Shown here: positions 1 through 64,000 of the stretch, piece by piece
How positions within the stretch are numbered: position 1 is the first letter of the stretch
How the letters are laid out: the number at the start of each line of letters is the position of its first letter
IMG/VR virus record: IMGVR_UViG_3300050035_000066
Location: 4,477-68,476 of that record
DNA length: 64,000 bases
Reading direction: 5' to 3' (one strand)
From: a virus
The notes under the pieces: generated by a model
The model's input: only the letters and a program-made list of their open reading frames with translations
Databases searched by the model: none
Told to the model about the DNA's origin: nothing
Made by a program: the position numbers and the translations under genes

Positions 1-728
1 AGTGTCTTGGTATCGATCATGCGCGAACCCGTGATGACCTTGGTCTGGCGAGGAGTACGGTTGTTGGTGAGCGACTGATCGAGACGTACAAAGTTCTTGT
101 AGTTCACGATTGCAGCAACATCAGCACCACCTTCTGCCGAACAGGTGACACGCGAGACAGCCGAACCGGAGTACAGAAGAACACCAGCCGCAGCCAGAAG
201 ATCCTTCTGAAGAACCGCTTCAGTCAACTGCACGGCACCGTTCATCAGTTCGGTCGCCAGATGATCCATCAACTCGGCATCCGAATCGAACTGGAGTGCT
301 TCGTTGCTGAACTCTGTGAAGAAACCGAACTTGACCAGCGTTCCGGTACGAACCAAACGGGTGAAACCAACACGGTTCACACGTCCACCATCCTCAGCAA
401 GCAGGGGAAGGCGTGAGGTGATCGTGCCGATATCACGGCTGGATCCATACAGGTTGCCATTGGCATAGGATGCACCAGATGCATCCAGACCCTGATCGTT
501 TACGTTGCGAGCATCGAGCAGAGGAACGTACTCGAAGACCTTGATGGTCTTGCCAAAATTCTTCGGCATGTTCGCGACACTCGCCAGCGGCATGAAAAAC
601 TGCTCAAGGCGAGCACGGATGATGGCCTTCTTGAGATAAAAAAACGTCTCAAGCTGATTGCCACCACCTGCATCGATATCGGAGGCCGTGCCTCCGGGAG
701 TAAGCGTAGGTGCATTGTAATTCAACAT
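1..728 (-). CDS. Major capsid protein, N4 gp56-like (partial, runs off window start)
   Basis: Not in the ORF track. Manual translation from ATG at 728 (AAGGA RBS): MLNYNAP...[40 protein letters not shown]...[13 protein letters not shown]...[11 protein letters not shown], characteristic of N4-like capsids; synteny after the gp57-like gene. Confidence 0.95.
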
Positions 729-743
729 TGTATCTATCCTTCT

Positions 744-1967
744 TTAAAGGCGTTCAGCCATTTGTTTGAGAAATTCCTCATCACTCAGTGCAAGAGGATT
801 TACGAACTTCTCAGCTTTTTTAGGAGTGCTTCTCGTTGAAGAAGCCGCATTCACCCTTTCATTGTTCGTCACGGCTGACTTGACGGTAGCAACCCGAGTT
901 GTAATCGGAGTAGCCGTTGTCGAGACAGTTGCAGTCTTGGTAGCGGTTGCTGCATTGAACGCACCTGCTGCGGCCAATTCATCACCTACTGCCTTGTACG
1001 CATGAATGAAGGGTGTAGCTACGGGGAGCGTGCCCAGAGTCCGACGACGATCAATCTCACTAGCGATTTGGGTATAAATACCGTTCACACGTTGAGAGTG
1101 AATTACTTCCATCAGGTCAGGGTTCTTCCACAGCACTTCCTTGCTGGCTTGATCCCAAGTATTGATTTGCTGAAGCGTGTCAACTCCACCATCATTGGAT
1201 CGAAGATCTTGCACGGCAGATTTGAAACTAACTTCTTCATCAGAGACTTTGTGATTGCCTTCAAAGTAAGTTGTCTTGGGTTCCTCATCGAGTGTGAGAG
1301 TGTCGATTCCAGAATCCTTGACGAGTTTCTTAATCGCTTCTGGATTTTTCTTGTCCAGATCAATCAGAAACGAAAGTCGATTTTCATCCAGAAGACCTGC
1401 ATTCTCCAACATCGTCAAGACTTTGCGATGAGGCGCAATCGCCTGCATCTTCTTGGTGTAGTTGGCACCCATCTGCATAAGCTGGATGGCTTCATCTGGA
1501 TTTTTGAGGTCGATGGTTTTTCCGTTCGCTTTGATCGGAGTCATCAGACGCTCATACAAAGCTTTGTAGTCAGGAACAGTCTCAGTTGTAGTCTCCGTGG
1601 CCTCGGTAGAAGTTGCGGCTGATTTCTCACTTCCAGCAGGCTTCTCTTTGGTTACAACGGGATTAACCTTGACTGCTACTTTCTTCGCAGCTTCGGTAGC
1701 TGCTACCGCGGTAACTGCCACTGTTTCAGCAGCTTTTTCTTCTTCAGTCTTGTCATCGGCAACCACTGTTTCAGTGGCTGGGGTTTCAGTCTCAGTTGCT
1801 GTTTCTGTGGCTACTTTAGCTGTTTCAATTGCAGCAGCTTCTGTGGCAGCCGTAGCAGCAGCATCATCTGTAACTACCACTTCCTCAGTCGTAGGCACCT
1901 CAGAGGCACTGTTCAACTGAGAGAAATCTTCATCCGACATACCCAGAGGATTCTTCGCGGTAGGCAT
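744..1967 (-). CDS. N4 gp57-like protein (annotated as tape measure/scaffold in N4-like phages)
   Basis: Acidic low-complexity N-terminus, KANGK...LMQMGANYTKKMQ motif, C-terminal NPLALSDEEF; lies between portal and capsid. Confidence 0.85.
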   Translation of the reverse strand: MPTAKNPLGMSDEDFSQLNSASEVPTTEEVVVTDDAAATAATEAAAIETAKVATETATETETPATETVVADDKTEEEKAAETVAVTAVAATEAAKKVAVKVNPVVTKEKPAGSEKSAATSTEATETTTETVPDYKALYERLMTPIKANGKTIDLKNPDEAIQLMQMGANYTKKMQAIAPHRKVLTMLENAGLLDENRLSFLIDLDKKNPEAIKKLVKDSGIDTLTLDEEPKTTYFEGNHKVSDEEVSFKSAVQDLRSNDGGVDTLQQINTWDQASKEVLWKNPDLMEVIHSQRVNGIYTQIASEIDRRRTLGTLPVATPFIHAYKAVGDELAAAGAFNAATATKTATVSTTATPITTRVATVKSAVTNNERVNAASSTRSTPKKAEKFVNPLALSDEEFLKQMAERL

Positions 1968-2305
1968 TAGTTGCTCTCTTCCTGACGAGCAGCTTCAAGT
2001 TCTTCTTCCATCTCGTCCATCTTGGCAGCAACTGCATTGCCCATCTGGACGCACTGTGAGAGCCAACGACGAAAGTGACCGGCTGCCTGTGCCATTGCCG
2101 TTGCATCAGCACGTTGCTCGGCAGTAAGTACAGGGTCACCACCCTGTTGAGCAAAACGAGCACAATCTTGGATGCAGTAGCTCTCCAAGACCAACTTTTT
2201 GAAAGTTGGATCGTTGTAAAGCTTCAAAGCGAGATCACGTTGTTCGACCAGTCGCTTTGCATCTTCGATGTGTAGTTCCATTTGCGTGACTTCAGAGTTT
2301 GCCAT
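1967..2305 (-). CDS. Conserved N4-like structural-module protein (gp58-like)
   Basis: Helical 112-aa ORF, start refined to ATG 2305 (AAAGGA RBS); synteny. Confidence 0.7.
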   Translation of the reverse strand: MANSEVTQMELHIEDAKRLVEQRDLALKLYNDPTFKKLVLESYCIQDCARFAQQGGDPVLTAEQRADATAMAQAAGHFRRWLSQCVQMGNAVAAKMDEMEEELEAARQEESN

Positions 2306-2357
2306 TCTGATTGGTCCTTTTCTTTGATCCAAAAGTTAAACTTCATTCAACAAGTTG

Positions 2358-2386
2358 AACATACTCTAACTTACATTGTATGTCAA
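2358..2386 (-). promoter_or_regulatory. Sigma70-type late promoter TTGACA-N17-TATGTT
   Basis: Minus strand reads TTGACA tacaatgtaagttagag TATGTT upstream of the gp58/gp57/capsid genes; lies within an inverted repeat. Confidence 0.7.
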
Positions 2387-2387
2387 C

Positions 2388-4589
2388 TTATGATTGTGGA
2401 GGAGCCTGATTTTCTGAGGTAGCCGCCGCATGACTCAGGGTATTAAAGCCTACGGCAGCAGCTACATTCGGGTCCGTTTCCCCTTCCTTTTTAGGTTTAA
2501 GGAGAGCATGTGTAACTGCCAAATCCTGATTGCCACGAGACTGAGCCTGTTGCTTTTCCATTTCTCGTGCATGGGCAGTACCAGTCTCTTGTTCGAGTGC
2601 ATCAAGGTTCGTGCTATGGGCATTGGCGGTCACCAAGGCAATTTTGGCTTTATTAAGTTCAGTTTCAGCCTGAATTCTCTGGACTTCAGCCTGCATCTTC
2701 TGAAGTTCAAGTTGAGCTTCCTGCTGCTTCATTGGGTCAGGAGGAGGTGGCTGCCAGCTACGGAGCTTCTGAGCCAAAGCAGGCATCCGTTTCAACTCTG
2801 CAATTTCGGTCAGGATCATGACCGTCATTGTTGGATCCATATTAGGCCCAATGGTTTGCAACATAAATCCGAGATCCTTAGCACGCTCTTCGTCAATCTC
2901 AGCCGTGTTGATATCGACCTCAAGATCAAATTGACCTTTGAGGTCTTCACGGTTAATTTTGACGTACTGCTCATTGGTGACTCGGATTGTCTCTTCATCT
3001 GAAAGGAACTCGGAATTCATGGCAATGATCTTGGTTCCAACCACAGACATACCTTGAGCCAAACGACGAAGAATGGATGACTCACGTTTACTAGCTGCAT
3101 CCATGGCACCTCTTGCTGTCGAAGCAAGGTTGCCATATGATTCACCTGAGATTCCACCAGCGAAGCTTTTCACACCTGTAAGTGCTTCAGCCTCTGAGTT
3201 TTGAAGGTTGATCATTTGTAGAGCAGAGTTGGGAATCTCAGGATACTTGTGTTCGATCAAACCTTGTGTTGGAGACAGGTTGGGGTTGAACTCATAATCC
3301 TGTCCACTCTCAAACCGGCGACGGTTGAAAGGATCCAGCATTCCTTTGGCAAATCCCTGTTGGCCATTGGCCGACCGACCCATAAGATCAATCATGCCCC
3401 GTGCAACTGCACCAAGGATTGCCTGATTGTCGCCCAAAAGCTCGGCATCAGGTTCGCCGTAAAGTTCACGCTTAACTGGGTTGTAAGTCACAACTACATA
3501 GGGAAGACCCTCATCTGGATAAGGGTTCATCTCCATGCGAATCATCTGGTTACCGATCCAAGTAGCAACAAATGGGACCAGATTACCGTCATCTTCGACA
3601 TCGTACCAGCCCCAATATTCGTAGGCCACAACCTTCTTGCGAGCCTTGTCGCCAAAGTGGAAGGTCATGTCTTTGTTGACTGGGATGTGGTAAGCATCAG
3701 TCAGTGGAGTGTTGCCATTCCAGTTAACTTTGTCGAGATTTACATAGTTGATGCTCGACTTCTCCAACTCACCTTTGTAAGTTTCAAAGGAGACAACTGT
3801 GAAGAGAGCCTTCTCCCATTCACTTCCACATGAGGGGTCCATGAAGACATTTCTCGGATTCAATACTTCGATCCAAGGATGATTGGCCACAATCTCATCA
3901 GTCGTCTGCTTTTGAGTGCCATTTTGAACGGCAACAGTGGGCTGCTGAGATTCGAGGTAATAGTCTACGGCTGCCTTGAGAGCATCCGGAGTTTGTTGGT
4001 CATAAACACGGGGATTTTCCTGCTTCGTTTGCAGGGCTTGGGCCAGCATCTGTTGCTGCTCGGGTTTGGTGATGGGATAGTGTTCCCAGACTGGAACATC
4101 CTTCGTCACCTTCTTGGTGATTCGCTTCCAACTGACTCGTAAGACGGCAGTTCCATCATCAACTACCGATCGAACATAGTCATCAATGAATCGAATCCTA
4201 TTGATCTTGGTTCGGAACTGCCAGTTGAGAACCATCTCATTCTGGCGAGCAGCATCGACATCAGCAAAGGTACAAGGAGAAACTTTGAACAGGTGATTGG
4301 ATCCAAGAAAAGGCTCAGTCAGAGCCGAATAACGCCATTCAGCTTGGCGACGAACTAACTTCGGTTGAACTTGGGATCGACCCTTGATAACAGGAGGCTT
4401 GGCCTTACCGTGAGCCTTGAGAAGATCATTCCACTCATCGATTCGAGCGCAATTGGTATCGTGGAAAGGTTTCGCATACTCCATGTCTGTCTTCAGACTC
4501 TGGAGAGTAGGCTCGTTCTTCCACTTCGTGAGCTTCTCAGCTATCTCCGGACTGGGGGACTGAGGTTTCTGAGTATCGTTATCGACCAT
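2388..4589 (-). CDS. Portal protein (N4 gp59-like)
   Basis: 733 aa, KLTKWKNEPT...GRSQVQPKLVRRQAEWRYSALTEPFL motif typical of N4-like portals. Confidence 0.93.
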   Translation of the reverse strand: MVDNDTQKPQSPSPEIAEKLTKWKNEPTLQSLKTDMEYAKPFHDTNCARIDEWNDLLKAHGKAKPPVIKGRSQVQPKLVRRQAEWRYSALTEPFLGSNHLFKVSPCTFADVDAARQNEMVLNWQFRTKINRIRFIDDYVRSVVDDGTAVLRVSWKRITKKVTKDVPVWEHYPITKPEQQQMLAQALQTKQENPRVYDQQTPDALKAAVDYYLESQQPTVAVQNGTQKQTTDEIVANHPWIEVLNPRNVFMDPSCGSEWEKALFTVVSFETYKGELEKSSINYVNLDKVNWNGNTPLTDAYHIPVNKDMTFHFGDKARKKVVAYEYWGWYDVEDDGNLVPFVATWIGNQMIRMEMNPYPDEGLPYVVVTYNPVKRELYGEPDAELLGDNQAILGAVARGMIDLMGRSANGQQGFAKGMLDPFNRRRFESGQDYEFNPNLSPTQGLIEHKYPEIPNSALQMINLQNSEAEALTGVKSFAGGISGESYGNLASTARGAMDAASKRESSILRRLAQGMSVVGTKIIAMNSEFLSDEETIRVTNEQYVKINREDLKGQFDLEVDINTAEIDEERAKDLGFMLQTIGPNMDPTMTVMILTEIAELKRMPALAQKLRSWQPPPPDPMKQQEAQLELQKMQAEVQRIQAETELNKAKIALVTANAHSTNLDALEQETGTAHAREMEKQQAQSRGNQDLAVTHALLKPKKEGETDPNVAAAVGFNTLSHAAATSENQAPPQS

Positions 4590-4627
4590 CTAAATGCACC
4601 CCACCTTAAAGATACATTGTATATGAA

Positions 4628-5068
4628 TCAGGAGAGGAACAGTGCAGCTTCTCGTTTACGACGAGCAAGCAAACCGGGATCCTCTTCCTCAAGTTGAGTT
4701 TTAGGGTTCCGGACATGGCACCAACGAAGAAACTGAACAGCAACCTGATCCCAACCGTGGGAGAGCAATTGAACCAAAGAGGAAGGCTGATTCTTCACGT
4801 TATAGACGAAGCTGCAAAGGGCATCAAACTGTTGCTGATTGCACTCAGCAGGGACATGAGCATTGACCATGGGGGCAAAGATGAGATCGATATCTCGATC
4901 CAGAATGTCAGAACCTTCAGGCTCAGTTACACCATTAGGAAATGACTCACCGGATCTGAGCCGATGTCCATAGGCAATGGCAGGTACGCCATTATCCGAA
5001 TAGACATGCGGCACAAATCCTTCAGACGACTTGATGAGTGTTACACCAACTGGACTGATATTGAACAT
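4628..5068 (-). CDS. Endolysin, GH24 phage lysozyme
   Basis: IKSSEG...Y.D..G..AIAYGH, QQQFDALCSFVYN, GLLARRKREAALF motifs. Confidence 0.9.
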   Translation of the reverse strand: MFNISPVGVTLIKSSEGFVPHVYSDNGVPAIAYGHRLRSGESFPNGVTEPEGSDILDRDIDLIFAPMVNAHVPAECNQQQFDALCSFVYNVKNQPSSLVQLLSHGWDQVAVQFLRWCHVRNPKTQLEEEDPGLLARRKREAALFLS

Positions 5069-5334
5069 TACCTGACCGTCGCAATCCAATTTGTAAACTG
5101 GTTCATTGCATCATCTTCCCCATGGATCCCAGCAGCCTTGAGCAACCAGCTTACACTGGGAATGGAGATCGACAAGGTGAGCACCTGATTGGCAGCAAGA
5201 AGCCAGTTGTACTTGATGCCGTGAGTCTCACCTTCACCTTCAAGAGCATCAATGTGAATGCCCTTGCTGGCGAAGATTTGCTTCAAGTCTTCCCACTTCT
5301 CAGGTGTAATTCCAGAAAACTGACGAGTAACCAT
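5068..5334 (-). CDS. Hypothetical protein in lysis cassette
   Basis: ORF with GAGGTG RBS; stop overlaps the lysozyme start. Confidence 0.6.
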   Translation of the reverse strand: MVTRQFSGITPEKWEDLKQIFASKGIHIDALEGEGETHGIKYNWLLAANQVLTLSISIPSVSWLLKAAGIHGEDDAMNQFTNWIATVR

Positions 5335-5365
5335 ACTGCACCTCAAACTTGAATTTTAAGTCCAG

Positions 5366-5938
5366 TTAGATTCGTTTACCAATCAGGATCGTAAACATAG
5401 GTTGGTAACTAGTCCCATTACTCACACTAGACTTGAGTGCTCGGGCTGCAAAGTCAATGTCATAACTCTTGATCTTCGCGATCGGAATTAGCACCCCGGT
5501 ATTCCACTGCCAACCAACATTGGGGCCATTCCAACTAATCCCGGCTGCTGTCGGAAAGTAGATGTCCTTGCCACTGATAGTGACCTTCTGAGCAAGACCT
5601 GCACCTACATTCGAGGTCACTGTGAAAGGTTTCAGTGAATTAGGCAGAACGTCAAATACCGTAAAGGTGGATAGGCCGGTAGTGTTGATATCTCTTGAAT
5701 AGAGAGCCGTCCCAGCAACCGCAGGCTTGGCATTGATGCTGTAGGACAAGCCAGCAGCAACATAGTTCTTGCCATCAAGGGCAGGAATGGGTAGAGGCGA
5801 CACAGGTGCAGTCGGATCGGGAGTCGTAACCACCGGAACCGTGGAACTGGAATCCTGTGCGTGAGCGACGGTGCTCAGAACCAAAACAAAAAGGATTGAG
5901 CTAAGGAGAATACGGGCGAAACTGAAGGTCGTCTTCAT
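5366..5938 (-). CDS. Exported beta-strand-rich protein (possible small outer-membrane beta-barrel)
   Basis: Signal peptide MKTTFSFARILLSSILFVLVLSTVAHA|Q, Pro/Thr linker, alternating amphipathic strands ending MFTILIGKRI. Confidence 0.6.
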   Translation of the reverse strand: MKTTFSFARILLSSILFVLVLSTVAHAQDSSSTVPVVTTPDPTAPVSPLPIPALDGKNYVAAGLSYSINAKPAVAGTALYSRDINTTGLSTFTVFDVLPNSLKPFTVTSNVGAGLAQKVTISGKDIYFPTAAGISWNGPNVGWQWNTGVLIPIAKIKSYDIDFAARALKSSVSNGTSYQPMFTILIGKRI

Positions 5939-5948
5939 GGTTTATCCT

Positions 5949-6239
5949 TTACTTCGAGTCGGGTTGAGTTGCGTCGAGGTTGTCGGGGGAAGCCGGATCT
6001 GCATCTGGTAACTTCTTGTTCGCTTTTGAAACCTTGGCCCAGATCGTCAGTGCAATAACCAGATTGCTACAGAAAAGGCTGACCTTGGTAAAGATCACCG
6101 GATGGCCAACGAATATTTGGCCAACCTGTTCCCGAAAATCGGCTGAAGAGTTGAAGTAAACAGCAAATGCCACCAACCCAATCCAAACTGCATGGGTAGT
6201 AGCACTCTTCTTCTGGAACCAAAGCTTTAAGCGATCCAT
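5949..6239 (-). CDS. Putative holin (2 TM)
   Basis: Two hydrophobic segments, charged C-terminal tail, upstream of endolysin. Confidence 0.55.
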   Translation of the reverse strand: MDRLKLWFQKKSATTHAVWIGLVAFAVYFNSSADFREQVGQIFVGHPVIFTKVSLFCSNLVIALTIWAKVSKANKKLPDADPASPDNLDATQPDSK

Positions 6240-6292
6240 ATGTGTCCTCTAATTCCTGTTGTAGTACAACATATCTTGGTGGAAAGTTCAAT

Positions 6293-6508
6293 TCATTTCC
6301 AATGTTGGGCGAGAATCTCCCCAATTACCGTGAAAAAGGAGAGTGCGCTGGCTGAAAGCATCAACCATGCCACTTTCGCCATCATAGCCACGGAGCTTTC
6401 AAGTTTTGTGATTCTAATTGTCAAAGGAGGTTCACCATTTCCTTCCCAAATCACCTTTTTGATCTTGTTGACATCTACCTGAAGCTGTACTTCCAGATCT
6501 GTATGCAT
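6293..6508 (-). CDS. Small membrane protein (holin/antiholin-like, coiled coil + C-terminal TM)
   Basis: GNGEPPL...RITKLE coiled coil followed by a hydrophobic helix. Confidence 0.55.
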   Translation of the reverse strand: MHTDLEVQLQVDVNKIKKVIWEGNGEPPLTIRITKLESSVAMMAKVAWLMLSASALSFFTVIGEILAQHWK

Positions 6509-6649
6509 TCCTGAGCCTCTCTAAAATATAAATATAGGGTATACAGCTTTTGGAAGATCACCCGAATTTGAATCTACAGTGTATTTTTGCCCAAGTAAAC
6601 CTTTAGGTAAGGCATGCTGAACGAAGCCATGTCTGTCTTAATCACCGCC

Positions 6650-6764
6650 TCATCATTCCAAGACCTTGTCTATCTCAACGGTTGCTCGAACTCAATTCGA
6701 ACTTACCAGTTCCGAGAGTGATGATAAACCGAAGTTCTTTTTTGTTCTCAAATGAAGTTGTCAT
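6650..6764 (-). pseudogene. 5' relic of a contractile-tail baseplate hub-like gene
   Basis: TAA-ATG coupled to the fibre stop: MTTSFENKKELRFIITLGTGKF, then a stop; another frame gives RATVEIDK. Resembles N-termini of myophage baseplate hub proteins (from memory). Confidence 0.4.
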
Positions 6765-9700
6765 TTAAAATCCGAACGGATAAGAGAACTGAACACCTTT
6801 GATTGCTGAAAATGATGGGGCAACCAAATAGACGTGAAAAGTTCCGGTCATTGAACAAGCGGTATTAGTGGCCGTATTTGAAGTTGAGTTGTGGCCTTGT
6901 ATTCCCCAAGCAAATAGACTTCCTATCACTCCATCTTGCTGAAAAATTAAGAATCCATCAACATCTCCAACGAAATCCCGCAAACTACTTCCGCCCGAAG
7001 CCCCAACGACTGAAGACGATCCTCCACTTGTTATCGTATTCAAAACCTCATTGCCGTCCGTTTGGGCATCATATTCATAACGGCAACTTGAAGTATTTGC
7101 CGCAATTGCAAATGCGATTGGATCGCTAGTTGAAGCTCTAGCAACGCCGAAGTTGAAACTCCAATAGGTATTTGCCGCAAGCGTAACAGTCTCATTTGAC
7201 TGATAAGCCGATACACTTCCAGGTAAGGTAACGGGGGTTGAATTGAAAGTGAAGTTTACCTTACTTGGAACAGCGCTCGCCGGTAAATAGCCGGTTCCGC
7301 TCGCATTCCAGTTAGTTCCGTCATAGCAAAGATTTATCGGCTTATTCGCCGGAATGCTCAAGCTCGCGGTAAGGGTTGTTGTCCAACCGCTCGCGCCGGC
7401 AACCGCTACACTCTTGGCTCCCAGGCTGTTAATATTCACCGTCAAGCCGGCTCCGCTGTTCGCTGTTGTCGTTTCATACACGAGACAATTTCCGGCCTGG
7501 GGAATAAAGGTATTTGCAACTGTGCAACTCTGGGCCGTTCCGCTCGCCGAAGTGTCTGAGCAAGTTTGAGGCATGAAGCCGGTAATCGGAAGGTTTGTTT
7601 CGGCTGCCCTGCTATTTTGAGAAACGTTGCTCCCACCGGATCCGGTTCCACAGGTTGGGCAAGAGATCACTGATCCGGTTATAACAATTGGGGAAGTTGC
7701 GGTATAGGAAGCGGGGCTCGAACAAGTTCCGTCAAATTTCAAATATCCCGCCGTGCAAGATCCCGAAGCCCAAAGGGCAACGATATCGGAGAAAGTGGCC
7801 GCAGCCGTTGTATTGAGAGCCGTTCGCTTGATGACTCCGTTGGAACCTGGATCCGCAAGGCCGCCCGATGCGCTCGTGCAAGTTCCATCGTTCTTCAGGA
7901 ACCCCGAGCAAGATCCGCCCCCGAATAGGGCAACAACATCACCATATGCGGGAGATCTCCAGGCTGAGCCCGTTGAGGCAGCAAGGCCGCTCGCCGGCCA
8001 TCCGATAATGCAATTGGTTCCGACTGGATATCCTTGTGAGTTCGTGCCGATGCAATTCGTATTAATCACACTTGGGAAGTAAGGGCCGTTGCTCCCATCG
8101 ATCCCAAACATTTCCCCGGTTCCCGTCTGATTCCACCAGGTTTCGTTAAATTTACCGCCGGATGTAGCGTAGTGAGCAAAACCGAAGCCGGGGAACATAG
8201 ATCCCCCGTAGACTCCCGAGCCGATGTTGTCTGGGTATCCGCTGAAAAGGGAAGTTTGAGTTGCTGTATAGTCGTTCAGCATATGCGCATACATGCCCAA
8301 CGCCGAACTTAAGATGCCGCCGGAATCATACATATAGGGGTTGTTGAGATTATTGATTGCCCCGTAAACATCAATTACCCGATCAAAATACTGGCCGCAA
8401 GTTGTTGAGCAATGTGGAGCCGTATTGGTATCATTCGGTAGCTGGGATTTCACCCAGTTGTTCAAATCGTTCGCGCTGAAAAAGGCCAAATGACAACCAA
8501 AATCAGTCGTGTTCCAAGGCTGAGGCGTGAGAGTGGACATACTCACAACTCCCCCATCAGCGTGAATGCTTGCCGCTACAGCGAGTAAATCCGCCTTGAG
8601 AGTGGCATTGGATGTGCAATATTGAATATCGTTGCGACCGCCAGTCAACTCAACCAGGACTGTGCTGCCGGGATTCGAAGCGAGCCAACTCGTGATGAGT
8701 GGATGAATGGTCGTTGAATAATTTGCGGCCATCGAAACGATTGTGGATCCGATTGGCAAAACTGTTTTGTGGGTTGCTTGCTTAAAGAAAGGAAGACTTG
8801 CCGCATAGAACGGCAAAAAGTAATTTGCATTTTCAGCATTCCCGTAGCTCCCGCTAGTTGCGGAGATCAAAGGACAGGCTGCGGTCCAATGGGTAGAATC
8901 CACAACGGAGGCAACCTGGAAGAGATCCAGGCCACTAGTCCATGCGGCATAAGGGGAAACCATTGCCGGCCATCCCCCAACCGCATCGGTTGAAAACCAT
9001 TCATTTAATACAAGGTTGTGAGCCGCTGTCGAATGGAAAGAGCAAACCCCAGCGCTTTGAGTCCAACCCGTCATGGGTATTGCCGTTCCATGTCGAAAAG
9101 CTCCCGCGTCATCCCCAATCGTTGAATCGGGGCCAGCCCAGATAACGAGAGACGTTGAGCTTAAAAGCAAAGGGAAAGTGTTCGGGGTTGCCCATTTTAC
9201 CCCGTTCGTCATCGTATGATCAGCCGTTATAACTTGCCCATCGGAGCCAACCGGGAGCCGTTGGGGAGATCCGGCCGAGCCCCCAACAATCATATCCCCC
9301 AAAGTTGTCATTGGGTTACTAAATGTTCCGCCGGTAAACGTGCAAGCTGTTCCCGTACAACTTACCCCAGGCCCCGAGAAAGTGAATGCCCCAGGGGAAC
9401 CGTTAATGCTCCCAACAACGTTACTCGCTTGGAGTAATTGATTAAACATCGTTCGCGCATCAGTAACGCTGGTAATTGCCGAGTCGCTCGTAACCACTGA
9501 TGCAATCGGAATATCGGAGCCAACGAAAGCCGTACTCCTAACGGCCGGCACGCAACTCGAAGCCGTATTAAGGTAAACGCGATTCGTTACACTTGCTGTC
9601 ATTGTGAGAGTTCCGCCGGCATATGTCACAACGGATCCCCCGCAAAACGCGCGGCCGGCAGCAATGTTCAACGTAAGGCCGCTTCCCTGGGTAGGAAGGT

Positions 9701-9992
9701 AAAGAGTAGTGAAGACTTGTGCCGATGTGGTCAAAGCCCCAAATGGAACCCAATTAGTGCCATCGCTAATACATGTGCGATGAGTCGATCCACCAGCAGC
9801 AATGCAATCAGTTCCTGAAGCATCATCAATAGTTCGGATAACATCTCGTGATTCAGATGCAGCAGGAAGTTGGGAGATATGGACAGGAAGCACACGGAAA
9901 TTACCCTTCACATCAGTCGGACCTTGAACGGTCTGACTGAATATGAAGGTTGGCAGGAAGATGAAAGGTACAAGATACTTGAGAATCTTCAT
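6765..9992 (-). CDS. Large tail-fibre/spike-like protein with signal peptide and SGNH/GDSL-like domain
   Basis: 1075 aa, Gly/Ser/Thr-rich; MTTLGDMIVG...RLPVGSDGQV fibre motif; GPDS and GGRND SGNH-like blocks; 26 Cys; N-terminus MKILKYLVPFIFLPTFIFS|Q; located in the tail module. Confidence 0.75.
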   Translation of the reverse strand: MKILKYLVPFIFLPTFIFSQTVQGPTDVKGNFRVLPVHISQLPAASESRDVIRTIDDASGTDCIAAGGSTHRTCISDGTNWVPFGALTTSAQVFTTLYLPTQGSGLTLNIAAGRAFCGGSVVTYAGGTLTMTASVTNRVYLNTASSCVPAVRSTAFVGSDIPIASVVTSDSAITSVTDARTMFNQLLQASNVVGSINGSPGAFTFSGPGVSCTGTACTFTGGTFSNPMTTLGDMIVGGSAGSPQRLPVGSDGQVITADHTMTNGVKWATPNTFPLLLSSTSLVIWAGPDSTIGDDAGAFRHGTAIPMTGWTQSAGVCSFHSTAAHNLVLNEWFSTDAVGGWPAMVSPYAAWTSGLDLFQVASVVDSTHWTAACPLISATSGSYGNAENANYFLPFYAASLPFFKQATHKTVLPIGSTIVSMAANYSTTIHPLITSWLASNPGSTVLVELTGGRNDIQYCTSNATLKADLLAVAASIHADGGVVSMSTLTPQPWNTTDFGCHLAFFSANDLNNWVKSQLPNDTNTAPHCSTTCGQYFDRVIDVYGAINNLNNPYMYDSGGILSSALGMYAHMLNDYTATQTSLFSGYPDNIGSGVYGGSMFPGFGFAHYATSGGKFNETWWNQTGTGEMFGIDGSNGPYFPSVINTNCIGTNSQGYPVGTNCIIGWPASGLAASTGSAWRSPAYGDVVALFGGGSCSGFLKNDGTCTSASGGLADPGSNGVIKRTALNTTAAATFSDIVALWASGSCTAGYLKFDGTCSSPASYTATSPIVITGSVISCPTCGTGSGGSNVSQNSRAAETNLPITGFMPQTCSDTSASGTAQSCTVANTFIPQAGNCLVYETTTANSGAGLTVNINSLGAKSVAVAGASGWTTTLTASLSIPANKPINLCYDGTNWNASGTGYLPASAVPSKVNFTFNSTPVTLPGSVSAYQSNETVTLAANTYWSFNFGVARASTSDPIAFAIAANTSSCRYEYDAQTDGNEVLNTITSGGSSSVVGASGGSSLRDFVGDVDGFLIFQQDGVIGSLFAWGIQGHNSTSNTATNTACSMTGTFHVYLVAPSFSAIKGVQFSYPFGF

Positions 9993-10005
9993 TTTTTGTC
10001 CTGTC

Positions 10006-10488
10006 TTATGCTGGGGGATACATCATTGGGGTTACGTAACTGAATGTGTTGTCCAGTTGTTTGGCGAACATCTGTTGACTGATCGCATTCGGATCCAAGG
10101 AAATATCACCATGGCTCGTGAAAGCAGCAGGCCAAACAAATGTGCGTCCACCAACAGAGTCTTGGACGATACGAATGATGATCATTGGAGAACTCAAGTC
10201 AATTCCAACAATCGTGGACGAAGTGACATTGCCTGTGAGGGTTAACTCATTGGCAAAGGTCGCACCCACATTAAAGATTGGGGTGACACTGAAAGGCACT
10301 TCGTAAATGGCATCACTCGGACCGGGAAGTGGAGGGGAATCAAGAACCTTGAGCCAGTCAGAGACACGTTTGATCTCAGAAAGATGTCGAGCAACACGTT
10401 TGACTGTCTCATAAGCGTTGCCGATCAGACGATCGATCAGAACTTCATGACCCCCAATGGGGTCTTCAGAATCTCTGTACATTGACAT
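10006..10488 (-). CDS. Short tail-appendage anchor/adaptor (N4 gp66-like N-terminus)
   Basis: LIDRLIGNAYETVKRVA motif of N4-like appendage N-termini plus one small beta domain (LTGNVT...QDSVGGRTFVWP). Confidence 0.7.
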   Translation of the reverse strand: MSMYRDSEDPIGGHEVLIDRLIGNAYETVKRVARHLSEIKRVSDWLKVLDSPPLPGPSDAIYEVPFSVTPIFNVGATFANELTLTGNVTSSTIVGIDLSSPMIIIRIVQDSVGGRTFVWPAAFTSHGDISLDPNAISQQMFAKQLDNTFSYVTPMMYPPA

Positions 10489-11190
10489 TTAACGCCACCC
10501 TCTTTGTCGGAAAACGATGCTGGTAGTGGAAATGCTGGTGTTGACTGTGTCATCCTGAGTAACGCTGGCACACTCGTTCTCATAGGTGTCATGGTGTCCT
10601 TGTGCGATTGCCATTGCTTCTTGCGTGTTCATGCCTGAATAAATTTTCCAAGCAATGAAGGCAGTCAGAGCACTGAAGAGAACTTCCGGCAGTTCCAATT
10701 CCGTCTCCATCTCATCAAGAGTTAGAGGAGGGTGTTTGGCCTGATATGTGAGTGATAATACCACACCCGGAACTGCTCTGGGAACCTGTAAGACTTTTGT
10801 TGTAGGGGTGAAAAGTGAGTCCGGATTGCCTCGATCATTGAGTGGCAGATCCCGACCAAAGCCATCGGTTACCCCAATCACCTTGAGCAGATCGTCCGTA
10901 AAGGGTTCACCGATATCGTTAATGAATGGTCGAGGGTCACTGTGCCCATCCCAATTAGATTCAGCGAATTGTGAACTAAGTGGGTAGGTTGTCTTGCCTT
11001 CCCGTTGCTCAATCAATAGACCCTTTTCCTTCAAGATAAATCGAGTGTAGAGGTCGAGCAATCCGTTGTTAGTTTGAAAGATGACCTTGGGTTTGTGCCG
11101 TTCAGAAATCTCACCTTCACCAGAGTCACCCATGCTGAGGTTGCTCAACTCATGTAGAGATAAGTTGGTGAAGAGTTCGTCCACTGTCAT
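10489..11190 (-). CDS. Head-tail adaptor/structural protein (N4 gp67-like)
   Basis: LSLHELSNLS, GLLDLYTRFILKEK, C-terminal FRQRGW; follows terminase. Confidence 0.85.
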   Translation of the reverse strand: MTVDELFTNLSLHELSNLSMGDSGEGEISERHKPKVIFQTNNGLLDLYTRFILKEKGLLIEQREGKTTYPLSSQFAESNWDGHSDPRPFINDIGEPFTDDLLKVIGVTDGFGRDLPLNDRGNPDSLFTPTTKVLQVPRAVPGVVLSLTYQAKHPPLTLDEMETELELPEVLFSALTAFIAWKIYSGMNTQEAMAIAQGHHDTYENECASVTQDDTVNTSISTTSIVFRQRGWR

Positions 11191-11202
11191 AAGAATCCCT
11201 CT

Positions 11203-12798
11203 CTATACAATATAGGATGAAAGAGCAGTTCGCTCATCAATTTTTTCGTCTTCCCACATTTGTTCCCCACCAACTTCCGGAGGAACAGCATCAGCAGGTT
11301 TCCATGGTTTGAGGAAGCCGAGCATCGAAACTGTGTCAAGACAGTCGTCCTTTCCCTTCAAACCATTCTTTGTGGCCAGTCGAATCTGACCCAAGAATTT
11401 CTTCATGATGACGGTTAACTTCATCTCTTCTGGAAAGAACATCTTACCGGCTTTAAACCAAGGGACTACAAGATTGAACCGAGCAAGTTTATCCACGATG
11501 GGTCGGATGCCGGGATCGCCACTCTTCTCTGAAGATGCAAAGTTGAACCAAACATTTCGAGTAATCATCTCGTTCTGGAGCCAAGTAACAAAAGCACCTT
11601 GCTGCCCGGTCACTTCGATGCCAACTTGTTGAGGCTTATACTCTTGCACCAATCTAAAGAGGGTATCGATAGTGACATCCATGGTCTGCCTTTCGGCCTC
11701 ACCGTCAACCCAAAGCCAGTCACCATTTGAACTGTAGGCCCAGACTGCAATGGCCGAGTCATCAGCCTTCTTCTTTTTGGATGTTGCGAAGTCCGTTGTA
11801 ATGTAGAAGTTATAAGAACTCTTGACTGCCAGAAGTTTGGTTCTGTTGTACCACTTTATCTCGGAGTCTTGCACGAGACGCTCCTCTTCAGAGGAGATCC
11901 GGAGCATCAACTCTTGCTGGAAGCTATCCAACTTCCCCGTTTCCACAGCCATTTTATACTGTTCTTCAACATAATCAAAGGTGAATCGATCCGGCCAAGC
12001 TCCGGAGAACTCTTCTCGCGTGCATGGATACTTCTCGCAGACTGGCCACACGTTGACATCCCACGCTCCGGACTCGACCGCTTCTATAAGAATGTCCTGT
12101 TTGTTGAACGGCGTGCCGTTGAAGATGATCTTCCGACGAGTTGGGTCTAATGCGTGGTTCACTCCTTTATAGACTGTGTTCTTGATCGTTAGCATGGCGG
12201 CCATGGAGTCAGCGTCGTCATCACTGACGAGATCATCCAATATGGCGAGCACAGGACGCTTCCCAAAGATCTTGGTTCCACGGAGTCCGGTCTTCGCACC
12301 GAACATTTTTATCCCAAGCATCTCCCCATTCTTGTTCTTGAACTCAATGTAGTTATCTGTAAAGTGAGCTTCAGGCAACCACTGTTGGAGAAATTCAGAG
12401 GCGTTGTATCTGAACTCGATGTTCTTGCGAGCAGACTTGACACCGTTTTCCATGGAGTCCGAGACATAGATCAAACTATCCACGTACCCAAAGTTAGGTA
12501 TGTGGTGGAAGACTGCTAGAAAGAGTGTGAAGTATTCCATGAACAGAGTGGTCTTGGCTGCTCCTCTAAAACATATGTTTGCAATGTAAGCCGATGGTTC
12601 GACAATTTTGTCGAGCATCTTCAGATGCACAGGGGGTGTCTTGTGTGATTCCCCCACCGTTCCATTCACGAGCTTGATGAAGTTCATGAAGGTCAATGCA
12701 AATTCCGAGGGCATGTATTCAGGGGAATTCAGGATAGAGTAGTCCACCTGATTCAACCACTGGTCAAGCTCCTGCTTAACTAATGCTGGCACTTGCAT
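11203..12798 (-). CDS. terL: Terminase large subunit (N4 gp68-like)
   Basis: CFRGAAKTT Walker A, LAILDD Walker B, ITTDFA and KDDCLD nuclease motifs. Confidence 0.95.
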   Translation of the reverse strand: MQVPALVKQELDQWLNQVDYSILNSPEYMPSEFALTFMNFIKLVNGTVGESHKTPPVHLKMLDKIVEPSAYIANICFRGAAKTTLFMEYFTLFLAVFHHIPNFGYVDSLIYVSDSMENGVKSARKNIEFRYNASEFLQQWLPEAHFTDNYIEFKNKNGEMLGIKMFGAKTGLRGTKIFGKRPVLAILDDLVSDDDADSMAAMLTIKNTVYKGVNHALDPTRRKIIFNGTPFNKQDILIEAVESGAWDVNVWPVCEKYPCTREEFSGAWPDRFTFDYVEEQYKMAVETGKLDSFQQELMLRISSEEERLVQDSEIKWYNRTKLLAVKSSYNFYITTDFATSKKKKADDSAIAVWAYSSNGDWLWVDGEAERQTMDVTIDTLFRLVQEYKPQQVGIEVTGQQGAFVTWLQNEMITRNVWFNFASSEKSGDPGIRPIVDKLARFNLVVPWFKAGKMFFPEEMKLTVIMKKFLGQIRLATKNGLKGKDDCLDTVSMLGFLKPWKPADAVPPEVGGEQMWEDEKIDERTALSSYIV

Positions 12799-13462
12799 CT
12801 CCCTCGATTAATTTCTGGGCTGTGATCTCGTTAGTGGGTACGCCTTGAGCGATCATGTCTCTCTGCCGAGTCGCCAGCTTCACCAACATATCTTTGAGTT
12901 CGTTCATGCCTGACGTTTCACGCAGGTCGATGTTGACAAGCGGTCCAGCTTCTTTTGGCTTGGCCAAATGAGTGAGGATTGAATTGGCTGCCTGAGTCCT
13001 CACCAGTTCGCTGACCGCCGATGTCATTAGATCGACCTGAGTGTTGATGGCTTTCTGATATGCATCTTGGTTCAACACCCAACTCGGTACCAAGGTCTGC
13101 TCTAAGATAAGATTGACGAGCTTTCCTTTATTGTATGCAGACACATAAGACCCGATGTCTTTATTGGACGTACCCTTGGCGACGAGTTGCTGATAGCGAG
13201 TCGGGAAGGTTTTGCAGTACGCATCCTGATTGCTCATGCCCATCAGCTTGTGACTTACATATATGACAGCATGTAAATAGTCTTCTGTTTTAAACTTCCC
13301 CTCCTGCAATACTTTGGTGTACGACAGGAAGTTGTCCCGGACCTGTTCTGCCACAATGGGGTCTGTGACACAAGTGTTGATCATGTCTACAAGAGACTGT
13401 GTGGCCGCACCCTTGAGATTGGGTGGCAAGGCACGAGCGACTTGGTCTAAGCTAACGGACAT
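12776..13462 (-). CDS. N4 gp69-like protein (putative terminase small subunit)
   Basis: ALPPNLK...LQEGKFK...YVSAYNKGKLVNLILEQ motif, immediately upstream of terL. Confidence 0.8.
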   Translation of the reverse strand: MSVSLDQVARALPPNLKGAATQSLVDMINTCVTDPIVAEQVRDNFLSYTKVLQEGKFKTEDYLHAVIYVSHKLMGMSNQDAYCKTFPTRYQQLVAKGTSNKDIGSYVSAYNKGKLVNLILEQTLVPSWVLNQDAYQKAINTQVDLMTSAVSELVRTQAANSILTHLAKPKEAGPLVNIDLRETSGMNELKDMLVKLATRQRDMIAQGVPTNEITAQKLIEGDASASIS

Positions 13463-13483
13463 GTAATCTCCCCTAATATATGT

Positions 13484-13909
13484 TTAGTTTAAAAGCTTGA
13501 GGCGTGAACCCAGAAGAGTCAGGTACGTTCCCATCGCTGAGAACTGTGCCAGAAGCAATTCCTGTTGGAGACTTTCCAGAAGCGTAAAGTGATTGCTGCC
13601 AATGAAACCTTCCAGCTTCACGACCTTGTCATTTAATTCGGCATACTCGACGTGCAGCCGATCGATGAAACTGGCATACACACAGTGACTCTTCTCAAAG
13701 ATGTCCTTGAGTACCCAAGTAACATATCCATCGAACCCAATCAGGTTTGGTTTGCCCGGTATCTGTACCAGATACCCTTCATCCTCATCCCGTTCACCGG
13801 CAAGCCTTGGCCAGTCACGAAGCTTGTTGTATTCGGCCCTTGTCATTGGGGTCGCCTTTACCTGCTGCTTGCTCAGGTAATCCTTCATCTGTATCTTGGT
13901 TTCGCTCAT
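13484..13909 (-). CDS. crAss001_48-like protein with the N-terminal domain often fused to Tad2/DUF2829
   Basis: KATPMTR.EYN...DEGYLV...GY.TW..KD.FEK then RL..E..EL..K..KL..FI...F..L....Q.LL..Q..AM..Y...L..R. Confidence 0.65.
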   Translation of the reverse strand: MSETKIQMKDYLSKQQVKATPMTRAEYNKLRDWPRLAGERDEDEGYLVQIPGKPNLIGFDGYVTWVLKDIFEKSHCVYASFIDRLHVEYAELNDKVVKLEGFIGSNHFTLLESLQQELLLAQFSAMGTYLTLLGSRLKLLN

Positions 13910-14076
13910 GAAATATTTTTATCCTTTGGGTTGCATTGTTCTCAAACAGAGTTTAGGCTATCTTCCAGTTCAATAGCAACCCCAAAAACTTCTCTCTATT
14001 AAAAAATAGAGGTGAGGTAACGCAGAACTGTGTCTAAAAGAGGGTTGTTTTCCACAGCTAAAAGAAAGGAGAATCA

Positions 14077-14256
14077 ATGGAAACAAAGCTTTTAACCAAC
14101 ATGCTGGAACAGGTAAAGCAAATTCAGACTACTTGTCTGAAGAGTACTAAGCCTTTAGATACGAGCATCTCAACCATTCCTGATGACAAGTATGCCAAAC
14201 TCATGGCACCATGCACAGGACCAACGGACGATCCCACCCGAGGAGACTTGCACTAG
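14077..14256 (+). CDS. Hypothetical 59-aa protein
   Basis: Not in the track; AAGGAG RBS, METKLLTNMLEQ...RGDLH*; preceded by TTGTTC-N17-TATCTT at ~13936-13964. Confidence 0.5.
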   Translation: METKLLTNMLEQVKQIQTTCLKSTKPLDTSISTIPDDKYAKLMAPCTGPTDDPTRGDLH

Positions 14257-14260
14257 AACT

Positions 14261-14289
14261 TGACAATCTCAAACTTAAATGATAACGTC
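14261..14289 (+). promoter_or_regulatory. Sigma70-type promoter TTGACA-N17-TAACGT
   Basis: Perfect -35, 17-bp spacer, TAnnnT -10. Confidence 0.55.
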
Positions 14290-14294
14290 ATCTC

Positions 14295-14445
14295 AAGTCG
14301 CAGCAGTCTTGCTTCGTGCCAACCCCAGTGGATAGTGGGGATATAACTTCCACAGTCAAAGTGGGCCTCTCCTCCCATGATTTGACATTAAGGCTCCCTC
14401 TCTTCTCTTCCTCCTCCGAGACAAGATGATGGGAGCCTTCCTTAT
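14295..14445 (+). ncRNA. Candidate structured sRNA with CU-rich (anti-SD) hairpin loops
   Basis: Hairpins at 14355-14386 (loop CCTCTCCT) and 14390-14439 (loop TTCCTCCTCC), downstream of a promoter, in a non-coding gap. Confidence 0.45.
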
Positions 14446-14472
14446 TGACCCAACATATGATAGAAGAGATGT

Positions 14473-14736
14473 ATGACAGTCTTCCGCAACTACCATATGG
14501 CAGAAGCAAGACAGTTCGTTGGAAACAACTGCATTGAACTTCTCTACTGGATGTGTGTCCCCGGAGTCGATGACTGCCTTGAACTCCACACCACAGATCA
14601 CCCAATCATCCATGGACCCAAGGAAGAAGTAACCGAGATCGGTGACTGGATCGTCAAGGATATCAAGGGTGAGTTCCATCTCATGAAGCCAGCAGAGTTT
14701 GAACATCTCTCCATCACTTTTAGATCCCAAACATAA
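14473..14736 (+). CDS. Conserved small phage protein (EARQF...GDWIVKD.KGEF..MKP family)
   Basis: Motif pattern common to small phage beta proteins; function unknown. Confidence 0.6.
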   Translation: MTVFRNYHMAEARQFVGNNCIELLYWMCVPGVDDCLELHTTDHPIIHGPKEEVTEIGDWIVKDIKGEFHLMKPAEFEHLSITFRSQT

Positions 14737-14863
14737 ATAGGAAGTCTATAGTAAAAAACCCTCAGCATATTTTTGGGGACATTCTATATTTATGTTTGAA
14801 GTACCCTCTAAGAAATACTGAGGGGCCATTCTAAAAAAGTTCATGATTAAGTTTCAAAGTAGT

Positions 14864-14904
14864 TTGGACACTGTGGACACTTAGGACACAGGGTACCCCC
14901 CCGG
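14864..14904. repeat. Three GGACAC direct repeats (9-nt period) plus a C-run; probable genome-terminus region
   Basis: tttGGACACtgtGGACACttaGGACACagggtacccccccgg, just before the early promoter and gp1-like gene. Confidence 0.5.
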
Positions 14905-14915
14905 TATCTATCTGG

Positions 14916-14935
14916 GGCGCTACGCGCCTTCTGGG
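14916..14935 (+). promoter_or_regulatory. Virion RNA polymerase hairpin promoter
   Basis: Template strand 5'-CCC AGAA GGCGC GTA GCGCC-3' has the N4 P2 architecture (CC AAAA GAAGC GGA GCTTC): 5-bp stem, GNA triloop, 4-nt spacer, +1 C. Confidence 0.85.
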
Positions 14936-14961
14936 ATCTTATCCCACAAGGAGCTATCACC

Positions 14962-15282
14962 ATGGCGTCAGCGAAGCAAGCCGTTGGTAATGTATTAGAT
15001 GCAGTCATTGCATCGTCTAATGCCATCACTGGTACAGTTTGCCTACTGGGCAAGTCTGCAACATATGGCAACAACTGGATGGACGCAGTCCTCAACAAGC
15101 AGAGCGTAAGCCTCGCTGTTGATCAAGCCATCTTTGAGCAGAGCTATCGTGCCATTAAGGCACAAGAGCTTGCACAGATTCAGAAGACCATCCAAGCATG
15201 GGCATCTGATACAGCAACTGAGTTGCTTTATAAGGAAGCACTCGCAGTCGTGGATCAAGCCATTACTTCTGTAAAGAAGTAG
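14962..15282 (+). CDS. Early protein, N4 gp1-like
   Basis: First gene after the vRNAP promoter, AAGGAG RBS, ~106-aa helical protein. Confidence 0.7.
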   Translation: MASAKQAVGNVLDAVIASSNAITGTVCLLGKSATYGNNWMDAVLNKQSVSLAVDQAIFEQSYRAIKAQELAQIQKTIQAWASDTATELLYKEALAVVDQAITSVKK

Positions 15283-15360
15283 TGGCTTAGCCACAAGCTG
15301 AGATAGTCTAGTCTCAAACTAGACTTCCCTTAAACACTAACTTGTACTGGAGGTAGTTCA

Positions 15361-15588
15361 ATGGCAATTGAATTTGTTCCAACTTCAAGTAATTATCCTG
15401 ATGCTGCCTCAGTACTTGAGCAGTATCGTGTTAATCGGTTGAAAACAAAGCCGATTAGTAAGTCAGATCTCGACAATCTGACTGAACTGTTTGACCGTTT
15501 AAACGGCAAGCAAGCAATGGCTATAGTCATTCAGATTGAACAGTTTCGTGCCAATCGTCGTGCAACTGCACGCAGGGGTGTTCAGTGA
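15361..15588 (+). CDS. Early hypothetical protein
   Basis: GGAGGT RBS; operon context. Confidence 0.6.
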   Translation: MAIEFVPTSSNYPDAASVLEQYRVNRLKTKPISKSDLDNLTELFDRLNGKQAMAIVIQIEQFRANRRATARRGVQ

Positions 15589-15836
15589 GTGCAACTCATT
15601 CACCAACTTTCGACAGATTGTTCATCAACTGTCAAGCTATTTGTGATCGTTACTTTAGCGATCCACAAACACATGTTAGTAGTGCAATGTCGTTCAATTC
15701 TGAACGTGCTTGCACACACAATCTAGTGAACTTGGAGCTTGGTACGGTTATCCGTACTGCTCAATATTCACCTAATGAAGTCGCTGATCTCAATGCAGAT
15801 ATGCGACTTACTAACCAACGCTGGTTGCCAGTGTAG
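15585..15836 (+). CDS. Early hypothetical protein
   Basis: GTGA overlap with the previous gene. Confidence 0.55.
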   Translation: MSATHSPTFDRLFINCQAICDRYFSDPQTHVSSAMSFNSERACTHNLVNLELGTVIRTAQYSPNEVADLNADMRLTNQRWLPV

Positions 15837-15846
15837 AGAGTGAGCA

Positions 15847-16053
15847 TTGCTAATGCAAACCCCAATCGATTCAATGATGGGTATGTGCGCCATCGGACTC
15901 GCCGTATGTGGCGTATGCTTTGTCTTTGCAATAGTTTATATGGTGTTGGAAGACAAGCTCCGTATCGCTGAATACGAAGCTCTTGAGCAGGAACGTCTCA
16001 CTCGTGATGATAACGCTCATCGCGAGAACATTGCCATGCATTGGCAGAATTAA
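15847..16053 (+). CDS. Early small membrane protein
   Basis: One TM segment, charged tail. Confidence 0.5.
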   Translation: MLMQTPIDSMMGMCAIGLAVCGVCFVFAIVYMVLEDKLRIAEYEALEQERLTRDDNAHRENIAMHWQN

Positions 16054-16164
16054 ACTCGCCTAGCTCGTCGTCCGACTGAGCTAAACCATCCCACCAAATC
16101 TCTGCGTAGCAAACGCTGGCATCTGCCCATCAGATGCCAGCACATTTCAACTTCGAGGTGAACT

Positions 16165-16290
16165 ATGGCTGTATTTGGTTATCTTGCATTTGCGATCGCA
16201 ATACTCATCTACACTATAGGTCGTAGCCATGGGTATAAAGCTGGTCGTAAAGCTGGCTTAACTGCACATATTAAACTAGATGATGAGTAA
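16165..16290 (+). CDS. 41-aa membrane peptide
   Basis: Not in the track; GAGGTG RBS, MAVFGYLAFAIAILIYTIGRSHGYKAG... Confidence 0.5.
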   Translation: MAVFGYLAFAIAILIYTIGRSHGYKAGRKAGLTAHIKLDDE

Positions 16291-16388
16291 TCTCATTTAG
16301 TTTTTTTCTTGGTTGTTCCATCTACTTAACAACCAATAATCTCAACTTTTCCAACTTTGAATCTGATCCAAGGAGGATCAATACTCAC

Positions 16389-16817
16389 ATGGCAATCGAC
16401 TTCAGCAAGACTTTCGGTGCAGGTGCGGCTACTGCAACATCATCCAACCAGAGCAAGCCCAAGGCACAGTTCTGGATCAACATCGGCGTGCTCACCGAGC
16501 ACAAGGATGACAACGGCGAGCAGCGTTTCGTATCACTGGCCACAGGCATTGCCTTGGACACGATGGAAACACTGCCCACAAACAGCAAAAACGTTATGTT
16601 CGGCCAGTTTCAGGCTGCACGTAACGACCTGCGTGACCAGTTGGTCGCAGCAGCGAGCACACTCAAACCCGGCGAAGCGGCATACATCAATGCCGAGTCC
16701 GGTCTGAAAATTCAGATCCGTCGCGTGAGCGAGGAAGTCAACGCAGTTGCCGGTGAAGGCAATCCGTTCCGCGTCAAGCTGGGACTGGTGTCCGACTCCA
16801 CAGCGGCTGCTGTGTAG
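16389..16817 (+). CDS. ssDNA-binding RNAP II activator (N4 gp2/Drc-like)
   Basis: PKAQFWINIG...RFVSL..GIALD...AARNDL...LKPGE...IQIRRV...NPF signature. Confidence 0.88.
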   Translation: MAIDFSKTFGAGAATATSSNQSKPKAQFWINIGVLTEHKDDNGEQRFVSLATGIALDTMETLPTNSKNVMFGQFQAARNDLRDQLVAAASTLKPGEAAYINAESGLKIQIRRVSEEVNAVAGEGNPFRVKLGLVSDSTAAAV

Positions 16818-16824
16818 TCAAGTC

Positions 16825-16856
16825 ATGGGCTGCATCCAGTAATGGGTGCAGCCTAT
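16825..16856 (+). terminator. Hairpin after the gp2-like gene
   Basis: atgggctgcatcca gtaa tgggtgcagcctat. Confidence 0.55.
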
Positions 16857-16960
16857 CGACCTTGGATTTCGATAATCCAACTACCTAAAAGCTAAGTTTA
16901 ACTTTTAGGTCCAATTTGGCGATAACCGCCTAAGTACTAAATCCATATCTGAGGTGTCGT

Positions 16961-17818
16961 ATGAAATGGTACCTTGATGAGGTATTTCCATGGGAATTTG
17001 TCATTCGTGAAGTTCCTGAAAATGCCACATACACTCAAATTAAGAATGGACGATATATTGCAGGATTACCTAAGCTTAGGGGTATTCGGGCTAAGGTAAT
17101 TGGTGATGCAATCGTCTATCTTTGGAACTCAATGTTCCAATAACCATAAACGCCAAACATGAATTTGAAGGAGATCCAAATGATCAAAATACTCGGTTGT
17201 GTTTTGCTACTTTTTGTAGCAATCATTGTCATAGCTGAAATGGGGATATGGATAATAGTTGTGCTCCTGAGTATACCTTGGATATTTGGTGTAATGGTGC
17301 TCTACCAATATATCTTTAGTGAACCAAAAATAAAATCATGATCCAGGTTTGCAGTGGGTGACCATAGGACAGTTTTAATGAGGAATGCTTATTTCAAAAA
17401 GAGTGAGTGAATAATCTACCACTACAAATCTAAATATGAAGGGAATCCAAACCATGGATCAATTTGAGTTGGAACCTATTCCAGATAAAGAAGTTGCTCT
17501 CGAATGGTTGAAGGCACAACAGAAACATGGCAATACAATTGCCCTTCATCATGCTAGACGAATTCTTCCTGTCTTATTGTCTTTGAAACCAGAAACAGTT
17601 GAAGCTTTTATGAGGGAAAGATCATGACTGAATTCATCGCTTTACACCTGACTGCTGTGAACGGTATGGGAATCCTAATTGTGATCTTGGTCACAGCAAT
17701 TGTTGCTGTGAGTATCATCTACGAGATCATTCGATTCAATGAGAAAAAGCAAATTAACAAGCCGAAGGAGCGCATTAGCTATGACGCAAAAGATACTTCG
17801 CTACGCAGGTATCGGTAG
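16961..17818 (+). CDS. Cluster of four small hypothetical ORFs (16961-17143, 17159-17341 TM, 17436-17627, 17624-17818 TM)
   Basis: Co-oriented small ORFs with RBSs or overlaps. Confidence 0.5.
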
Positions 17819-18362
17819 TCGGCAAACTCCTCATCCGGTGCAGGACATTATGACATCCATCGGTCAGCAATTAGCTGATCGATGGATGTTACGTTCTGGT
17901 CATGCTGAGGGAGCCGATCAGGCATTTGAAACTGGCGTACTTCTGTATGCCATGTCAATCAACTCGCATGATCCAAACATGGAAATCTTCATTCCTTATA
18001 ACGGATTCAATGGAGCTTTCCGATCCAGCAAATATATCCTTGTCCAACCTAGTGATGAATTAAAAAGGATTGCTAGACACTTTCATCCAGCATGGGAACG
18101 CTGTACGGAGATGGCCAAGTATCTTCACATGCGAAACGTATGGGAAATTGCTGGTCAAGATCTCAATACACCAGTGGATATGGTGGTATGCTGGACTCTC
18201 AATGGTAAGTTTGAAGGTGGAACTGGCCAAGCATTGCGTATGGCCCAGCACCTCAACATACCGATCTTTAACCTCGCAATCCTTGGTGTAGACCAAGAAC
18301 TCTGCGATTTCATTCAACAAAAAGAGAGTGAACTCAATGTCGAACCTGAGCATTCCAACTGA
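17781..18362 (+). CDS. SLOG/DprA-like nucleotide-binding protein
   Basis: YAGIGSRQTP, LRSGHAEGADQAFE, GGTGQALRMA...IPIFNL. Confidence 0.8.
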   Translation: MTQKILRYAGIGSRQTPHPVQDIMTSIGQQLADRWMLRSGHAEGADQAFETGVLLYAMSINSHDPNMEIFIPYNGFNGAFRSSKYILVQPSDELKRIARHFHPAWERCTEMAKYLHMRNVWEIAGQDLNTPVDMVVCWTLNGKFEGGTGQALRMAQHLNIPIFNLAILGVDQELCDFIQQKESELNVEPEHSN

Positions 18363-19735
18363 TCTGGTCGAACTATGGAAATTCCTAGCCGACCAGAAGG
18401 ATCCATTTCCTGTTGAGCCGGAGGACATGAAAAACTTTGTTCTCCGGATCGCCAAAGCTGAAGAGGATCTGAAGCTTGAAAAACAAGTCCACAAGATTAC
18501 CTTGCGTGATCTTCAAACTGCTGAAGAACAAATCAGCACAACCTGCAAAAAGTGGCTTGCTGTTATTGATAAGAAGAAAGCCTAGTCTCACAAGGTTTCC
18601 TTGCTGCGCGTGGAAACCTTGTTCGCGTTAAAAGGAGAAAAACAATGTGGTTCCTGGTCGATGAACTTATTGAGCAGTCTGTCTTTCACGGTACGCACCG
18701 TGAAGTGTGGGAGAAGTTTCGTTCTCTCGAACCAAGTGACCAAGCTCATCATCATGTTGAGCCTGAATTCCTGCCCTTGATCAAGGGTAGCAAACGTGAA
18801 GCTCCTGTGGAGCGTGCAGATCCTGATTACACCGCTGGTGTAAAACGTTGCATCCGGGATCACGCTACCCGAACTGCCAGACAGCAGATTCGCAAAGAGT
18901 TACGTCAGTATATCTTTGGGGGATATGCAAGTGTGCGCTGTGAGGAATAAAATCACTTCAATACTCGTCTTTTGTTTGAGTGTTCCTCCGAAATAAAGAT
19001 GTCTAACTGAGGGGGCCAGCAATGGCCCTCTACATTAAACCTTTAAAGGATAGTTCCTCAGTGAATGCTTACATCCCACATTCCTTGCCTGCAATGACTT
19101 CAAAGATTCGTGCAAACCAATCAACAGATTGTCAGAGAGGCAGTCACGAAAGATGTGGCGGCCATCGTGCTCCTAAATATGGACAGCGTCCAATCTGCTG
19201 CTGCCCATGCCACAAGAAACCAAAAGAGGTATCAAATGACATGCAGCCAAATGCTCACGAAGTATGAAGATACGGCTGAAGAGAGCCGTGTAAACAAGCT
19301 TCTGGATAAGCTGATCACGCTTGAGCGTGATCTCAAAGAAGCTCGTGTTGGTTGGAATACAACTATTGCTGAAAACCTCAAACTCACAACTCAGATAGAG
19401 AACGCCAATTATATTATTGGTGTTCAACAACTGGAATTGGAACAACTAAGGAAGAGCGTATGAAAATAGTTCTCAATCATGAAGGCACGCTCAATGCACA
19501 AGAAGAGTGTGACCTACGCTATCTGCTTGCAGATGCTTTGCTCGATTTCATTCGAGTACGTCGAGAGCCACTCTACGTTGAAACACATTACATGTGGCAA
19601 TCCAAGGAATTCAGAGACAAAAAGAATATTGAAGTCTCTCGTCGTATGGATCTTGCTCACAAACTTCGCAGCACTGCACTTAACCTGACTCTTGAGGAAA
19701 ATAATGGCAAACAAGAAAGTGTTTGTATTCGGTAG
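18328..19735 (+). CDS. Cluster of hypothetical ORFs (18328-18585, 18645-18950, 19022-19267, ~19236-19463, 19460-19735)
   Basis: Tightly packed plus-strand ORFs; starts uncertain. Confidence 0.5.
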
Positions 19736-20090
19736 CAATGAGGCAGGCATTCATGGAGCGGGGGCAGCTAAGGCTGCCCTCCAATTGCATGGTGCTATAT
19801 TTGGTAAAAGCTATGGTCACTATGGTAACAGCTTTGCCATTCCAACCAAGAGCGAACTCATCGAGACAATGAACATCGAACGAGTTCGTGATTACGTGAC
19901 GGGTTTCATTGCTTATGCAAGAGGTCATCGTCACCTAACATTCATCGTTACACGTATCGGTTGTGGACGCGCTGGTTTCAAGGACAGAGAAATTGCACCG
20001 ATGTTTTTCGATGCTCCCAAGAATTGTCAGTTCGACAAGACATGGGAACCATTTCTTGGAGATAGTGTCGAGTATTGGGGGAGGTTCTGA
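19704..20090 (+). CDS. A1S_2505-family phage non-structural protein (macrodomain-like)
   Basis: VFVFGSNEAGIHGAGAAKAA...SFAIPT...F.VTRIGCG.AG signature. Confidence 0.8.
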   Translation: MANKKVFVFGSNEAGIHGAGAAKAALQLHGAIFGKSYGHYGNSFAIPTKSELIETMNIERVRDYVTGFIAYARGHRHLTFIVTRIGCGRAGFKDREIAPMFFDAPKNCQFDKTWEPFLGDSVEYWGRF

Positions 20091-21475
20091 TGAATCACAT
20101 ACAAGGAGGTTATCGCATGATGACGCATTTTGGAGATCCCTGCATTCACTGCCAGATTCTCCATGACGATGTTCCTGTTGGACCGTGCCAAGGCGATCCA
20201 GCGAAGGTGATTGATATTGCCTTCTGTTCGCTTGGTGTTCGACGGGATGGAATCGAGCGGTTCGTGGTACTGCAAAGTGATAATACACTGCGAGAGCATT
20301 ACGCGCACCCGGCGATGCACTTCGGAACACGCCATCAGGTGAACTGTACTGTCTTTCCGGCGTTGAGGTACGATCCGGAACTAAAGCAGACCGCCATTCG
20401 CGCTGGTTGGCTGGTAGGGAGGACTCACTAATGTTAACTAAAACTGAAAAGAAAGATGCTCTGCAATCTTTCATTGATGCTCGTAATCACTTAATACGAG
20501 TAATGGAACTTGATGGGAAAAGCATAGATGAAATGCTTCAAACCATTAATACAAGTCTTTACGATATTGGCCCAATCATTGTTGAAAATCGTAGAAAAGC
20601 AAGAGAGGGGATGAGCATGAAACTGAACGAAAAGCAGAAGCAGATTGCATGGGGAGCGTGGGTTGACCACTATGACGAGAACAGCAACGCGATTGGTGTG
20701 TATGCAGCAGTAGCCGCCGTTCTGGAGGCCCAGCGCTTCAAGGATAGCCCGAAAGCGCTATCGTTCCACGATTGGTGGACATCGCAGGGTAGGTTCATCG
20801 ACCCGGATACAGAGGATGTTCCTTGGTTCGATAAGCGTGAGGCGCTGGCAGAATATGCGTGGGACGCCGCTATGCGCCAGTCTGAGGAAATGTGCAGCTA
20901 ACTCCGCAGGATCATCGAAGCGGATTCTAACAGAGCTGAGCCGTAGAGCCTACGACAGCAGCGTGCCTATCACGCTGCTGGTGGTAGTAATCACCGCAAT
21001 CAACGAGAAGAGAGAAGGAGACCGAGCATGAGTGTACAGGTGTGTTACGAGTCTACGGTCGAGGGGCAGGCCACAGTCACCCTCCTCCAGCACGGGTGCA
21101 ACAAGTTCAGCGTCCAGTACGGCAAACAGTCTACGGGCATCACGGACTATAACCGAGCGGCCATGAACCTAGGGTCGTGCTTGATGCATGCGCTGGCGTG
21201 TGCTGGAAAGGTGGACAACCGGTGATAAAGATATTGATCACCGCTCGGAGGGACGCAGCAAAGGAGCAGAAGCCATGAATTGTAAAATTTGTGGTGAACC
21301 AATTAAATTAGTTCCTTCTGCTCAGGAGCGTGCTAAAACATATGGTAAAACTCCTGAGTATTACACCAATCTGTTCACAACACATAGTTGGTGTGAACTT
21401 CATAAGCGTGAGGAATCTCTAAGAGAATTCCTTGCTGCTAAACAGGAGAAATCCAATGAGCTTGAGCATTCATGA
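20090..21475 (+). CDS. Cluster of hypothetical ORFs (20090-20431, 20431-20901, 21028-21225, ~21275-21475 CxxC)
   Basis: Packed plus-strand ORFs. Confidence 0.5.
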
Positions 21476-22037
21476 AAAACGAGTGTTTGATAAAGCATTC
21501 GGAATAGAAACATCACGGCTGCAAATGTATACAGCCGTGGAAGCAGTAAAAGCATTAAGCCCAAAAACTGCATCACAAATGCTCCTCGAATTTCATAAGA
21601 AGTTCAATATACCTATGTTACCTTCACCCTGCATTCCACTACCCTCTCGTCAACAACTCAGAGTCGAGTTGATCGATGAAGAGTTTAAAGAATTCAAGGA
21701 AGGCATTGCAAATCATGACATCGTTGAGATAGCCGATGCATTGGCTGATCTCATCTACGTCATTTACGGTGCAGCCCTTGAGTTCGGTATTCCGATCGAC
21801 AAGGTTGTTGAAGAAGTTCATCGTTCCAACATGACCAAGGTCTGGCCGGATGGTACTATCCACCGTCGTGAAGACGGTAAGATCATGAAACCTCCCACGT
21901 ATTCACCTGCCAACATTAACAGCATTCTCTACCCCAATGGAGAAATGAAATATTCAAATGAGTTCACTTCAGGATCATCAAATCGAATTGGAGAGGTTGT
22001 TCAGCAAGAACCAATTGATCCCTCGGATCAAGGCTGA
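21456..22037 (+). CDS. MazG-like/PRA-PH NTP pyrophosphohydrolase
   Basis: ELIDEEFKEF...EIADALADLIYVIYG...EVHRSNMTK...REDGKIMKP. Confidence 0.85.
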   Translation: MSLSIHEKRVFDKAFGIETSRLQMYTAVEAVKALSPKTASQMLLEFHKKFNIPMLPSPCIPLPSRQQLRVELIDEEFKEFKEGIANHDIVEIADALADLIYVIYGAALEFGIPIDKVVEEVHRSNMTKVWPDGTIHRREDGKIMKPPTYSPANINSILYPNGEMKYSNEFTSGSSNRIGEVVQQEPIDPSDQG

Positions 22038-22773
22038 ATTCACCAACTGTGCTGTATTCAACTTTGAACATTTTCTCAAAGAGGTCAATATTCCTATCCT
22101 CTTTGGGATAGACATGCTCACTCAAATGGCTCTTCACAAGAGAGCCAGCATGGCAACTATGGTTGGTTGCCTTCGGCATCACTGCAACACTGCTCAAGAG
22201 GTTGCTGATCTATTGCTGCTCGCAGCAGAAAACAACCTTGTCAACTATGATGTCAGCACTCAAACATTCATTGTCAACTTCACGTTGAGTGATGATGTCC
22301 AAGCTGAACTTGATCGGTTCCAATATCCATTGCCTATGGTTGTGGAACCAAAAGAAGTAAAGTGCAATCGAGATACTGGGTATCTTACAACTTCGGGATC
22401 TATCATTCTCAAGAACAATCATCATAACGATGATGTTTGTTTGGAGCACATCAATCATGCGAATCGTGTTGAGTTCGTCATCAATGCAACAACTGCCAAG
22501 ATGGTCAAGAATCGCTGGCGTAATCTCGACAAGCCCAAACAGGGTGAGACTGTTGAAGAATTTCAAAAGCGCAAAAAGGCGTTTGAGAAATATGACTCAA
22601 CAGCGAAAGATGTCATCGATCTCTTGCTCAAGGAAGGCAATAGTTTTTTCCTAACTCACAAGTATGACAAACGTGGCAGAATTTACTGTCAGGGTTATCA
22701 CGTCAATTACCAAGGAGCATCATGGAACAAAGCTGTGCTAGAGTTTGCCAAGAAGGAGCAGATGGTCGATTGA
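21958..22773 (+). CDS. RNA polymerase II subunit 1 (N4 gp15-like)
   Basis: ELERLFSKNQLIPRI, FQYPLPMVVEP, THKYDKRGRIYCQGYHVNYQG. Confidence 0.92.
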   Translation: MSSLQDHQIELERLFSKNQLIPRIKAEFTNCAVFNFEHFLKEVNIPILFGIDMLTQMALHKRASMATMVGCLRHHCNTAQEVADLLLLAAENNLVNYDVSTQTFIVNFTLSDDVQAELDRFQYPLPMVVEPKEVKCNRDTGYLTTSGSIILKNNHHNDDVCLEHINHANRVEFVINATTAKMVKNRWRNLDKPKQGETVEEFQKRKKAFEKYDSTAKDVIDLLLKEGNSFFLTHKYDKRGRIYCQGYHVNYQGASWNKAVLEFAKKEQMVD

Positions 22774-22784
22774 AGGTCCAGACA

Positions 22785-24301
22785 ATGGACCTTCAGACGT
22801 TCAACTGTCTCAAGCGTACCTTCGCAGATCTTGCAATTGGTGACACATTCGATTTCATCAGAATGGCTCAACCTGTGATGAATTCGTTCTATCGCCGTTA
22901 TGTAAAGATTTCTGCTCGACGGTATCAAGCAACCACGGAACCAAAGACTATATACAACATTGGTTCCATCCATACCTGTGTCTACCATCTGGAGGAAATC
23001 GATGGGTTTTGAATTTGATCTTCGTACGGTTCCTGCTGATAATCAGGATCCAAAAATTCAACATCTACAGGCCATGAACAATCAACTCTGTAAAGAGTTG
23101 ATTGCTCTGGCTGAACCAAAAACACAAATCTGGATGGACATTGAATCCGCTCCATTGAATGGAATGGCTATCCTACTCGCTCGTATCGACAAGGAAGATG
23201 ACACTGTCATCTTTGCCACAGAAGGTTTGTGGGAGCTTGTTGAATACAGTGACATTGATGGCAGACCCGTTTATGACTGGTCTGTCAAATCTGGTTACAT
23301 GGATGAGCCAACTCACTGGATGTTTCTTCCAAAGGTGGTAAAGTGAAACATTTCAAGATCACTGGTACCATGGTTGAGGAAAACGATGGTTGTCCAACAA
23401 TCTATATCCGAACCAAAACAGAAACGCAGGAGTTCATTGACATTCCAGAATGGATGACTCCTGCCCAAACTGAAGCCGTTAATAGGAAATACGCACAAGA
23501 TCCTGATGGCTCACCCTCACTCAAGCATTTTTATACTCGTGTGAAACCTGCCATCGGTGGATACTGTAGTATCCGATGGTGTGGGATATGGCTTGGTATA
23601 GAGAAAGATGGGTACACTCACTCATGAGTGAAATGACACCCAACAAAACCATGCCTCATCGCATCTACCTCAATTACATCTTATTTTTTCAATCAACCAG
23701 TGAATACGAAGCTCGTCGTCAGTTTGACATATTAAAACTGATGGTAAAAGATCCCCGTCATCACTATTACAAACGAAAAGTGGAATTGTTCAATGGGCAA
23801 CACTGCATTGATTTCTACAAGTTTCGTGAAGAAGAGGAGTGTAATGCTTCACACTATATCGTTGAACCTCCTCCTTTGGCTTGAGGATGGTCTGGATGCT
23901 ATTGGGCAGAAGCAGAGTCAAACAGACTTCGTTTCTGCCCATAAGAAGTTATCTCAACAGCAGGCTGAGATTATTTATCAGACTGCAACTAACATGATCA
24001 CCATTCACAAAACACAGAAGCGAGCCATCGCTTATGTGCAGCAAGAAAAATGCAAATACAGGAAAAAATCATGATCTGCAATGAACGAGTTCCTTTCCGA
24101 CTAATTCAGATGCCTTGCTGTCAGCATCTATTCTGCAACGTCAACCACCGTTGGCCTAGCTTCTGTCCAAATTGTGGAGCACATGTATTCCCTCAAATAA
24201 AGGGCTGTGCTCTCATTTTGGATGAAGATGCTTGGCTCAAATATGACAATGGAGAGAAAGACAATGCAAAGATTCTCGGCAAAAGAGTATCTCAAGATTG
24301 A
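22785..24301 (+). CDS. Six small ORFs between the RNAP II subunits (22785-23012; 23002-23346 DUF551-like; 23343-23627 GIWLGIEKDGYTHS family; 23624-23884; 23844-24074; 24071-24301 Zn-ribbon)
   Basis: Overlapping start/stop chain; W.DIESAP...PTHWM motif; CC..C...CPNCG motif. Confidence 0.6.
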
Positions 24302-25469
24302 CGTTGCCAACAGCTTTGGCTTGGACAAGAAAAGCTGGGCAGAGCGAATCCGTTGGTTCGATGACAATGAAAAAGACTTTGGCCAACTGATTTACAAAGC
24401 CGAAGAACCTGCAATGTTCTTCGCTGGAATCTCTGCATGGGAAGCAGTGAAGAAGGGCGAACCGATCGGTTATCCGATATCCCTCGATGCAACATCTTCT
24501 GGTCTACAGATACTGGCTGCTCTTACAGGTGACCTGTCAGCAGCCAAGCTCTGTAATGTGATCAACACTGGCAATCGTGAAGATGCCTACACCAATGTCT
24601 ACAAGTTCATGATCAACATTCTCGGTGAGGATGCAAAGATCCAACGTGAAGACACGAAGCGCGCGATTATGACTAGTTTGTATGGTTCACGGGCTGTGCC
24701 TAAAGAAGTATTTGGTGAAGGTGTTTTATACAACTTGTTCATCTCCACCATGCAACTCTTGGCTCCAGCAGCATGGGAATTGAACCAAACATTTTTGGAT
24801 ATGTGGAACCCAACAGCGTTAGAGAATAGCTGGATCCTGCCTGATAATTTTCACGTTCATGTGAAGATCGTCAGCACGATGGGTGAGACTGTCCATGTAT
24901 TCAATGAACCCATCGACACAGTACGCAAGATTAATGCTCCAATGTCCGAAGGACGATCTCTTGGAGCCAATACCATTCACTCTATTGATGGCATGATTGT
25001 GCGTGAGATGACTCGTCGTTGTGACTACAACCCAGAAATAGTTCAAGAAGCCTATCGAATCTTAGTAGATCAACCAAAAAAGCCTACTTATCCTCGAACA
25101 GATAACGTGAAGATGGTTGAAACTCTTTGGCACAACTATCAATATTCTGGATTCCTATCTGCTAGGATTCTGGACTACATCGATGAAGACTCAGTGAACG
25201 TGATTGACGTTCGTCAAGATGTCATCAACCTACTTCGATCACTGCCGGAAATACCATTCCAAATCATCGCTGTTCATGACTGCTTCAGGTGCCTGCCCAA
25301 CCATGCCAATGACATGAGAGAGCAGTACAATCTGCAACTGATGCTGATTGCTCGCTCGAACTTGCTGGGCTTTCTGCTCAGTCAAATCATGGGCAAGCCA
25401 ATCGTCATTGGGAAACTCCATCCAGATTTTTGGAAACAAATCATGGACACTGACTATGCTCTAAGTTAA
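24264..25469 (+). CDS. RNA polymerase II subunit 2 (N4 gp16-like, T7-type catalytic half)
   Basis: SLDATSSGLQ (motif A), R...K.AIMTSLYG (motif B), AVHDCF (motif C). Confidence 0.93.
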   Translation: MQRFSAKEYLKIDVANSFGLDKKSWAERIRWFDDNEKDFGQLIYKAEEPAMFFAGISAWEAVKKGEPIGYPISLDATSSGLQILAALTGDLSAAKLCNVINTGNREDAYTNVYKFMINILGEDAKIQREDTKRAIMTSLYGSRAVPKEVFGEGVLYNLFISTMQLLAPAAWELNQTFLDMWNPTALENSWILPDNFHVHVKIVSTMGETVHVFNEPIDTVRKINAPMSEGRSLGANTIHSIDGMIVREMTRRCDYNPEIVQEAYRILVDQPKKPTYPRTDNVKMVETLWHNYQYSGFLSARILDYIDEDSVNVIDVRQDVINLLRSLPEIPFQIIAVHDCFRCLPNHANDMREQYNLQLMLIARSNLLGFLLSQIMGKPIVIGKLHPDFWKQIMDTDYALS

Positions 25470-25524
25470 GATTATGGAGAGTCTTCTGTAAGGGACTTCA
25501 CCTTAATGGAAAGAGGTTCAACTA

Positions 25525-26007
25525 ATGAAGTACATCGTCTCTGTAAACCCCGATGCAAAAGAAGTAGCTATTTCCCCGCATGGTGAATCAGTTCCCACAG
25601 GATTTGAAGAAGTGACTGAGTTCTTCCATGGTGAGGACACTGACTCACCGGAAGTTCCCGAAACCGACAACCTGGGCTTTTCAAAGAGCCACACTATCTA
25701 CAGCCATGTCAAAGATATTCTCTTTGCCAATGGTCAAGTCGATGTGAAGTATTGGAAGATCATCATGGTGTTTCCAGTTCAAATCGATGCAGAAATCAAA
25801 GTGGAACAGACAATTCAGCTTGATGTGTCTGGCTCCGGTACGGGTCGCTATCCGGAAGATACCAACTGGACGGAAGTGAGCGACGGTACAGACTATCCGC
25901 CCACTGGGCAGACAGAACCTGTTACTGAGCCAATGGAAGAGAAACTTCCAAGCATCGAAGAAAATGCTGACTTTGATGAAACACTGGGATCAGCTAAAAA
26001 CATCTAG
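25525..26007 (+). CDS. N4 gp17-like capsid decoration protein N-terminal domain with acidic tail
   Basis: F.H...D.LG...SH.IY.HVKD.L motif, positioned after RNAP II; no complete Ig repeats seen. Confidence 0.55.
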
Positions 26008-26026
26008 TTAGATCGTTTTTGCGAAG

Positions 26027-26052
26027 AAGCCCCCCAGATTCTGGGGGGCTTT
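26027..26052 (+). terminator. Intrinsic terminator
   Basis: aagccccccaga t tctggggggctt t. Confidence 0.7.
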
Positions 26053-26066
26053 CACTTTGGAGAATT

Positions 26067-26405
26067 ATGACTGATCGCAGAGAACAAATCCTACTTCGCA
26101 TCGAAGCTCGTTGCGACATCGTTGACACAGGCTTCATTCTTGATGACAAGCCATCACCCTGCCATCTATGGACTGGTCCAACATCCGGAGATGGACGTGG
26201 TGGTGGTTACGGTCGCATGAGCCTGGATAGTCAAACCGTTGCTGTTCACATCGTCATAGCCACTCACTATTATGGTTACATCCCAAGAGGCAAGCAGGTT
26301 GATCATCTCTGCAACCAGAGACGATGTGTTAACCCTGCACATCTTGAGATTGTCACTCACCTTATCAACCAACGCCGAAGGAGTATGCGAGCCAATGGGG
26401 AATAA
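26067..26405 (+). CDS. HNH endonuclease (N4 gp22-like)
   Basis: CHLWTG...GYGR...VH...[18 protein letters not shown]. Confidence 0.88.
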
Positions 26406-26601
26406 TGTTAGTCGTTCTACTCAATGGTCTGAGGAACCTGTGAAACCAACAGGTCCAATTTGTGGAGCAATGCAACCATCATGGCCATTTAAGGTTTGCA
26501 ATCGCAAACCAAATCATGATAGTGATCACTGTCAACAAAAACAACAAGGGATCGCCATGGTCGATGTATGGTGGCCCAAGCACAAGGAGCCAAAGGAATA
26601 A
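26394..26601 (+). CDS. Small hypothetical protein (C/H motif)
   Basis: MGNNVS...CGAM...[10 protein letters not shown] between the HNH and ATPase genes; start approximate. Confidence 0.4.
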
Positions 26602-27635
26602 TGGATCTTTACCGCTGTACACCACGACAGGCTCGTGCGTTCATCATTGATATTCTCGAAGCCGGACTGGTCCCATATTTAGAGAGCAGTCCAGGAATGG
26701 GTAAATCAACAATCATTCATTCCATTGGATCCGAAGCCAAGCTCTTCAAGATTGATCATCGTCTCTCCACCTCGGCACCAGAAGATCTTTCTGGGCTACC
26801 TCACTTCAACAAACTTGGCCAAGCCATGTTTGCTCCATTTGTAGATCTCTTTCCGATCGAAGGGACACCCATCCCTGATGGTTGTGAGGGCTGGCTACTC
26901 TTCTTGGATGAATTTAATGCTGCACCCCGGAACATTCAAGCGGCAGCTTACAAGCTCATCTTGGATAAGATGGTAGGCCAGAAGAGACTTCATTCTCAGG
27001 TCGCCATCGCAGCAGCAGGTAATCTGGCTACTGACAAAGCCATCACCAATCCTCTTTCAACTGCCATGCAGTCGAGGCTCATTCACCTTGAAATGACCAC
27101 CGACTTTGATGAATGGTTAGAGGATGTCGCCTTCAAATATAACTTTGACCAGAGAGTCATTGCTTATCTGTCTGCCTACAAAGATAAGTTTATGGACTTC
27201 CGTCCTGACCATCACGAGAAGACTTTTTGTTGCCCTCGTACTTGGGAGTTCGTTCACAAACTGATTAAAGACAAACCTGAGTTGCCTGATAGTTTCGCCA
27301 TTTTGTTGGCTGGAACCATTACCAGTGGTGTGGCTGCCGACTTCGTTCAATTCTGCAAGGTCTATAAGGAACTGGTCAGTATCAGCGAGATTCTTCGTGA
27401 TCCTGAAACGTGCCGATTGCCTCAAGAAAACAATGAACGGTGGGCTACGATCACCATGATGATGAGTGAAATCACTGAAAAGAATTTCAAGGATCTCTCC
27501 AAGTATGCCGATCGATTTGGCCTCGATTTCCGTATTCTGTTTTACAGATCGGTGATCGTTCGTCATATGAATCTGCGAACTCATCCTGCCTTTGCTTCAG
27601 CAATGGTTGCACTCTCACGTTACCTTCACGATTAA
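26601..27635 (+). CDS. MoxR-like AAA+ ATPase (N4 gp24-like)
   Basis: SSPGMGKS Walker A, LLFLDE Walker B, AAGN, PRTWE. Confidence 0.9.
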   Translation: MDLYRCTPRQARAFIIDILEAGLVPYLESSPGMGKSTIIHSIGSEAKLFKIDHRLSTSAPEDLSGLPHFNKLGQAMFAPFVDLFPIEGTPIPDGCEGWLLFLDEFNAAPRNIQAAAYKLILDKMVGQKRLHSQVAIAAAGNLATDKAITNPLSTAMQSRLIHLEMTTDFDEWLEDVAFKYNFDQRVIAYLSAYKDKFMDFRPDHHEKTFCCPRTWEFVHKLIKDKPELPDSFAILLAGTITSGVAADFVQFCKVYKELVSISEILRDPETCRLPQENNERWATITMMMSEITEKNFKDLSKYADRFGLDFRILFYRSVIVRHMNLRTHPAFASAMVALSRYLHD

Positions 27636-28784
27636 TTGGAGGAACCAGTGGAAGACTATTCACATCTGAATAAAGATCTGGATAAAGCCAAGACTTCGAT
27701 CTTCATGGGCAAGCATCCAACTTTTTTTGGATCACTGATGTGCTCGTTGAATTTTCGTTGGGACACCAGCATTAAGACAGCAGGCACCAATGCCATTGAT
27801 CTAGTCTGGAATCCAGATTTCTTCACGCAACTTACACCCAAGGCTCGTGAGACAGTTCTCAAACATGAGCTTTGGCATGTTGCTCGACTTCATCACATCA
27901 GGCAGGGAACCAGAGATCATCAGAACTGGAACATTGCCTGTGACTACCGTATCAACAATGATCTACATCGAGAGGGATGCAGCTTTCAAGGAATTGAAAA
28001 TTGCTGCTTGAATCCTTCCTATGATGACAATGGCATCATGGCTGAAGAAGATATCTATGATCTGCTTCAGAAGTTACCTCCACCATCCCCTGACAAGGGT
28101 AGTTGGCAACAAGGTGATGACGGTGATCTGATCCCTCAAAAAGATTCACAAGCCAACCATGCAGCAACTGTCAATGCTGTAGTCCGAGCAGTGCAGGAAG
28201 CCAAGCTGGCTGGTGAAGCTGGATCTATTCCGGGAAGTGTAGAAGAGATACTCAAAAATTTTCTTGAGCCTCAGATACCATGGCGAACCGTGTTTATGCA
28301 ATGGTTCACCGACCTACTCAATGAAGATTTCACATGGAGACGACCCAACAGACGTTTCTCTGATATCTATCTACCATCACGCTTTCTCGATGATGGTCGG
28401 TTAGAGCATCTGGCTTACTATCTTGATGTGTCTGGCTCAATCTCTGCATCAGAGATACTCACTTTTAATAGTGAGGTCAAATATATTCAAGAGACTCTAA
28501 AGCCTGAACGTCTCACGTTAATTCAATTCGATGTTCGTATTACCAACGTGAAAGAATTCAAGGAAGAAGATCCCTTCGATGAAATACAAATTGTAGGTCG
28601 AGGTGGTACTTCATTGGTTCCAGTGAAGGCTCACATCGAGAAAATCAAACCTACCGCAGCAGTGATCTTTACTGATCTGCAAGTTCCACCCATGCAACCA
28701 CTAGATTTTGATATTCCAGTGATCTGGGTGACAACTAGTAAAGCTGCAACAGTACCATTTGGCAAGCTCATTCGCTTGTCCTAA
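27636..28784 (+). CDS. Metallopeptidase/vWA protein (N4 gp25-like)
   Basis: HELWH HExxH, WNIACD..IN, DVSGS MIDAS, GRGGT, FTD. Confidence 0.9.
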   Translation: MEEPVEDYSHLNKDLDKAKTSIFMGKHPTFFGSLMCSLNFRWDTSIKTAGTNAIDLVWNPDFFTQLTPKARETVLKHELWHVARLHHIRQGTRDHQNWNIACDYRINNDLHREGCSFQGIENCCLNPSYDDNGIMAEEDIYDLLQKLPPPSPDKGSWQQGDDGDLIPQKDSQANHAATVNAVVRAVQEAKLAGEAGSIPGSVEEILKNFLEPQIPWRTVFMQWFTDLLNEDFTWRRPNRRFSDIYLPSRFLDDGRLEHLAYYLDVSGSISASEILTFNSEVKYIQETLKPERLTLIQFDVRITNVKEFKEEDPFDEIQIVGRGGTSLVPVKAHIEKIKPTAAVIFTDLQVPPMQPLDFDIPVIWVTTSKAATVPFGKLIRLS

Positions 28785-28821
28785 CCGACGACGGAGTCAG
28801 TCGTATTGGAGCTAAAACCCA

Positions 28822-28989
28822 ATGAAGAACAAAGATGAAGAAATTGAGAAATTGATCGACAAGGCATCAAAATCAAATGACTCCAATGATGCCCTGAAGT
28901 TCTCACAAGCTGCTTGTAATGCAGCTAACGCAGTGATGTGCATGATCAATGCAAAGATTGCTGAAGCGAACATACCAATCGCAAAGTAA
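28822..28989 (+). CDS. 55-aa conserved small phage protein (DALKFSQAACNAANA)
   Basis: Not in the track; GGAG RBS; flanked by hairpins. Confidence 0.55.
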   Translation: MKNKDEEIEKLIDKASKSNDSNDALKFSQAACNAANAVMCMINAKIAEANIPIAK

Positions 28990-29070
28990 TACAGGTAAAA
29001 TCAAACGCCGAGATCGGTCTTGGTCTCAACCGATTGGATCTCGGCGTTACCTGAACTAAGAGAGGAAACA

Positions 29071-29517
29071 ATGGACGATCAACAATATATCGAGGACTCC
29101 AAAGTTCTGTTGAGCAGGATGCGTATAGCAACCTACCCACTGAAGCGAACTCTGGAAAAGATCAAACACAACGAGAAGCGAATGGCGATGCTTAAACAAG
29201 CCGAGATTCTCGAAGAAGCCATGACTGCCTTGGAAAAATATCTTCACAGATAGTCATCAAACCGTGGATAATATCCATCAGTGAGGTTCCATATGCCAAC
29301 GCCAATTAGAGAAGCGTTCACTCCCTATCAGGAAGCTGTTCGATTGGGCACAGTTGCACATGAAGTTGGAATCAACTGGTCCGTTGTTATCTTCAAAGAA
29401 GATAGTACAGTGGCCGCATTCATCAACAACTGCACTCAACATGGTTATCGTACTCGCAATGAAGCCATCACCAGCGAAGGCAACTACGCTGTTCAGTATC
29501 ACCATTCTGCTGACTGA
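29071..29517 (+). CDS. Two hypothetical ORFs (29071-29253, 29293-29517)
   Basis: GAGG RBSs; operon context. Confidence 0.5.
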
Positions 29518-29528
29518 GGAGAAAGACA

Positions 29529-29975
29529 TTGATCATCAACCAATCGTACCTACTCGAAAAGGCACCCATCAAAAATATGGTATCCTCCAAACAAAGGTTT
29601 AAGGGGTTTTCTTGGGGTCTGACAGAGTGTGGCTACGACATCAGAATCAAACAGCGAGTCGTCATGTACCCCGGTCACCGCTTTGTTCTTGGATCAAGTA
29701 TTGAAGAATTCGATATGCCCGACGATCTGATGGGTAGAATTCTGAACAAATCAACGTGGGCACGGCTTGGTGTGGATGCTTCTATCACCACAAATATAGA
29801 GCCAGGATGGAAGGGATTTCTAACCATCGAGTTGCATTATATGAAACTTCGGCCTATCGTTATTCCAGCAGGAGTTGGGATCGCTCAGGTTATCTTTGAG
29901 AGCATCACAACCCCCACAGGGTATATTGGCAAGTACCAGAACCAAGAAAATAAACCCATAGCGGCACGGAGATGA
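29529..29975 (+). CDS. dcd: dCTP deaminase
   Basis: GYDIR, KSTWARLG, IEPGWKGFLTIEL, IAQVIF, Y.GKYQNQ. Confidence 0.9.
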   Translation: MIINQSYLLEKAPIKNMVSSKQRFKGFSWGLTECGYDIRIKQRVVMYPGHRFVLGSSIEEFDMPDDLMGRILNKSTWARLGVDASITTNIEPGWKGFLTIELHYMKLRPIVIPAGVGIAQVIFESITTPTGYIGKYQNQENKPIAARR

Positions 29976-29976
29976 A

Positions 29977-30306
29977 GTGGCACAGTTCAAATTCCTAAGT
30001 CAACAGTTTCTTGAAGCAATGGATGAGCTTGGCGAGTATGGTTTCACCAAGCATGGTGAAAACAGTTCTCAAGCCAAGATTCTCAAGGGCGATTTGTCTC
30101 GCTCTTATCCTCGACATCAAACCAAACAAATCATGGAACATGCTCGTGATCACACCCACCAATATGAGGGTGGTATCTATCACGATTACTTTGGAGATCT
30201 GATCCATCAACTAGCCGCTGTAGCCTACAACGCCATGATGGAAGCTCAGATGGCTGGGCTGGTTGATTCTGACATTCCGCAGGCAACTGCGGAAAATTCT
30301 GATTGA
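29977..30306 (+). CDS. dATP/dGTP diphosphohydrolase-like (DUF5664-like) protein
   Basis: G..KHG.N...HA..H..QY..G...D.....HQLAAVAYNAMM pattern. Confidence 0.55.
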   Translation: MAQFKFLSQQFLEAMDELGEYGFTKHGENSSQAKILKGDLSRSYPRHQTKQIMEHARDHTHQYEGGIYHDYFGDLIHQLAAVAYNAMMEAQMAGLVDSDIPQATAENSD

Positions 30307-30384
30307 GGTGTTGGACGTACTCTGATGGGCTACAACCAACACCTTTTCAGAAATATAATCCTATCTTACAGAAAGGATAAAACT

Positions 30385-30459
30385 ATGGCCTACAAACCTA
30401 AACCCATGCCGATGTCAAAGCCCAAGCCGAAACCCAAGATGTTCATTGCTTCGCTGTGA
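30385..30459 (+). CDS. 24-aa Lys/Pro-rich peptide MAYKPKPMPMSKPKPKPKMFIASL
   Basis: GAAAGGA RBS 7 nt upstream; lies in a structured intergenic region. Confidence 0.45.
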   Translation: MAYKPKPMPMSKPKPKPKMFIASL

Positions 30460-30683
30460 GAGGGGGTGATCCATATCTAATACAGAAGGCCCACGACTCG
30501 ACTCCTTGAGTGGTGGGCCTTTGTATTTCTTCAGTGAATTAGTTGCACAATATCTGTTGGGTTGTCCCCGGTAGATCGTTATGTGCAGCGGTTCGATCTT
30601 GCGCCTATAGATAAGATGTCACAAATTTCATTTTGGATGTGTTCTCAATTGCTCATTCTGTAAATATTTTTTTCGAGGTGTCA

Positions 30684-30914
30684 ATGGATCCAAGTTTAAA
30701 GGTTTCCATCCGTAAGGCGATAGCCGCTGATCACAATCGTAAACGTGAGCATCAAGAAACATGTGCTCTTCGTTTAACCAAAGAACAGATGACTTTCTTA
30801 ACTGACCAGCGAAAGAACTTTGGGGTCGGTCGAGGAACCTACATGCGTCGATTGCTTATCGTCGCTATGGAAAAGAGGAAGGCACGTGAACAAAAGATAG
30901 AGGAACTCATCTGA
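30684..30914 (+). CDS. Ribbon-helix-helix DNA-binding protein
   Basis: CALRLT.EQ..FL.......GVGRGTYMRRLL; upstream of rIIA. Confidence 0.65.
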   Translation: MDPSLKVSIRKAIAADHNRKREHQETCALRLTKEQMTFLTDQRKNFGVGRGTYMRRLLIVAMEKRKAREQKIEELI

Positions 30915-30974
30915 GTCTCTTCATTCTTTGTTTTTTGATTTCCATCTCTTAAACCCAAGGAGCAGAGTACCGAC

Positions 30975-33467
30975 ATGCAAGTTAGTGAAACGCATGACCA
31001 CGTAAATCATGCCATCATTGGGGGTCAAGCCTCTATTGAAATGGGCATCTCGACCAGTGCAGAATTCTTCAATATTCTGTCTACAACTTTGTATAAGGAT
31101 CAGATGTTGGCAGTGGTTCGTGAAGTCTTGTGCAATGCATGGGATTCACACATCGAATCCGGAATCAAAGACACACCCATCTCCATCACCATCAACAAAG
31201 AACAGTTCATCGTCAAGGATTTTGGCAAAGCCATTCATCATGACGACATAGGCCCGATCTACGGTGTCTATGGAAATTCCACCAAGAAGAACGATGGCAC
31301 CCAGACAGGTGGCTTCGGTCTTGGGTGCAAGGCTCCGTTCGCCTACACCGATCATTTTGAAGTAACCTCATGCCATGAGGGTGTGAAGACAATTTATCAT
31401 CTTTCAAAGGCAGCAATTCAGAGCAATGGCAAACCTGCTATCATTCCGATTGCTTCCTTTCCAACAACTGAAACTGGACTCACTGTCAAGATCGACATAA
31501 AGAATACCATTGATTATTCACGGTTTCTTTCACTTACTGAACGCATCGTGCATAACGGTGAGATGTTGGCAAAGATCAATGAGATCACGAAACCCAGACT
31601 CGGATTCGATTCCGCAGTTCGTAACTACTATGTGTATCGGGATATCAATTTACTCAACATTCCTTCATCGATTACAGTTCGTTACGGCAATGTGATTTAC
31701 CCTGTGGATTCAAGTAAGGAACTTTCTGATCCATATAATGCGATCATTAAATTTCTTAACAAGCTGAACACCTACCCCCATGAAAATTCTGGTTACAAAA
31801 TTCTATTTCAAGCACCCCCACATAGCTTATCAGTTACACCCAGCAGAGAGTCTCTGTCCATGCAAGAACATACTGTCAAAACTCTTCTGAAGATGTTTGA
31901 TGATTTTCTTGTAGAAATGAAAGCCAATTTTCAAATGGAGTGTGACAGCTTCGCAGAAACAACTATTCAAATGGCTGTCGAAGGAAAACTCTACAAAACT
32001 CTATTAAGTCGTGCTTGCCGTCTTCCTGTGGAACTTAAAAGTCAGAGAATGACCAAAGTCCTTCCTGATTGGAAAGCCATGGCAGAGCAGTACATGACTG
32101 CCACTTATCCAAAAGATCTTGAGTTTCGTAAGATCGATTGGAAGTGCCGTGTCATGCTCATGTCCCAAGAGAAACTTGTTGATCGTGGGATGGCTCAAAC
32201 ATGGTTGAAAGAAATCGACAATGTGACTGAACTCAACGATGAATATCATTGGAATCGTAAACCACATGCTTATCCTTGGTTGGGTAGACGCATCATTGCT
32301 CCACTTATTGGTAAGCTGAACATGGATCCAAATATGAAAGCCGACAAGCTCTATGTCATCGATACTGATGACGTTGGTTTCAGACATCAGGGTCGTGATC
32401 CCGGATTGATCCAAGCAAAGAAGATTCAGGTGAAACATCATTTTTACACAGCATCTTACTTGCGGAACATCATTGTCATTTCTCGACGCAAGTTTGATAT
32501 TCACAATCGAGTTATTGAACACGAAGTGTTCAAGAAATTTGGAGAGTCAACTGGTTACTTGTTTTACCACGTTGGCCTTAAGGTTGAAGACGCTGTGAAT
32601 GCCAGAGCATTCTTTGCCAAAACAGGCATGAATGTTGTGGATATGATCGATCGTCAAGATTGGGAAGAATTACCAATCTCGGTGATACGAAAATCTGATG
32701 CCACACTTCCACTTCGCAAACCTCGTAGCAAAGGACTGGTAACAGTCAAATCACTCCTCCAACATGGTCGAGTGAACACGGACATGATTCACAGTGAGAA
32801 TGCTGAAAGGTTAGAGAAGCCTGAGTATGTGGTTCGAATTTATAAAGAATCACAAAACAACTCAACTTCATTTTTGAACTTCCTCAATGGTGATCAAGCA
32901 CAAGTATTTGCAGAACTCTATGGAGATCGTGGGTGTGCCACACTCAACAAAATCCAATACAACAACTACATCAAAAAAGGTGCTCGTACTCTTCAGGATT
33001 TCTTACTCGATGAGATTGTCAGTTACTTCTATGCCAATTTAACCGAAATCAAGAAATGGTGGTCTTGCTATCCGAATAGGATCGTGGATCACAATAAGGC
33101 AATGGGTCGTTTAGATTATGAGCAGCAGAATGTGCTCAAAGCGATCTATAAAATCCCGGAGTTGGCGACTCAGTATCAGGTTACGGCCACACTAACAGAC
33201 ACCTCGAACAAGTACGTTCGACTTTATGATGCAGTGGTTGGGAATAGATATCACAACAATCATCCAGCTTTCACAACTCTGAAAGGAATAATCGATCAGA
33301 TTATTCTGAGTAAGGACAACCAACTTCTGTTCAAGAAACTCACAGAATGTAAGTTATTAAATATGCTGGATGGTAACGATCTCTATGAAGTTTACAACCG
33401 CATCAAAACCAAACCGACACAATTGGCTTCGTTCTTGTCAATTGTCACAACCATCCTGAACAGCTAG
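30975..33467 (+). CDS. rIIA: rIIA-like protein
   Basis: GHKL N-domain: LYKDQMLAVVREVLCNAWDSH, DFG, STK, GGFGLGCKAPFAY. Confidence 0.92.
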   Translation: MQVSETHDHVNHAIIGGQASIEMGISTSAEFFNILSTTLYKDQMLAVVREVLCNAWDSHIESGIKDTPISITINKEQFIVKDFGKAIHHDDIGPIYGVYGNSTKKNDGTQTGGFGLGCKAPFAYTDHFEVTSCHEGVKTIYHLSKAAIQSNGKPAIIPIASFPTTETGLTVKIDIKNTIDYSRFLSLTERIVHNGEMLAKINEITKPRLGFDSAVRNYYVYRDINLLNIPSSITVRYGNVIYPVDSSKELSDPYNAIIKFLNKLNTYPHENSGYKILFQAPPHSLSVTPSRESLSMQEHTVKTLLKMFDDFLVEMKANFQMECDSFAETTIQMAVEGKLYKTLLSRACRLPVELKSQRMTKVLPDWKAMAEQYMTATYPKDLEFRKIDWKCRVMLMSQEKLVDRGMAQTWLKEIDNVTELNDEYHWNRKPHAYPWLGRRIIAPLIGKLNMDPNMKADKLYVIDTDDVGFRHQGRDPGLIQAKKIQVKHHFYTASYLRNIIVISRRKFDIHNRVIEHEVFKKFGESTGYLFYHVGLKVEDAVNARAFFAKTGMNVVDMIDRQDWEELPISVIRKSDATLPLRKPRSKGLVTVKSLLQHGRVNTDMIHSENAERLEKPEYVVRIYKESQNNSTSFLNFLNGDQAQVFAELYGDRGCATLNKIQYNNYIKKGARTLQDFLLDEIVSYFYANLTEIKKWWSCYPNRIVDHNKAMGRLDYEQQNVLKAIYKIPELATQYQVTATLTDTSNKYVRLYDAVVGNRYHNNHPAFTTLKGIIDQIILSKDNQLLFKKLTECKLLNMLDGNDLYEVYNRIKTKPTQLASFLSIVTTILNS

Positions 33468-33477
33468 GAGTTTCAAA

Positions 33478-35289
33478 TTGATCAACGAATTCCGAATTGT
33501 CGCTGCGGTGCTCGATACGGTAAAGCTCACCTTGTATGGGGAAGATGGAGTAACCATCACTCTCACACAGGGTGACGCTCGTATTCGTCGCATCGTTGAC
33601 GAAGTCATTCCTCAGATCCGTGATAACGGATTTGCCGTTGTAAATCTAGCAACTGAAGTAGGGAATCCTTATGCAGACTTTGAAGAGAAGTCTGGGAAGG
33701 TTCGCTTCTTCCGTGTTGCCAAAGACAAGCTGAAGAATCTTTTTGGCTTTGGATCCAAAAAAGAAGAAATCCCAGTTGTCGAAGTTACACTTCAATCAAC
33801 TGCTGGTGAAATACTCGTTGCTGATTTGCTCAGTAAGAAAAGCAACGAGAATGTTGCTGATGCAGTTATTGCCCCGATCAGCAAAAACGTAATCGATGAG
33901 ATTATGCAACATGCTACTCCAGCAACTGATCCGATGTTCTCGGAAGAGGGTCTGGATAAGCAAGCTTCGATTACGGATGAAACTGGGCACACACCAAGTC
34001 ATCCAACTGTGACTGATTCTACGGATACGATCATTGCCGTAATCGACAACAAGATCGTCCCCGGCATGGAACGCATCAAGTCTCAGTTTGATCGGGCTGC
34101 CAAGCTCGGTTCAGTCATCGGTGTGGAAAAATTCTTGGAACGTCTCAGTAAAGTCATCAGTCAACGTAGACACTCGGTCGATGATCTTCTCCAGTTTCTT
34201 GAGAGAGGTGATCTTCCGATTGCTGACGATGGTTGCATCTTGATTTATAAGATGTTGAAAAGATGCAACTTCAATCAGTATCCCAATGCTGCCTACGCCG
34301 ACTGTCACACCAATAAGGTGCCACAGTGGGTTGGTGCTCGTGTCTTCATGAATCCAAAGCTCGTTGATCCCAATCGACAGCAGGATTGCTCCAACGGTCT
34401 GCACGTAGCTCGTAGGGGCTATATGGGCAACTTCAGTGGAGATGTCTGCGTCATGGCCAAACTGGCACCTGAAGATGTGATCGCAGTGCCTGAATACGAT
34501 GCCAACAAGATGAGGGTATGTGGTTACAACATCATCTTTGAATTGTCCAGCGAGCATTATGCTCTGCTCAAGTCGAACAAACCTCTGACATTAGTTGACA
34601 GCGGAAAAATGCTGTTGGCAAGAGCACTCAAGGGAGATCATCCCAAGATGACGGACACCGTAGAAATTACGAAAGGACAGGGTGGAGGAATCAAGGTTAC
34701 ACATTTGATTCCACCTTCCAAGCCCGTAGCACCAATCGTTTTAATGGAACCAAAACAAGAATTGGTTCCTGCTGAAGCTCTCCCTGACAACAATGCTGAA
34801 GCGTTCGACAGTCCTGTTGATCCTCGCCAAGTTGTCAAGGAAGTGGAAAAGGGAACAGAAAACCGGAAAGAAAAGGTTCATGCTCTCATGGCCGCTTTCT
34901 TGCAATCCATGCAGGGAACCAACGAACCAAAGCAACTTGCATTGGTAGAGCAACTTGTCCAGATTAAAAAAGCTGCCAAAGTCAGTTGGGAACGTCTCGG
35001 TGTTAGTCCGGAAACAGTCGCTTTAATGGACAGTCTTCTGGTCGTGGTAACACCAACAACAAAAATCCCACCAACAGTGGCAACCCCTCCACCACAAGTT
35101 GTATCCAATGAACAGGAGAATCAAAGCTTGTCTCAAAGGATACTGAAACTCGCCTCCATCACCCTGATGGATGTCAACACTGCCCAAAGCATCTTGGAAA
35201 TCAAGAAAAAGGCTAAGAAGAGTTGGACAGCCCTGAAAGTTCCAGACGAGATCGTGAATCGAGTCTTGGCGCTTACCACCTCAAAGTAA
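33478..35289 (+). CDS. rIIB: rIIB-like protein
   Basis: LPIADDG..LIYK...DCHT...VDPNRQQDCSNGLHVA...DVIAVP.YDANKMRVCGY. Confidence 0.9.
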   Translation: MINEFRIVAAVLDTVKLTLYGEDGVTITLTQGDARIRRIVDEVIPQIRDNGFAVVNLATEVGNPYADFEEKSGKVRFFRVAKDKLKNLFGFGSKKEEIPVVEVTLQSTAGEILVADLLSKKSNENVADAVIAPISKNVIDEIMQHATPATDPMFSEEGLDKQASITDETGHTPSHPTVTDSTDTIIAVIDNKIVPGMERIKSQFDRAAKLGSVIGVEKFLERLSKVISQRRHSVDDLLQFLERGDLPIADDGCILIYKMLKRCNFNQYPNAAYADCHTNKVPQWVGARVFMNPKLVDPNRQQDCSNGLHVARRGYMGNFSGDVCVMAKLAPEDVIAVPEYDANKMRVCGYNIIFELSSEHYALLKSNKPLTLVDSGKMLLARALKGDHPKMTDTVEITKGQGGGIKVTHLIPPSKPVAPIVLMEPKQELVPAEALPDNNAEAFDSPVDPRQVVKEVEKGTENRKEKVHALMAAFLQSMQGTNEPKQLALVEQLVQIKKAAKVSWERLGVSPETVALMDSLLVVVTPTTKIPPTVATPPPQVVSNEQENQSLSQRILKLASITLMDVNTAQSILEIKKKAKKSWTALKVPDEIVNRVLALTTSK

Positions 35290-35292
35290 TAT

Positions 35293-35330
35293 TTGCGTAC
35301 ACCCCCTTTCCAAGTTATACTGGGGGTGTA
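35293..35330 (+). promoter_or_regulatory. Sigma70-type promoter TTGCGT-N17-TATACT overlapped by an inverted repeat
   Basis: TTGCGT acaccccctttccaagt TATACT; inverted repeat tacaccccc...gggggtgta. Confidence 0.6.
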
Positions 35331-35358
35331 CTCGAATTTGACTTGGAACGGAAATCCT

Positions 35359-35664
35359 ATGTCCGACGTTTACCGCGCAAACAGGAAGGCTACCGACGCA
35401 GACATCCTCCGGCTGAACACTGTTGGATTGTCATTGGCTACCATTGCCCGTGCGTTGGGCTGCCACCCCACAACTATAACTTTGCGGTTGAAATCCCTGA
35501 AGGTTGCACCTGCGGATACCCGCAGAGCCTTTATGGAAGATGTATTCTTGTCTCTCTCTGAACCAGAGCAGGAATGGTTTGCTGACACTATTCAGACAGT
35601 CCATTCCCTTCGGGAATTCATCACCAAGCTCATCACCGATGAGTATCAACGCACACACCCATAG
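35359..35664 (+). CDS. HTH DNA-binding protein (conserved N4-like)
   Basis: ILRLNTVGLSLATIARALGCHPTTITLRL...PADTRRAFME. Confidence 0.85.
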   Translation: MSDVYRANRKATDADILRLNTVGLSLATIARALGCHPTTITLRLKSLKVAPADTRRAFMEDVFLSLSEPEQEWFADTIQTVHSLREFITKLITDEYQRTHP

Positions 35665-35690
35665 TTTCTAGCCCTCCCCCATCTCACAAG

Positions 35691-35716
35691 AGAAGCCTCC
35701 GTAAGGGGGCTTTTCT
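35691..35716 (+). terminator. Intrinsic terminator
   Basis: agaagcctcc gtaa gggggctttt ct. Confidence 0.65.
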
Positions 35717-35729
35717 ACAGGAAGAACAA

Positions 35730-37064
35730 ATGACATTCGAGAGCGAATCGATTCTGAATCAGGATCAAGAGACAGCCGCTGAAGGCTTCTTCAAATATTT
35801 GTTTGATAAAGGCACCGAGCTTATCATCAGCGGTCCCGGAGGTGTGGGAAAGACATTCCTCATGGGTCATCTGATCGACACGATCATGCCGCGTTATCAT
35901 GAAACTTGTAAACTCATGGGAATCGATCCCATTTACCATTCCGTGATCATGACGGCAACCACTAACAAAGCCGCAGAAGTGCTCGGGCAGGCCACCAATA
36001 GGCCCACCCAGACCATCCATTCATTCCTTAACCTCAAGGTGTTGGACGACTACAACACAGGCAGGAGCAAGCTCATAAAGACTCGCAACTGGACTGTGCA
36101 TCAGAATCTGATTATCTTCATTGACGAATCTTCAATGATCGACCGACCTCTGTTGGAAATGATCCGTGAAGGAACCAGTCAGTGTAAGGTCATTTATGTG
36201 GGAGATCATTGTCAATTAGCTCCCATCATGGAACCGATTAGTCCCATCTATCGTCAGGAAATTCCGTTCTATGAACTGACGATTCCCATGCGAACTGACA
36301 ATCCACACTTGCAGGAAATCAACAATCAGTTGCGAGAGACAGTCAAAACTGGGATCTTTAAACCGATCAAGGTTGTTCCCGGTGTGATCGACTATCTCAA
36401 CTCTGCTGAAATGGAAGCAGAGATCAACAAAGTATTCGTTGAGAAGAAAACCAACAATCGAGTGCTGGCTTATACAAATGTTCGTGTCATAGATTACAAC
36501 GATTACATTCGACAGATCAGGAGTTACACCGAAACATATGTTTTAGGTGAGCAGTTGATCAATAATAACGCCATTCAAGTCAAAGCTGGATCCAATCATG
36601 GAATGATTTCTGTAGAAGAGGAAGTTGAAATCGTCAAGATGGCAACTTCTACCACTATGGTGGTGATCGATGAAAAAGATCCGCATAATCCAGTAGAATT
36701 GGAAGTGCTGGTTTGCGATTTGAAAACACCTTACAGAGAAACTTTCCAAGACATTCCGCTACCTGTGGACAAGGCTCATTTTGCGAGATTGATCAAGCAC
36801 TACTCTCAGCAAAAGAATTGGTTCACCTACTTCTTACTCAAGAATACTTATCCTGATTTACGTCCTCGTGATGCAGCTACTGTGCATAAAGCACAGGGCA
36901 GCACTTACGATACCGTATTTCTTGATCTCACCAATCTCTCTACCTGCCATAATCCGAATCAGGTAGCACGTATGATGTATGTAGCTTTCACCCGAGCACG
37001 TCAGCGTGTTGTCCTTTATGGAGAACTGGCAAATAAATACGGGAGTCTGCTACAAGGAGCTTGA
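35730..37064 (+). CDS. SF1 (Dda/RecD-like) DNA helicase
   Basis: GPGGVGKT, IDESSM, VGDHCQL, TVHKAQGST, YVAFTRA. Confidence 0.93.
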   Translation: MTFESESILNQDQETAAEGFFKYLFDKGTELIISGPGGVGKTFLMGHLIDTIMPRYHETCKLMGIDPIYHSVIMTATTNKAAEVLGQATNRPTQTIHSFLNLKVLDDYNTGRSKLIKTRNWTVHQNLIIFIDESSMIDRPLLEMIREGTSQCKVIYVGDHCQLAPIMEPISPIYRQEIPFYELTIPMRTDNPHLQEINNQLRETVKTGIFKPIKVVPGVIDYLNSAEMEAEINKVFVEKKTNNRVLAYTNVRVIDYNDYIRQIRSYTETYVLGEQLINNNAIQVKAGSNHGMISVEEEVEIVKMATSTTMVVIDEKDPHNPVELEVLVCDLKTPYRETFQDIPLPVDKAHFARLIKHYSQQKNWFTYFLLKNTYPDLRPRDAATVHKAQGSTYDTVFLDLTNLSTCHNPNQVARMMYVAFTRARQRVVLYGELANKYGSLLQGA

Positions 37065-37580
37065 ATGCAGAATTCCTATCAATGGGTTGACAGTATCATC
37101 ACCAAACTTTTTGAAGCCGAGGATAACTATTTTGATAGACTGATCGTTGATCTCAATCGCATGAATTGCGAAGTCAAGAAGAAGAGTTTCCGAGGCTTCA
37201 TGCACATGGGAGTACGATATATACCTAGATCAGAACGATGGTCTGTACGCACTGGTCGTGTTCCCACACCCTTACCAAGTCTGGATTTTTCTTTGTTGGA
37301 TCAATCCGACAAGTTAACTGTTCACTTCAATCGCGTGAATCTGGATAAGAGTCAAATCAGACAAATTCTGTTTGAACTACTCTGCCATTGCAACACTCTC
37401 CAGGAAATTCGAGATTCACTTCCAGAGTGCCTTGTGCCTCTTGTTCCAGACGTGCAGAGTCTACCTCGATTCATTCAAAATCAATTCTATCTGGTTCAAG
37501 GAAACAAATATTTCATGCGCCAGTATGAAAAGGTTCTGCCAAAAATCGAATATTACTCTACAGTTCACCTAATTTATTGA
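37065..37580 (+). CDS. Conserved N4-like protein (gp38-like)
   Basis: Lies between helicase and polymerase; QEIRDSLPECL motif. Confidence 0.7.
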   Translation: MQNSYQWVDSIITKLFEAEDNYFDRLIVDLNRMNCEVKKKSFRGFMHMGVRYIPRSERWSVRTGRVPTPLPSLDFSLLDQSDKLTVHFNRVNLDKSQIRQILFELLCHCNTLQEIRDSLPECLVPLVPDVQSLPRFIQNQFYLVQGNKYFMRQYEKVLPKIEYYSTVHLIY

Positions 37581-37594
37581 GAAAGGTCTGCTGA

Positions 37595-39622
37595 ATGCGC
37601 TACCTGTCATTTTCAGAACAACCGACTTATCCAATTGCAATTCTGGTTTCGGTTATTCGTAAAGATGAGATCTTGCGAGAGTATGTCAATCAGTTCGACA
37701 TTCCTCAAGACGATGTGATGGTCCTTGACCTGCACTATGCACAAGGCAAGAAGAAAACTCCCGCAGTTGAAATGAAGCAATACATCACAGAGGAGTTGAT
37801 TCCAGCATTGACTACGATGGAAGCCAAATACATTGTGGTTACGGATTCGGAATATTTCAAGATACTCACCAAGGCACAGAGAACCGAAATCAATCTAGGT
37901 TATGTGCTTGATTGTGCCTATGGTGACTTCAAGGTTGTCTACGTTCCGAACTATCGCACGATCTTTTACGATCCGGAAAAAATCAGAGCCAAAATCAAAC
38001 AAGGAATAAACGCTTTGCTTCATCACATTGGTGGCAGCTACAAAGCTCCTGGCAATGGCATTATCAAGTTCGCAGCCTATCCAAAGACAGATGAAGAAAT
38101 TCAAGCATGGTTGGATAAGTTGCTGGACATGAACACCGACCTATCTATAGATATTGAAGGCTTCAGCCTCAAGCATTATAAAGCTGGAATTGGAACCATC
38201 ACTTTCTGTTGGTCAAAGCATGAGGGAATAGCCTTCCCAGTTGATTACGTTCCCATTCCCGGAGCCACCAGTGCCCCCTATGGTCAACAAGTTCGTAATG
38301 AACCAAGAAGGAAAATGCTTCGAGCCTTTTTTAAGAAGTTCTTGAAGAGAGCTTTGTATCACAGCATCCACTATGATGTGTGTGTACTAATCCAGCAATT
38401 GTTCATGTCCAATTTGTTGGATACCGAAGGAACATTGAACGGTCTGGATATCCTGCTTAGGAATTGGGAAGACACCAAGCTCATCACTTACTTGGCTACC
38501 AACTCCTGTTCAGGAAACAAACTTTCATTGAAGGATCAAGCTCAGGAATTTGCCGGCAACTACGGCTTGACTGAGATTGAAGACATTAGTCGAATTCCTC
38601 TTGATGAACTTTTGCATTATAACCTCATTGATGGTTTGTCCACTTGGTATACCTATGAAAAGCATTATCCAGTCATGGTAGCTGATCAGCAACTTGATCT
38701 CTATCAGGGTCTGTTCAAAGATGCAATCGTGGATATTATCCAAATGCAGTTGACCGGATTGCCTGTCAACATGAAACGAACTATCGAAGTCAAAAGTCTA
38801 TTAGAGGCCGATGAAACCAAAGCATTGAAGACAATCCTAACCAGCAAAGTGGTGAAAGATTTCACCAAAGTGATGAATAAGGATTGGGTCGTGAAACGCA
38901 ATGCCAAGTTAAAAGTCAAGAGAGTCTCACTTTCTGACGCAAATGAAACTTTCAATCCCAATTCCGGACCTCAACTTCAGAAACTGCTTTATGAAATGCT
39001 TGTACTGCCGGTGATCTCGTACACAGATAGTAAACAACCATCTGTGGACAAAGATACATTGACAGCTTTGGTTCATCACGCCAAGGATCTCGATGCCAAG
39101 AATTTTCTTTTGGCTATGATCGACTACTCGTCGGTCAACAAGATTCTTACGAGCTTCATTCCAGCTTTAATGGATGCAGCTTTAGGGCCAGATGGTTGGC
39201 ATTATGTATTTGGCAGTTTCAATCTGGGAGGAACTGTCTCAGGTCGTCTCAGTAGCTCTGATCCAAATTTACAAAATCTTCCAGCGACGGGAACCAAATA
39301 TGCAAAGCTGATCAAGAGTTGCTTCGAGGCACCTCCGGGTTGGTTGTTGTGTGGTTTGGATTTCGCTTCATTGGAAGACAAAATCAGTGCCCTCACAACC
39401 AAGGATCCTAACAAGATCAAGGTTTACACCGATGGTTATGATGGTCACAGTCTCAGAGCACAAGCGTACTTTGGTGATCAAATGCCTAAGATCCGACTAT
39501 CTAACGGCAGAAGAGCTTTCAAAGTCACATCATCAACAGGTACGTTGTATTTGCTGGAAGGCGATGTCGTGGTTCTCCCCAATGGTCGGCAAATGCCGAT
39601 CGAACTAGCGATCACGAATTAG
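37595..39622 (+). CDS. Family A DNA polymerase, N-terminal part (exonuclease + motif A)
   Basis: DIEG exo I, YNLID exo III, TVSGRLSSSDPNLQN, DFASLEDKI motif A. Confidence 0.93.
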   Translation: MRYLSFSEQPTYPIAILVSVIRKDEILREYVNQFDIPQDDVMVLDLHYAQGKKKTPAVEMKQYITEELIPALTTMEAKYIVVTDSEYFKILTKAQRTEINLGYVLDCAYGDFKVVYVPNYRTIFYDPEKIRAKIKQGINALLHHIGGSYKAPGNGIIKFAAYPKTDEEIQAWLDKLLDMNTDLSIDIEGFSLKHYKAGIGTITFCWSKHEGIAFPVDYVPIPGATSAPYGQQVRNEPRRKMLRAFFKKFLKRALYHSIHYDVCVLIQQLFMSNLLDTEGTLNGLDILLRNWEDTKLITYLATNSCSGNKLSLKDQAQEFAGNYGLTEIEDISRIPLDELLHYNLIDGLSTWYTYEKHYPVMVADQQLDLYQGLFKDAIVDIIQMQLTGLPVNMKRTIEVKSLLEADETKALKTILTSKVVKDFTKVMNKDWVVKRNAKLKVKRVSLSDANETFNPNSGPQLQKLLYEMLVLPVISYTDSKQPSVDKDTLTALVHHAKDLDAKNFLLAMIDYSSVNKILTSFIPALMDAALGPDGWHYVFGSFNLGGTVSGRLSSSDPNLQNLPATGTKYAKLIKSCFEAPPGWLLCGLDFASLEDKISALTTKDPNKIKVYTDGYDGHSLRAQAYFGDQMPKIRLSNGRRAFKVTSSTGTLYLLEGDVVVLPNGRQMPIELAITN

Positions 39623-39682
39623 CCCCAGCCAATGGCCTCACCTTAGACGGAAGGTGGGGCCATCTGAATTCAAGGAGAAAGC

Positions 39683-40417
39683 ATGATCATAATAGACCCG
39701 GCTGCCCAGATCGAAGAAATCACGCCTAAAGAATTCGACGTGGAATCCATCAACTCCATTCAGTCACTTTACAAAGAACTGAGGCAGGATTCCAAATCTC
39801 CAACTTTTGCCCTGACCTATCAGGGCACGTTCAAAACTCTTATGACCAACTGTGGCTTTACTGAGGTACAGGCTCGCAGCATTGAGGCTCGGTACCATGA
39901 ACTCTATGCAGTCAGTGATGCTTGGGTACAAGACAAGTTGGATCAGGCCAGTCAGTGTGGCTACGTGGTCATTGCCTTCGGTCTGAGGATCCGAACTCCT
40001 CTGCTGAAACAAGTTGTCAGGGGCAATCGCAAGACGCCCTACGAGGCAGAATGCGAGGGCAGGACAGCCGGAAATGCACTCGGTCAGAGTTGGTGTTTAC
40101 TCAATTCGAGAGCCAGCACTGAATTCATGGGCAAAGTCCGAGAGTCGGCTCATCGTTTATTCATCAAACCCTGTGCCCACATTCACGACGCCCAATATAT
40201 CTTAGTGAAGGACAGGATTGATACGGTTATATATGCCAATGAGCATCTGGTCAAGGCTGTTCAATGGCAGGACTCTCCAGAGATCGAGCATCCCCTAGTT
40301 AAGTTGGGGGGAGAGTTCTCAATCTTCTGGCCAAGCTGGGCTAAGGAGATCAGCATACCTAATTATGCCACTGAAGAAGAAATCTTCGCCATTGTCAAAA
40401 AAGCCATTACAATATAA
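39683..40417 (+). CDS. Family A DNA polymerase, C-terminal part (motifs B, C)
   Basis: RQDSKSPTFALTYQG, RTAGNALGQS, HIHDA; has its own AAGGAG RBS. Confidence 0.92.
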   Translation: MIIIDPAAQIEEITPKEFDVESINSIQSLYKELRQDSKSPTFALTYQGTFKTLMTNCGFTEVQARSIEARYHELYAVSDAWVQDKLDQASQCGYVVIAFGLRIRTPLLKQVVRGNRKTPYEAECEGRTAGNALGQSWCLLNSRASTEFMGKVRESAHRLFIKPCAHIHDAQYILVKDRIDTVIYANEHLVKAVQWQDSPEIEHPLVKLGGEFSIFWPSWAKEISIPNYATEEEIFAIVKKAITI

Positions 40418-40451
40418 ATGCTGTCTAAACTTGAGTTTGAGGTCTTACATT

Positions 40452-41798
40452 ATGGTTTGTAAAATCCTCGCTGCTTGCCTCTTTCTGAGTGCGACCATCA
40501 GTGTCGCTTCACCAATTGCCATCTCGGCAAACCACATCACCGATGATCACAACGTGACCATCTCTAAAGCTCAGTTATGTTTTGCCCCGGTGAATGCAGC
40601 CATGCAGCCGATCGGTTTCCGTTCAGACACGACCCAAGTGGTCAATAATCCTGTTTGCAACGAGATCGTTGCAGGCGTCATTCAAGGAGTATTGGTCCTG
40701 TGGCCGAATTCACCAGGGAGTTACTACCATATCTATGCTCAAACTGATTACTCGAATCGGATCATCAGAGATTGGGGAATGGCCTATATTACTTCAGGAC
40801 CGTGGACACTCGATGCCTTCGATCCGGATATGGCCATTCTCCCCGTCACTGCCATCACGATAGGAACCATTACAACTGGTTCCCCTTTGACTCCAGCTTC
40901 ATGCACCATTACTGGTGGAAGCCCTGCTCTTTTGAACTGTACCATCCCACAAGGGTATACAGGACCAACCGGACCACAAGGATTACCCGGTGGTGCTGTC
41001 TACTGGCGAAGTGCTTATGCCAGTGGTACAACTTACGGTCTTCTCGATGCTGTGAGTTACAACGGGTCGAGTTATGTTTCCATTCTTGGATCCAACATAG
41101 GTAATACCCCCGATAGTTCACCGACCTACTGGCAACTTCTTGCTGCGGGTGGAACCAACGGGACAAATGGTACCAACGGATCTACTGGTGCTGCTGGAAC
41201 AAACGGCACGAATGGAACTAACGGCACGAATGGAACCAATGGTACAAATGGAACTTCTCCATTGGGCACCTCGATCACGAGTCTCACAGTCGGCATGGGT
41301 AGTCAGGTCATTACGACCCAAACTGGCCTAGCCTTTGGCGTTGGTCAGTATGTTCGAGTCGTAGACTCGGCTACTCCGACCAACTACATGGAAGGAATCA
41401 TTACCGCCTATTCAGGAACGACTTTAACAGTCAATATTACCGTGACCAGTGGCAGTGGAACCTTCACCACATGGAACATCGTCGTCGCTGGACAGATTGG
41501 TGGATCCACAGGAATTGATTACTATATCACTTTCACTGGCTGCACTATGGACGTTGGTGGCAATAGCCATGACTGCACAGCAGTTCAAAACTTCTCAGGT
41601 GCCACACCAGTGATAAGTCCACCTGACACTGCTTTTTATCTTCAGTGCAATGCACTGACAGGTTATGATTGGGGAACATCAGTGAATGTGAATTCTCAGA
41701 CCACGACCAATTTCAATTACAGTATTGATGTCGATCGATATAATGGTCTTTCTGCAACATCTTTTCCAGTCATGTGGTGTCACTATCATCACAACTAG
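40452..41798 (+). CDS. Exported collagen-like/fibre-like protein with carbohydrate-binding-type module
   Basis: Signal peptide MVCKILAACLFLSATISVA|SP; Gxx repeats; W..AY.SGTTY...DAVSYNGSSY....N.G.TP....YW module. Confidence 0.7.
   Translation: MVCKILAACLFLSATISVASPIAISANHITDDHNVTISKAQLCFAPVNAAMQPIGFRSDTTQVVNNPVCNEIVAGVIQGVLVLWPNSPGSYYHIYAQTDYSNRIIRDWGMAYITSGPWTLDAFDPDMAILPVTAITIGTITTGSPLTPASCTITGGSPALLNCTIPQGYTGPTGPQGLPGGAVYWRSAYASGTTYGLLDAVSYNGSSYVSILGSNIGNTPDSSPTYWQLLAAGGTNGTNGTNGSTGAAGTNGTNGTNGTNGTNGTNGTSPLGTSITSLTVGMGSQVITTQTGLAFGVGQYVRVVDSATPTNYMEGIITAYSGTTLTVNITVTSGSGTFTTWNIVVAGQIGGSTGIDYYITFTGCTMDVGGNSHDCTAVQNFSGATPVISPPDTAFYLQCNALTGYDWGTSVNVNSQTTTNFNYSIDVDRYNGLSATSFPVMWCHYHHN
41151..41256 (+). 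repeat. 9-nt tandem repeat encoding (GTN)n collagen-like triplets
   Basis: ggaaccaac gggacaaat ggtaccaac ... ggcacgaat ggaactaac ggcacgaat ggaaccaat ggtacaaat. Confidence 0.9.
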
Positions 41799-41876
41799 TT
41801 ATTTTGTTTCTTGAGTAATTCCATTGCTCAAGTTAGGGGAGGGGAAACCCTCCCTAACTTTCCAAAGGGAGTAAAG

Positions 41877-42299
41877 ATGACCTCCAAGCAAAAACCTCTC
41901 CACTATCATTTGGTAACTGGCGAGATCTTCTTCAGACATAAATCGTCTGAGGAAGTTGGCACTACCCGCCTTAACGCAATTATTGCCGACCCACAGAAGG
42001 CAATTCCCGTTAAGCTTCTGGGCGCAGCACAACAAACACTCCAGCTTAACTTTTTCAAAATGATGGGTGATGACGCAAAAGACACGAATGTGCTCAATTG
42101 TGTGATTTACTCATTCAGTCATCTGGGGTACATGACTTCGGACGAGTTCCATGCAAGTCCTGATGGAACAAAGCTACAAGAAGTCGCTGTGAACACAGAA
42201 GAACCTGCAACATCTGGTGAGAACAAGCTGAGGATTATGCCCCCGGTTGGTATCTCACTGGAGCAAGCGGTAGCGGGGGCTGAAAAGACAAAGGAATGA
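41877..42299 (+). CDS. Conserved N4-like hypothetical protein
   Basis: HYHLV.GEI...LNA...I....LG.AQQ.LQ...SHLG.MT..EF motif; precedes the nuclease gene. Confidence 0.65.
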   Translation: MTSKQKPLHYHLVTGEIFFRHKSSEEVGTTRLNAIIADPQKAIPVKLLGAAQQTLQLNFFKMMGDDAKDTNVLNCVIYSFSHLGYMTSDEFHASPDGTKLQEVAVNTEEPATSGENKLRIMPPVGISLEQAVAGAEKTKE

Positions 42300-42473
42300 C
42301 AACAATTCTCAGTCTGGCTTTGAGCTTTTTTCTTCAGGCGGGACTGATGATCATCATGGAGTGGTGTACGAAACTCTTGGCGACCATCTAATCCTGCGCG
42401 AACATTGGAAACTCAGAAGGGCCACAGTGCTATAAGGCTGTGGCCCACCAATTTTACATTGAGGAGTAAGACC

Positions 42474-43445
42474 ATGATCATTAGCAATCACACCGATATT
42501 CCCTTGGCATTAGCCGTTTGGCTTCTCCACGATGAATATGATTTCATCCTTGAACCGAATTACATCTCGGCTACAACTCTGATGAGGCCGATCCGTCACA
42601 TCATTTTGCCAAGTCGAGTTCCCAGTGATGAGCAAGAGATGGATGTCTCCGATCTCATCCCATCGGCTCTGGGCAAGTCCCTGCACGACTCGATTGAGAA
42701 GGCATGGGTCAAGGGTCACAAGCGTTCTCTCAAGTTGTTGGGCTACCCAGACAACGTGATCAACCGTGTACTCGTCAATCCAAAACCAGAAGAAATCCAA
42801 AGTGATTCAATTGTCATTTGGGTCGAGCAACGCACCATTCGCAAGTTCCAGAATTTTACGATCGGTGGCAAGTTTGATCTGGTCACCGAAGGAATATTGC
42901 AGGATAATAAGTCCACCTCTGTTTATGCATGGGTGTACGGAACCAAGGATGAAGACTATGCCTTGCAGGGCAGCCTTTACAAATGGCTGAACCCCGACAA
43001 GATCACTGAAGACTTTATTCGGATCAATTTCATTTTCACCGATTGGCAAAAGAACATGGCCAAGCGTGATCCGAAGTATCCACAGAGTCGTCTCATGCAC
43101 AAGGACATCACACTCTGGTCCGATGAACAGACTGAAGCGTGGATCTCTCGCAAGTTGGGATTGATTCGTCAGTATCAGGAAGTGGCTGAAAAAGACATTC
43201 CCGAATGCACTGATGAGGAACTTTGGAGAAGTGAACCAAAGTTCAAATACTACTCCGATCCTGCGAAGGCAATTGCTGCTAACAGGTCAACCAAAAACTT
43301 TGAATCTCTTGCTCTTGCTCGTGCATTCATGGCCGAGAAGGGTGGCATTGGAAAGGTCTTGACGGTTCCCGGAGAAGTTCAACGCTGTAATTACTGTGCT
43401 GCGTATTCAATCTGCACACAAAAGGACAGATATCTTCATGATTGA
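42474..43445 (+). CDS. PD-(D/E)XK / Cas4-like nuclease (N4 gp42-like)
   Basis: IPLALAVWL.HD.YD, GGKFD...QDNKST, C-terminal RCNYC...CTQ. Confidence 0.85.
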   Translation: MIISNHTDIPLALAVWLLHDEYDFILEPNYISATTLMRPIRHIILPSRVPSDEQEMDVSDLIPSALGKSLHDSIEKAWVKGHKRSLKLLGYPDNVINRVLVNPKPEEIQSDSIVIWVEQRTIRKFQNFTIGGKFDLVTEGILQDNKSTSVYAWVYGTKDEDYALQGSLYKWLNPDKITEDFIRINFIFTDWQKNMAKRDPKYPQSRLMHKDITLWSDEQTEAWISRKLGLIRQYQEVAEKDIPECTDEELWRSEPKFKYYSDPAKAIAANRSTKNFESLALARAFMAEKGGIGKVLTVPGEVQRCNYCAAYSICTQKDRYLHD

Positions 43446-45588
43446 TTTGACTGGAGTAACACACCATCCTGCAATTGAAGAGATTGTAGAAGTGTTGTGC
43501 AACAAGACTCAAAACACAGATCATGGTTTCTTTCGTACAGAAGTCGCTTACTTTCTAGGTAAGATGGCCTCTTGTATGAGGGCAATTATCGTCACCAAAG
43601 ACCGGGGAGAAATCCCCATTAACATTTATGCTTTGGCTCTCGCAAATTCGGGTTTTGGTAAAGGTTACTCCGTCAATATCATGGAGAACGAATTCATTAA
43701 GGGATTCAAGAAACGGTTCATGGAAGAAACACTTCCAACTATGGCCGACAAGAATCTCTGGGTGATAGCCAATGATCGTGCTCTTCGTGCTGGTTCTGAT
43801 CAGCAGGAAGAGTATGACAAGGTTGTAGCCGAATACAAGAGAACAGGTGCATATCCATTCACCTTTGACTCAGGCACATCACCAGCCGTCAAGCAACTAC
43901 GACATAAGTTGATGATGGCTGATTGTGGATCTATCAATCTTCAGATTGATGAAATTGGATCCAATCTGTTGGCCAATGTCGAAGTGCTCACTCTCTACTT
44001 GGAGTTGTATGATCAGGGGCTCGTCAAACAAAAGTTGACGAAGAACACCAACGAAAATCAACGTGGTGAAGAATTGGATGGGAAGACCCCAGCCAATGTG
44101 TTGCTGTTTGGCACTCCTGGAAAGTTGCTTGATGGGAGTCAGACTGAGGATCAGTTCTATCAGTTCCTTGAGACTGGCTATGCTCGTCGTTGTATCTTTG
44201 GAAATGGGATCCAAACAAGAAAAGCATTCAACACTATGACTGCTACCCAGATTTACGATCGACTCTTACAACCAGTCAACAATTCACTTGTGACAAAGTG
44301 GGCCAACCACTTCCATCATCTTGCTGATCCAGCTATGTTTGGTTGGAAAGTTTGTGTGGAAGACGCAGTGGCTATTAAGCTACTGGAATACCGCATCGCT
44401 TGTGAGCAAGCCTCTGACAAGATGGCTGATCATGAAGATGTTCGTAAAGCTGAACTCAGTCACCGTTACTTCAAAGCTTTGAAGCTTGCAGGTGCATTTG
44501 CTTTCATTGATGAAAGTCTGGAAATCACAGAGGATCATCTCATGTCAGCAATCCTGTTGGTCGAAGAAAGTGGCTTTGCTTTTCAAACGATCTTGAATCG
44601 TGAGAAGGCATATGTGAAGCTGGCCAAGTACATCGCTGCGGTTGAAACTGATGTAACTCATGCTGATCTGAATGAAGCACTACCATTTTACAAGTCTGGT
44701 AATGCTGCACGTCAGGAAATGATGACCCTTGCTACAGCATGGGGTTATCGCCACAGCATCATCATCAAGAAGTCGTTCATTGATGGTATTGAATTCTTCA
44801 AGGGAGAAACTCTAACAGAAACAAATCTGGATGAAATGATCGTCTCTTACAGTGATCACTGGGCTTACAACTATCTAGGTGAGAAAGTTCCATTCTTTCA
44901 ATTGGATAAGTTGACTCAAATGCAGGGATTTCACTGGTCGAACCATCACTTCAAAAATGGTCACCGTGCTGAAGAAAATGTCATCGTTGGTTTCAACATG
45001 TTGGTACTGGATGTAGATGAGGGAACCAACTTATCTACAGCCTGTGAACTTATGAAGGACTATAAGTACACGGTTTACACTACCAAACGCCACACTCCTG
45101 AACACAATCGGTTTCGCATGATTCTCCCCATCAACTATATTCTAGAACTCGACTCGGATGAGTATCGAGAGTTCATGGATAACGTGGTCGGTTGGCTGCC
45201 TTTCAATATTGACGAAGCTGCCAACCAGCGATCACGTAAATGGGAGAGCTTTGAGGGTGGTACCGTCAGCTATAATATGGATGGTGAAATCCTCGATGCA
45301 CTGGCCTTCATTCCCAAGACCAGCAAGAATGAAGCCTACAAGCAACAGTTCCAATCAGTTCAGTCATTGGATAATCTGGAACGGTGGTTCGCTCAACGCA
45401 TTCTCACAGGCAATCGAAACAACCAACTACTGCGTTATGCATTGGCATTGGTCGATAGTGGAATGAGTCTTATGGATGTGGACAAACAGGTCCACTCATT
45501 CAATGCAAAGTTGAATTCAGCTTTGCCTGACAGTGAGATCAATTCTACAATCATGGTCACGATTGCTAAACGCTATCAAACCAAATAG
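43438..45588 (+). CDS. DNA primase (N4 gp43-like)
   Basis: SGFGKG, LDVDEG, YTTKRH, GNRNNQL PriCT-like C-terminus. Confidence 0.88.
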   Translation: MIDLTGVTHHPAIEEIVEVLCNKTQNTDHGFFRTEVAYFLGKMASCMRAIIVTKDRGEIPINIYALALANSGFGKGYSVNIMENEFIKGFKKRFMEETLPTMADKNLWVIANDRALRAGSDQQEEYDKVVAEYKRTGAYPFTFDSGTSPAVKQLRHKLMMADCGSINLQIDEIGSNLLANVEVLTLYLELYDQGLVKQKLTKNTNENQRGEELDGKTPANVLLFGTPGKLLDGSQTEDQFYQFLETGYARRCIFGNGIQTRKAFNTMTATQIYDRLLQPVNNSLVTKWANHFHHLADPAMFGWKVCVEDAVAIKLLEYRIACEQASDKMADHEDVRKAELSHRYFKALKLAGAFAFIDESLEITEDHLMSAILLVEESGFAFQTILNREKAYVKLAKYIAAVETDVTHADLNEALPFYKSGNAARQEMMTLATAWGYRHSIIIKKSFIDGIEFFKGETLTETNLDEMIVSYSDHWAYNYLGEKVPFFQLDKLTQMQGFHWSNHHFKNGHRAEENVIVGFNMLVLDVDEGTNLSTACELMKDYKYTVYTTKRHTPEHNRFRMILPINYILELDSDEYREFMDNVVGWLPFNIDEAANQRSRKWESFEGGTVSYNMDGEILDALAFIPKTSKNEAYKQQFQSVQSLDNLERWFAQRILTGNRNNQLLRYALALVDSGMSLMDVDKQVHSFNAKLNSALPDSEINSTIMVTIAKRYQTK

Positions 45589-45640
45589 GAACCTGTCAGT
45601 GCGTTTCTTGAGTTCGTACTGACAGGTTCAGGAGAGAAAC

Positions 45641-46381
45641 ATGGCACACGACATCAATGAACCAAATGATCAACTAGTTCTAGTGGTTGGTTATTCGTCA
45701 GGGGGCAAGAGTGCATCCTTGCGTAACCTTACAAATCAGGAACGGTGGCTCTATCTGAATACTGAAGCTGGCAAGAGATTGCCCTTCAAGAATTCATTCA
45801 AAAGCTATCGCATCACCGATCCCTATCAAGTGCATGAAGCATTTGATTATGGGACCGACAATCCTGAAGTGGATGGCATTGTTGTTGACTCACTTACATT
45901 TCTCATGGATATGTTTGAGTCACAATATGTGATCAACTCGGCCAACACCATGAAAGGTTGGGCAGATTTTGCTCAATTCTACAAGGTGCTGATGCAGCAA
46001 AAGGTCACACTGTTCAACAAGCCTGCCATCTTCACTGCCCATGTGCTTGATACTCTCGATGAGAGAAACATGGAAATGAAGACCAGTGTTCCCGTCAAGG
46101 GATCATTAAAAAACAATGGCATTGAAGCTTACTTCTCCACTGTAGTTGCCGCGAAGCGTGTGGCAATCAAGGAGTTGGAAAAGTACGGCAGCAAATTGTT
46201 GGTCATCTCTGATGAAGAGAAGGAACTCGGCTATAAGCATGTGTTCCAAACTCGACCTACAAAGACCACTACCGGGGAGCGCCTCCGTTCGCCAATGGAA
46301 ATGTTCACCAAAGAACAGACCTACATGGACAACGATGTTCAGGTGCTTCTGAACCATTTGCATGAGTTCTACCACGGATAG
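45641..46381 (+). CDS. AAA ATPase, Sak4-like (N4 gp44-like)
   Basis: GYSSGGKSASL, VVDSLTF. Confidence 0.88.
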   Translation: MAHDINEPNDQLVLVVGYSSGGKSASLRNLTNQERWLYLNTEAGKRLPFKNSFKSYRITDPYQVHEAFDYGTDNPEVDGIVVDSLTFLMDMFESQYVINSANTMKGWADFAQFYKVLMQQKVTLFNKPAIFTAHVLDTLDERNMEMKTSVPVKGSLKNNGIEAYFSTVVAAKRVAIKELEKYGSKLLVISDEEKELGYKHVFQTRPTKTTTGERLRSPMEMFTKEQTYMDNDVQVLLNHLHEFYHG

Positions 46382-46426
46382 GTAGAACTTCTCACCTTTC
46401 AAATTCATCTTTGAGGATTCAAATCA

Positions 46427-47179
46427 ATGAACAATGTGTTTGGCAATCTCACAACGCAGGGACTGGAAGAGTCTTCTGATCGTCTTGGCGGTTTCGCACC
46501 GTTAGAAACCGACATCTATACCGGTATCGTGAAGGCACTCTTCGCCGGTGAATCACAGGGCGGGGCAATGAGCCTCACACTGATCGCTGATTTCGGTGGC
46601 AAGGAATTCAGCGAAACGGTCTACGTGACCAATAAGAAGAAGGAAAACTTCTTCGTCAACAAGAATGATCCCAAGAAGCGTGTTCCGCTTCCCGGCTTCA
46701 CGATTGCTGATGACATCTGTCTGATTACGTCAGGCAAGCCGCTCGCAGAGCAGGTTCCGGAGGAGAAGGTCGTGAACCTTTACGACTTCGACGCCAAGAA
46801 GGAATTGCCCAAGGCAGTTCAGATGCTCATGGAGTGCGTCGGTCAGCCAATCGCTCTCGGCATCGTCAAGCAGACAGTGAACAAGCGTGAGAAGCAAGGT
46901 GATGAGTATGTCCCCACGACTGAAACACGCGATGAGAACGTCATCGAGAAGGTCTTTCATCCCGAGTTTAAGCTCACCGTTGCGGAAGCTCGCAATGGCA
47001 AAGGCAGCGACGAAGCCAACAAGTTCTATGATGCTTGGCTCAAGAAGAACAAGGGTGTCACTCGTGACAAAACCACTGTCAAGGATGGACAGGGCGGAAG
47101 TTCGGCTCCTCCAAAGGCAGGCAGCAAAACGGCTCCAGCAGCCAACGCTGCTCCTCGCAAGAGCCTGTTTAGTAAGTAA
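46427..47179 (+). CDS. ssb: Single-stranded DNA-binding protein/late activator (N4 gp45-like)
   Basis: D.LGG...ETDIY, LPGF...D.ICL, C-terminal RKSLF. Confidence 0.88.
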   Translation: MNNVFGNLTTQGLEESSDRLGGFAPLETDIYTGIVKALFAGESQGGAMSLTLIADFGGKEFSETVYVTNKKKENFFVNKNDPKKRVPLPGFTIADDICLITSGKPLAEQVPEEKVVNLYDFDAKKELPKAVQMLMECVGQPIALGIVKQTVNKREKQGDEYVPTTETRDENVIEKVFHPEFKLTVAEARNGKGSDEANKFYDAWLKKNKGVTRDKTTVKDGQGGSSAPPKAGSKTAPAANAAPRKSLFSK

Positions 47180-47182
47180 GCA

Positions 47183-47737
47183 ATGAAGATCCCAGTAGTT
47201 GGGTTCGATCCTAGCTTACGAAGTTGGGGGGTGGCACAAGCCACCCTCGATCTCCAGACGGGTTACCTGACCGACCTTGTACTTTCGATCATTGAACCAA
47301 AAGAGCCACAAGGGAAACAGGTACGGAAAAATTCACATGATCTCTATCGGGCCGAACAACTCGCAAAGGAAGCCTTTCGATGTGCTCGTCTCGCCAAAGT
47401 TATCTTTGTGGAAGTTCCCGTTGGATCACAATCTGCAAGAGCTATGGCATCCTACGGAATTTGTGTTGGCATCCTTGGATCCATAATGTCAGAAGGCATT
47501 CCTTTGATCGAAGTGACAGCCACTGAGGTGAAAAAATCATTTACTGGTGACAAAAATGCCACCAAAGATGAGATGATTGCCTATGCAGTTTCGACTTATC
47601 CCACTGCAAACTTTCCTCGTCATAGAGGTAAAGTGTCGAATAAAGCTGAACACGTAGCAGATGCAATTGCTACGATTCATGCTGGTGTCAACACCCCAAT
47701 GTTTCAAAATCTAATGCGATTATTCGCAGGAGTGTGA
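47183..47737 (+). CDS. RuvC-like Holliday junction resolvase (N4 gp46-like)
   Basis: VVGFDPSL, VEVPVGSQSARA, EHVADA. Confidence 0.88.
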   Translation: MKIPVVGFDPSLRSWGVAQATLDLQTGYLTDLVLSIIEPKEPQGKQVRKNSHDLYRAEQLAKEAFRCARLAKVIFVEVPVGSQSARAMASYGICVGILGSIMSEGIPLIEVTATEVKKSFTGDKNATKDEMIAYAVSTYPTANFPRHRGKVSNKAEHVADAIATIHAGVNTPMFQNLMRLFAGV

Positions 47738-47745
47738 AAAGAACT

Positions 47746-48240
47746 ATGCAAATCATCCTCGTCCAACACGAAATCGAGCAGGCTCTCAAGATGTATTTGG
47801 GTCAACGACTCACGATTACCGAGGGCACTGAAATCAACATCGATCTGGCTGCAACTCGTGGCTCTGAAGGCACGAAGGCCATTATCGATCTGATTCCGGC
47901 TGCTCCGGCAACTGTGGCCACTACAGGCAAGAGCAATATGCTCACCAATCTTCGTCAGCCAAGGACCAAGTCAGCTATACCAGCAGCATCCACCAAGGAT
48001 GTTCCGGATACATCTGTTATGAAAGTCCAGAAGGTCGAAGTTTCCGAGTCTGAGACGGTTCAGGAAGCAGAGCCTGAAGTGGTTGAAGCTGAAGCCGAGC
48101 CTACCGAGGCAGAGGCAGAGGCAGACGATCCAGAGCCAGTGGAGGAAGTTGTGGCTGATCCTCCAGCAGCCGCAGCACCAGTCACGGCAACCCCGGTGAA
48201 GAGTCTCTTCGCCAACCTCCGGAAGCCGACAAACGTCTAA
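47746..48240 (+). CDS. Conserved N4-like protein with acidic linker
   Basis: MQIIL.Q.EIEQAL...I.L.ATRG..G..A.ID; ends KSLFANL. Confidence 0.7.
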   Translation: MQIILVQHEIEQALKMYLGQRLTITEGTEINIDLAATRGSEGTKAIIDLIPAAPATVATTGKSNMLTNLRQPRTKSAIPAASTKDVPDTSVMKVQKVEVSESETVQEAEPEVVEAEAEPTEAEAEADDPEPVEEVVADPPAAAAPVTATPVKSLFANLRKPTNV

Positions 48241-48262
48241 TCTGGAACCAAGAATAAAAATT

Positions 48263-48293
48263 GAGGAGCCTCCTTCGGGGGGCTTCTTCTTTT
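48263..48293 (+). terminator. Intrinsic terminator
   Basis: gaggagcctcc ttcg gggggcttctt ctttt. Confidence 0.8.
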
Positions 48294-48297
48294 CATG

Positions 48298-48365
48298 GGG
48301 TGAGTAGCTCAATGCAGAGCAGCGGTAATACCCGTGCGTTGTGGGTTCGATTCCCACCTCACCCT
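48298..48365 (+). tRNA. Degenerate tRNA / tRNA-like RNA (shortened anticodon arm, identity unassignable)
   Basis: Acceptor GGGTGAG/CTCACCC, D arm GCTC-AATGCA-GAGC, T arm GTGGG-TTCGATT-CCCAC; anticodon arm only 14 nt; no encoded CCA. Confidence 0.7.
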
Positions 48366-48443
48366 CTCGAATTTTTCTTTTAATCCAACATAAGTTGGAG
48401 TATAAATACAACAGAAATAGAGAATTCTTGGAGGAATTTCTTA

Positions 48444-48695
48444 ATGACGCATCCCGCCCTGCAACTCAGTTATGCCTATCAAACATGTGTTTGTAGTGAA
48501 TGCACTCTCAGTATATGTAGGGGGGAACGTGTTGTTTACTATACCGAACGTCTCGCAGCAGATCCCCTCACAAAACGGGTAAGCAAGATTCGACACACTT
48601 TGTGTGAGTCCTGTGGTCAAGAAGCTGAGGAATCTCTGACGTGTTACGCTATTGACGAGTCCCTGACCGATCTCATCAAAGCTCAAGAAGGGTGA
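48444..48695 (+). CDS. Small Zn-finger-like protein
   Basis: CSEC...CESC; GGAGG RBS. Confidence 0.6.
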   Translation: MTHPALQLSYAYQTCVCSECTLSICRGERVVYYTERLAADPLTKRVSKIRHTLCESCGQEAEESLTCYAIDESLTDLIKAQEG

Positions 48696-48703
48696 AAGGA
48701 TCT

Positions 48704-48817
48704 ATGCGCTTTTACATTGGAACTAAAGTCGTGGCTGCCAAGCCCATGAACAAACAAGCTGCCGAAGAACACCTTCAAGATGTGATTGGTGAAGATTGGT
48801 ACATCATTTACCAGTAA
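48704..48817 (+). pseudogene. Internally deleted Tad2/DUF2829-type gene (37 aa)
   Basis: MRFYIGTKVVAAKPMN...QDVIGEDWYII joins the usual N-terminal and C-terminal motifs of these proteins. Confidence 0.55.
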
Positions 48818-48889
48818 TTCAACCTCAATCCAAATTTAAGGAGGCCACTTACGAGTGGCCTTCTTCTTGATCCAAGGAGGATCGAAAGA

Positions 48890-49216
48890 ATGGCTTGCTA
48901 CAAACACTACACACTCAAAAAAATGAGCACCATTGCCTTCAACAAAATGTTGAAGGAAGAAGGCGCTTGTGCAAAAGGTCGCAGATTCACGAAGGATAAG
49001 ACCCTTCAGAAATTCTGGAAGACCTGTCAAAATGGCTCATGGATGCGCTGGCTTCTTTGGCAAATGAGTGAAACCGAGGGATGGATTCCCGAATCTGATG
49101 TTTCCACGCTCTGTAATCATGGATATGATATCTACATACATACTTTAAGTAATGATGATGATGCAGATCTGCTTGCAGAGGCCGAGTTCTATCGCCGTCA
49201 GATTTCAGTGGAGTAA
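48890..49216 (+). CDS. Hypothetical protein (L...GAC..G...W..C....WM.W family)
   Basis: AAGGAGG RBS; last plus-strand gene. Confidence 0.6.
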   Translation: MACYKHYTLKKMSTIAFNKMLKEEGACAKGRRFTKDKTLQKFWKTCQNGSWMRWLLWQMSETEGWIPESDVSTLCNHGYDIYIHTLSNDDDADLLAEAEFYRRQISVE

Positions 49217-49218
49217 AC

Positions 49219-49244
49219 AAGTGGAGTGCTTCGGCACTCCACTT
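49219..49244. terminator. Bidirectional terminator between convergent blocks
   Basis: aagtggagtgc ttcg gcactccactt. Confidence 0.85.
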
Positions 49245-49253
49245 CGTATTTGG

Positions 49254-52200
49254 TTAGTAATCCGCACCACCAAGGCTCCAGAATGGTCCCATGTTTAATC
49301 CCTTGAGAGCATTCATTGGTCCAAGTGAGTAACCAAGATGACCTGAGAGAATTTTTCCGAAGATGTTGTCATCGATCACTGAACCAGTCTCATTCAATCC
49401 CGGCATGAATGCTGTCATGAGGGAACCAAAAGGATTATCTCTCATCATGCTCAAGGCAATCTTGGCAATGCGAAGTTTGTAAGCTAAGAACCATGTTATA
49501 CCCATTGTGTCGAGATAGTTACGAGTACGACCAGCTTTCCAATCGAAGTTGACATACTCTTCACTGACTTTACTGAGAGCTTCTTCACTGCTGATCTTTT
49601 CACGTTTGGTCATGTGATCATAGTAAATTCCCTTGGCGATGAAATCACCATACTCCATGAGTCTTTCCAGACCTTTGTAGAGTGAAGTGTCCCGAGCCAC
49701 GATGGCATACTTGAGCGGTGTCTGTATTGCAGTTGGTGCTTTGTCAATTTGCTGCTCCAACCATTCAGACACTCGACCTGAAGACAACTTCATTTCATTC
49801 TCGTCTTCGAGTTCACCGATCGTATTAAGATCACCATGCTTGATCAGCGGATAGATACTCATCCGTTCATAGCTGTCTTGAATCGACTGCAATTTGGCGT
49901 TGATCTTGTGAATTTCTAAAGGACTCGTTGTGGCCCAACGATCTGCTTCGAAATCCATCTCCTTCTGTCTGAACTGCTGATAGAGGTGAACTTCATGAAG
50001 TTTGGCTCCAATTCCCTGGACGATATCGAGAGTAGGTACACCACGTTGGATTAACTGACGCACGTTGTCCATCATGATGCGAGCAGGGATGGTTATCGAC
50101 TTCACAATCATGTTGTTACGCATGTTGCTCATGAAGCCCTGAATGGTCGTCTCAGTCTGCATCACTCGTTTGTAGGCATCGATCCCAAGAAAAGAAGTCA
50201 GTCCATCCTTGACGGCTCTCTGTACTTCTGGTGACCACCGAGTATTGCCTGTCCACATGTCACCAAGGGAAGGTTGGCGATATCCAATTACCTGATCGAC
50301 TAGCTCCTTCCGGACCATGAACTCTTTCCCAAACTTAGATTTGATGTAGCTTCTAGTTTCAGGAGAGAAAAGAGCAATGGCATCCTTTTGGACGGCATCA
50401 GTGATCTTACCATCAAAAAGATTGATATATTCCGACTTCCTATTTCCCATTGGGGAAGCAGGATTGATTCCCTCCTCGTAGTTATCTTTGAGGGTGTCAA
50501 TCAATGTGTGGTTCATCTGGGTGGCCATGTGTTCTTCCACCTGACGACCACGCCACACACCTAACATCTTGGATAGATCTTGGCTCTGCTCACGTCTGGC
50601 AGCCATTACTGGGTCAAGGGCACGCTCATAAGCGAAGACCTGACCACGCTCATTGAAGAGTGGCATGAGATTCTCACCCATGGATTTGTCAAGGTGAGCA
50701 CGGTCTGCAATTCGCTTGACCAGAGTCTCATCCACGATTCGACCAGCAGTGTTGTGGGTTGAGAAACCCCAAGTTGAATCGATCCCACTCACTGTGTGGT
50801 CGATATTCTGGACCATACCCTGAGAGAAGGCCATCTTGCCACTCAGCGGAGCGTAATAATAGCCACGAGATTCCTTCTCCGAATCCAAGAAAGAACCTTT
50901 ATAATCCCCGATCCGGTGATAACCCAAACCCATCAAGCGACCAAATTCACTATCCTTGTCGACAATTAAAGACGTTCCCTGTTCTGGAATGCTTGGGATG
51001 AATCCCTTGTAGTGATTGTTCTCAAGCAACTTACCTTCGACTTTGGCGAGTTCACCTTTTCGTGTGTTATAGAGATAGGTGAGCATGAACTTTGAGGCTT
51101 CAGGTTTGTTCTTCATTACATCTGAAAGAGCCTTCTGGCGATCAGCCGTCATGTGATCCAAAGCGTAAAGTGAGGTGAGGTGATCGATAGCTTGCACTGT
51201 TTGCTTGGAGACATTCAATTCCTGACGACGAACGACACCTTCTTTCTGAAAATCGGTGGGACGATAAGTCACACCACGCTCGTTATAGAGATGAGCAACT
51301 GCATTTGCATTGCGAAGAAGATTGTCACCAGCACCTTCGCCCATCATGTAACCGGCGAGTTGCTTCATCTTCCGTTGGTAGATTTCAAAGTTCTTTGGAT
51401 CAGAGGTACGGACCTGAGCTTCCAACTCTTTGACTCGATCAGCACGCTTGTCTGGGCTGGACAGTAGTTCAAAAAGCTGCTCCACGGAGTGTGTGTCCAT
51501 AAAGGATGTCGCATCAGATTTTCCCCAACCATGGAACATATGTTGGTTGAGTTCGGGTGTGAGTGTGTGGTCAAACTTCTCATTGAGAAGATCTGGAACC
51601 CTCTTCCTGAAGTTCTGACGAATCTGTGCTGACATAGTTTTGATGACCTTTACCATGTCATAGACCTTACCACTCGACTGAGTACGTCCAATCATTTCTG
51701 TAGCCAGAGCATGAAGTGATCTGTTCAAACCTTCAACATTATTCAGTTGATGGATAAGCATGTCTCCAGCTAGTTCACCATTCTTCTTCGAGATCAGAGA
51801 TGAAACCATTGATACGATTCCACCAGCAATCTTTCCGAACTTGGTTGGTGAATTTGAGATTCGTTCACCTAACGACTTGCCAGCATCTGAAGCATAGGTG
51901 AGTAGGTCTACCATCTTCTGATCGGCAAAGTCTGTTGCACGATGGAATTTGTCTGCACCCATGGAAAGAACAGTTCGTTCATCGAGAGCTTTCTCAATGA
52001 GGTGGTTAGTCAATACCTTCATGGCATCAGACACGTTGGTTGTTCTTTTGTCACCCGACAGGGTTGTCGAGAGCCAATCCATCAAACCATTTCCAGCATT
52101 GTTGAGAACTGCATCCAGTGTGCCTGCTGTGTCCTTTTCAGTTTTAGGCATCGGAACTTTGTTCAGCATGTCACTGAAACTCTTGCTGGTCATGGACAGA

Positions 52201-55200
52201 GCCATGAAGGTGGGCAGAATCGAACCCTTTTCTTCTGCTCCATCGACACCAGTGAGAATCTTATACTTGGCTTGAGCCATGTTTGATTCACGTTCCCATT
52301 CAGGTGTCCCTTCTTTTAAGTTTGGATCCATGAAAGCAGTGAAATCCTTTGTGTGGTTGAGCACATTCATATAGTGCTCTTGCATCCGGTTCATCACACT
52401 TGGATCCAATGTCCTCACAGTCTGAAACATCGCATTGAGCATTGAGAATGTATTCGTTTCGTTGTCCGACATATCTGTGAAGGCAGACTGCACTGCTCCA
52501 GTGGTTTGTTTGATGACTCGTGCAAGTGTGATATCTGCACGACCCTTTATAGCTAATCTTTCAGTTTTTGGATCGGTACCCGGACGTTTGGTTGCTTCTT
52601 CAACTTGAAGATCCATGTCCCGATGCATTACTCGATCAATGTTGGTGCGGAGATCCGCGATATGTGAATCCTGATCTGCGGTGTAGTGTATCCCAGTTGA
52701 TTCACGAAACACGTCACTAGGTCTGAAAGCTGCATGAGCAATAGTCAGTGCATTAAAACGTAATTGAGAGAGAACAGTATTGTCCACTCCAACTGAACGA
52801 CCTTGCCAGATCGTCTTCTTGATGAGATTGATTACAGCTTCCTTAACTCGACTCATAAAGGTAGCTGTAGTCGCTTTCAAATCACTTGTAACATCTGGAT
52901 TAGTCAATCCCCATGCCATAAATTCATTTGCAGCACCTGCATAGTCTCGATCTTGCAACTTCTCATTGAGAACATCCCAGAGTTGCATAACACCCTCAGT
53001 ACTATGTCCAAGATTGGTATCGTCTGCTTTGTTATAGAACTGCATCATCAAATCATGGACACGACTGATTGCATCTCCGATTACAGGAGGTACATGCTCA
53101 TTGTTGTAGTAGGCACGAACCTTTTCTATAGTTGCAGCATGAACCAATTCGTGTGTGAGTGTTTCTGCTGTCGGACTGATCAAGTAGAGTGTCCGAGTAT
53201 TCTCGTGGAAGAATCCCTTTAATTCACCTTTATTACCCCAGCCTTGATCATTACGTTCAGCAATGTGATCAAAGCCAAGAAACTTTGTAGAGTGAGCTTG
53301 CACTTGTTCATGGGTACCGACCACTACAGTGACATCATCGATTCCTTTTGAAGCTTGAAGCTGGCTCAACAAAGTTTTGAGTTCACGACCAACTTTCAAT
53401 CTGGTAATTAGTTTGGGCAGATCATCTGACTTGATGACTTGCACACCAGTTTTGGAATCAGTGATTCCGATACCCTTGAGAATTTTGCGTGCTGCTTCTT
53501 CACCTGCTGCATCGGATACAGGACTCTTGGTGATAACTGGTTTGATACCATCAGATTGTCCACCCTCTTTATTAGGCTGCATCTCTGTTGGTGTCAGTGT
53601 CTCTACTTTGTCTGAACCAGACTGATCGAAGTTAGTATCTGAAATTGGATCCAAAGAAGAAACATTCTCCTTCAAAGCCTCGGGCTGATACTTGCTGTGA
53701 TCATCGATAGCTGGAATTGGCTCCATCTTTTTCTGAGCCTCAATCATCTTGGCAGCATAACTATCTCTCAAGAGATCGGTAGCTGCATCATCACTCATGC
53801 CTTCAGAGATACCCTTCTCAATTCCATTGTGGAAGGGAGAGGCAGCCGAAGCCATCTGATCGGATGACATTCCCATCTCTTTCAATACTTCATGGCGAGA
53901 GTCGATGGAAGCTGCTGTCCAATTGAGATTGTCTGCTGTAGAAGCGATATCACGCATGATGTGATTCACCATGCCAGTATGACCACCCTCTTGTTCCATC
54001 ATTTCGATTACATCCGGATTAGGTACTTCCGGAGTACGAAGCAACTGCTGAGCTAGTGGCATGTTGTCACGGAGAGTTTGTTCCTTGTTACCTTTGAAGT
54101 CAGGTGCTTCAGTGATTTGAGTTGCTTCAGCATACTCATTAGCGAGTAACTGATGAATCGCATCCTGTTGACCCAACATTTTGAAATAGGCTTTACGAAC
54201 TGACTCAACTGGATTGCTGTTCTGCCAGACATCCATGGCTGCTTCATTCGCAGTCTTGCTATAGTCTTTGATTTTGTCCAAAGGCATATGCAGACCGTCG
54301 AAGACAGGCATGATGCCATCATGAATCTTGTTCAAGATGTGCTGAATCATTCTGCCATCGCCAAATCCGAGAACGGATGCTGGCATTCCACCTACACCGA
54401 CTGGTCCGGGTACATCAACCTTGGGTGCAGTTCCATACTGACCATTAAGAGCTTGGTTGTATTGAAGAGACTTCTCATTGTAGATAGCTTTTTTGACAAT
54501 GAGCAGATTTTGCTCATCCGTCTGAAGCAAAGGAGCCAAATTCTTAACAGAATCAATTGCTTTATCGATCTGTTCCTCCGAAAGAAAACCTCCCGGCTTG
54601 TAAGTTTTGTCATTGGCTTGACGATCAGCTAATGCTACGCGGAGAGCAGCACGAACTGCTTCTGAATAAACAATGGAGTGTGTGTTGGTAGCTTTCTGGA
54701 TCAGAGCCGATGCTTCGAGAACATCCTTTCCAACCGTGTCAGAGATTGCAGCCGTGAGAGGCTTCACCAAAAAGGTCTTCATGTTACTTTGCAAAGTCTT
54801 GAAATGTTCAGGACTTGCTTTGAAGTTCTGAGGATCAATCTCTTTGATGAAAGGAGCATTGATTGGTGTACGATCGGCATTAGTGTTGCTCAAGAAATAC
54901 TTCGATTCCTTTTTCCAGAAGATGAGTTGCTGACCAAACACTTGATTGAGGTCATCCTTCAACTGAGTGTAATCACGAGCCGGATTGTCTGACTTGGGGA
55001 ACAGAGCCTTGGCAGGATCTTTCTCTCCACTCTGGAGAGCTTCTGTCATGTGGCTATACAGACCTGTCAGCAAATCGTTGCTGAGATTGCCTGCGATTCC
55101 ATTCTCGCCCGATCCATAGATGGTGATGGTCAGTGGACTCTTGGCAATGGTTCGAGCCAAAGTCAAGAAACCCTTGTCATTTTCCCCAACACCGGGGAGG

Positions 55201-58200
55201 TAGCGTTTCGTTAGACGAGTAAGGGCATCCATGTGATTAGTGAGAGCTTTCTTCTCACCATCTGTGGCTGTGTCCTGCGAATTGATTTTGTCGATGAGTG
55301 CATACTCATAATGTTGAGCACCTGTCGCTGTGGTGGCATACAGATCAGGCATGTCCTCAGTAGAAAGTTCATGGAGAGCAATCTGTTTGGGTCCAAGAAC
55401 CAGACCACCTTTGCGAACATTTCGCACCCAATTGGTATTGAACAATCCATTGGCCAACATGACCATGGCATTGATCGGACCATTGGTCTTGCCATCAGCT
55501 TCGAGATAGAGGCCAGTCCGGAAATTGGATTTATCTGCGTGCTGCTCCAATCGAGCATTCTCTAACAGTGCGTGGAGAGCCAAAGGAGTCATGGCACCAA
55601 GATCATCCTTGGAGTCGATCACTGCTTGTTTGTAGGCTCCCAGTAACTCTCCAGCGAAGGCCGATTTGTCGCCCATGGTTCCTTCAGGAAGAGTGTGGAG
55701 TCCGTCACCTTGTTGTGCAACCCAAGTGTGCAAGAGCTTCATTACTGGGGCCAAAGGACCAGCCAAGAGAGCATCAGTCTTGACCTTATTGACTTCCGGA
55801 GAGTTCTTCTCGACCTTCAATCCAAGAGCCTGTGCTGTTGCCAGACCGAACGCAAGGCTATGTTGGGGGTCAGTCATATCCAACTTTGACCAAGTAGGAA
55901 GTAGAATCTCACGAACCAGCTTGCTGGCTTGTGGATTGTTGGCTCCCAGCATGTGCAGACGACCTACACGACTCATGTTGTGGCCAAAGTATTGGGCCAT
56001 ATCAGCAACATTCTCACCTGTGGCCTGTGCCCGGTTTGCCATCTGACTGAATAGACCTGTGAGGTGTTCAGCGGCTGTCCAAACTGTGATGTTCTGTCCC
56101 TCAAGTGTAACTTTGTGGGAAGTATTCACTTTTGACAGATCGCTTCCTCCCCCAAAGAAATCTAGGAGGGAACTCATGCCCAGAGCATGATACAGATTCC
56201 ACTGAGGAAGGTTGGGACGATATTCAGTCTGGTTGGCCTTCTCAACAGCCGACAACTGACGACCACTATTCTTGGTGTCACTTCCCATCTGGGTCTTGGA
56301 TGCTTGAGGCTTATTGTCTTCAAAGTGGAACTGTTGTTCCGGCTTGATCACAACTGCATCAGCCAGAGCACCGGGGTAGGCTGAGAGATCTTGAAGAGTC
56401 TTTCCGAGTTCACCCAACTCCTTACCGGGAACCAAACGAGTAACAGTCTGTTTGATTTCTGGATCAATCTCTACTTGCTGATTTTCAAGCATGTGTAGGT
56501 TGACCATGGCACGAAGAACTTCTGACGACATCGCTTCAACGATGCCATCGGCGTAGGCACGGTCAGCAGTCTTGAGAGTATGCAGTCCCCAGAATTGACG
56601 AATTGCATTTGTAATACCATCTTTCACATCTTCAACTGAAGTTGTGGACTGTAAAGAATTCTTTAGTTGGTCATCGAAAATCTCGTGACCAACGATGCTT
56701 TCCATTTGGTCATCACGAAGCTTAGTGGTAGTGTGCCCTACTGTAATAAACCAATGAAGTCCTGCCATGACCGCTGATTCAAGTAGATGAGTATTGTAAC
56801 TGTGGATCTGACCACCTGCACCATCATCATGTGCTTCAACGAGGTTGAGCACCTTGCCATTCTTGAAACTATTGATGGTGTTGTCGTTATCTGTAGTACG
56901 ACCTGTTAACAACCAGTTTAATTTGGTCGTATCTTTGTACTTCCCTTGCAGGAAGTTATCCAGATTCATTCGCATGGTGATCATCAAGCCACCGAAGTTC
57001 ATCAAGGGAGCAGCTTCCTCTGCCGTGATCCCTTCTTTAGTTTTGAGTCTGTCCTGTAATCCTTTTGGATCTTCAACAATCGGAGCCAAGAGAGCTTTGT
57101 AAGCCTTTGACAGAACGTCTGTCATCTCTCGCTTGACTGTTGAACCAGTGAAATCCTTAAAGCTTTTGCTCGATGAAAAAACTTCCCGTACCTTCTCAAC
57201 AGGAGAATCGATTCCAGTGATTCGTGTTGTTGGCTCACCATTCTTCTGTGTGGCGAAAGCCTCGTGGAAATAGTTGACCACCTTACCCGGAACAGAAATC
57301 AGATTTGGATACAGTTTCTTGATGCCACCTGTGGTGACTTCTTTAACTGGTTCAGCAGGAACCGGTTTGGTATCGAGTGTGGCTGCCGTAAGTGGCTTGA
57401 TCGGGAGAGTTTGAGTTTTACGGATAACTCCATCATCATCAATACGATCACCAGTCACCTTGGTGACTTCAGGGAATTGTTCTTTTAATTGCTGCATCAA
57501 AGGACGGATTGACTTGATACCTAGTTCAGCAGTCTTTCCTTCACGTTGAGCATCGATAGCTTCTTTGACAGTTGATCCAAGACCAACCCAGCGAACAAAA
57601 GCAGTCTTACCATCATCGCGTAATTCAATAATGGCAGAGGCAATCTTTTTGTCTCCCTCCATGACATCAGTCTTGTAGGCCGGATTTCCATCCTTGTCTT
57701 GTTCAGGAGCACGCTCAAACTTACCAAGAGTGTGTTCAGTCGAGATAATAGGCTTCTCAACTTTAGGTGTGATTTCTTCCTTTACGGGTGTTGGTGTGGC
57801 TTCTACAACCACAGGTTTTTCAACCGGAGTTTCCTTCGGTGTGAGTCGATCACTTAGAATCTGACGACGAGTTTCCTGCTTAGGTGTCCGTTCTTCAATA
57901 GCATCCAGTTTAGCCAACTGACGTTGTGCTTGTTTATCAGACTGCTTCGCAGCTTGCTCAGTCCACTTTGCTTTCTCTGCATCTGAAGTTTCGTCACCAG
58001 CCTTGAAGTTGAAAGCCTTCTGCACAGCAGTTGCTTTCTTGATGTTTTTAGTGACAACACTTTCAGGATTTTGATTAGTCAGATTATCCTGTTGCTTCTG
58101 TTCATCAGCTACTTGTTTCTGATACTGATCACTGAAGTCAGCGACTTTACGCTCACCACTCTTGAACTTTGGTGCAAGTTCGGTACCAGTTCCATCTGCA

Positions 58201-60944
58201 ATTGCAGGATGCAAACCGATCGGATTGATCTTGCGTTCACCCAGTTGTGGGTAGGCATCAACCAATCCGTTGTAGATATGAGCAAGTACAGATTGATCAG
58301 TGTGAACTGAGTGAGCAAAATCAAGTGAGTCTGCATCACGAGGAATGACTCTCAATCCTTCTTTGGATTGGAACCAAGAACGAATACCATCTCGTGAGTT
58401 GGCTTCCTTCGCTGGAGCCAAAGCAGAATACTTCACATCAGGAGAATTATTACCATTTACTGTGTGTTCATTGAGAGCCTCAACCTTGTTCCGCAGGTGC
58501 TGAACAAATAGGCCCATCTCTCCCAACTTATTCTTGGCGAGTTCTGTGTCTCCAGATGCAACTGCATCTCGAATCTTGGTGAGAAATCCAAGTGCCGAAT
58601 CCTTGGTACCAGTTTCCTGATCCAAGAATTTACCAGTCAGAATGTCTGAACTGACTTTACTTGTTGCAGTGCTCGTATCCTGATTCTCTTTGAGAGCTTC
58701 AAGCAAAGCTTTGCTGGTCTTGAGAGATTCAATCTGACGATCACTGAGACTAATTCGACCTTGTTCATCGTGATCCAAGATCGAATTGATATTGTCTACG
58801 TTGCCAGTCTCCGGAAGTACATCAGCACGGAGAACAGTCTCATTGACCTTATTCAATCCAGCAGGTGTGTTTACATCAACTTCGGTAATGGGAGCTTGAT
58901 CATCAGCAGTCTTTTTCAGGAGATCACGAACTTGACCAAGAGCAGCTTTGACTTCAGGAGCCTGTTCAATGTTGGCAGCGATTTTCTGATAGGCATCAAT
59001 GAGTTTGGTTCCATGAGCATCAGGATCCATTGAATCTCGAATTTCATTTGGAATCGTAGTGAAGGGTTTCATCTCCCCAATCAAATCATTGAGGTAACTG
59101 GCCATTCCAAGTTTCTTTGTTGGATCAGTTTCTGTGCTCACTGCATTAGCCAATCGAATAATGGCAGCAGGACGGTTAGGAGCATCATTCAGAATTTGAG
59201 CAATGTGGCCAACCTGTGGATCAGTTGGGTCATCTACTCCTTCAGCCTTGGGATCAAAAGCCATGGCCTTTTGGAAATCAGCAACATATTGAGTCGCTGA
59301 TTTGTTGTTATTGGAATCGGCTGCAACTGTGGCAGCATCACTCTCAGCATTTGTTTGAGCAACGGTGGCCTTAACGATTTGAGCAGGACCGGAAACAGGT
59401 GAAGCAGCATTGGCATCAGCAATTGCTTTATCTGAAGCACCAGAAACATTTTTCGAGAAGTGGTCTACTATCGAGACAGTTCCTTTGGCAGCCAGTCTGG
59501 CCATTGTCACAGGAGAACGGAGCGCAGCTTGAGCAAGTCCCATGCTTCCAGCAGTTGTAGCACCCAACACTATCCCTTTACCAGCTTCTTCCCCCAAGTT
59601 CTCAGTGAGGTCTTGGTTGGGGTCGATATTCTCTTTGACTGCGAGATTTCGAGAAAGCTGATTGGTGGTATTTTGAAGTCCCATTTCTACAGGTTCCTTC
59701 AACAAAACATTGGACAAGAATTTAGAAGGTGTGCTGAGTTCGGAAATTGGATGCTCTTGAATATGCGAGATACGAGCGGTAGCAGCAGCGAGGATTCCCT
59801 GCATCACTTCGGCTTTACGAGCAGTTTCTCCCGCCGTCTCTTCCTTGGCTTGCTGTTGAGCATCATCATCGGACAGGCCATTGGCGATGTTCTGCTTGTA
59901 CGCCGTCTGGTATACAGGTGAACTTTGCATCAAGTCAGCGTGGGAACGGGACAGGACATCGCCAACAACCTGTTGATAGCTTCCAGCACCCATCTGAACA
60001 CCTGATGAGATCATCGGGTTAACTGTCTCAGCAACTTTCAGGATGCGGGTTTGAGCAGCCAACTTGCCCATATTGGCTACTTGATCCGCATCTGTTGCAA
60101 CTCCTGTAGCTTGACCCAATAAAGCAGAGGCTCTCTCTGCATCAGTCAATGGAGCCAACACTTTAGCTGTCGTGCTGGCAGCAGCCCCAAGTCCAGCCGT
60201 AAGAGCATAGTTGATGGCAAACTGACCAGCATTTTCTATAGTCGCTTGTTCCAACAACATTGGATCCCCACCGATGCTTTCTGCACCTGTGAGAACCTGA
60301 CGACCAACATCTTTCAATCCAGCAATGAACTTACCATTTCCAGCAGCGAGATCAGCCTCATGTGCTGCCAAATCATGCTGATGATCATCGGCTGCTCTGG
60401 CTGCCTGAGCCAGTCGATGGGCATTGAGAGCATCAGACTGACCACTCTCAACCCATGAACTCAACTTGTTGGCTTTGTCAGCAATTTCAGCACCAGTTTG
60501 AGGTGCTACCAGACCAACACCAGCACCGGTTATACCAACAGCCGAGGAACCAACAAGACCAGCAGCACCCGAGAAGTTGTCCCAGACAGCTTCAGGAATC
60601 GATCGATTTGAGTTGATGTAGTGATCGTAGACACCCGATGCTTCAGTCAACTGATTCATGATGGCATCAGTTTGCTGATCCCCATACTTAGCCCTAAAGT
60701 CTATGGGCTGCATAGAGTTAAGATCGTTCTCAAGTTCACTTTCTGGTGCTTTCCCTGAACGTCGATTGGCCACCATCGCCATAAAATTGAGTGGGGCTGG
60801 ACCTTTTGTTTTACTGGGAGTTGGTGCAGGAGGGGGAGCAACAATGTTGGTTTCCCGAGCCACTGAAGGATCTTCGTTTCCAACTATTCCCTGAGAGGCA
60901 TTGTAGAGTCCGGAGACACGATCAAAATTGCTTAAATCAGACAT
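49254..60944 (-). CDS. Virion-encapsidated RNA polymerase (N4 gp50-like vRNAP)
   Basis: 3896 aa; SRVGRLHM...NPQASKLVRE, LYLEADGKTNGPINA (motif A), RTIAKSPLTITIYGSG (motif B), MPVFDG (motif C), HELVH; no Cys noticed. Confidence 0.97.
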   Translation of the reverse strand: MSDLSNFDRVSGLYNASQGIVGNEDPSVARETNIVAPPPAPTPSKTKGPAPLNFMAMVANRRSGKAPESELENDLNSMQPIDFRAKYGDQQTDAIMNQLTEASGVYDHYINSNRSIPEAVWDNFSGAAGLVGSSAVGITGAGVGLVAPQTGAEIADKANKLSSWVESGQSDALNAHRLAQAARAADDHQHDLAAHEADLAAGNGKFIAGLKDVGRQVLTGAESIGGDPMLLEQATIENAGQFAINYALTAGLGAAASTTAKVLAPLTDAERASALLGQATGVATDADQVANMGKLAAQTRILKVAETVNPMISSGVQMGAGSYQQVVGDVLSRSHADLMQSSPVYQTAYKQNIANGLSDDDAQQQAKEETAGETARKAEVMQGILAAATARISHIQEHPISELSTPSKFLSNVLLKEPVEMGLQNTTNQLSRNLAVKENIDPNQDLTENLGEEAGKGIVLGATTAGSMGLAQAALRSPVTMARLAAKGTVSIVDHFSKNVSGASDKAIADANAASPVSGPAQIVKATVAQTNAESDAATVAADSNNNKSATQYVADFQKAMAFDPKAEGVDDPTDPQVGHIAQILNDAPNRPAAIIRLANAVSTETDPTKKLGMASYLNDLIGEMKPFTTIPNEIRDSMDPDAHGTKLIDAYQKIAANIEQAPEVKAALGQVRDLLKKTADDQAPITEVDVNTPAGLNKVNETVLRADVLPETGNVDNINSILDHDEQGRISLSDRQIESLKTSKALLEALKENQDTSTATSKVSSDILTGKFLDQETGTKDSALGFLTKIRDAVASGDTELAKNKLGEMGLFVQHLRNKVEALNEHTVNGNNSPDVKYSALAPAKEANSRDGIRSWFQSKEGLRVIPRDADSLDFAHSVHTDQSVLAHIYNGLVDAYPQLGERKINPIGLHPAIADGTGTELAPKFKSGERKVADFSDQYQKQVADEQKQQDNLTNQNPESVVTKNIKKATAVQKAFNFKAGDETSDAEKAKWTEQAAKQSDKQAQRQLAKLDAIEERTPKQETRRQILSDRLTPKETPVEKPVVVEATPTPVKEEITPKVEKPIISTEHTLGKFERAPEQDKDGNPAYKTDVMEGDKKIASAIIELRDDGKTAFVRWVGLGSTVKEAIDAQREGKTAELGIKSIRPLMQQLKEQFPEVTKVTGDRIDDDGVIRKTQTLPIKPLTAATLDTKPVPAEPVKEVTTGGIKKLYPNLISVPGKVVNYFHEAFATQKNGEPTTRITGIDSPVEKVREVFSSSKSFKDFTGSTVKREMTDVLSKAYKALLAPIVEDPKGLQDRLKTKEGITAEEAAPLMNFGGLMITMRMNLDNFLQGKYKDTTKLNWLLTGRTTDNDNTINSFKNGKVLNLVEAHDDGAGGQIHSYNTHLLESAVMAGLHWFITVGHTTTKLRDDQMESIVGHEIFDDQLKNSLQSTTSVEDVKDGITNAIRQFWGLHTLKTADRAYADGIVEAMSSEVLRAMVNLHMLENQQVEIDPEIKQTVTRLVPGKELGELGKTLQDLSAYPGALADAVVIKPEQQFHFEDNKPQASKTQMGSDTKNSGRQLSAVEKANQTEYRPNLPQWNLYHALGMSSLLDFFGGGSDLSKVNTSHKVTLEGQNITVWTAAEHLTGLFSQMANRAQATGENVADMAQYFGHNMSRVGRLHMLGANNPQASKLVREILLPTWSKLDMTDPQHSLAFGLATAQALGLKVEKNSPEVNKVKTDALLAGPLAPVMKLLHTWVAQQGDGLHTLPEGTMGDKSAFAGELLGAYKQAVIDSKDDLGAMTPLALHALLENARLEQHADKSNFRTGLYLEADGKTNGPINAMVMLANGLFNTNWVRNVRKGGLVLGPKQIALHELSTEDMPDLYATTATGAQHYEYALIDKINSQDTATDGEKKALTNHMDALTRLTKRYLPGVGENDKGFLTLARTIAKSPLTITIYGSGENGIAGNLSNDLLTGLYSHMTEALQSGEKDPAKALFPKSDNPARDYTQLKDDLNQVFGQQLIFWKKESKYFLSNTNADRTPINAPFIKEIDPQNFKASPEHFKTLQSNMKTFLVKPLTAAISDTVGKDVLEASALIQKATNTHSIVYSEAVRAALRVALADRQANDKTYKPGGFLSEEQIDKAIDSVKNLAPLLQTDEQNLLIVKKAIYNEKSLQYNQALNGQYGTAPKVDVPGPVGVGGMPASVLGFGDGRMIQHILNKIHDGIMPVFDGLHMPLDKIKDYSKTANEAAMDVWQNSNPVESVRKAYFKMLGQQDAIHQLLANEYAEATQITEAPDFKGNKEQTLRDNMPLAQQLLRTPEVPNPDVIEMMEQEGGHTGMVNHIMRDIASTADNLNWTAASIDSRHEVLKEMGMSSDQMASAASPFHNGIEKGISEGMSDDAATDLLRDSYAAKMIEAQKKMEPIPAIDDHSKYQPEALKENVSSLDPISDTNFDQSGSDKVETLTPTEMQPNKEGGQSDGIKPVITKSPVSDAAGEEAARKILKGIGITDSKTGVQVIKSDDLPKLITRLKVGRELKTLLSQLQASKGIDDVTVVVGTHEQVQAHSTKFLGFDHIAERNDQGWGNKGELKGFFHENTRTLYLISPTAETLTHELVHAATIEKVRAYYNNEHVPPVIGDAISRVHDLMMQFYNKADDTNLGHSTEGVMQLWDVLNEKLQDRDYAGAANEFMAWGLTNPDVTSDLKATTATFMSRVKEAVINLIKKTIWQGRSVGVDNTVLSQLRFNALTIAHAAFRPSDVFRESTGIHYTADQDSHIADLRTNIDRVMHRDMDLQVEEATKRPGTDPKTERLAIKGRADITLARVIKQTTGAVQSAFTDMSDNETNTFSMLNAMFQTVRTLDPSVMNRMQEHYMNVLNHTKDFTAFMDPNLKEGTPEWERESNMAQAKYKILTGVDGAEEKGSILPTFMALSMTSKSFSDMLNKVPMPKTEKDTAGTLDAVLNNAGNGLMDWLSTTLSGDKRTTNVSDAMKVLTNHLIEKALDERTVLSMGADKFHRATDFADQKMVDLLTYASDAGKSLGERISNSPTKFGKIAGGIVSMVSSLISKKNGELAGDMLIHQLNNVEGLNRSLHALATEMIGRTQSSGKVYDMVKVIKTMSAQIRQNFRKRVPDLLNEKFDHTLTPELNQHMFHGWGKSDATSFMDTHSVEQLFELLSSPDKRADRVKELEAQVRTSDPKNFEIYQRKMKQLAGYMMGEGAGDNLLRNANAVAHLYNERGVTYRPTDFQKEGVVRRQELNVSKQTVQAIDHLTSLYALDHMTADRQKALSDVMKNKPEASKFMLTYLYNTRKGELAKVEGKLLENNHYKGFIPSIPEQGTSLIVDKDSEFGRLMGLGYHRIGDYKGSFLDSEKESRGYYYAPLSGKMAFSQGMVQNIDHTVSGIDSTWGFSTHNTAGRIVDETLVKRIADRAHLDKSMGENLMPLFNERGQVFAYERALDPVMAARREQSQDLSKMLGVWRGRQVEEHMATQMNHTLIDTLKDNYEEGINPASPMGNRKSEYINLFDGKITDAVQKDAIALFSPETRSYIKSKFGKEFMVRKELVDQVIGYRQPSLGDMWTGNTRWSPEVQRAVKDGLTSFLGIDAYKRVMQTETTIQGFMSNMRNNMIVKSITIPARIMMDNVRQLIQRGVPTLDIVQGIGAKLHEVHLYQQFRQKEMDFEADRWATTSPLEIHKINAKLQSIQDSYERMSIYPLIKHGDLNTIGELEDENEMKLSSGRVSEWLEQQIDKAPTAIQTPLKYAIVARDTSLYKGLERLMEYGDFIAKGIYYDHMTKREKISSEEALSKVSEEYVNFDWKAGRTRNYLDTMGITWFLAYKLRIAKIALSMMRDNPFGSLMTAFMPGLNETGSVIDDNIFGKILSGHLGYSLGPMNALKGLNMGPFWSLGGADY

Positions 60945-60989
60945 TTTTTATCCCCATCAAACTTATATTTGAGAATAACATAAGTGGGC

Positions 60990-61022
60990 AAAAAAATGAG
61001 GAAAGTTCTTTTGAACTTTCCC
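60990..61022 (-). terminator. Intrinsic terminator upstream of the vRNAP gene
   Basis: ggaaagttc tttt gaactttcc hairpin followed by a T-run on the minus strand. Confidence 0.6.
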
Positions 61023-61049
61023 CACTTTTTCTGAACAAAATTGGGGCGA

Positions 61050-63191
61050 TTAAAAGGGTCGTGGTGTATTGAGAATCTGAGAGATGATACTGGATGCCAT
61101 ACCTGGAGGTGCTTGTGTTGGTGCTGGTGCATGGATATCCAACGGATTCTTTCTGATGGCATCTGTCTCAGTCTGACCTTGAAAGGCATTGGCTAAACCA
61201 AGATTCTTTAAAGACTTTCCGTACTGATCCGCATATTTCTCTGGATTCAACGCATAGTTATCTCGGGCAGTCTTGTAATCGTTGAATGCCTTCTGGTAGT
61301 AGGTGTTTGATACGTTGGCATTTTGTAGAGCCAACTGATTTTTCATCATAGCATTCGCCTGTCCTACCAAAGTTGGATCAGTGATTTCTTTTGCTCGTTG
61401 CACAGCTTGATCCAAATCAACATGCCGTCCTTCAAAGGACATGATCTTGTTGTCATTTGCATTCACAGCATTGTGGAAGTCTCGTTTGATTGTGCTGGAC
61501 ATAAATTGATCATCATGAACCGAATTTGCAAGAGCCAAAGCTGCCTGATCGTAACTAAGATGAACTCGCGATTTAGCGATCAAAGCTGAGATGTTATTAG
61601 CCAGAGTTTGTGGATTTGCTCCAGTCAATCCTGACGTATTTGCAATTGCGAACTTGGCAGCCGACATCGCATCGTCACTGTTGGCAGCCATGTATTTTGC
61701 ATAGTTTGCAACCACTGGATTGTTGGCAGCCTGTTGAGAAGCGGCTGTGGCAGCAGTCAGTTGATTTGAAAGCGAATTGGCCTGCTTGTTCACCATGGCA
61801 TCGAGAGATATACCATTCTCACGACCGATAATAATTGGTCGAGCAACATCCCAGTCATAGCCACTCTTGGCAATGACGTTGATATCGTCTTTGTTCAGTG
61901 AATCCCACTGACCTTTCAACTTTTCAGGAGTGTTAGCGAAGTGTTCAAAATTGTATTTGGCCATGTCATCAGTGTTCTGGGGAGTCAGTTTGATTTGATC
62001 CCACGACTGAGCACCCTGAGCTTTGTACTTCTCAGGATTAGCATTAAACAGAGCCTGTGCTGCTGTGGTTCTAGTCGCATCATTCATCATGTACTGAGTC
62101 TGAGCAGAGGATCCAACCGCATTACCCTTCGCATCCAGAACATCATTTTTGTTTTGCTCTCGCATTGTTTTACCAAGTTCGAGAGACTGACCAACAGTGG
62201 TATTTGAATAACCACCCGCGGGAGCACTATAACTGTACTTACCCGGAGCATAAAGAGAATGCTCAGGATCGAGTTCTGCACCACCCGGACTACCCAGAGG
62301 ACCACGAGTCAAATCCTTATCCGAGTATTGACTTGGGAAGAGTGTTGGGTACTTTGCTGCATAATGATCCTGCAAGAGTTGTCTCACTCTTGGATCTTGT
62401 GTGTTCTGAACTGCATTGTAAATATCTTCAGTCTTCGGCAGTTGATCCAATTGACGAATGTTCGCATCTGCTGCAACTTGAGCACGAGCCTTAGCACCAG
62501 CTTCGATACTGTCGAAGAGTGCATTTGATGCAGTCGTAGGAGCAGCAAGACCATTTGTGAGTTGTGCACGAGCAGCAGCCTGTTGCTCGGGTGTCATAAT
62601 TTTGAATGTTGGATCCTGTTCCAACTTACTCAAGGCAAGTGGAACACCAGTAGCACCCTGGTGTGCCGGATCTGCAACAAGTCCATTGATAACTGGACCT
62701 AGTGCTTTATTGGCAGCATACTCAGCATTGCTTCGCTGATTTAGAATGGCGTCCTGAGCAGTCTTTGCTTGCTCAGCCGCAGTATCAGCCTGAGTATGAC
62801 CTGTCGTAGCCTGCACGTTCAATGTGTCAGCTTGAGTATGACCTGTCATGGCCTGCACATTCGATGTGTTGGCTTGAGTAAGGGAATTCTGAAGCATGTC
62901 TCCCACATTCTTGGGAAGACCTTCCAATACAGATTGATGGGCATATTGTCCGTTGGGTCCAATGAGTGAACCATCAGCCAAAGCTGCTTGAAGATCAGCA
63001 GGGTTCTGGTAGGTCAGCATCTTGTTGATGATGTCTCGATCGGCAATGTTTGCTCGTGCATCTTTGAAGTTCAAAAGTGAACCCTGTGCAGAGGTAAAGG
63101 CATTGTTCATTGCATCGGCTGCATTTCGCTGCAAGGCTCCGGCACCACTGAGATCAGGAGTTGCAACGTCACGCCATGTAAGAATCGACAT
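61050..63191 (-). CDS. Virion ejection protein (N4 gp51-like)
   Basis: LTWRDVATPDLSG N-terminus, Cys-free, SSA...YM...T lysozyme-like segment; synteny. Confidence 0.8.
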   Translation of the reverse strand: MSILTWRDVATPDLSGAGALQRNAADAMNNAFTSAQGSLLNFKDARANIADRDIINKMLTYQNPADLQAALADGSLIGPNGQYAHQSVLEGLPKNVGDMLQNSLTQANTSNVQAMTGHTQADTLNVQATTGHTQADTAAEQAKTAQDAILNQRSNAEYAANKALGPVINGLVADPAHQGATGVPLALSKLEQDPTFKIMTPEQQAAARAQLTNGLAAPTTASNALFDSIEAGAKARAQVAADANIRQLDQLPKTEDIYNAVQNTQDPRVRQLLQDHYAAKYPTLFPSQYSDKDLTRGPLGSPGGAELDPEHSLYAPGKYSYSAPAGGYSNTTVGQSLELGKTMREQNKNDVLDAKGNAVGSSAQTQYMMNDATRTTAAQALFNANPEKYKAQGAQSWDQIKLTPQNTDDMAKYNFEHFANTPEKLKGQWDSLNKDDINVIAKSGYDWDVARPIIIGRENGISLDAMVNKQANSLSNQLTAATAASQQAANNPVVANYAKYMAANSDDAMSAAKFAIANTSGLTGANPQTLANNISALIAKSRVHLSYDQAALALANSVHDDQFMSSTIKRDFHNAVNANDNKIMSFEGRHVDLDQAVQRAKEITDPTLVGQANAMMKNQLALQNANVSNTYYQKAFNDYKTARDNYALNPEKYADQYGKSLKNLGLANAFQGQTETDAIRKNPLDIHAPAPTQAPPGMASSIISQILNTPRPF

Positions 63192-63202
63192 TGTTTTACC
63201 TC

Positions 63203-63685
63203 TTATTTCAGGGTTGTGGGAGGAAGCTGATTGTCGTTGACGTAACTAGCCATCTTGGCAGAGTCCCAACCACCCACAGAGGCATCCATATTGGCTCGAT
63301 CAGTGAGTTGGGTGTTGTAGCTCTTGATCGAGTTCCCAAGATTGGCATTACCAACCTGCTTGGTGTAGTTCAACTGATCCGTAGCCAACTTGTTGGCATT
63401 GATCATGTTCCATATATTGGCAACAGTCTGAAGTCCAGACAAACCCAATTGAAGTGAGGGAATTGTCCCAAACTTATTTAGGGGGAGATTCCCTTGAGTC
63501 GTGGTCGAGGACAGAGGCAAATTCTGTATTGACTGTTGAGGAATAAACCCCATGGCAGATTGATCCTGTCCATAGCTGAGTAGTGAACTGGGGTCAAATC
63601 CAGATGATCCTGCACCGGGATTCATACCAGGCATGAAACTATCCCAACTCGGTTGCGATTGCTGTGGAAAGCTTAAACCACCCAT
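63203..63685 (-). CDS. Structural/ejection protein (N4 gp52-like)
   Basis: LGLSGLQT..NIW...NLGNSIKSYNTQL.DR motif. Confidence 0.8.
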   Translation of the reverse strand: MGGLSFPQQSQPSWDSFMPGMNPGAGSSGFDPSSLLSYGQDQSAMGFIPQQSIQNLPLSSTTTQGNLPLNKFGTIPSLQLGLSGLQTVANIWNMINANKLATDQLNYTKQVGNANLGNSIKSYNTQLTDRANMDASVGGWDSAKMASYVNDNQLPPTTLK

Positions 63686-63702
63686 GTCAGTGTCCCTCTA
63701 AG

Positions 63703-64000
63703 TTATGCTGGTAGTAGATCTAAGTTTAAGGTAAGATCTGTGAAGTTGGTGATCATCGACATGCTCAGATCGGCAATATCACTACCTGTCATGAGTGTCC
63801 TAGTTAAGAAAACACTAGATGGCTCCATTGTAACCTGATTATTGCTCGATACATCAGTTATTTGTCCCATATCTATGGGACCAATGGATGTTCCAAAATT
63901 GGTGGCCATCTGGTCTTCGATCGACTTCAGTTGATCATTGGTTTGCTTCTGGACATCAGTGATCTGGGTTTCAATCCCAGCAGTCACACCCTTGATACAT
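63703..64000 (-). CDS. N4 gp53-like protein, C-terminal part (partial)
   Basis: E....FLTRTLMTGSDIA.....I.NF..LTL C-terminal motif; runs off window end. Confidence 0.75.
   Translation of the reverse strand, partial: CIKGVTAGIETQITDVQKQTNDQLKSIEDQMATNFGTSIGPIDMGQITDVSSNNQVTMEPSSVFLTRTLMTGSDIADLSMSMITNFTDLTLNLDLLPA

Follow-up and report, generated by a model that had tools for sequence, protein, structure and literature searches.

A predicted Sec-exported, cysteine-rich fibre-like protein encoded beside a short gp66-type anchor in an N4-like phage

It is generally assumed that tailed phages fold and attach their fibres in the reducing cytoplasm. The locus described here, part of a window of 64,000 nucleotides (the whole stretch of phage DNA that was analysed), raises the question of whether a fibre may instead be exported, oxidised in the periplasm and joined to the virion at a late stage.

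The genome is that of a complete N4-like phage; the contig ends share an overlap of 126 nt, from which it follows that the assembly is circular and complete. A PHROG search matched families 38, 2125, 1216, 2120, 2050, 2109 and 2220, an N4-type late-gene set in N4 order, and N4-type matches among the remaining late genes comprise the portal, the terminase large subunit, the gp67-like structural protein and others. By this gene set and its order the phage can be assigned to the N4-like phages (Schitoviridae). A 3896-aa ORF at window positions 49254-60944 is a candidate gene for the giant virion RNA polymerase. The terminase large subunit gene (11203..12798, minus strand; PHROG 38 at 1.7e-93) lies in a region with ∼66-71% nucleotide identity to cultured N4-like phages among the matches listed, and a gp67-like virion structural or adaptor protein is encoded at 10489..11190 (minus strand; PHROG 2125 at 9e-74, with Pfam SU10_adaptor below its cut-off). 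A survey of ORFs and PHROG matches found no other fibre gene anywhere in the circular genome, including the part outside the window, in agreement with a sequence-only reading that had named a single large fibre-like gene in the tail module, at 6765-9992. A wrap-around ORF outside the window was considered as a fibre gene and rejected, as it corresponds to PHROG 2220 and has membrane segments.

The fibre-like gene and its predicted signal peptide

The gene at 6765..9992 (minus strand) occupies the slot of N4 gp65 and encodes a fibre- or tailspike-like protein of 1075 aa (P0001), as judged from the ORF and its translation, 2944 library matches at E<=1e-3 and an AlphaFold model. The N-terminus of P0001 reads MKILKYLVPFIFLPTFIFS|QTVQ, with Lys2 and Lys5 in the n-region and an uncharged hydrophobic stretch of 12-13 residues; the h-region, YLVPFIFLPTFIF, contains two prolines. 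The predicted cleavage site, S19|Q20, has Ser at −1 and Ile at −3. The n-region, the h-region and the small residues are those expected, at the level of sequence, of a Sec and signal peptidase I (SPI) substrate. The putative signal peptide comprises codons 1-19 (9936..9992, minus strand) and coincides with a helix at residues 2-17 of the model, and Gln20 is invariant in an 11-row alignment of fibre N-termini.

Signal peptides were called with a home-made heuristic for the n-, h- and c-regions. Of the 79 ORFs of this genome it flagged 7, of which only the P0001 ORF and a 190-aa ORF at 5366-5938 combine a clean signal peptide with a Gln directly behind it. Among 156 homologues of P0001, 107 are signal peptide-like by the same heuristic, with a small residue|Gln site in 98 of them. 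When 24 non-self homologues were inspected by eye, all except P0021 were seen to begin with a hydrophobic, signal-like N-terminus (P0016 is truncated at its 5′ end). Because so few ORFs are flagged, only two of them with a clean signal peptide and Gln, and because the feature is conserved in homologues, the predicted signal of P0001 exceeds chance; as far as sequence can tell, it is a conserved family trait.

The upstream gene ends with a TAA at 10006-10008, and the ATG at 9992 begins 13 nt past that stop, preceded at a distance of 6 nt by an AGGA Shine-Dalgarno (SD)-like motif (9999..10002, minus strand). The public database gene call for this ORF (P0007, 769 aa) starts at Met307, which would be expected if the signal peptide were an annotation artefact and the true start lay downstream, at Met307 for example. 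Such an artefact is highly improbable, since residues 85-300 align to many homologues (≤57% identity in alignments of ∼170-220 residues, and 74% within a segment of 94 residues), which indicates that the region upstream of Met307 is coding. In addition, residues 98-181 of the N-domain are modelled with pLDDT 82-91, the ATG has its AGGA motif and its position close behind the upstream stop, and the signal peptide-bearing ORFs of relatives begin at +0 to +22 from the stop of the anchor gene. The signal peptide-like N-terminus and the AGGA motif noted from sequence for this gene are thus upheld, and the former is conserved across a large family.

A Gln at +1 of the SPI site occurs in P0001 (S|Q), in P0003 (A|Q) and in the 98 homologues mentioned above. 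P0003, an outer-membrane-barrel-like protein encoded within the window, is Lom-like by size and predicted fold, and its site reads AHA|Q. SD sites are rarely used by Bacteroidota, and SD-like motifs lie upstream of 37 of the 79 ORFs of this genome, versus 11% of random 13-mers, which together argue against a Bacteroidota host. The sole genome match is a Gammaproteobacteria MAG, the few Atlas records neighbouring P0003 are mostly from Acidobacteriota, and the anchor domain described below is present in 2 of 401 genomes of one phylum surveyed with regard to the host. A Gln directly behind the SPI site is the Q-rule of Bacteroidetes signal peptides, as set out in PMC5837995 and PMC10367356; the former also gives high Q-values for Ignavibacterium and some Chlorobi, Acidobacteria not being among the groups that it analysed. 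According to PMC10367356, Porphyromonas phages encode five Q-rule proteins of unknown function, which are not called fibres there. The Q-rule systems are those of Bacteroidetes and their phages, whereas SD-like motifs are common here.

Domain architecture and cysteine content

P0001 is predicted to be modular. Residues 20-88 (9729..9935, minus strand) comprise the N-terminal peptide of the mature protein, QTVQGPTDVKG, and a small domain with Cys63 and Cys74; they are modelled with pLDDT <50, and segments resembling them occur in P0018 and in fibres from loci L052, L053 and L058. A conserved β N-domain (QVFTTLYLPT...RTMFNQ, residues 89-185; 9438..9728, minus strand) shows ≤74% identity to homologues and pLDDT 82-91, and in many homologues sits directly behind the signal peptide. 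The phage tail-fibre repeat (PMTTLGD...GQV...W, residues 222-272; 9177..9329, minus strand) by itself matches many fibre proteins without signal peptides, with up to 17 matched stretches.

Residues 275-590 (8223..9170, minus strand; pLDDT ∼95) are predicted to form an SGNH α/β fold, resembling carbohydrate esterases. Foldseek matches include 9kr1 (7.7e-5) and 7toh (1.2e-4), GDSL and sialate esterases, entries 4iyj, 4rw0 and 7pzh with TM-scores by target of 0.54-0.65, the tail fibre of cyanophage A-1(L) (7e-4) and, weakly, an endosialidase. Ser290 of block I (GPDS) and Asn454 of block III (GGRND) are conserved in the homologue alignment, and no conserved His is found at the block V position, where His570 of P0001 is replaced in most alignment rows. 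As this canonical His is not conserved, esterase activity of the predicted domain is uncertain. The Pfam family Lipase_GDSL_2 is absent from P0001 and scores below its cut-off of 32.9 bits in P0013 (27.6 bits) and P0020 (29.5 bits).

Further towards the C-terminus, residues 680-760 (7713..7955, minus strand) hold two copies of a Cys-loop motif (ALxxxGSCxGxLKxDGTC) that is repeated in P0029, P0011 and P0013. They are followed by a highly conserved four-Cys β module common to the mosaic fibres (residues 780-905; 7278..7655, minus strand; pLDDT 70-90), with invariant alignment columns including Cys811 and Cys823; 20 viral loci were found via this module. The variable C-terminal tip (residues 906-1075; 6768..7277, minus strand), presumed to be the specificity domain, is modelled with low confidence, and BLAST alignments extend well into it in few homologues only, e.g. 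P0015, P0019, P0025 and P0029. P0001 ends in ...YPFGF, and the C-termini of the homologues are unrelated and often non-aromatic; a check for an autotransporter barrel or a T9SS C-terminal domain returned no Pfam family in P0001 at E<=0.01. The homologues are mosaic, reach lengths of ∼2500 aa and, in other viral contigs, sit behind baseplate-like genes, a placement judged by visual inspection of N-termini and gene lengths. With its tail-fibre repeats, its Foldseek matches, its mosaic homologues and their baseplate-adjacent positions, P0001 looks like a fibre.

All 26 cysteines of P0001 lie in the mature part and can be arranged as 13 sequential pairs: 63/74, 117/147, 212/217, 317/373, 459/500, 528/532, 647/661, 695/705, 746/757, 778/781, 811/823, 836/889 and 970/1046. 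The number of cysteines and their frequent close pairing had been noted before, and every motif quoted at the time (CTGTAC, CSTTC, CSGFLKNDGTC, CTAGYLKFDGTC and CPTC) is present in the translation. The members of the sequential pairs of P0001 co-occur (both present in 166 cases, neither in 168, one only in 86), compared with 89, 136 and 132 cases, respectively, in a control with shifted pairing. The 107 signal peptide-like homologues have a median of 1.95 Cys per 100 aa, and in 88 of them the number of cysteines is even; for the 49 homologues without a signal peptide the corresponding values are 0.70 and 31. For 36 distinct short anchors the median is 0.00 Cys per 100 aa, 20 of them being Cys-free, versus 1.94 for their downstream neighbours. 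This pattern, dense and even in fibres with a predicted signal peptide and near-absent from the anchors, supports the view that the fibres mature in an oxidising compartment, which would predict it.

The short anchor protein and its neighbours

The neighbouring gene (10006..10488, minus strand) encodes a Cys-free protein of 160 aa (P0002), characterised by tblastn, a family alignment and AlphaFold. In the model (pLDDT 84.7) it consists of helices at residues 10-50 and one β domain at residues 60-160. Residues 5-80 match, in tblastn, the N-termini of tail-spike, appendage and EPS-depolymerase proteins in 10 Erwinia N4-like phage records (E 2e-4 to 2e-3), and PHROG 29955 ('appendage') matches weakly (E 0.0096). 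A helical virion-attachment N-terminus of the N4 gp66 type can thus be assigned to residues 1-55 (10324..10488, minus strand), a motif of which also occurs in gp6 of the Erwinia phage Fifi051; the statistics are weak, and the gene has the right position behind the gp67-like gene. Residues 58-160 (10009..10317, minus strand) form a conserved C-terminal β-sandwich domain, identified by the family alignment and carrying the source's own Pfam label PF26209, with pLDDT 84-98 over residues 61-160. The tblastn matches and the model therefore fit the description of this neighbour as a gp66-type N-terminus plus one small β domain.

The anchor domain has 143 relatives in viral contigs, with 30-57% identity across unrelated phages. 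Its fold matches are middling (Z 5.1-6.7, all <8) and comprise the glycan-binding modules of CpaA (Z 6.7) and StcE (Z 5.1), the C-terminal domain of the tailspike Solidus gp83 (Z 6.1) and, as the only match in CBA120, residues 79-180 of TSP4 (Z 5.4, RMSD 3.5-3.6 over 92 residues). Viral proteins that bear the name fibre or tail fibre also show this fold, and a domain of the anchor type sometimes itself lies behind a signal peptide (L075, P0053). As the fold matches are middling, that in TSP4 being the XD1 domain and others being glycan-binding modules, the anchor could itself act as a small binding protein.

A synteny scan, seeded only on the anchor C-domain, retained 78 loci from the 143 relatives, among them 42 short anchors, 12 of which have no downstream sequence. 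In the other 30 loci the adjacent gene encodes a predicted signal peptide followed by Gln in 23 cases and by another residue in five, and the remaining two have no adjacent gene of ≥150 aa; an adjacent protein without a signal peptide was found in none of the 30. Signal peptide|Gln was seen in 12 of 189 upstream control genes, and a looser anchor group includes six loci in which the adjacent gene lacks a signal peptide. The co-occurrence of short gp66-like proteins and signal peptide fibres, for which a survey of related genomes had been suggested, is thus observed in 28 of 30 loci with downstream sequence. The short anchors form 20 clusters at 70% identity, and several loci are near-duplicates, so that these counts are only partly independent. 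In most loci the fibre gene begins 0-22 nt past the anchor gene.

The pairing includes N4-like relatives with unrelated fibre bodies. In one of these, L027, TerL, the gp67-like protein and the anchor are 81%, 59% and 44% identical, respectively, to those of the present phage, and the fibre (1069 aa, signal peptide|Gln) starts at +0 after the anchor; BLAST of this fibre against P0001 gave no match. Fibres encoded next to anchors vary in their mature N-termini. A QT.QGPT..KG peptide is common only to the N4-like subgroup and a subgroup with 164-aa anchors, and the conserved anchor domain is consequently without an obviously conserved partner. In Fifi051, a cultured N4-like phage of Erwinia, terminase, structural protein, gp66-like protein and hydrolases follow one another in the order seen here, and its hydrolases show no signal-like N-termini. 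No cultured representative of the arrangement with a signal peptide-bearing fibre was found, and no precedent for such a fibre with a short anchor was found in the literature.

A candidate two-compartment assembly route

Phage G7C is N4-like, and its gp63.1 is an SGNH esterase tailspike. The G7C pair gp66/gp63.1 and CBA120 TSP4 with TSP1-3 combine an anchor or platform protein with a separately encoded enzymatic tailspike that binds to it, an arrangement which the present pair may resemble. In N4, gp65 is reportedly not attached through gp66. PMC8825819 describes gp66 and TSP4 as an anchor plus XD docking domains, rules out the binding of a trimeric partner across the threefold axis for an XD1 flanked on both sides, and mentions XD1 of T4 gp9; the linker positions given there place TSP4 residues 79-180 in XD1. 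Docking in G7C and CBA120 is by XD2 and XD3, whereas the anchor described here matches XD1 and has been reduced to one domain and 160 aa, and P0001 differs in its predicted Sec signal peptide and 26 cysteines. The system would be a variant of the adaptor-plus-tailspike arrangement, distinguished by a fibre with a predicted signal peptide.

T4 gp9 is a small trimeric socket with a helical N-terminus and a β-sandwich, which receives a separately assembled fibre last, in a step that can be spontaneous. The proposed attachment of fibre to anchor would resemble this late step; in contrast to the route proposed for P0001, T4 produces and attaches its fibres within the cytoplasm, with the help of chaperones, and they have neither signal peptide nor disulfides. 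The g3p protein of Inoviridae is a receptor-binding virion protein that has a Sec signal peptide and acquires periplasmic disulfides before joining the particle, like the route proposed for P0001, but inoviruses extrude through the envelope, whereas the present phage is of the tailed, lytic, N4-like type, with a capsid and tail that assemble in the cytoplasm.

In the proposed route, P0001, with its N-terminal attachment region, tail-fibre repeats, SGNH-fold esterase-like domain, four-Cys β module and variable tip, would be exported to the periplasm via Sec and cleaved ahead of Gln20, which may then cyclise, and would fold there with about 13 disulfides. A fibreless particle would be assembled in the cytoplasm and meet the fibre once holin and endolysin have breached the envelope. 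The fibre would then join the tail, most likely via the Cys-free protein, which appears to retain the gp66-type virion anchor and to end in the small conserved β domain. There is good inferential support for export and oxidative folding; for the complete reading, in which P0001 is a receptor-binding fibre or tailspike with a genuine Sec signal, matured in the periplasm and attached at lysis, the chances seem about even. Keeping a periplasmic fibre and a cytoplasmic particle apart until lysis looks inefficient, and the two prolines in the h-region, the Ile at −3 and the lack of an obviously conserved partner for the anchor domain also speak against the route.

A different role for an exported P0001 is rather unlikely: it could be a secreted or envelope enzyme or adhesin outside the virion. 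An example would be a receptor-modifying esterase that removes or hides the receptor of the infected cell, thereby preventing the loss of progeny to debris or blocking superinfection. In that case the virion would bind by other means, possibly via the small C-domain of the 160-aa protein, whose fold resembles the CpaA and StcE modules and the Solidus gp83 domain and recurs in proteins named as fibres. A signal peptide and a cysteine signature indicate an exported protein, not a virion protein, and receptor modification would be a fitting task for the esterase-like domain. Llp and Cor of T5 are signal peptide-bearing proteins encoded beside receptor-binding genes and are not known to be virion parts. 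PMC12309495 describes lambda Lom, encoded beside tail genes, as such a protein outside the virion. These proteins are Sec-exported, as predicted for P0001, but are small envelope proteins without fibre architecture. The P0001 family has the full mosaic receptor-binding architecture, with fibre repeats, variable tips and up to ∼2500 aa, and we know of no exclusion protein of such size. A role outside the virion would moreover leave an N4-like genome with only a 100-residue conserved domain as receptor binder; a specificity determinant would not usually retain 30-57% identity between unrelated phages, and the close spacing of fibre and anchor genes in most loci suggests a stoichiometric pair.

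Export itself may also be doubted. Among the characterised fibres of tailed phages, none is known to assemble outside the cytoplasm. The hydrophobic N-terminus, with its two prolines, might serve assembly or trimerisation, tether the fibre transiently to a membrane or be the target of another protease, the cysteines being reduced or becoming oxidised after release. PMC10367356 suggests that, in the major capsid proteins of Porphyromonas phages, predicted signal peptides reflect cleavage by a prohead protease and not export. A non-exported P0001 is nevertheless distinctly unlikely, because the n/h/c layout with small residue|Gln recurs on unrelated mature N-termini (98/107), the same type of site is present on the outer-membrane-barrel-like P0003, and the even Cys counts, with nearly threefold enrichment over relatives without signal peptide and over Cys-free anchors, are hard to explain in the cytoplasm.

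Returning to the virion-fibre reading, the conserved Sec signals, the even and dense cysteines and the Cys-free anchors would imply a virion component that is matured in the periplasm and joins at or after lysis. It is tentatively proposed, with somewhat less than even confidence, that a broad set of uncultured tailed phages, including N4-like podophages and phages with myovirus-type baseplates, use a two-compartment assembly for host recognition, in which receptor-binding fibres that are Sec-exported, processed at a site ahead of Gln and disulfide-bonded in the periplasm are added at lysis to a Cys-free socket already mounted on the particle in the cytoplasm. If true, this would be a new assembly route in Caudoviricetes, and would explain why signal peptides are present here and absent from cultured relatives with the same gene order. 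The receptor-binding proteins of uncultured phages would then need a different annotation, as such fibres may be missed or shortened by gene callers and by programs that predict fibres, as happened here at Met307, and expression for host-range work should be periplasmic, with Dsb enzymes. The route would also bear on the coupling of lysis timing and virion completion and would make disulfide-stabilised binding scaffolds available, while a signal peptide followed by Gln would be a sequence marker of possible use in host assignment for soil phages.

Architecture of the signal-peptide fibre P0001

The fibre-like protein P0001 is encoded by a 1075-aa open reading frame (ORF) at 6765-9992 on the minus strand. 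The sequence-only reading of this gene is borne out in its particulars: the ATG lies 13 bases past the stop of the upstream gene and is preceded by AGGA six bases 5', and the N-terminus consists of MKILKYLVPFIFLPTFIFS, followed after the predicted cleavage site by QTVQ. The translation contains 26 Cys residues, none of them in residues 1-19, which form 13 sequential pairs, and all five of the Cys motifs quoted in that reading are present. The public gene call of the long ORF starts at Met307 (P0007, 769 aa). This start is judged to be wrong, because many homologues can be aligned to residues 85-300 (identity up to 57% over ~170-220 residues, reaching 74% within a stretch of 94) and residues 98-181 are predicted to fold (pLDDT 82-91). 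The public collection clips both genes, the fibre from Met307 to 769 aa and the neighbouring 160-aa anchor protein from Met3 to 158 aa; automatic gene callers may systematically clip fibre genes that carry signal peptides.

Pfam and PHROGs are almost silent on P0001, and a tblastn search of 50,697 cultured-phage records gave no match at E<=1e-5. Relatives were found in metagenomic libraries, 25 by a word-indexed search and 2944 (E<=1e-3) by an exhaustive one, and they are mosaic. P0001 itself can be divided into the signal peptide (residues 1-19), a short peptide with a small Cys63/Cys74 domain (20-88), a conserved beta domain that directly follows the signal peptide in many relatives (89-185), a common tail-fibre repeat (222-272), an alpha/beta domain (275-590), two Cys-loop repeats (680-760), a highly conserved four-Cys beta module (780-905) and a variable tip (906-1075). 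AlphaFold models based on a 65-row alignment are confident for residues 98-181, 275-590 (pLDDT ~95) and 800-905, and residues 2-17 are modelled as a helix. The central domain matches SGNH-fold carbohydrate esterases in Foldseek, including a polyvinyl-alcohol esterase (7.7e-5), an acetyl-xylan esterase (1.2e-4) and several GDSL and sialate esterases; the tail fibre of cyanophage A-1(L) (7e-4) and, weakly, phage endosialidases are also found. The family of this domain (residues 275-590; 8223-9170, minus strand) retains a Ser in block I and an Asn in block III but lacks a conserved His in block V; the domain is therefore termed only esterase-like. A conserved YWD…D motif is conspicuous in the family instead, as is an H(T/A)DG motif. 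As modelled, the architecture of P0001 is that of a tailspike-type receptor-binding protein. An autotransporter- or OMP-like C-terminus was considered but is not supported: the final residue of P0001 is F, yet the homologues have unrelated C-termini, and Pfam is silent.

The signal peptide is a trait of the family. Inspection by eye reveals a hydrophobic, signal-like N-terminus in all 24 non-self matches of the word-indexed search except P0021. Our n/h/c heuristic, which misfiles a few homologues in both directions, classifies 107 of 156 homologues as signal-peptide-bearing, and in 98 of these 107 a small residue is followed by Gln; the other 49 are mostly fragments or share the fibre repeat only. 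Since the mature N-termini behind the Gln are of many unrelated kinds, the Gln goes with the cleavage site rather than with any one domain. Such a Gln pattern is described as the Q-rule for signal-peptidase-I substrates of Bacteroidetes (PMC5837995, in part), and five Porphyromonas phage proteins of unknown function are reported to obey it (PMC10367356, in part). Within the window phage the same heuristic flags 7 of 79 ORFs, of which a clean signal peptide with Gln at position +1 is found only in P0001 and in P0003.

P0003, a 190-aa protein (5366-5938, minus strand), has a clear signal peptide that ends in …STVAHA and precedes QDSS. It is flanked by a two-TM holin-like protein and the endolysin, and its neighbours in the ESM Atlas are small outer-membrane beta-barrel proteins (feature scores 0.96, TM 0.62-0.66). 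A Lom-like envelope protein is one possible identity, an unusual component of lysis another. A PagL-like deacylase, proposed by one Atlas row, was set aside in view of the lack of His in mature P0003; the catalytic residues of PagL are His and Ser.

The Cys residues follow the signal peptide in their distribution. The median Cys content per 100 aa is 1.95 in signal-peptide-bearing homologues versus 0.70 in the others, and the Cys number is even in 88 of 107 versus 31 of 49 cases. When the sequential Cys pairs of P0001 are traced across homologues, both partners are present in 166 cases, neither in 168 and one only in 86; with the pairing shifted by one Cys, the corresponding counts are 89, 136 and 132. 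Some pairs, e.g. 317/373, do not show joint presence or absence. At the level of sequence, this density, parity and pairing is what is expected of disulfide-bonded exported proteins, and not of cytoplasmic fibres.

Genome organization and the short anchor

The virus record comprises 68,476 bp, with the window covering bases 4477-68476, and is labelled linear and 93% complete. Its two ends share 126 identical bases, located inside a coding frame, from which we conclude that the record is a circular assembly and the genome in effect complete. On the minus strand the genes are arranged as in phage N4: a gp69-like protein (PHROG 2109), the terminase large subunit (PHROG 38), a gp67-like structural/adaptor protein (PHROG 2125), the anchor P0002, the fibre P0001, small membrane and exported proteins, the endolysin (PHROG 7), and the portal (PHROG 1216) with further N4-type structural genes. 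A 3896-aa ORF occupies the position of the virion RNA polymerase. Among the matches listed, the terminase region shows ~66-71% nucleotide identity to cultured N4-like phages of Erwinia, Klebsiella, Achromobacter, Pseudomonas and Escherichia; the rest of the 8-kb query has no match to cultured phages. No tRNA genes were found. A conventional full-length fibre outside the window, which the sequence-only reading had named as evidence against its proposal, is absent: the sole large ORF there belongs to PHROG 2220, the rest being N4-type structural genes. This PHROG 2220 gene (>705 aa) spans the contig junction and encodes membrane segments near the C-terminus. Downstream of the fibre, the stop codon is followed by a gap of ~250 bases without ORF (6509-6764), a 71-aa ORF with a hydrophobic segment at its C-terminus (6293-6508, minus strand) and a holin-like 96-aa protein with two hydrophobic segments (5949-6239, minus strand).

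The 160-aa anchor P0002 (10006-10488, minus strand) is free of Cys, as had been noted from the sequence. Its residues 5-80 match by tblastn the N-termini of Erwinia N4-like phage proteins that occupy the gp66 position (tail-spike, appendage or EPS-depolymerase), and the match to cultured phages is limited to these N-terminal 80 residues. The predicted structure (pLDDT 84.7) contains helices in residues 10-50 and a beta-sandwich in residues 60-160. This C-terminal domain (C-domain) defines the family (source label PF26209), the N-termini of which vary: P0002, P0033 and P0034 have the N4 type, and most of the other members have a motif common among tail-fibre N-termini. In BFVD the anchor has 132 matches (E<=1e-3), and several of these bear the name fibre or tail fibre. 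The fold matches of the C-domain are middling: Z is 6.7 for a CpaA module, 6.1 for an Acinetobacter phage tailspike (its C-terminal domain), 5.9 for a capsid spike of a Pseudomonas phage, 5.4 for residues 79-180 of tailspike TSP4 of phage CBA120 and 5.1 for StcE. By the linker positions in PMC8825819, the TSP4 segment corresponds to the XD1 domain; according to that paper, CpaA and StcE are structural neighbours of XD1, and in TSP4 XD1 is not the docking domain, as linkers occupy both of its faces. In P0002, by contrast, the C-domain is terminal, which leaves one face free. The modelled fold would fit a socket or a small glycan binder alike and does not by itself decide between them. At locus L075 (~9450-10380, plus strand) and in P0053, an anchor-type C-domain (…TLTGNVTSST…) stands directly behind a signal peptide, and the L075 gene adjoins a normal anchor lacking one. 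This arrangement might reflect homotypic contacts between such domains, or an exported form of the socket.

Co-occurrence of short anchors and signal-peptide fibres

The survey of related genomes proposed in the sequence-only reading reveals that short anchors and signal-peptide fibres indeed co-occur. A scan of viral contigs seeded with the anchor C-domain alone yielded 143 relatives, from which 78 loci were kept, 77 of them with an anchor ORF. Short anchors, defined as having at most 270 aa with the domain at the C-terminus, numbered 42, 12 of them without downstream sequence. At the other 30 the next gene carries a signal peptide in 28 cases, followed by Gln in 23 and by another residue in 5; two lack an adjacent ORF of 150 aa or more, and none has a neighbour without signal peptide. 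The looser remainder of 35 comprises 12 loci with signal peptide and Gln, one with signal peptide and another residue, six with a neighbour lacking a signal peptide, 13 without adjacent gene and three without room for one. The start-choice routine prefers starts that yield signal peptides and was applied alike to control genes (upstream genes of at least 250 aa), of which 12 of 189 have a signal peptide followed by Gln.

The fibre ORF mostly starts 0-22 nt past the anchor stop. The 36 distinct short anchors, which form 20 clusters at 70% identity, have a median of 0 Cys, with 20 being Cys-free; their neighbours contain 1.94 Cys per 100 aa. Four loci (L025-L028) have an anchor of N4 type. Compared gene by gene with the window phage, L027 shows 81% identity for TerL, 59% for the gp67-like protein and 44% for the anchor, and its 1069-aa fibre, with signal peptide and Gln, has no BLAST match to P0001. 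Other loci have baseplate-like genes upstream, as judged by size and N-termini. An N4 terminase was found in 0 of 10 viral records holding the fibre module; these phages appear not to be N4-like, although an empty search of this kind, having no positive control, shows little. At least two kinds of phage backbone carry the pairing of signal-peptide fibre and Cys-free anchor. A viral-contig scan with P0001 alone gave nothing; alignment-based scans did find loci. The cultured N4-like Erwinia phage Fifi051 is like the window phage in gene order, but its gp66-like protein has 362 aa and is followed by two hydrolases which, unlike P0001, lack a signal-like N-terminus.

At some loci, two or three consecutive large proteins (up to 1943 aa) with signal peptide and Gln lie past the anchor or baseplate genes (L020, 6416-17068; L017, 5331-14670; L022, 4633-8567). 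L058 and L062 encode a 1289-aa fibre without signal peptide that ends in an anchor-type domain, followed by a fibre with signal peptide and Gln.

Proposed export and attachment, and the host

In a first step, the fibre would be exported via Sec, cleaved before Gln20 and oxidatively folded. The conservation of the signal, a Gln site that P0003 has as well, and the Cys statistics speak for this step, which as read from sequence is probable. The exported fibre would then serve as the receptor-binding protein of the virion, being added once the inner membrane is breached at lysis and docking either to the 160-aa socket or to the tail itself. Such an addition is supported by the fibre architecture, the position in the tail module, the pairing with an anchor across lineages and the lack of another fibre gene, and we give the whole chain, from export to attachment at lysis, about an even chance. 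Two other readings question the first step itself. A hydrophobic N-terminus that does not cause export is unlikely, as it would leave the conserved signal and the Cys statistics aside, and a wrong start codon, as implied by the public call at Met307, is hardly credible in view of the alignments upstream of that residue.

The main rival accepts export and holds that P0001-type proteins never enter the virion, acting e.g. as a receptor-modifying esterase or a surface adhesin. It has the esterase-like domain on its side and the anchor pairing against it, and is less probable than the chain above but more so than the two readings that deny export or the start. Several observations speak against simple docking: the mature N-termini of anchor-adjacent fibres are diverse, the anchor-type domain is itself found behind a signal peptide in a few cases (L075, P0053), its fold matches are only middling, and in N4 itself gp65 does not sit on gp66. 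A universal docking peptide was sought and rejected, a QT.QGPT or ..[VI]KG motif occurring in just 3-4 of 24 distinct mature N-termini of anchor-adjacent proteins. The predicted complex of P0002 with residues 20-200 of P0001 scored 0.00, in a run without controls, and weighs neither way on binding.

With regard to the host, the Gln rule suggests Bacteroidota or some other group in which Q-values are high. Shine-Dalgarno sites are rarely used by Bacteroidota, and the frequency of such motifs, 5' of 37 of 79 ORFs versus 11% of random 13-mers, argues against a host from this phylum. The nearest Atlas clusters of P0003 carry mostly Acidobacteriota labels from very few records, and Atlas taxa serve as leads only. 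A search of species-representative genomes gave one match, in a Gammaproteobacteria MAG, in the genome of which no match to the anchor domain was found; weak matches to this domain occur in 2 of 401 genomes of its phylum. A 638-kb Gammaproteobacteria MAG contig contains the phage-like stretch L022 (205313-221705), with two signal-peptide-bearing fibre-like genes and ORFs resembling, by eye, DNA-polymerase and replication genes; its second fibre ORF seems to shift frame near the end, where ORFs 6072-8567 and 8347-8751 overlap.

Systems of adaptor plus tailspike are already known in N4-like phages, such as gp66/gp63.1 of G7C, with CBA120 as the paradigm (PMC8825819, in part). What appears to be new here is a distal protein with a conserved Sec signal and Cys signature, combined with a minimal, Cys-free anchor. 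The 50,697 cultured-phage records searched include no example of this combination. Searches of article texts in the open-access literature gave no precedent for a tail fibre or receptor-binding protein that carries a signal peptide, and passages of PMC5723332, PMC12923769, PMC3556154 and PMC12309495 gave none either. If true, attachment after export would constitute a new assembly route for tailed phages.
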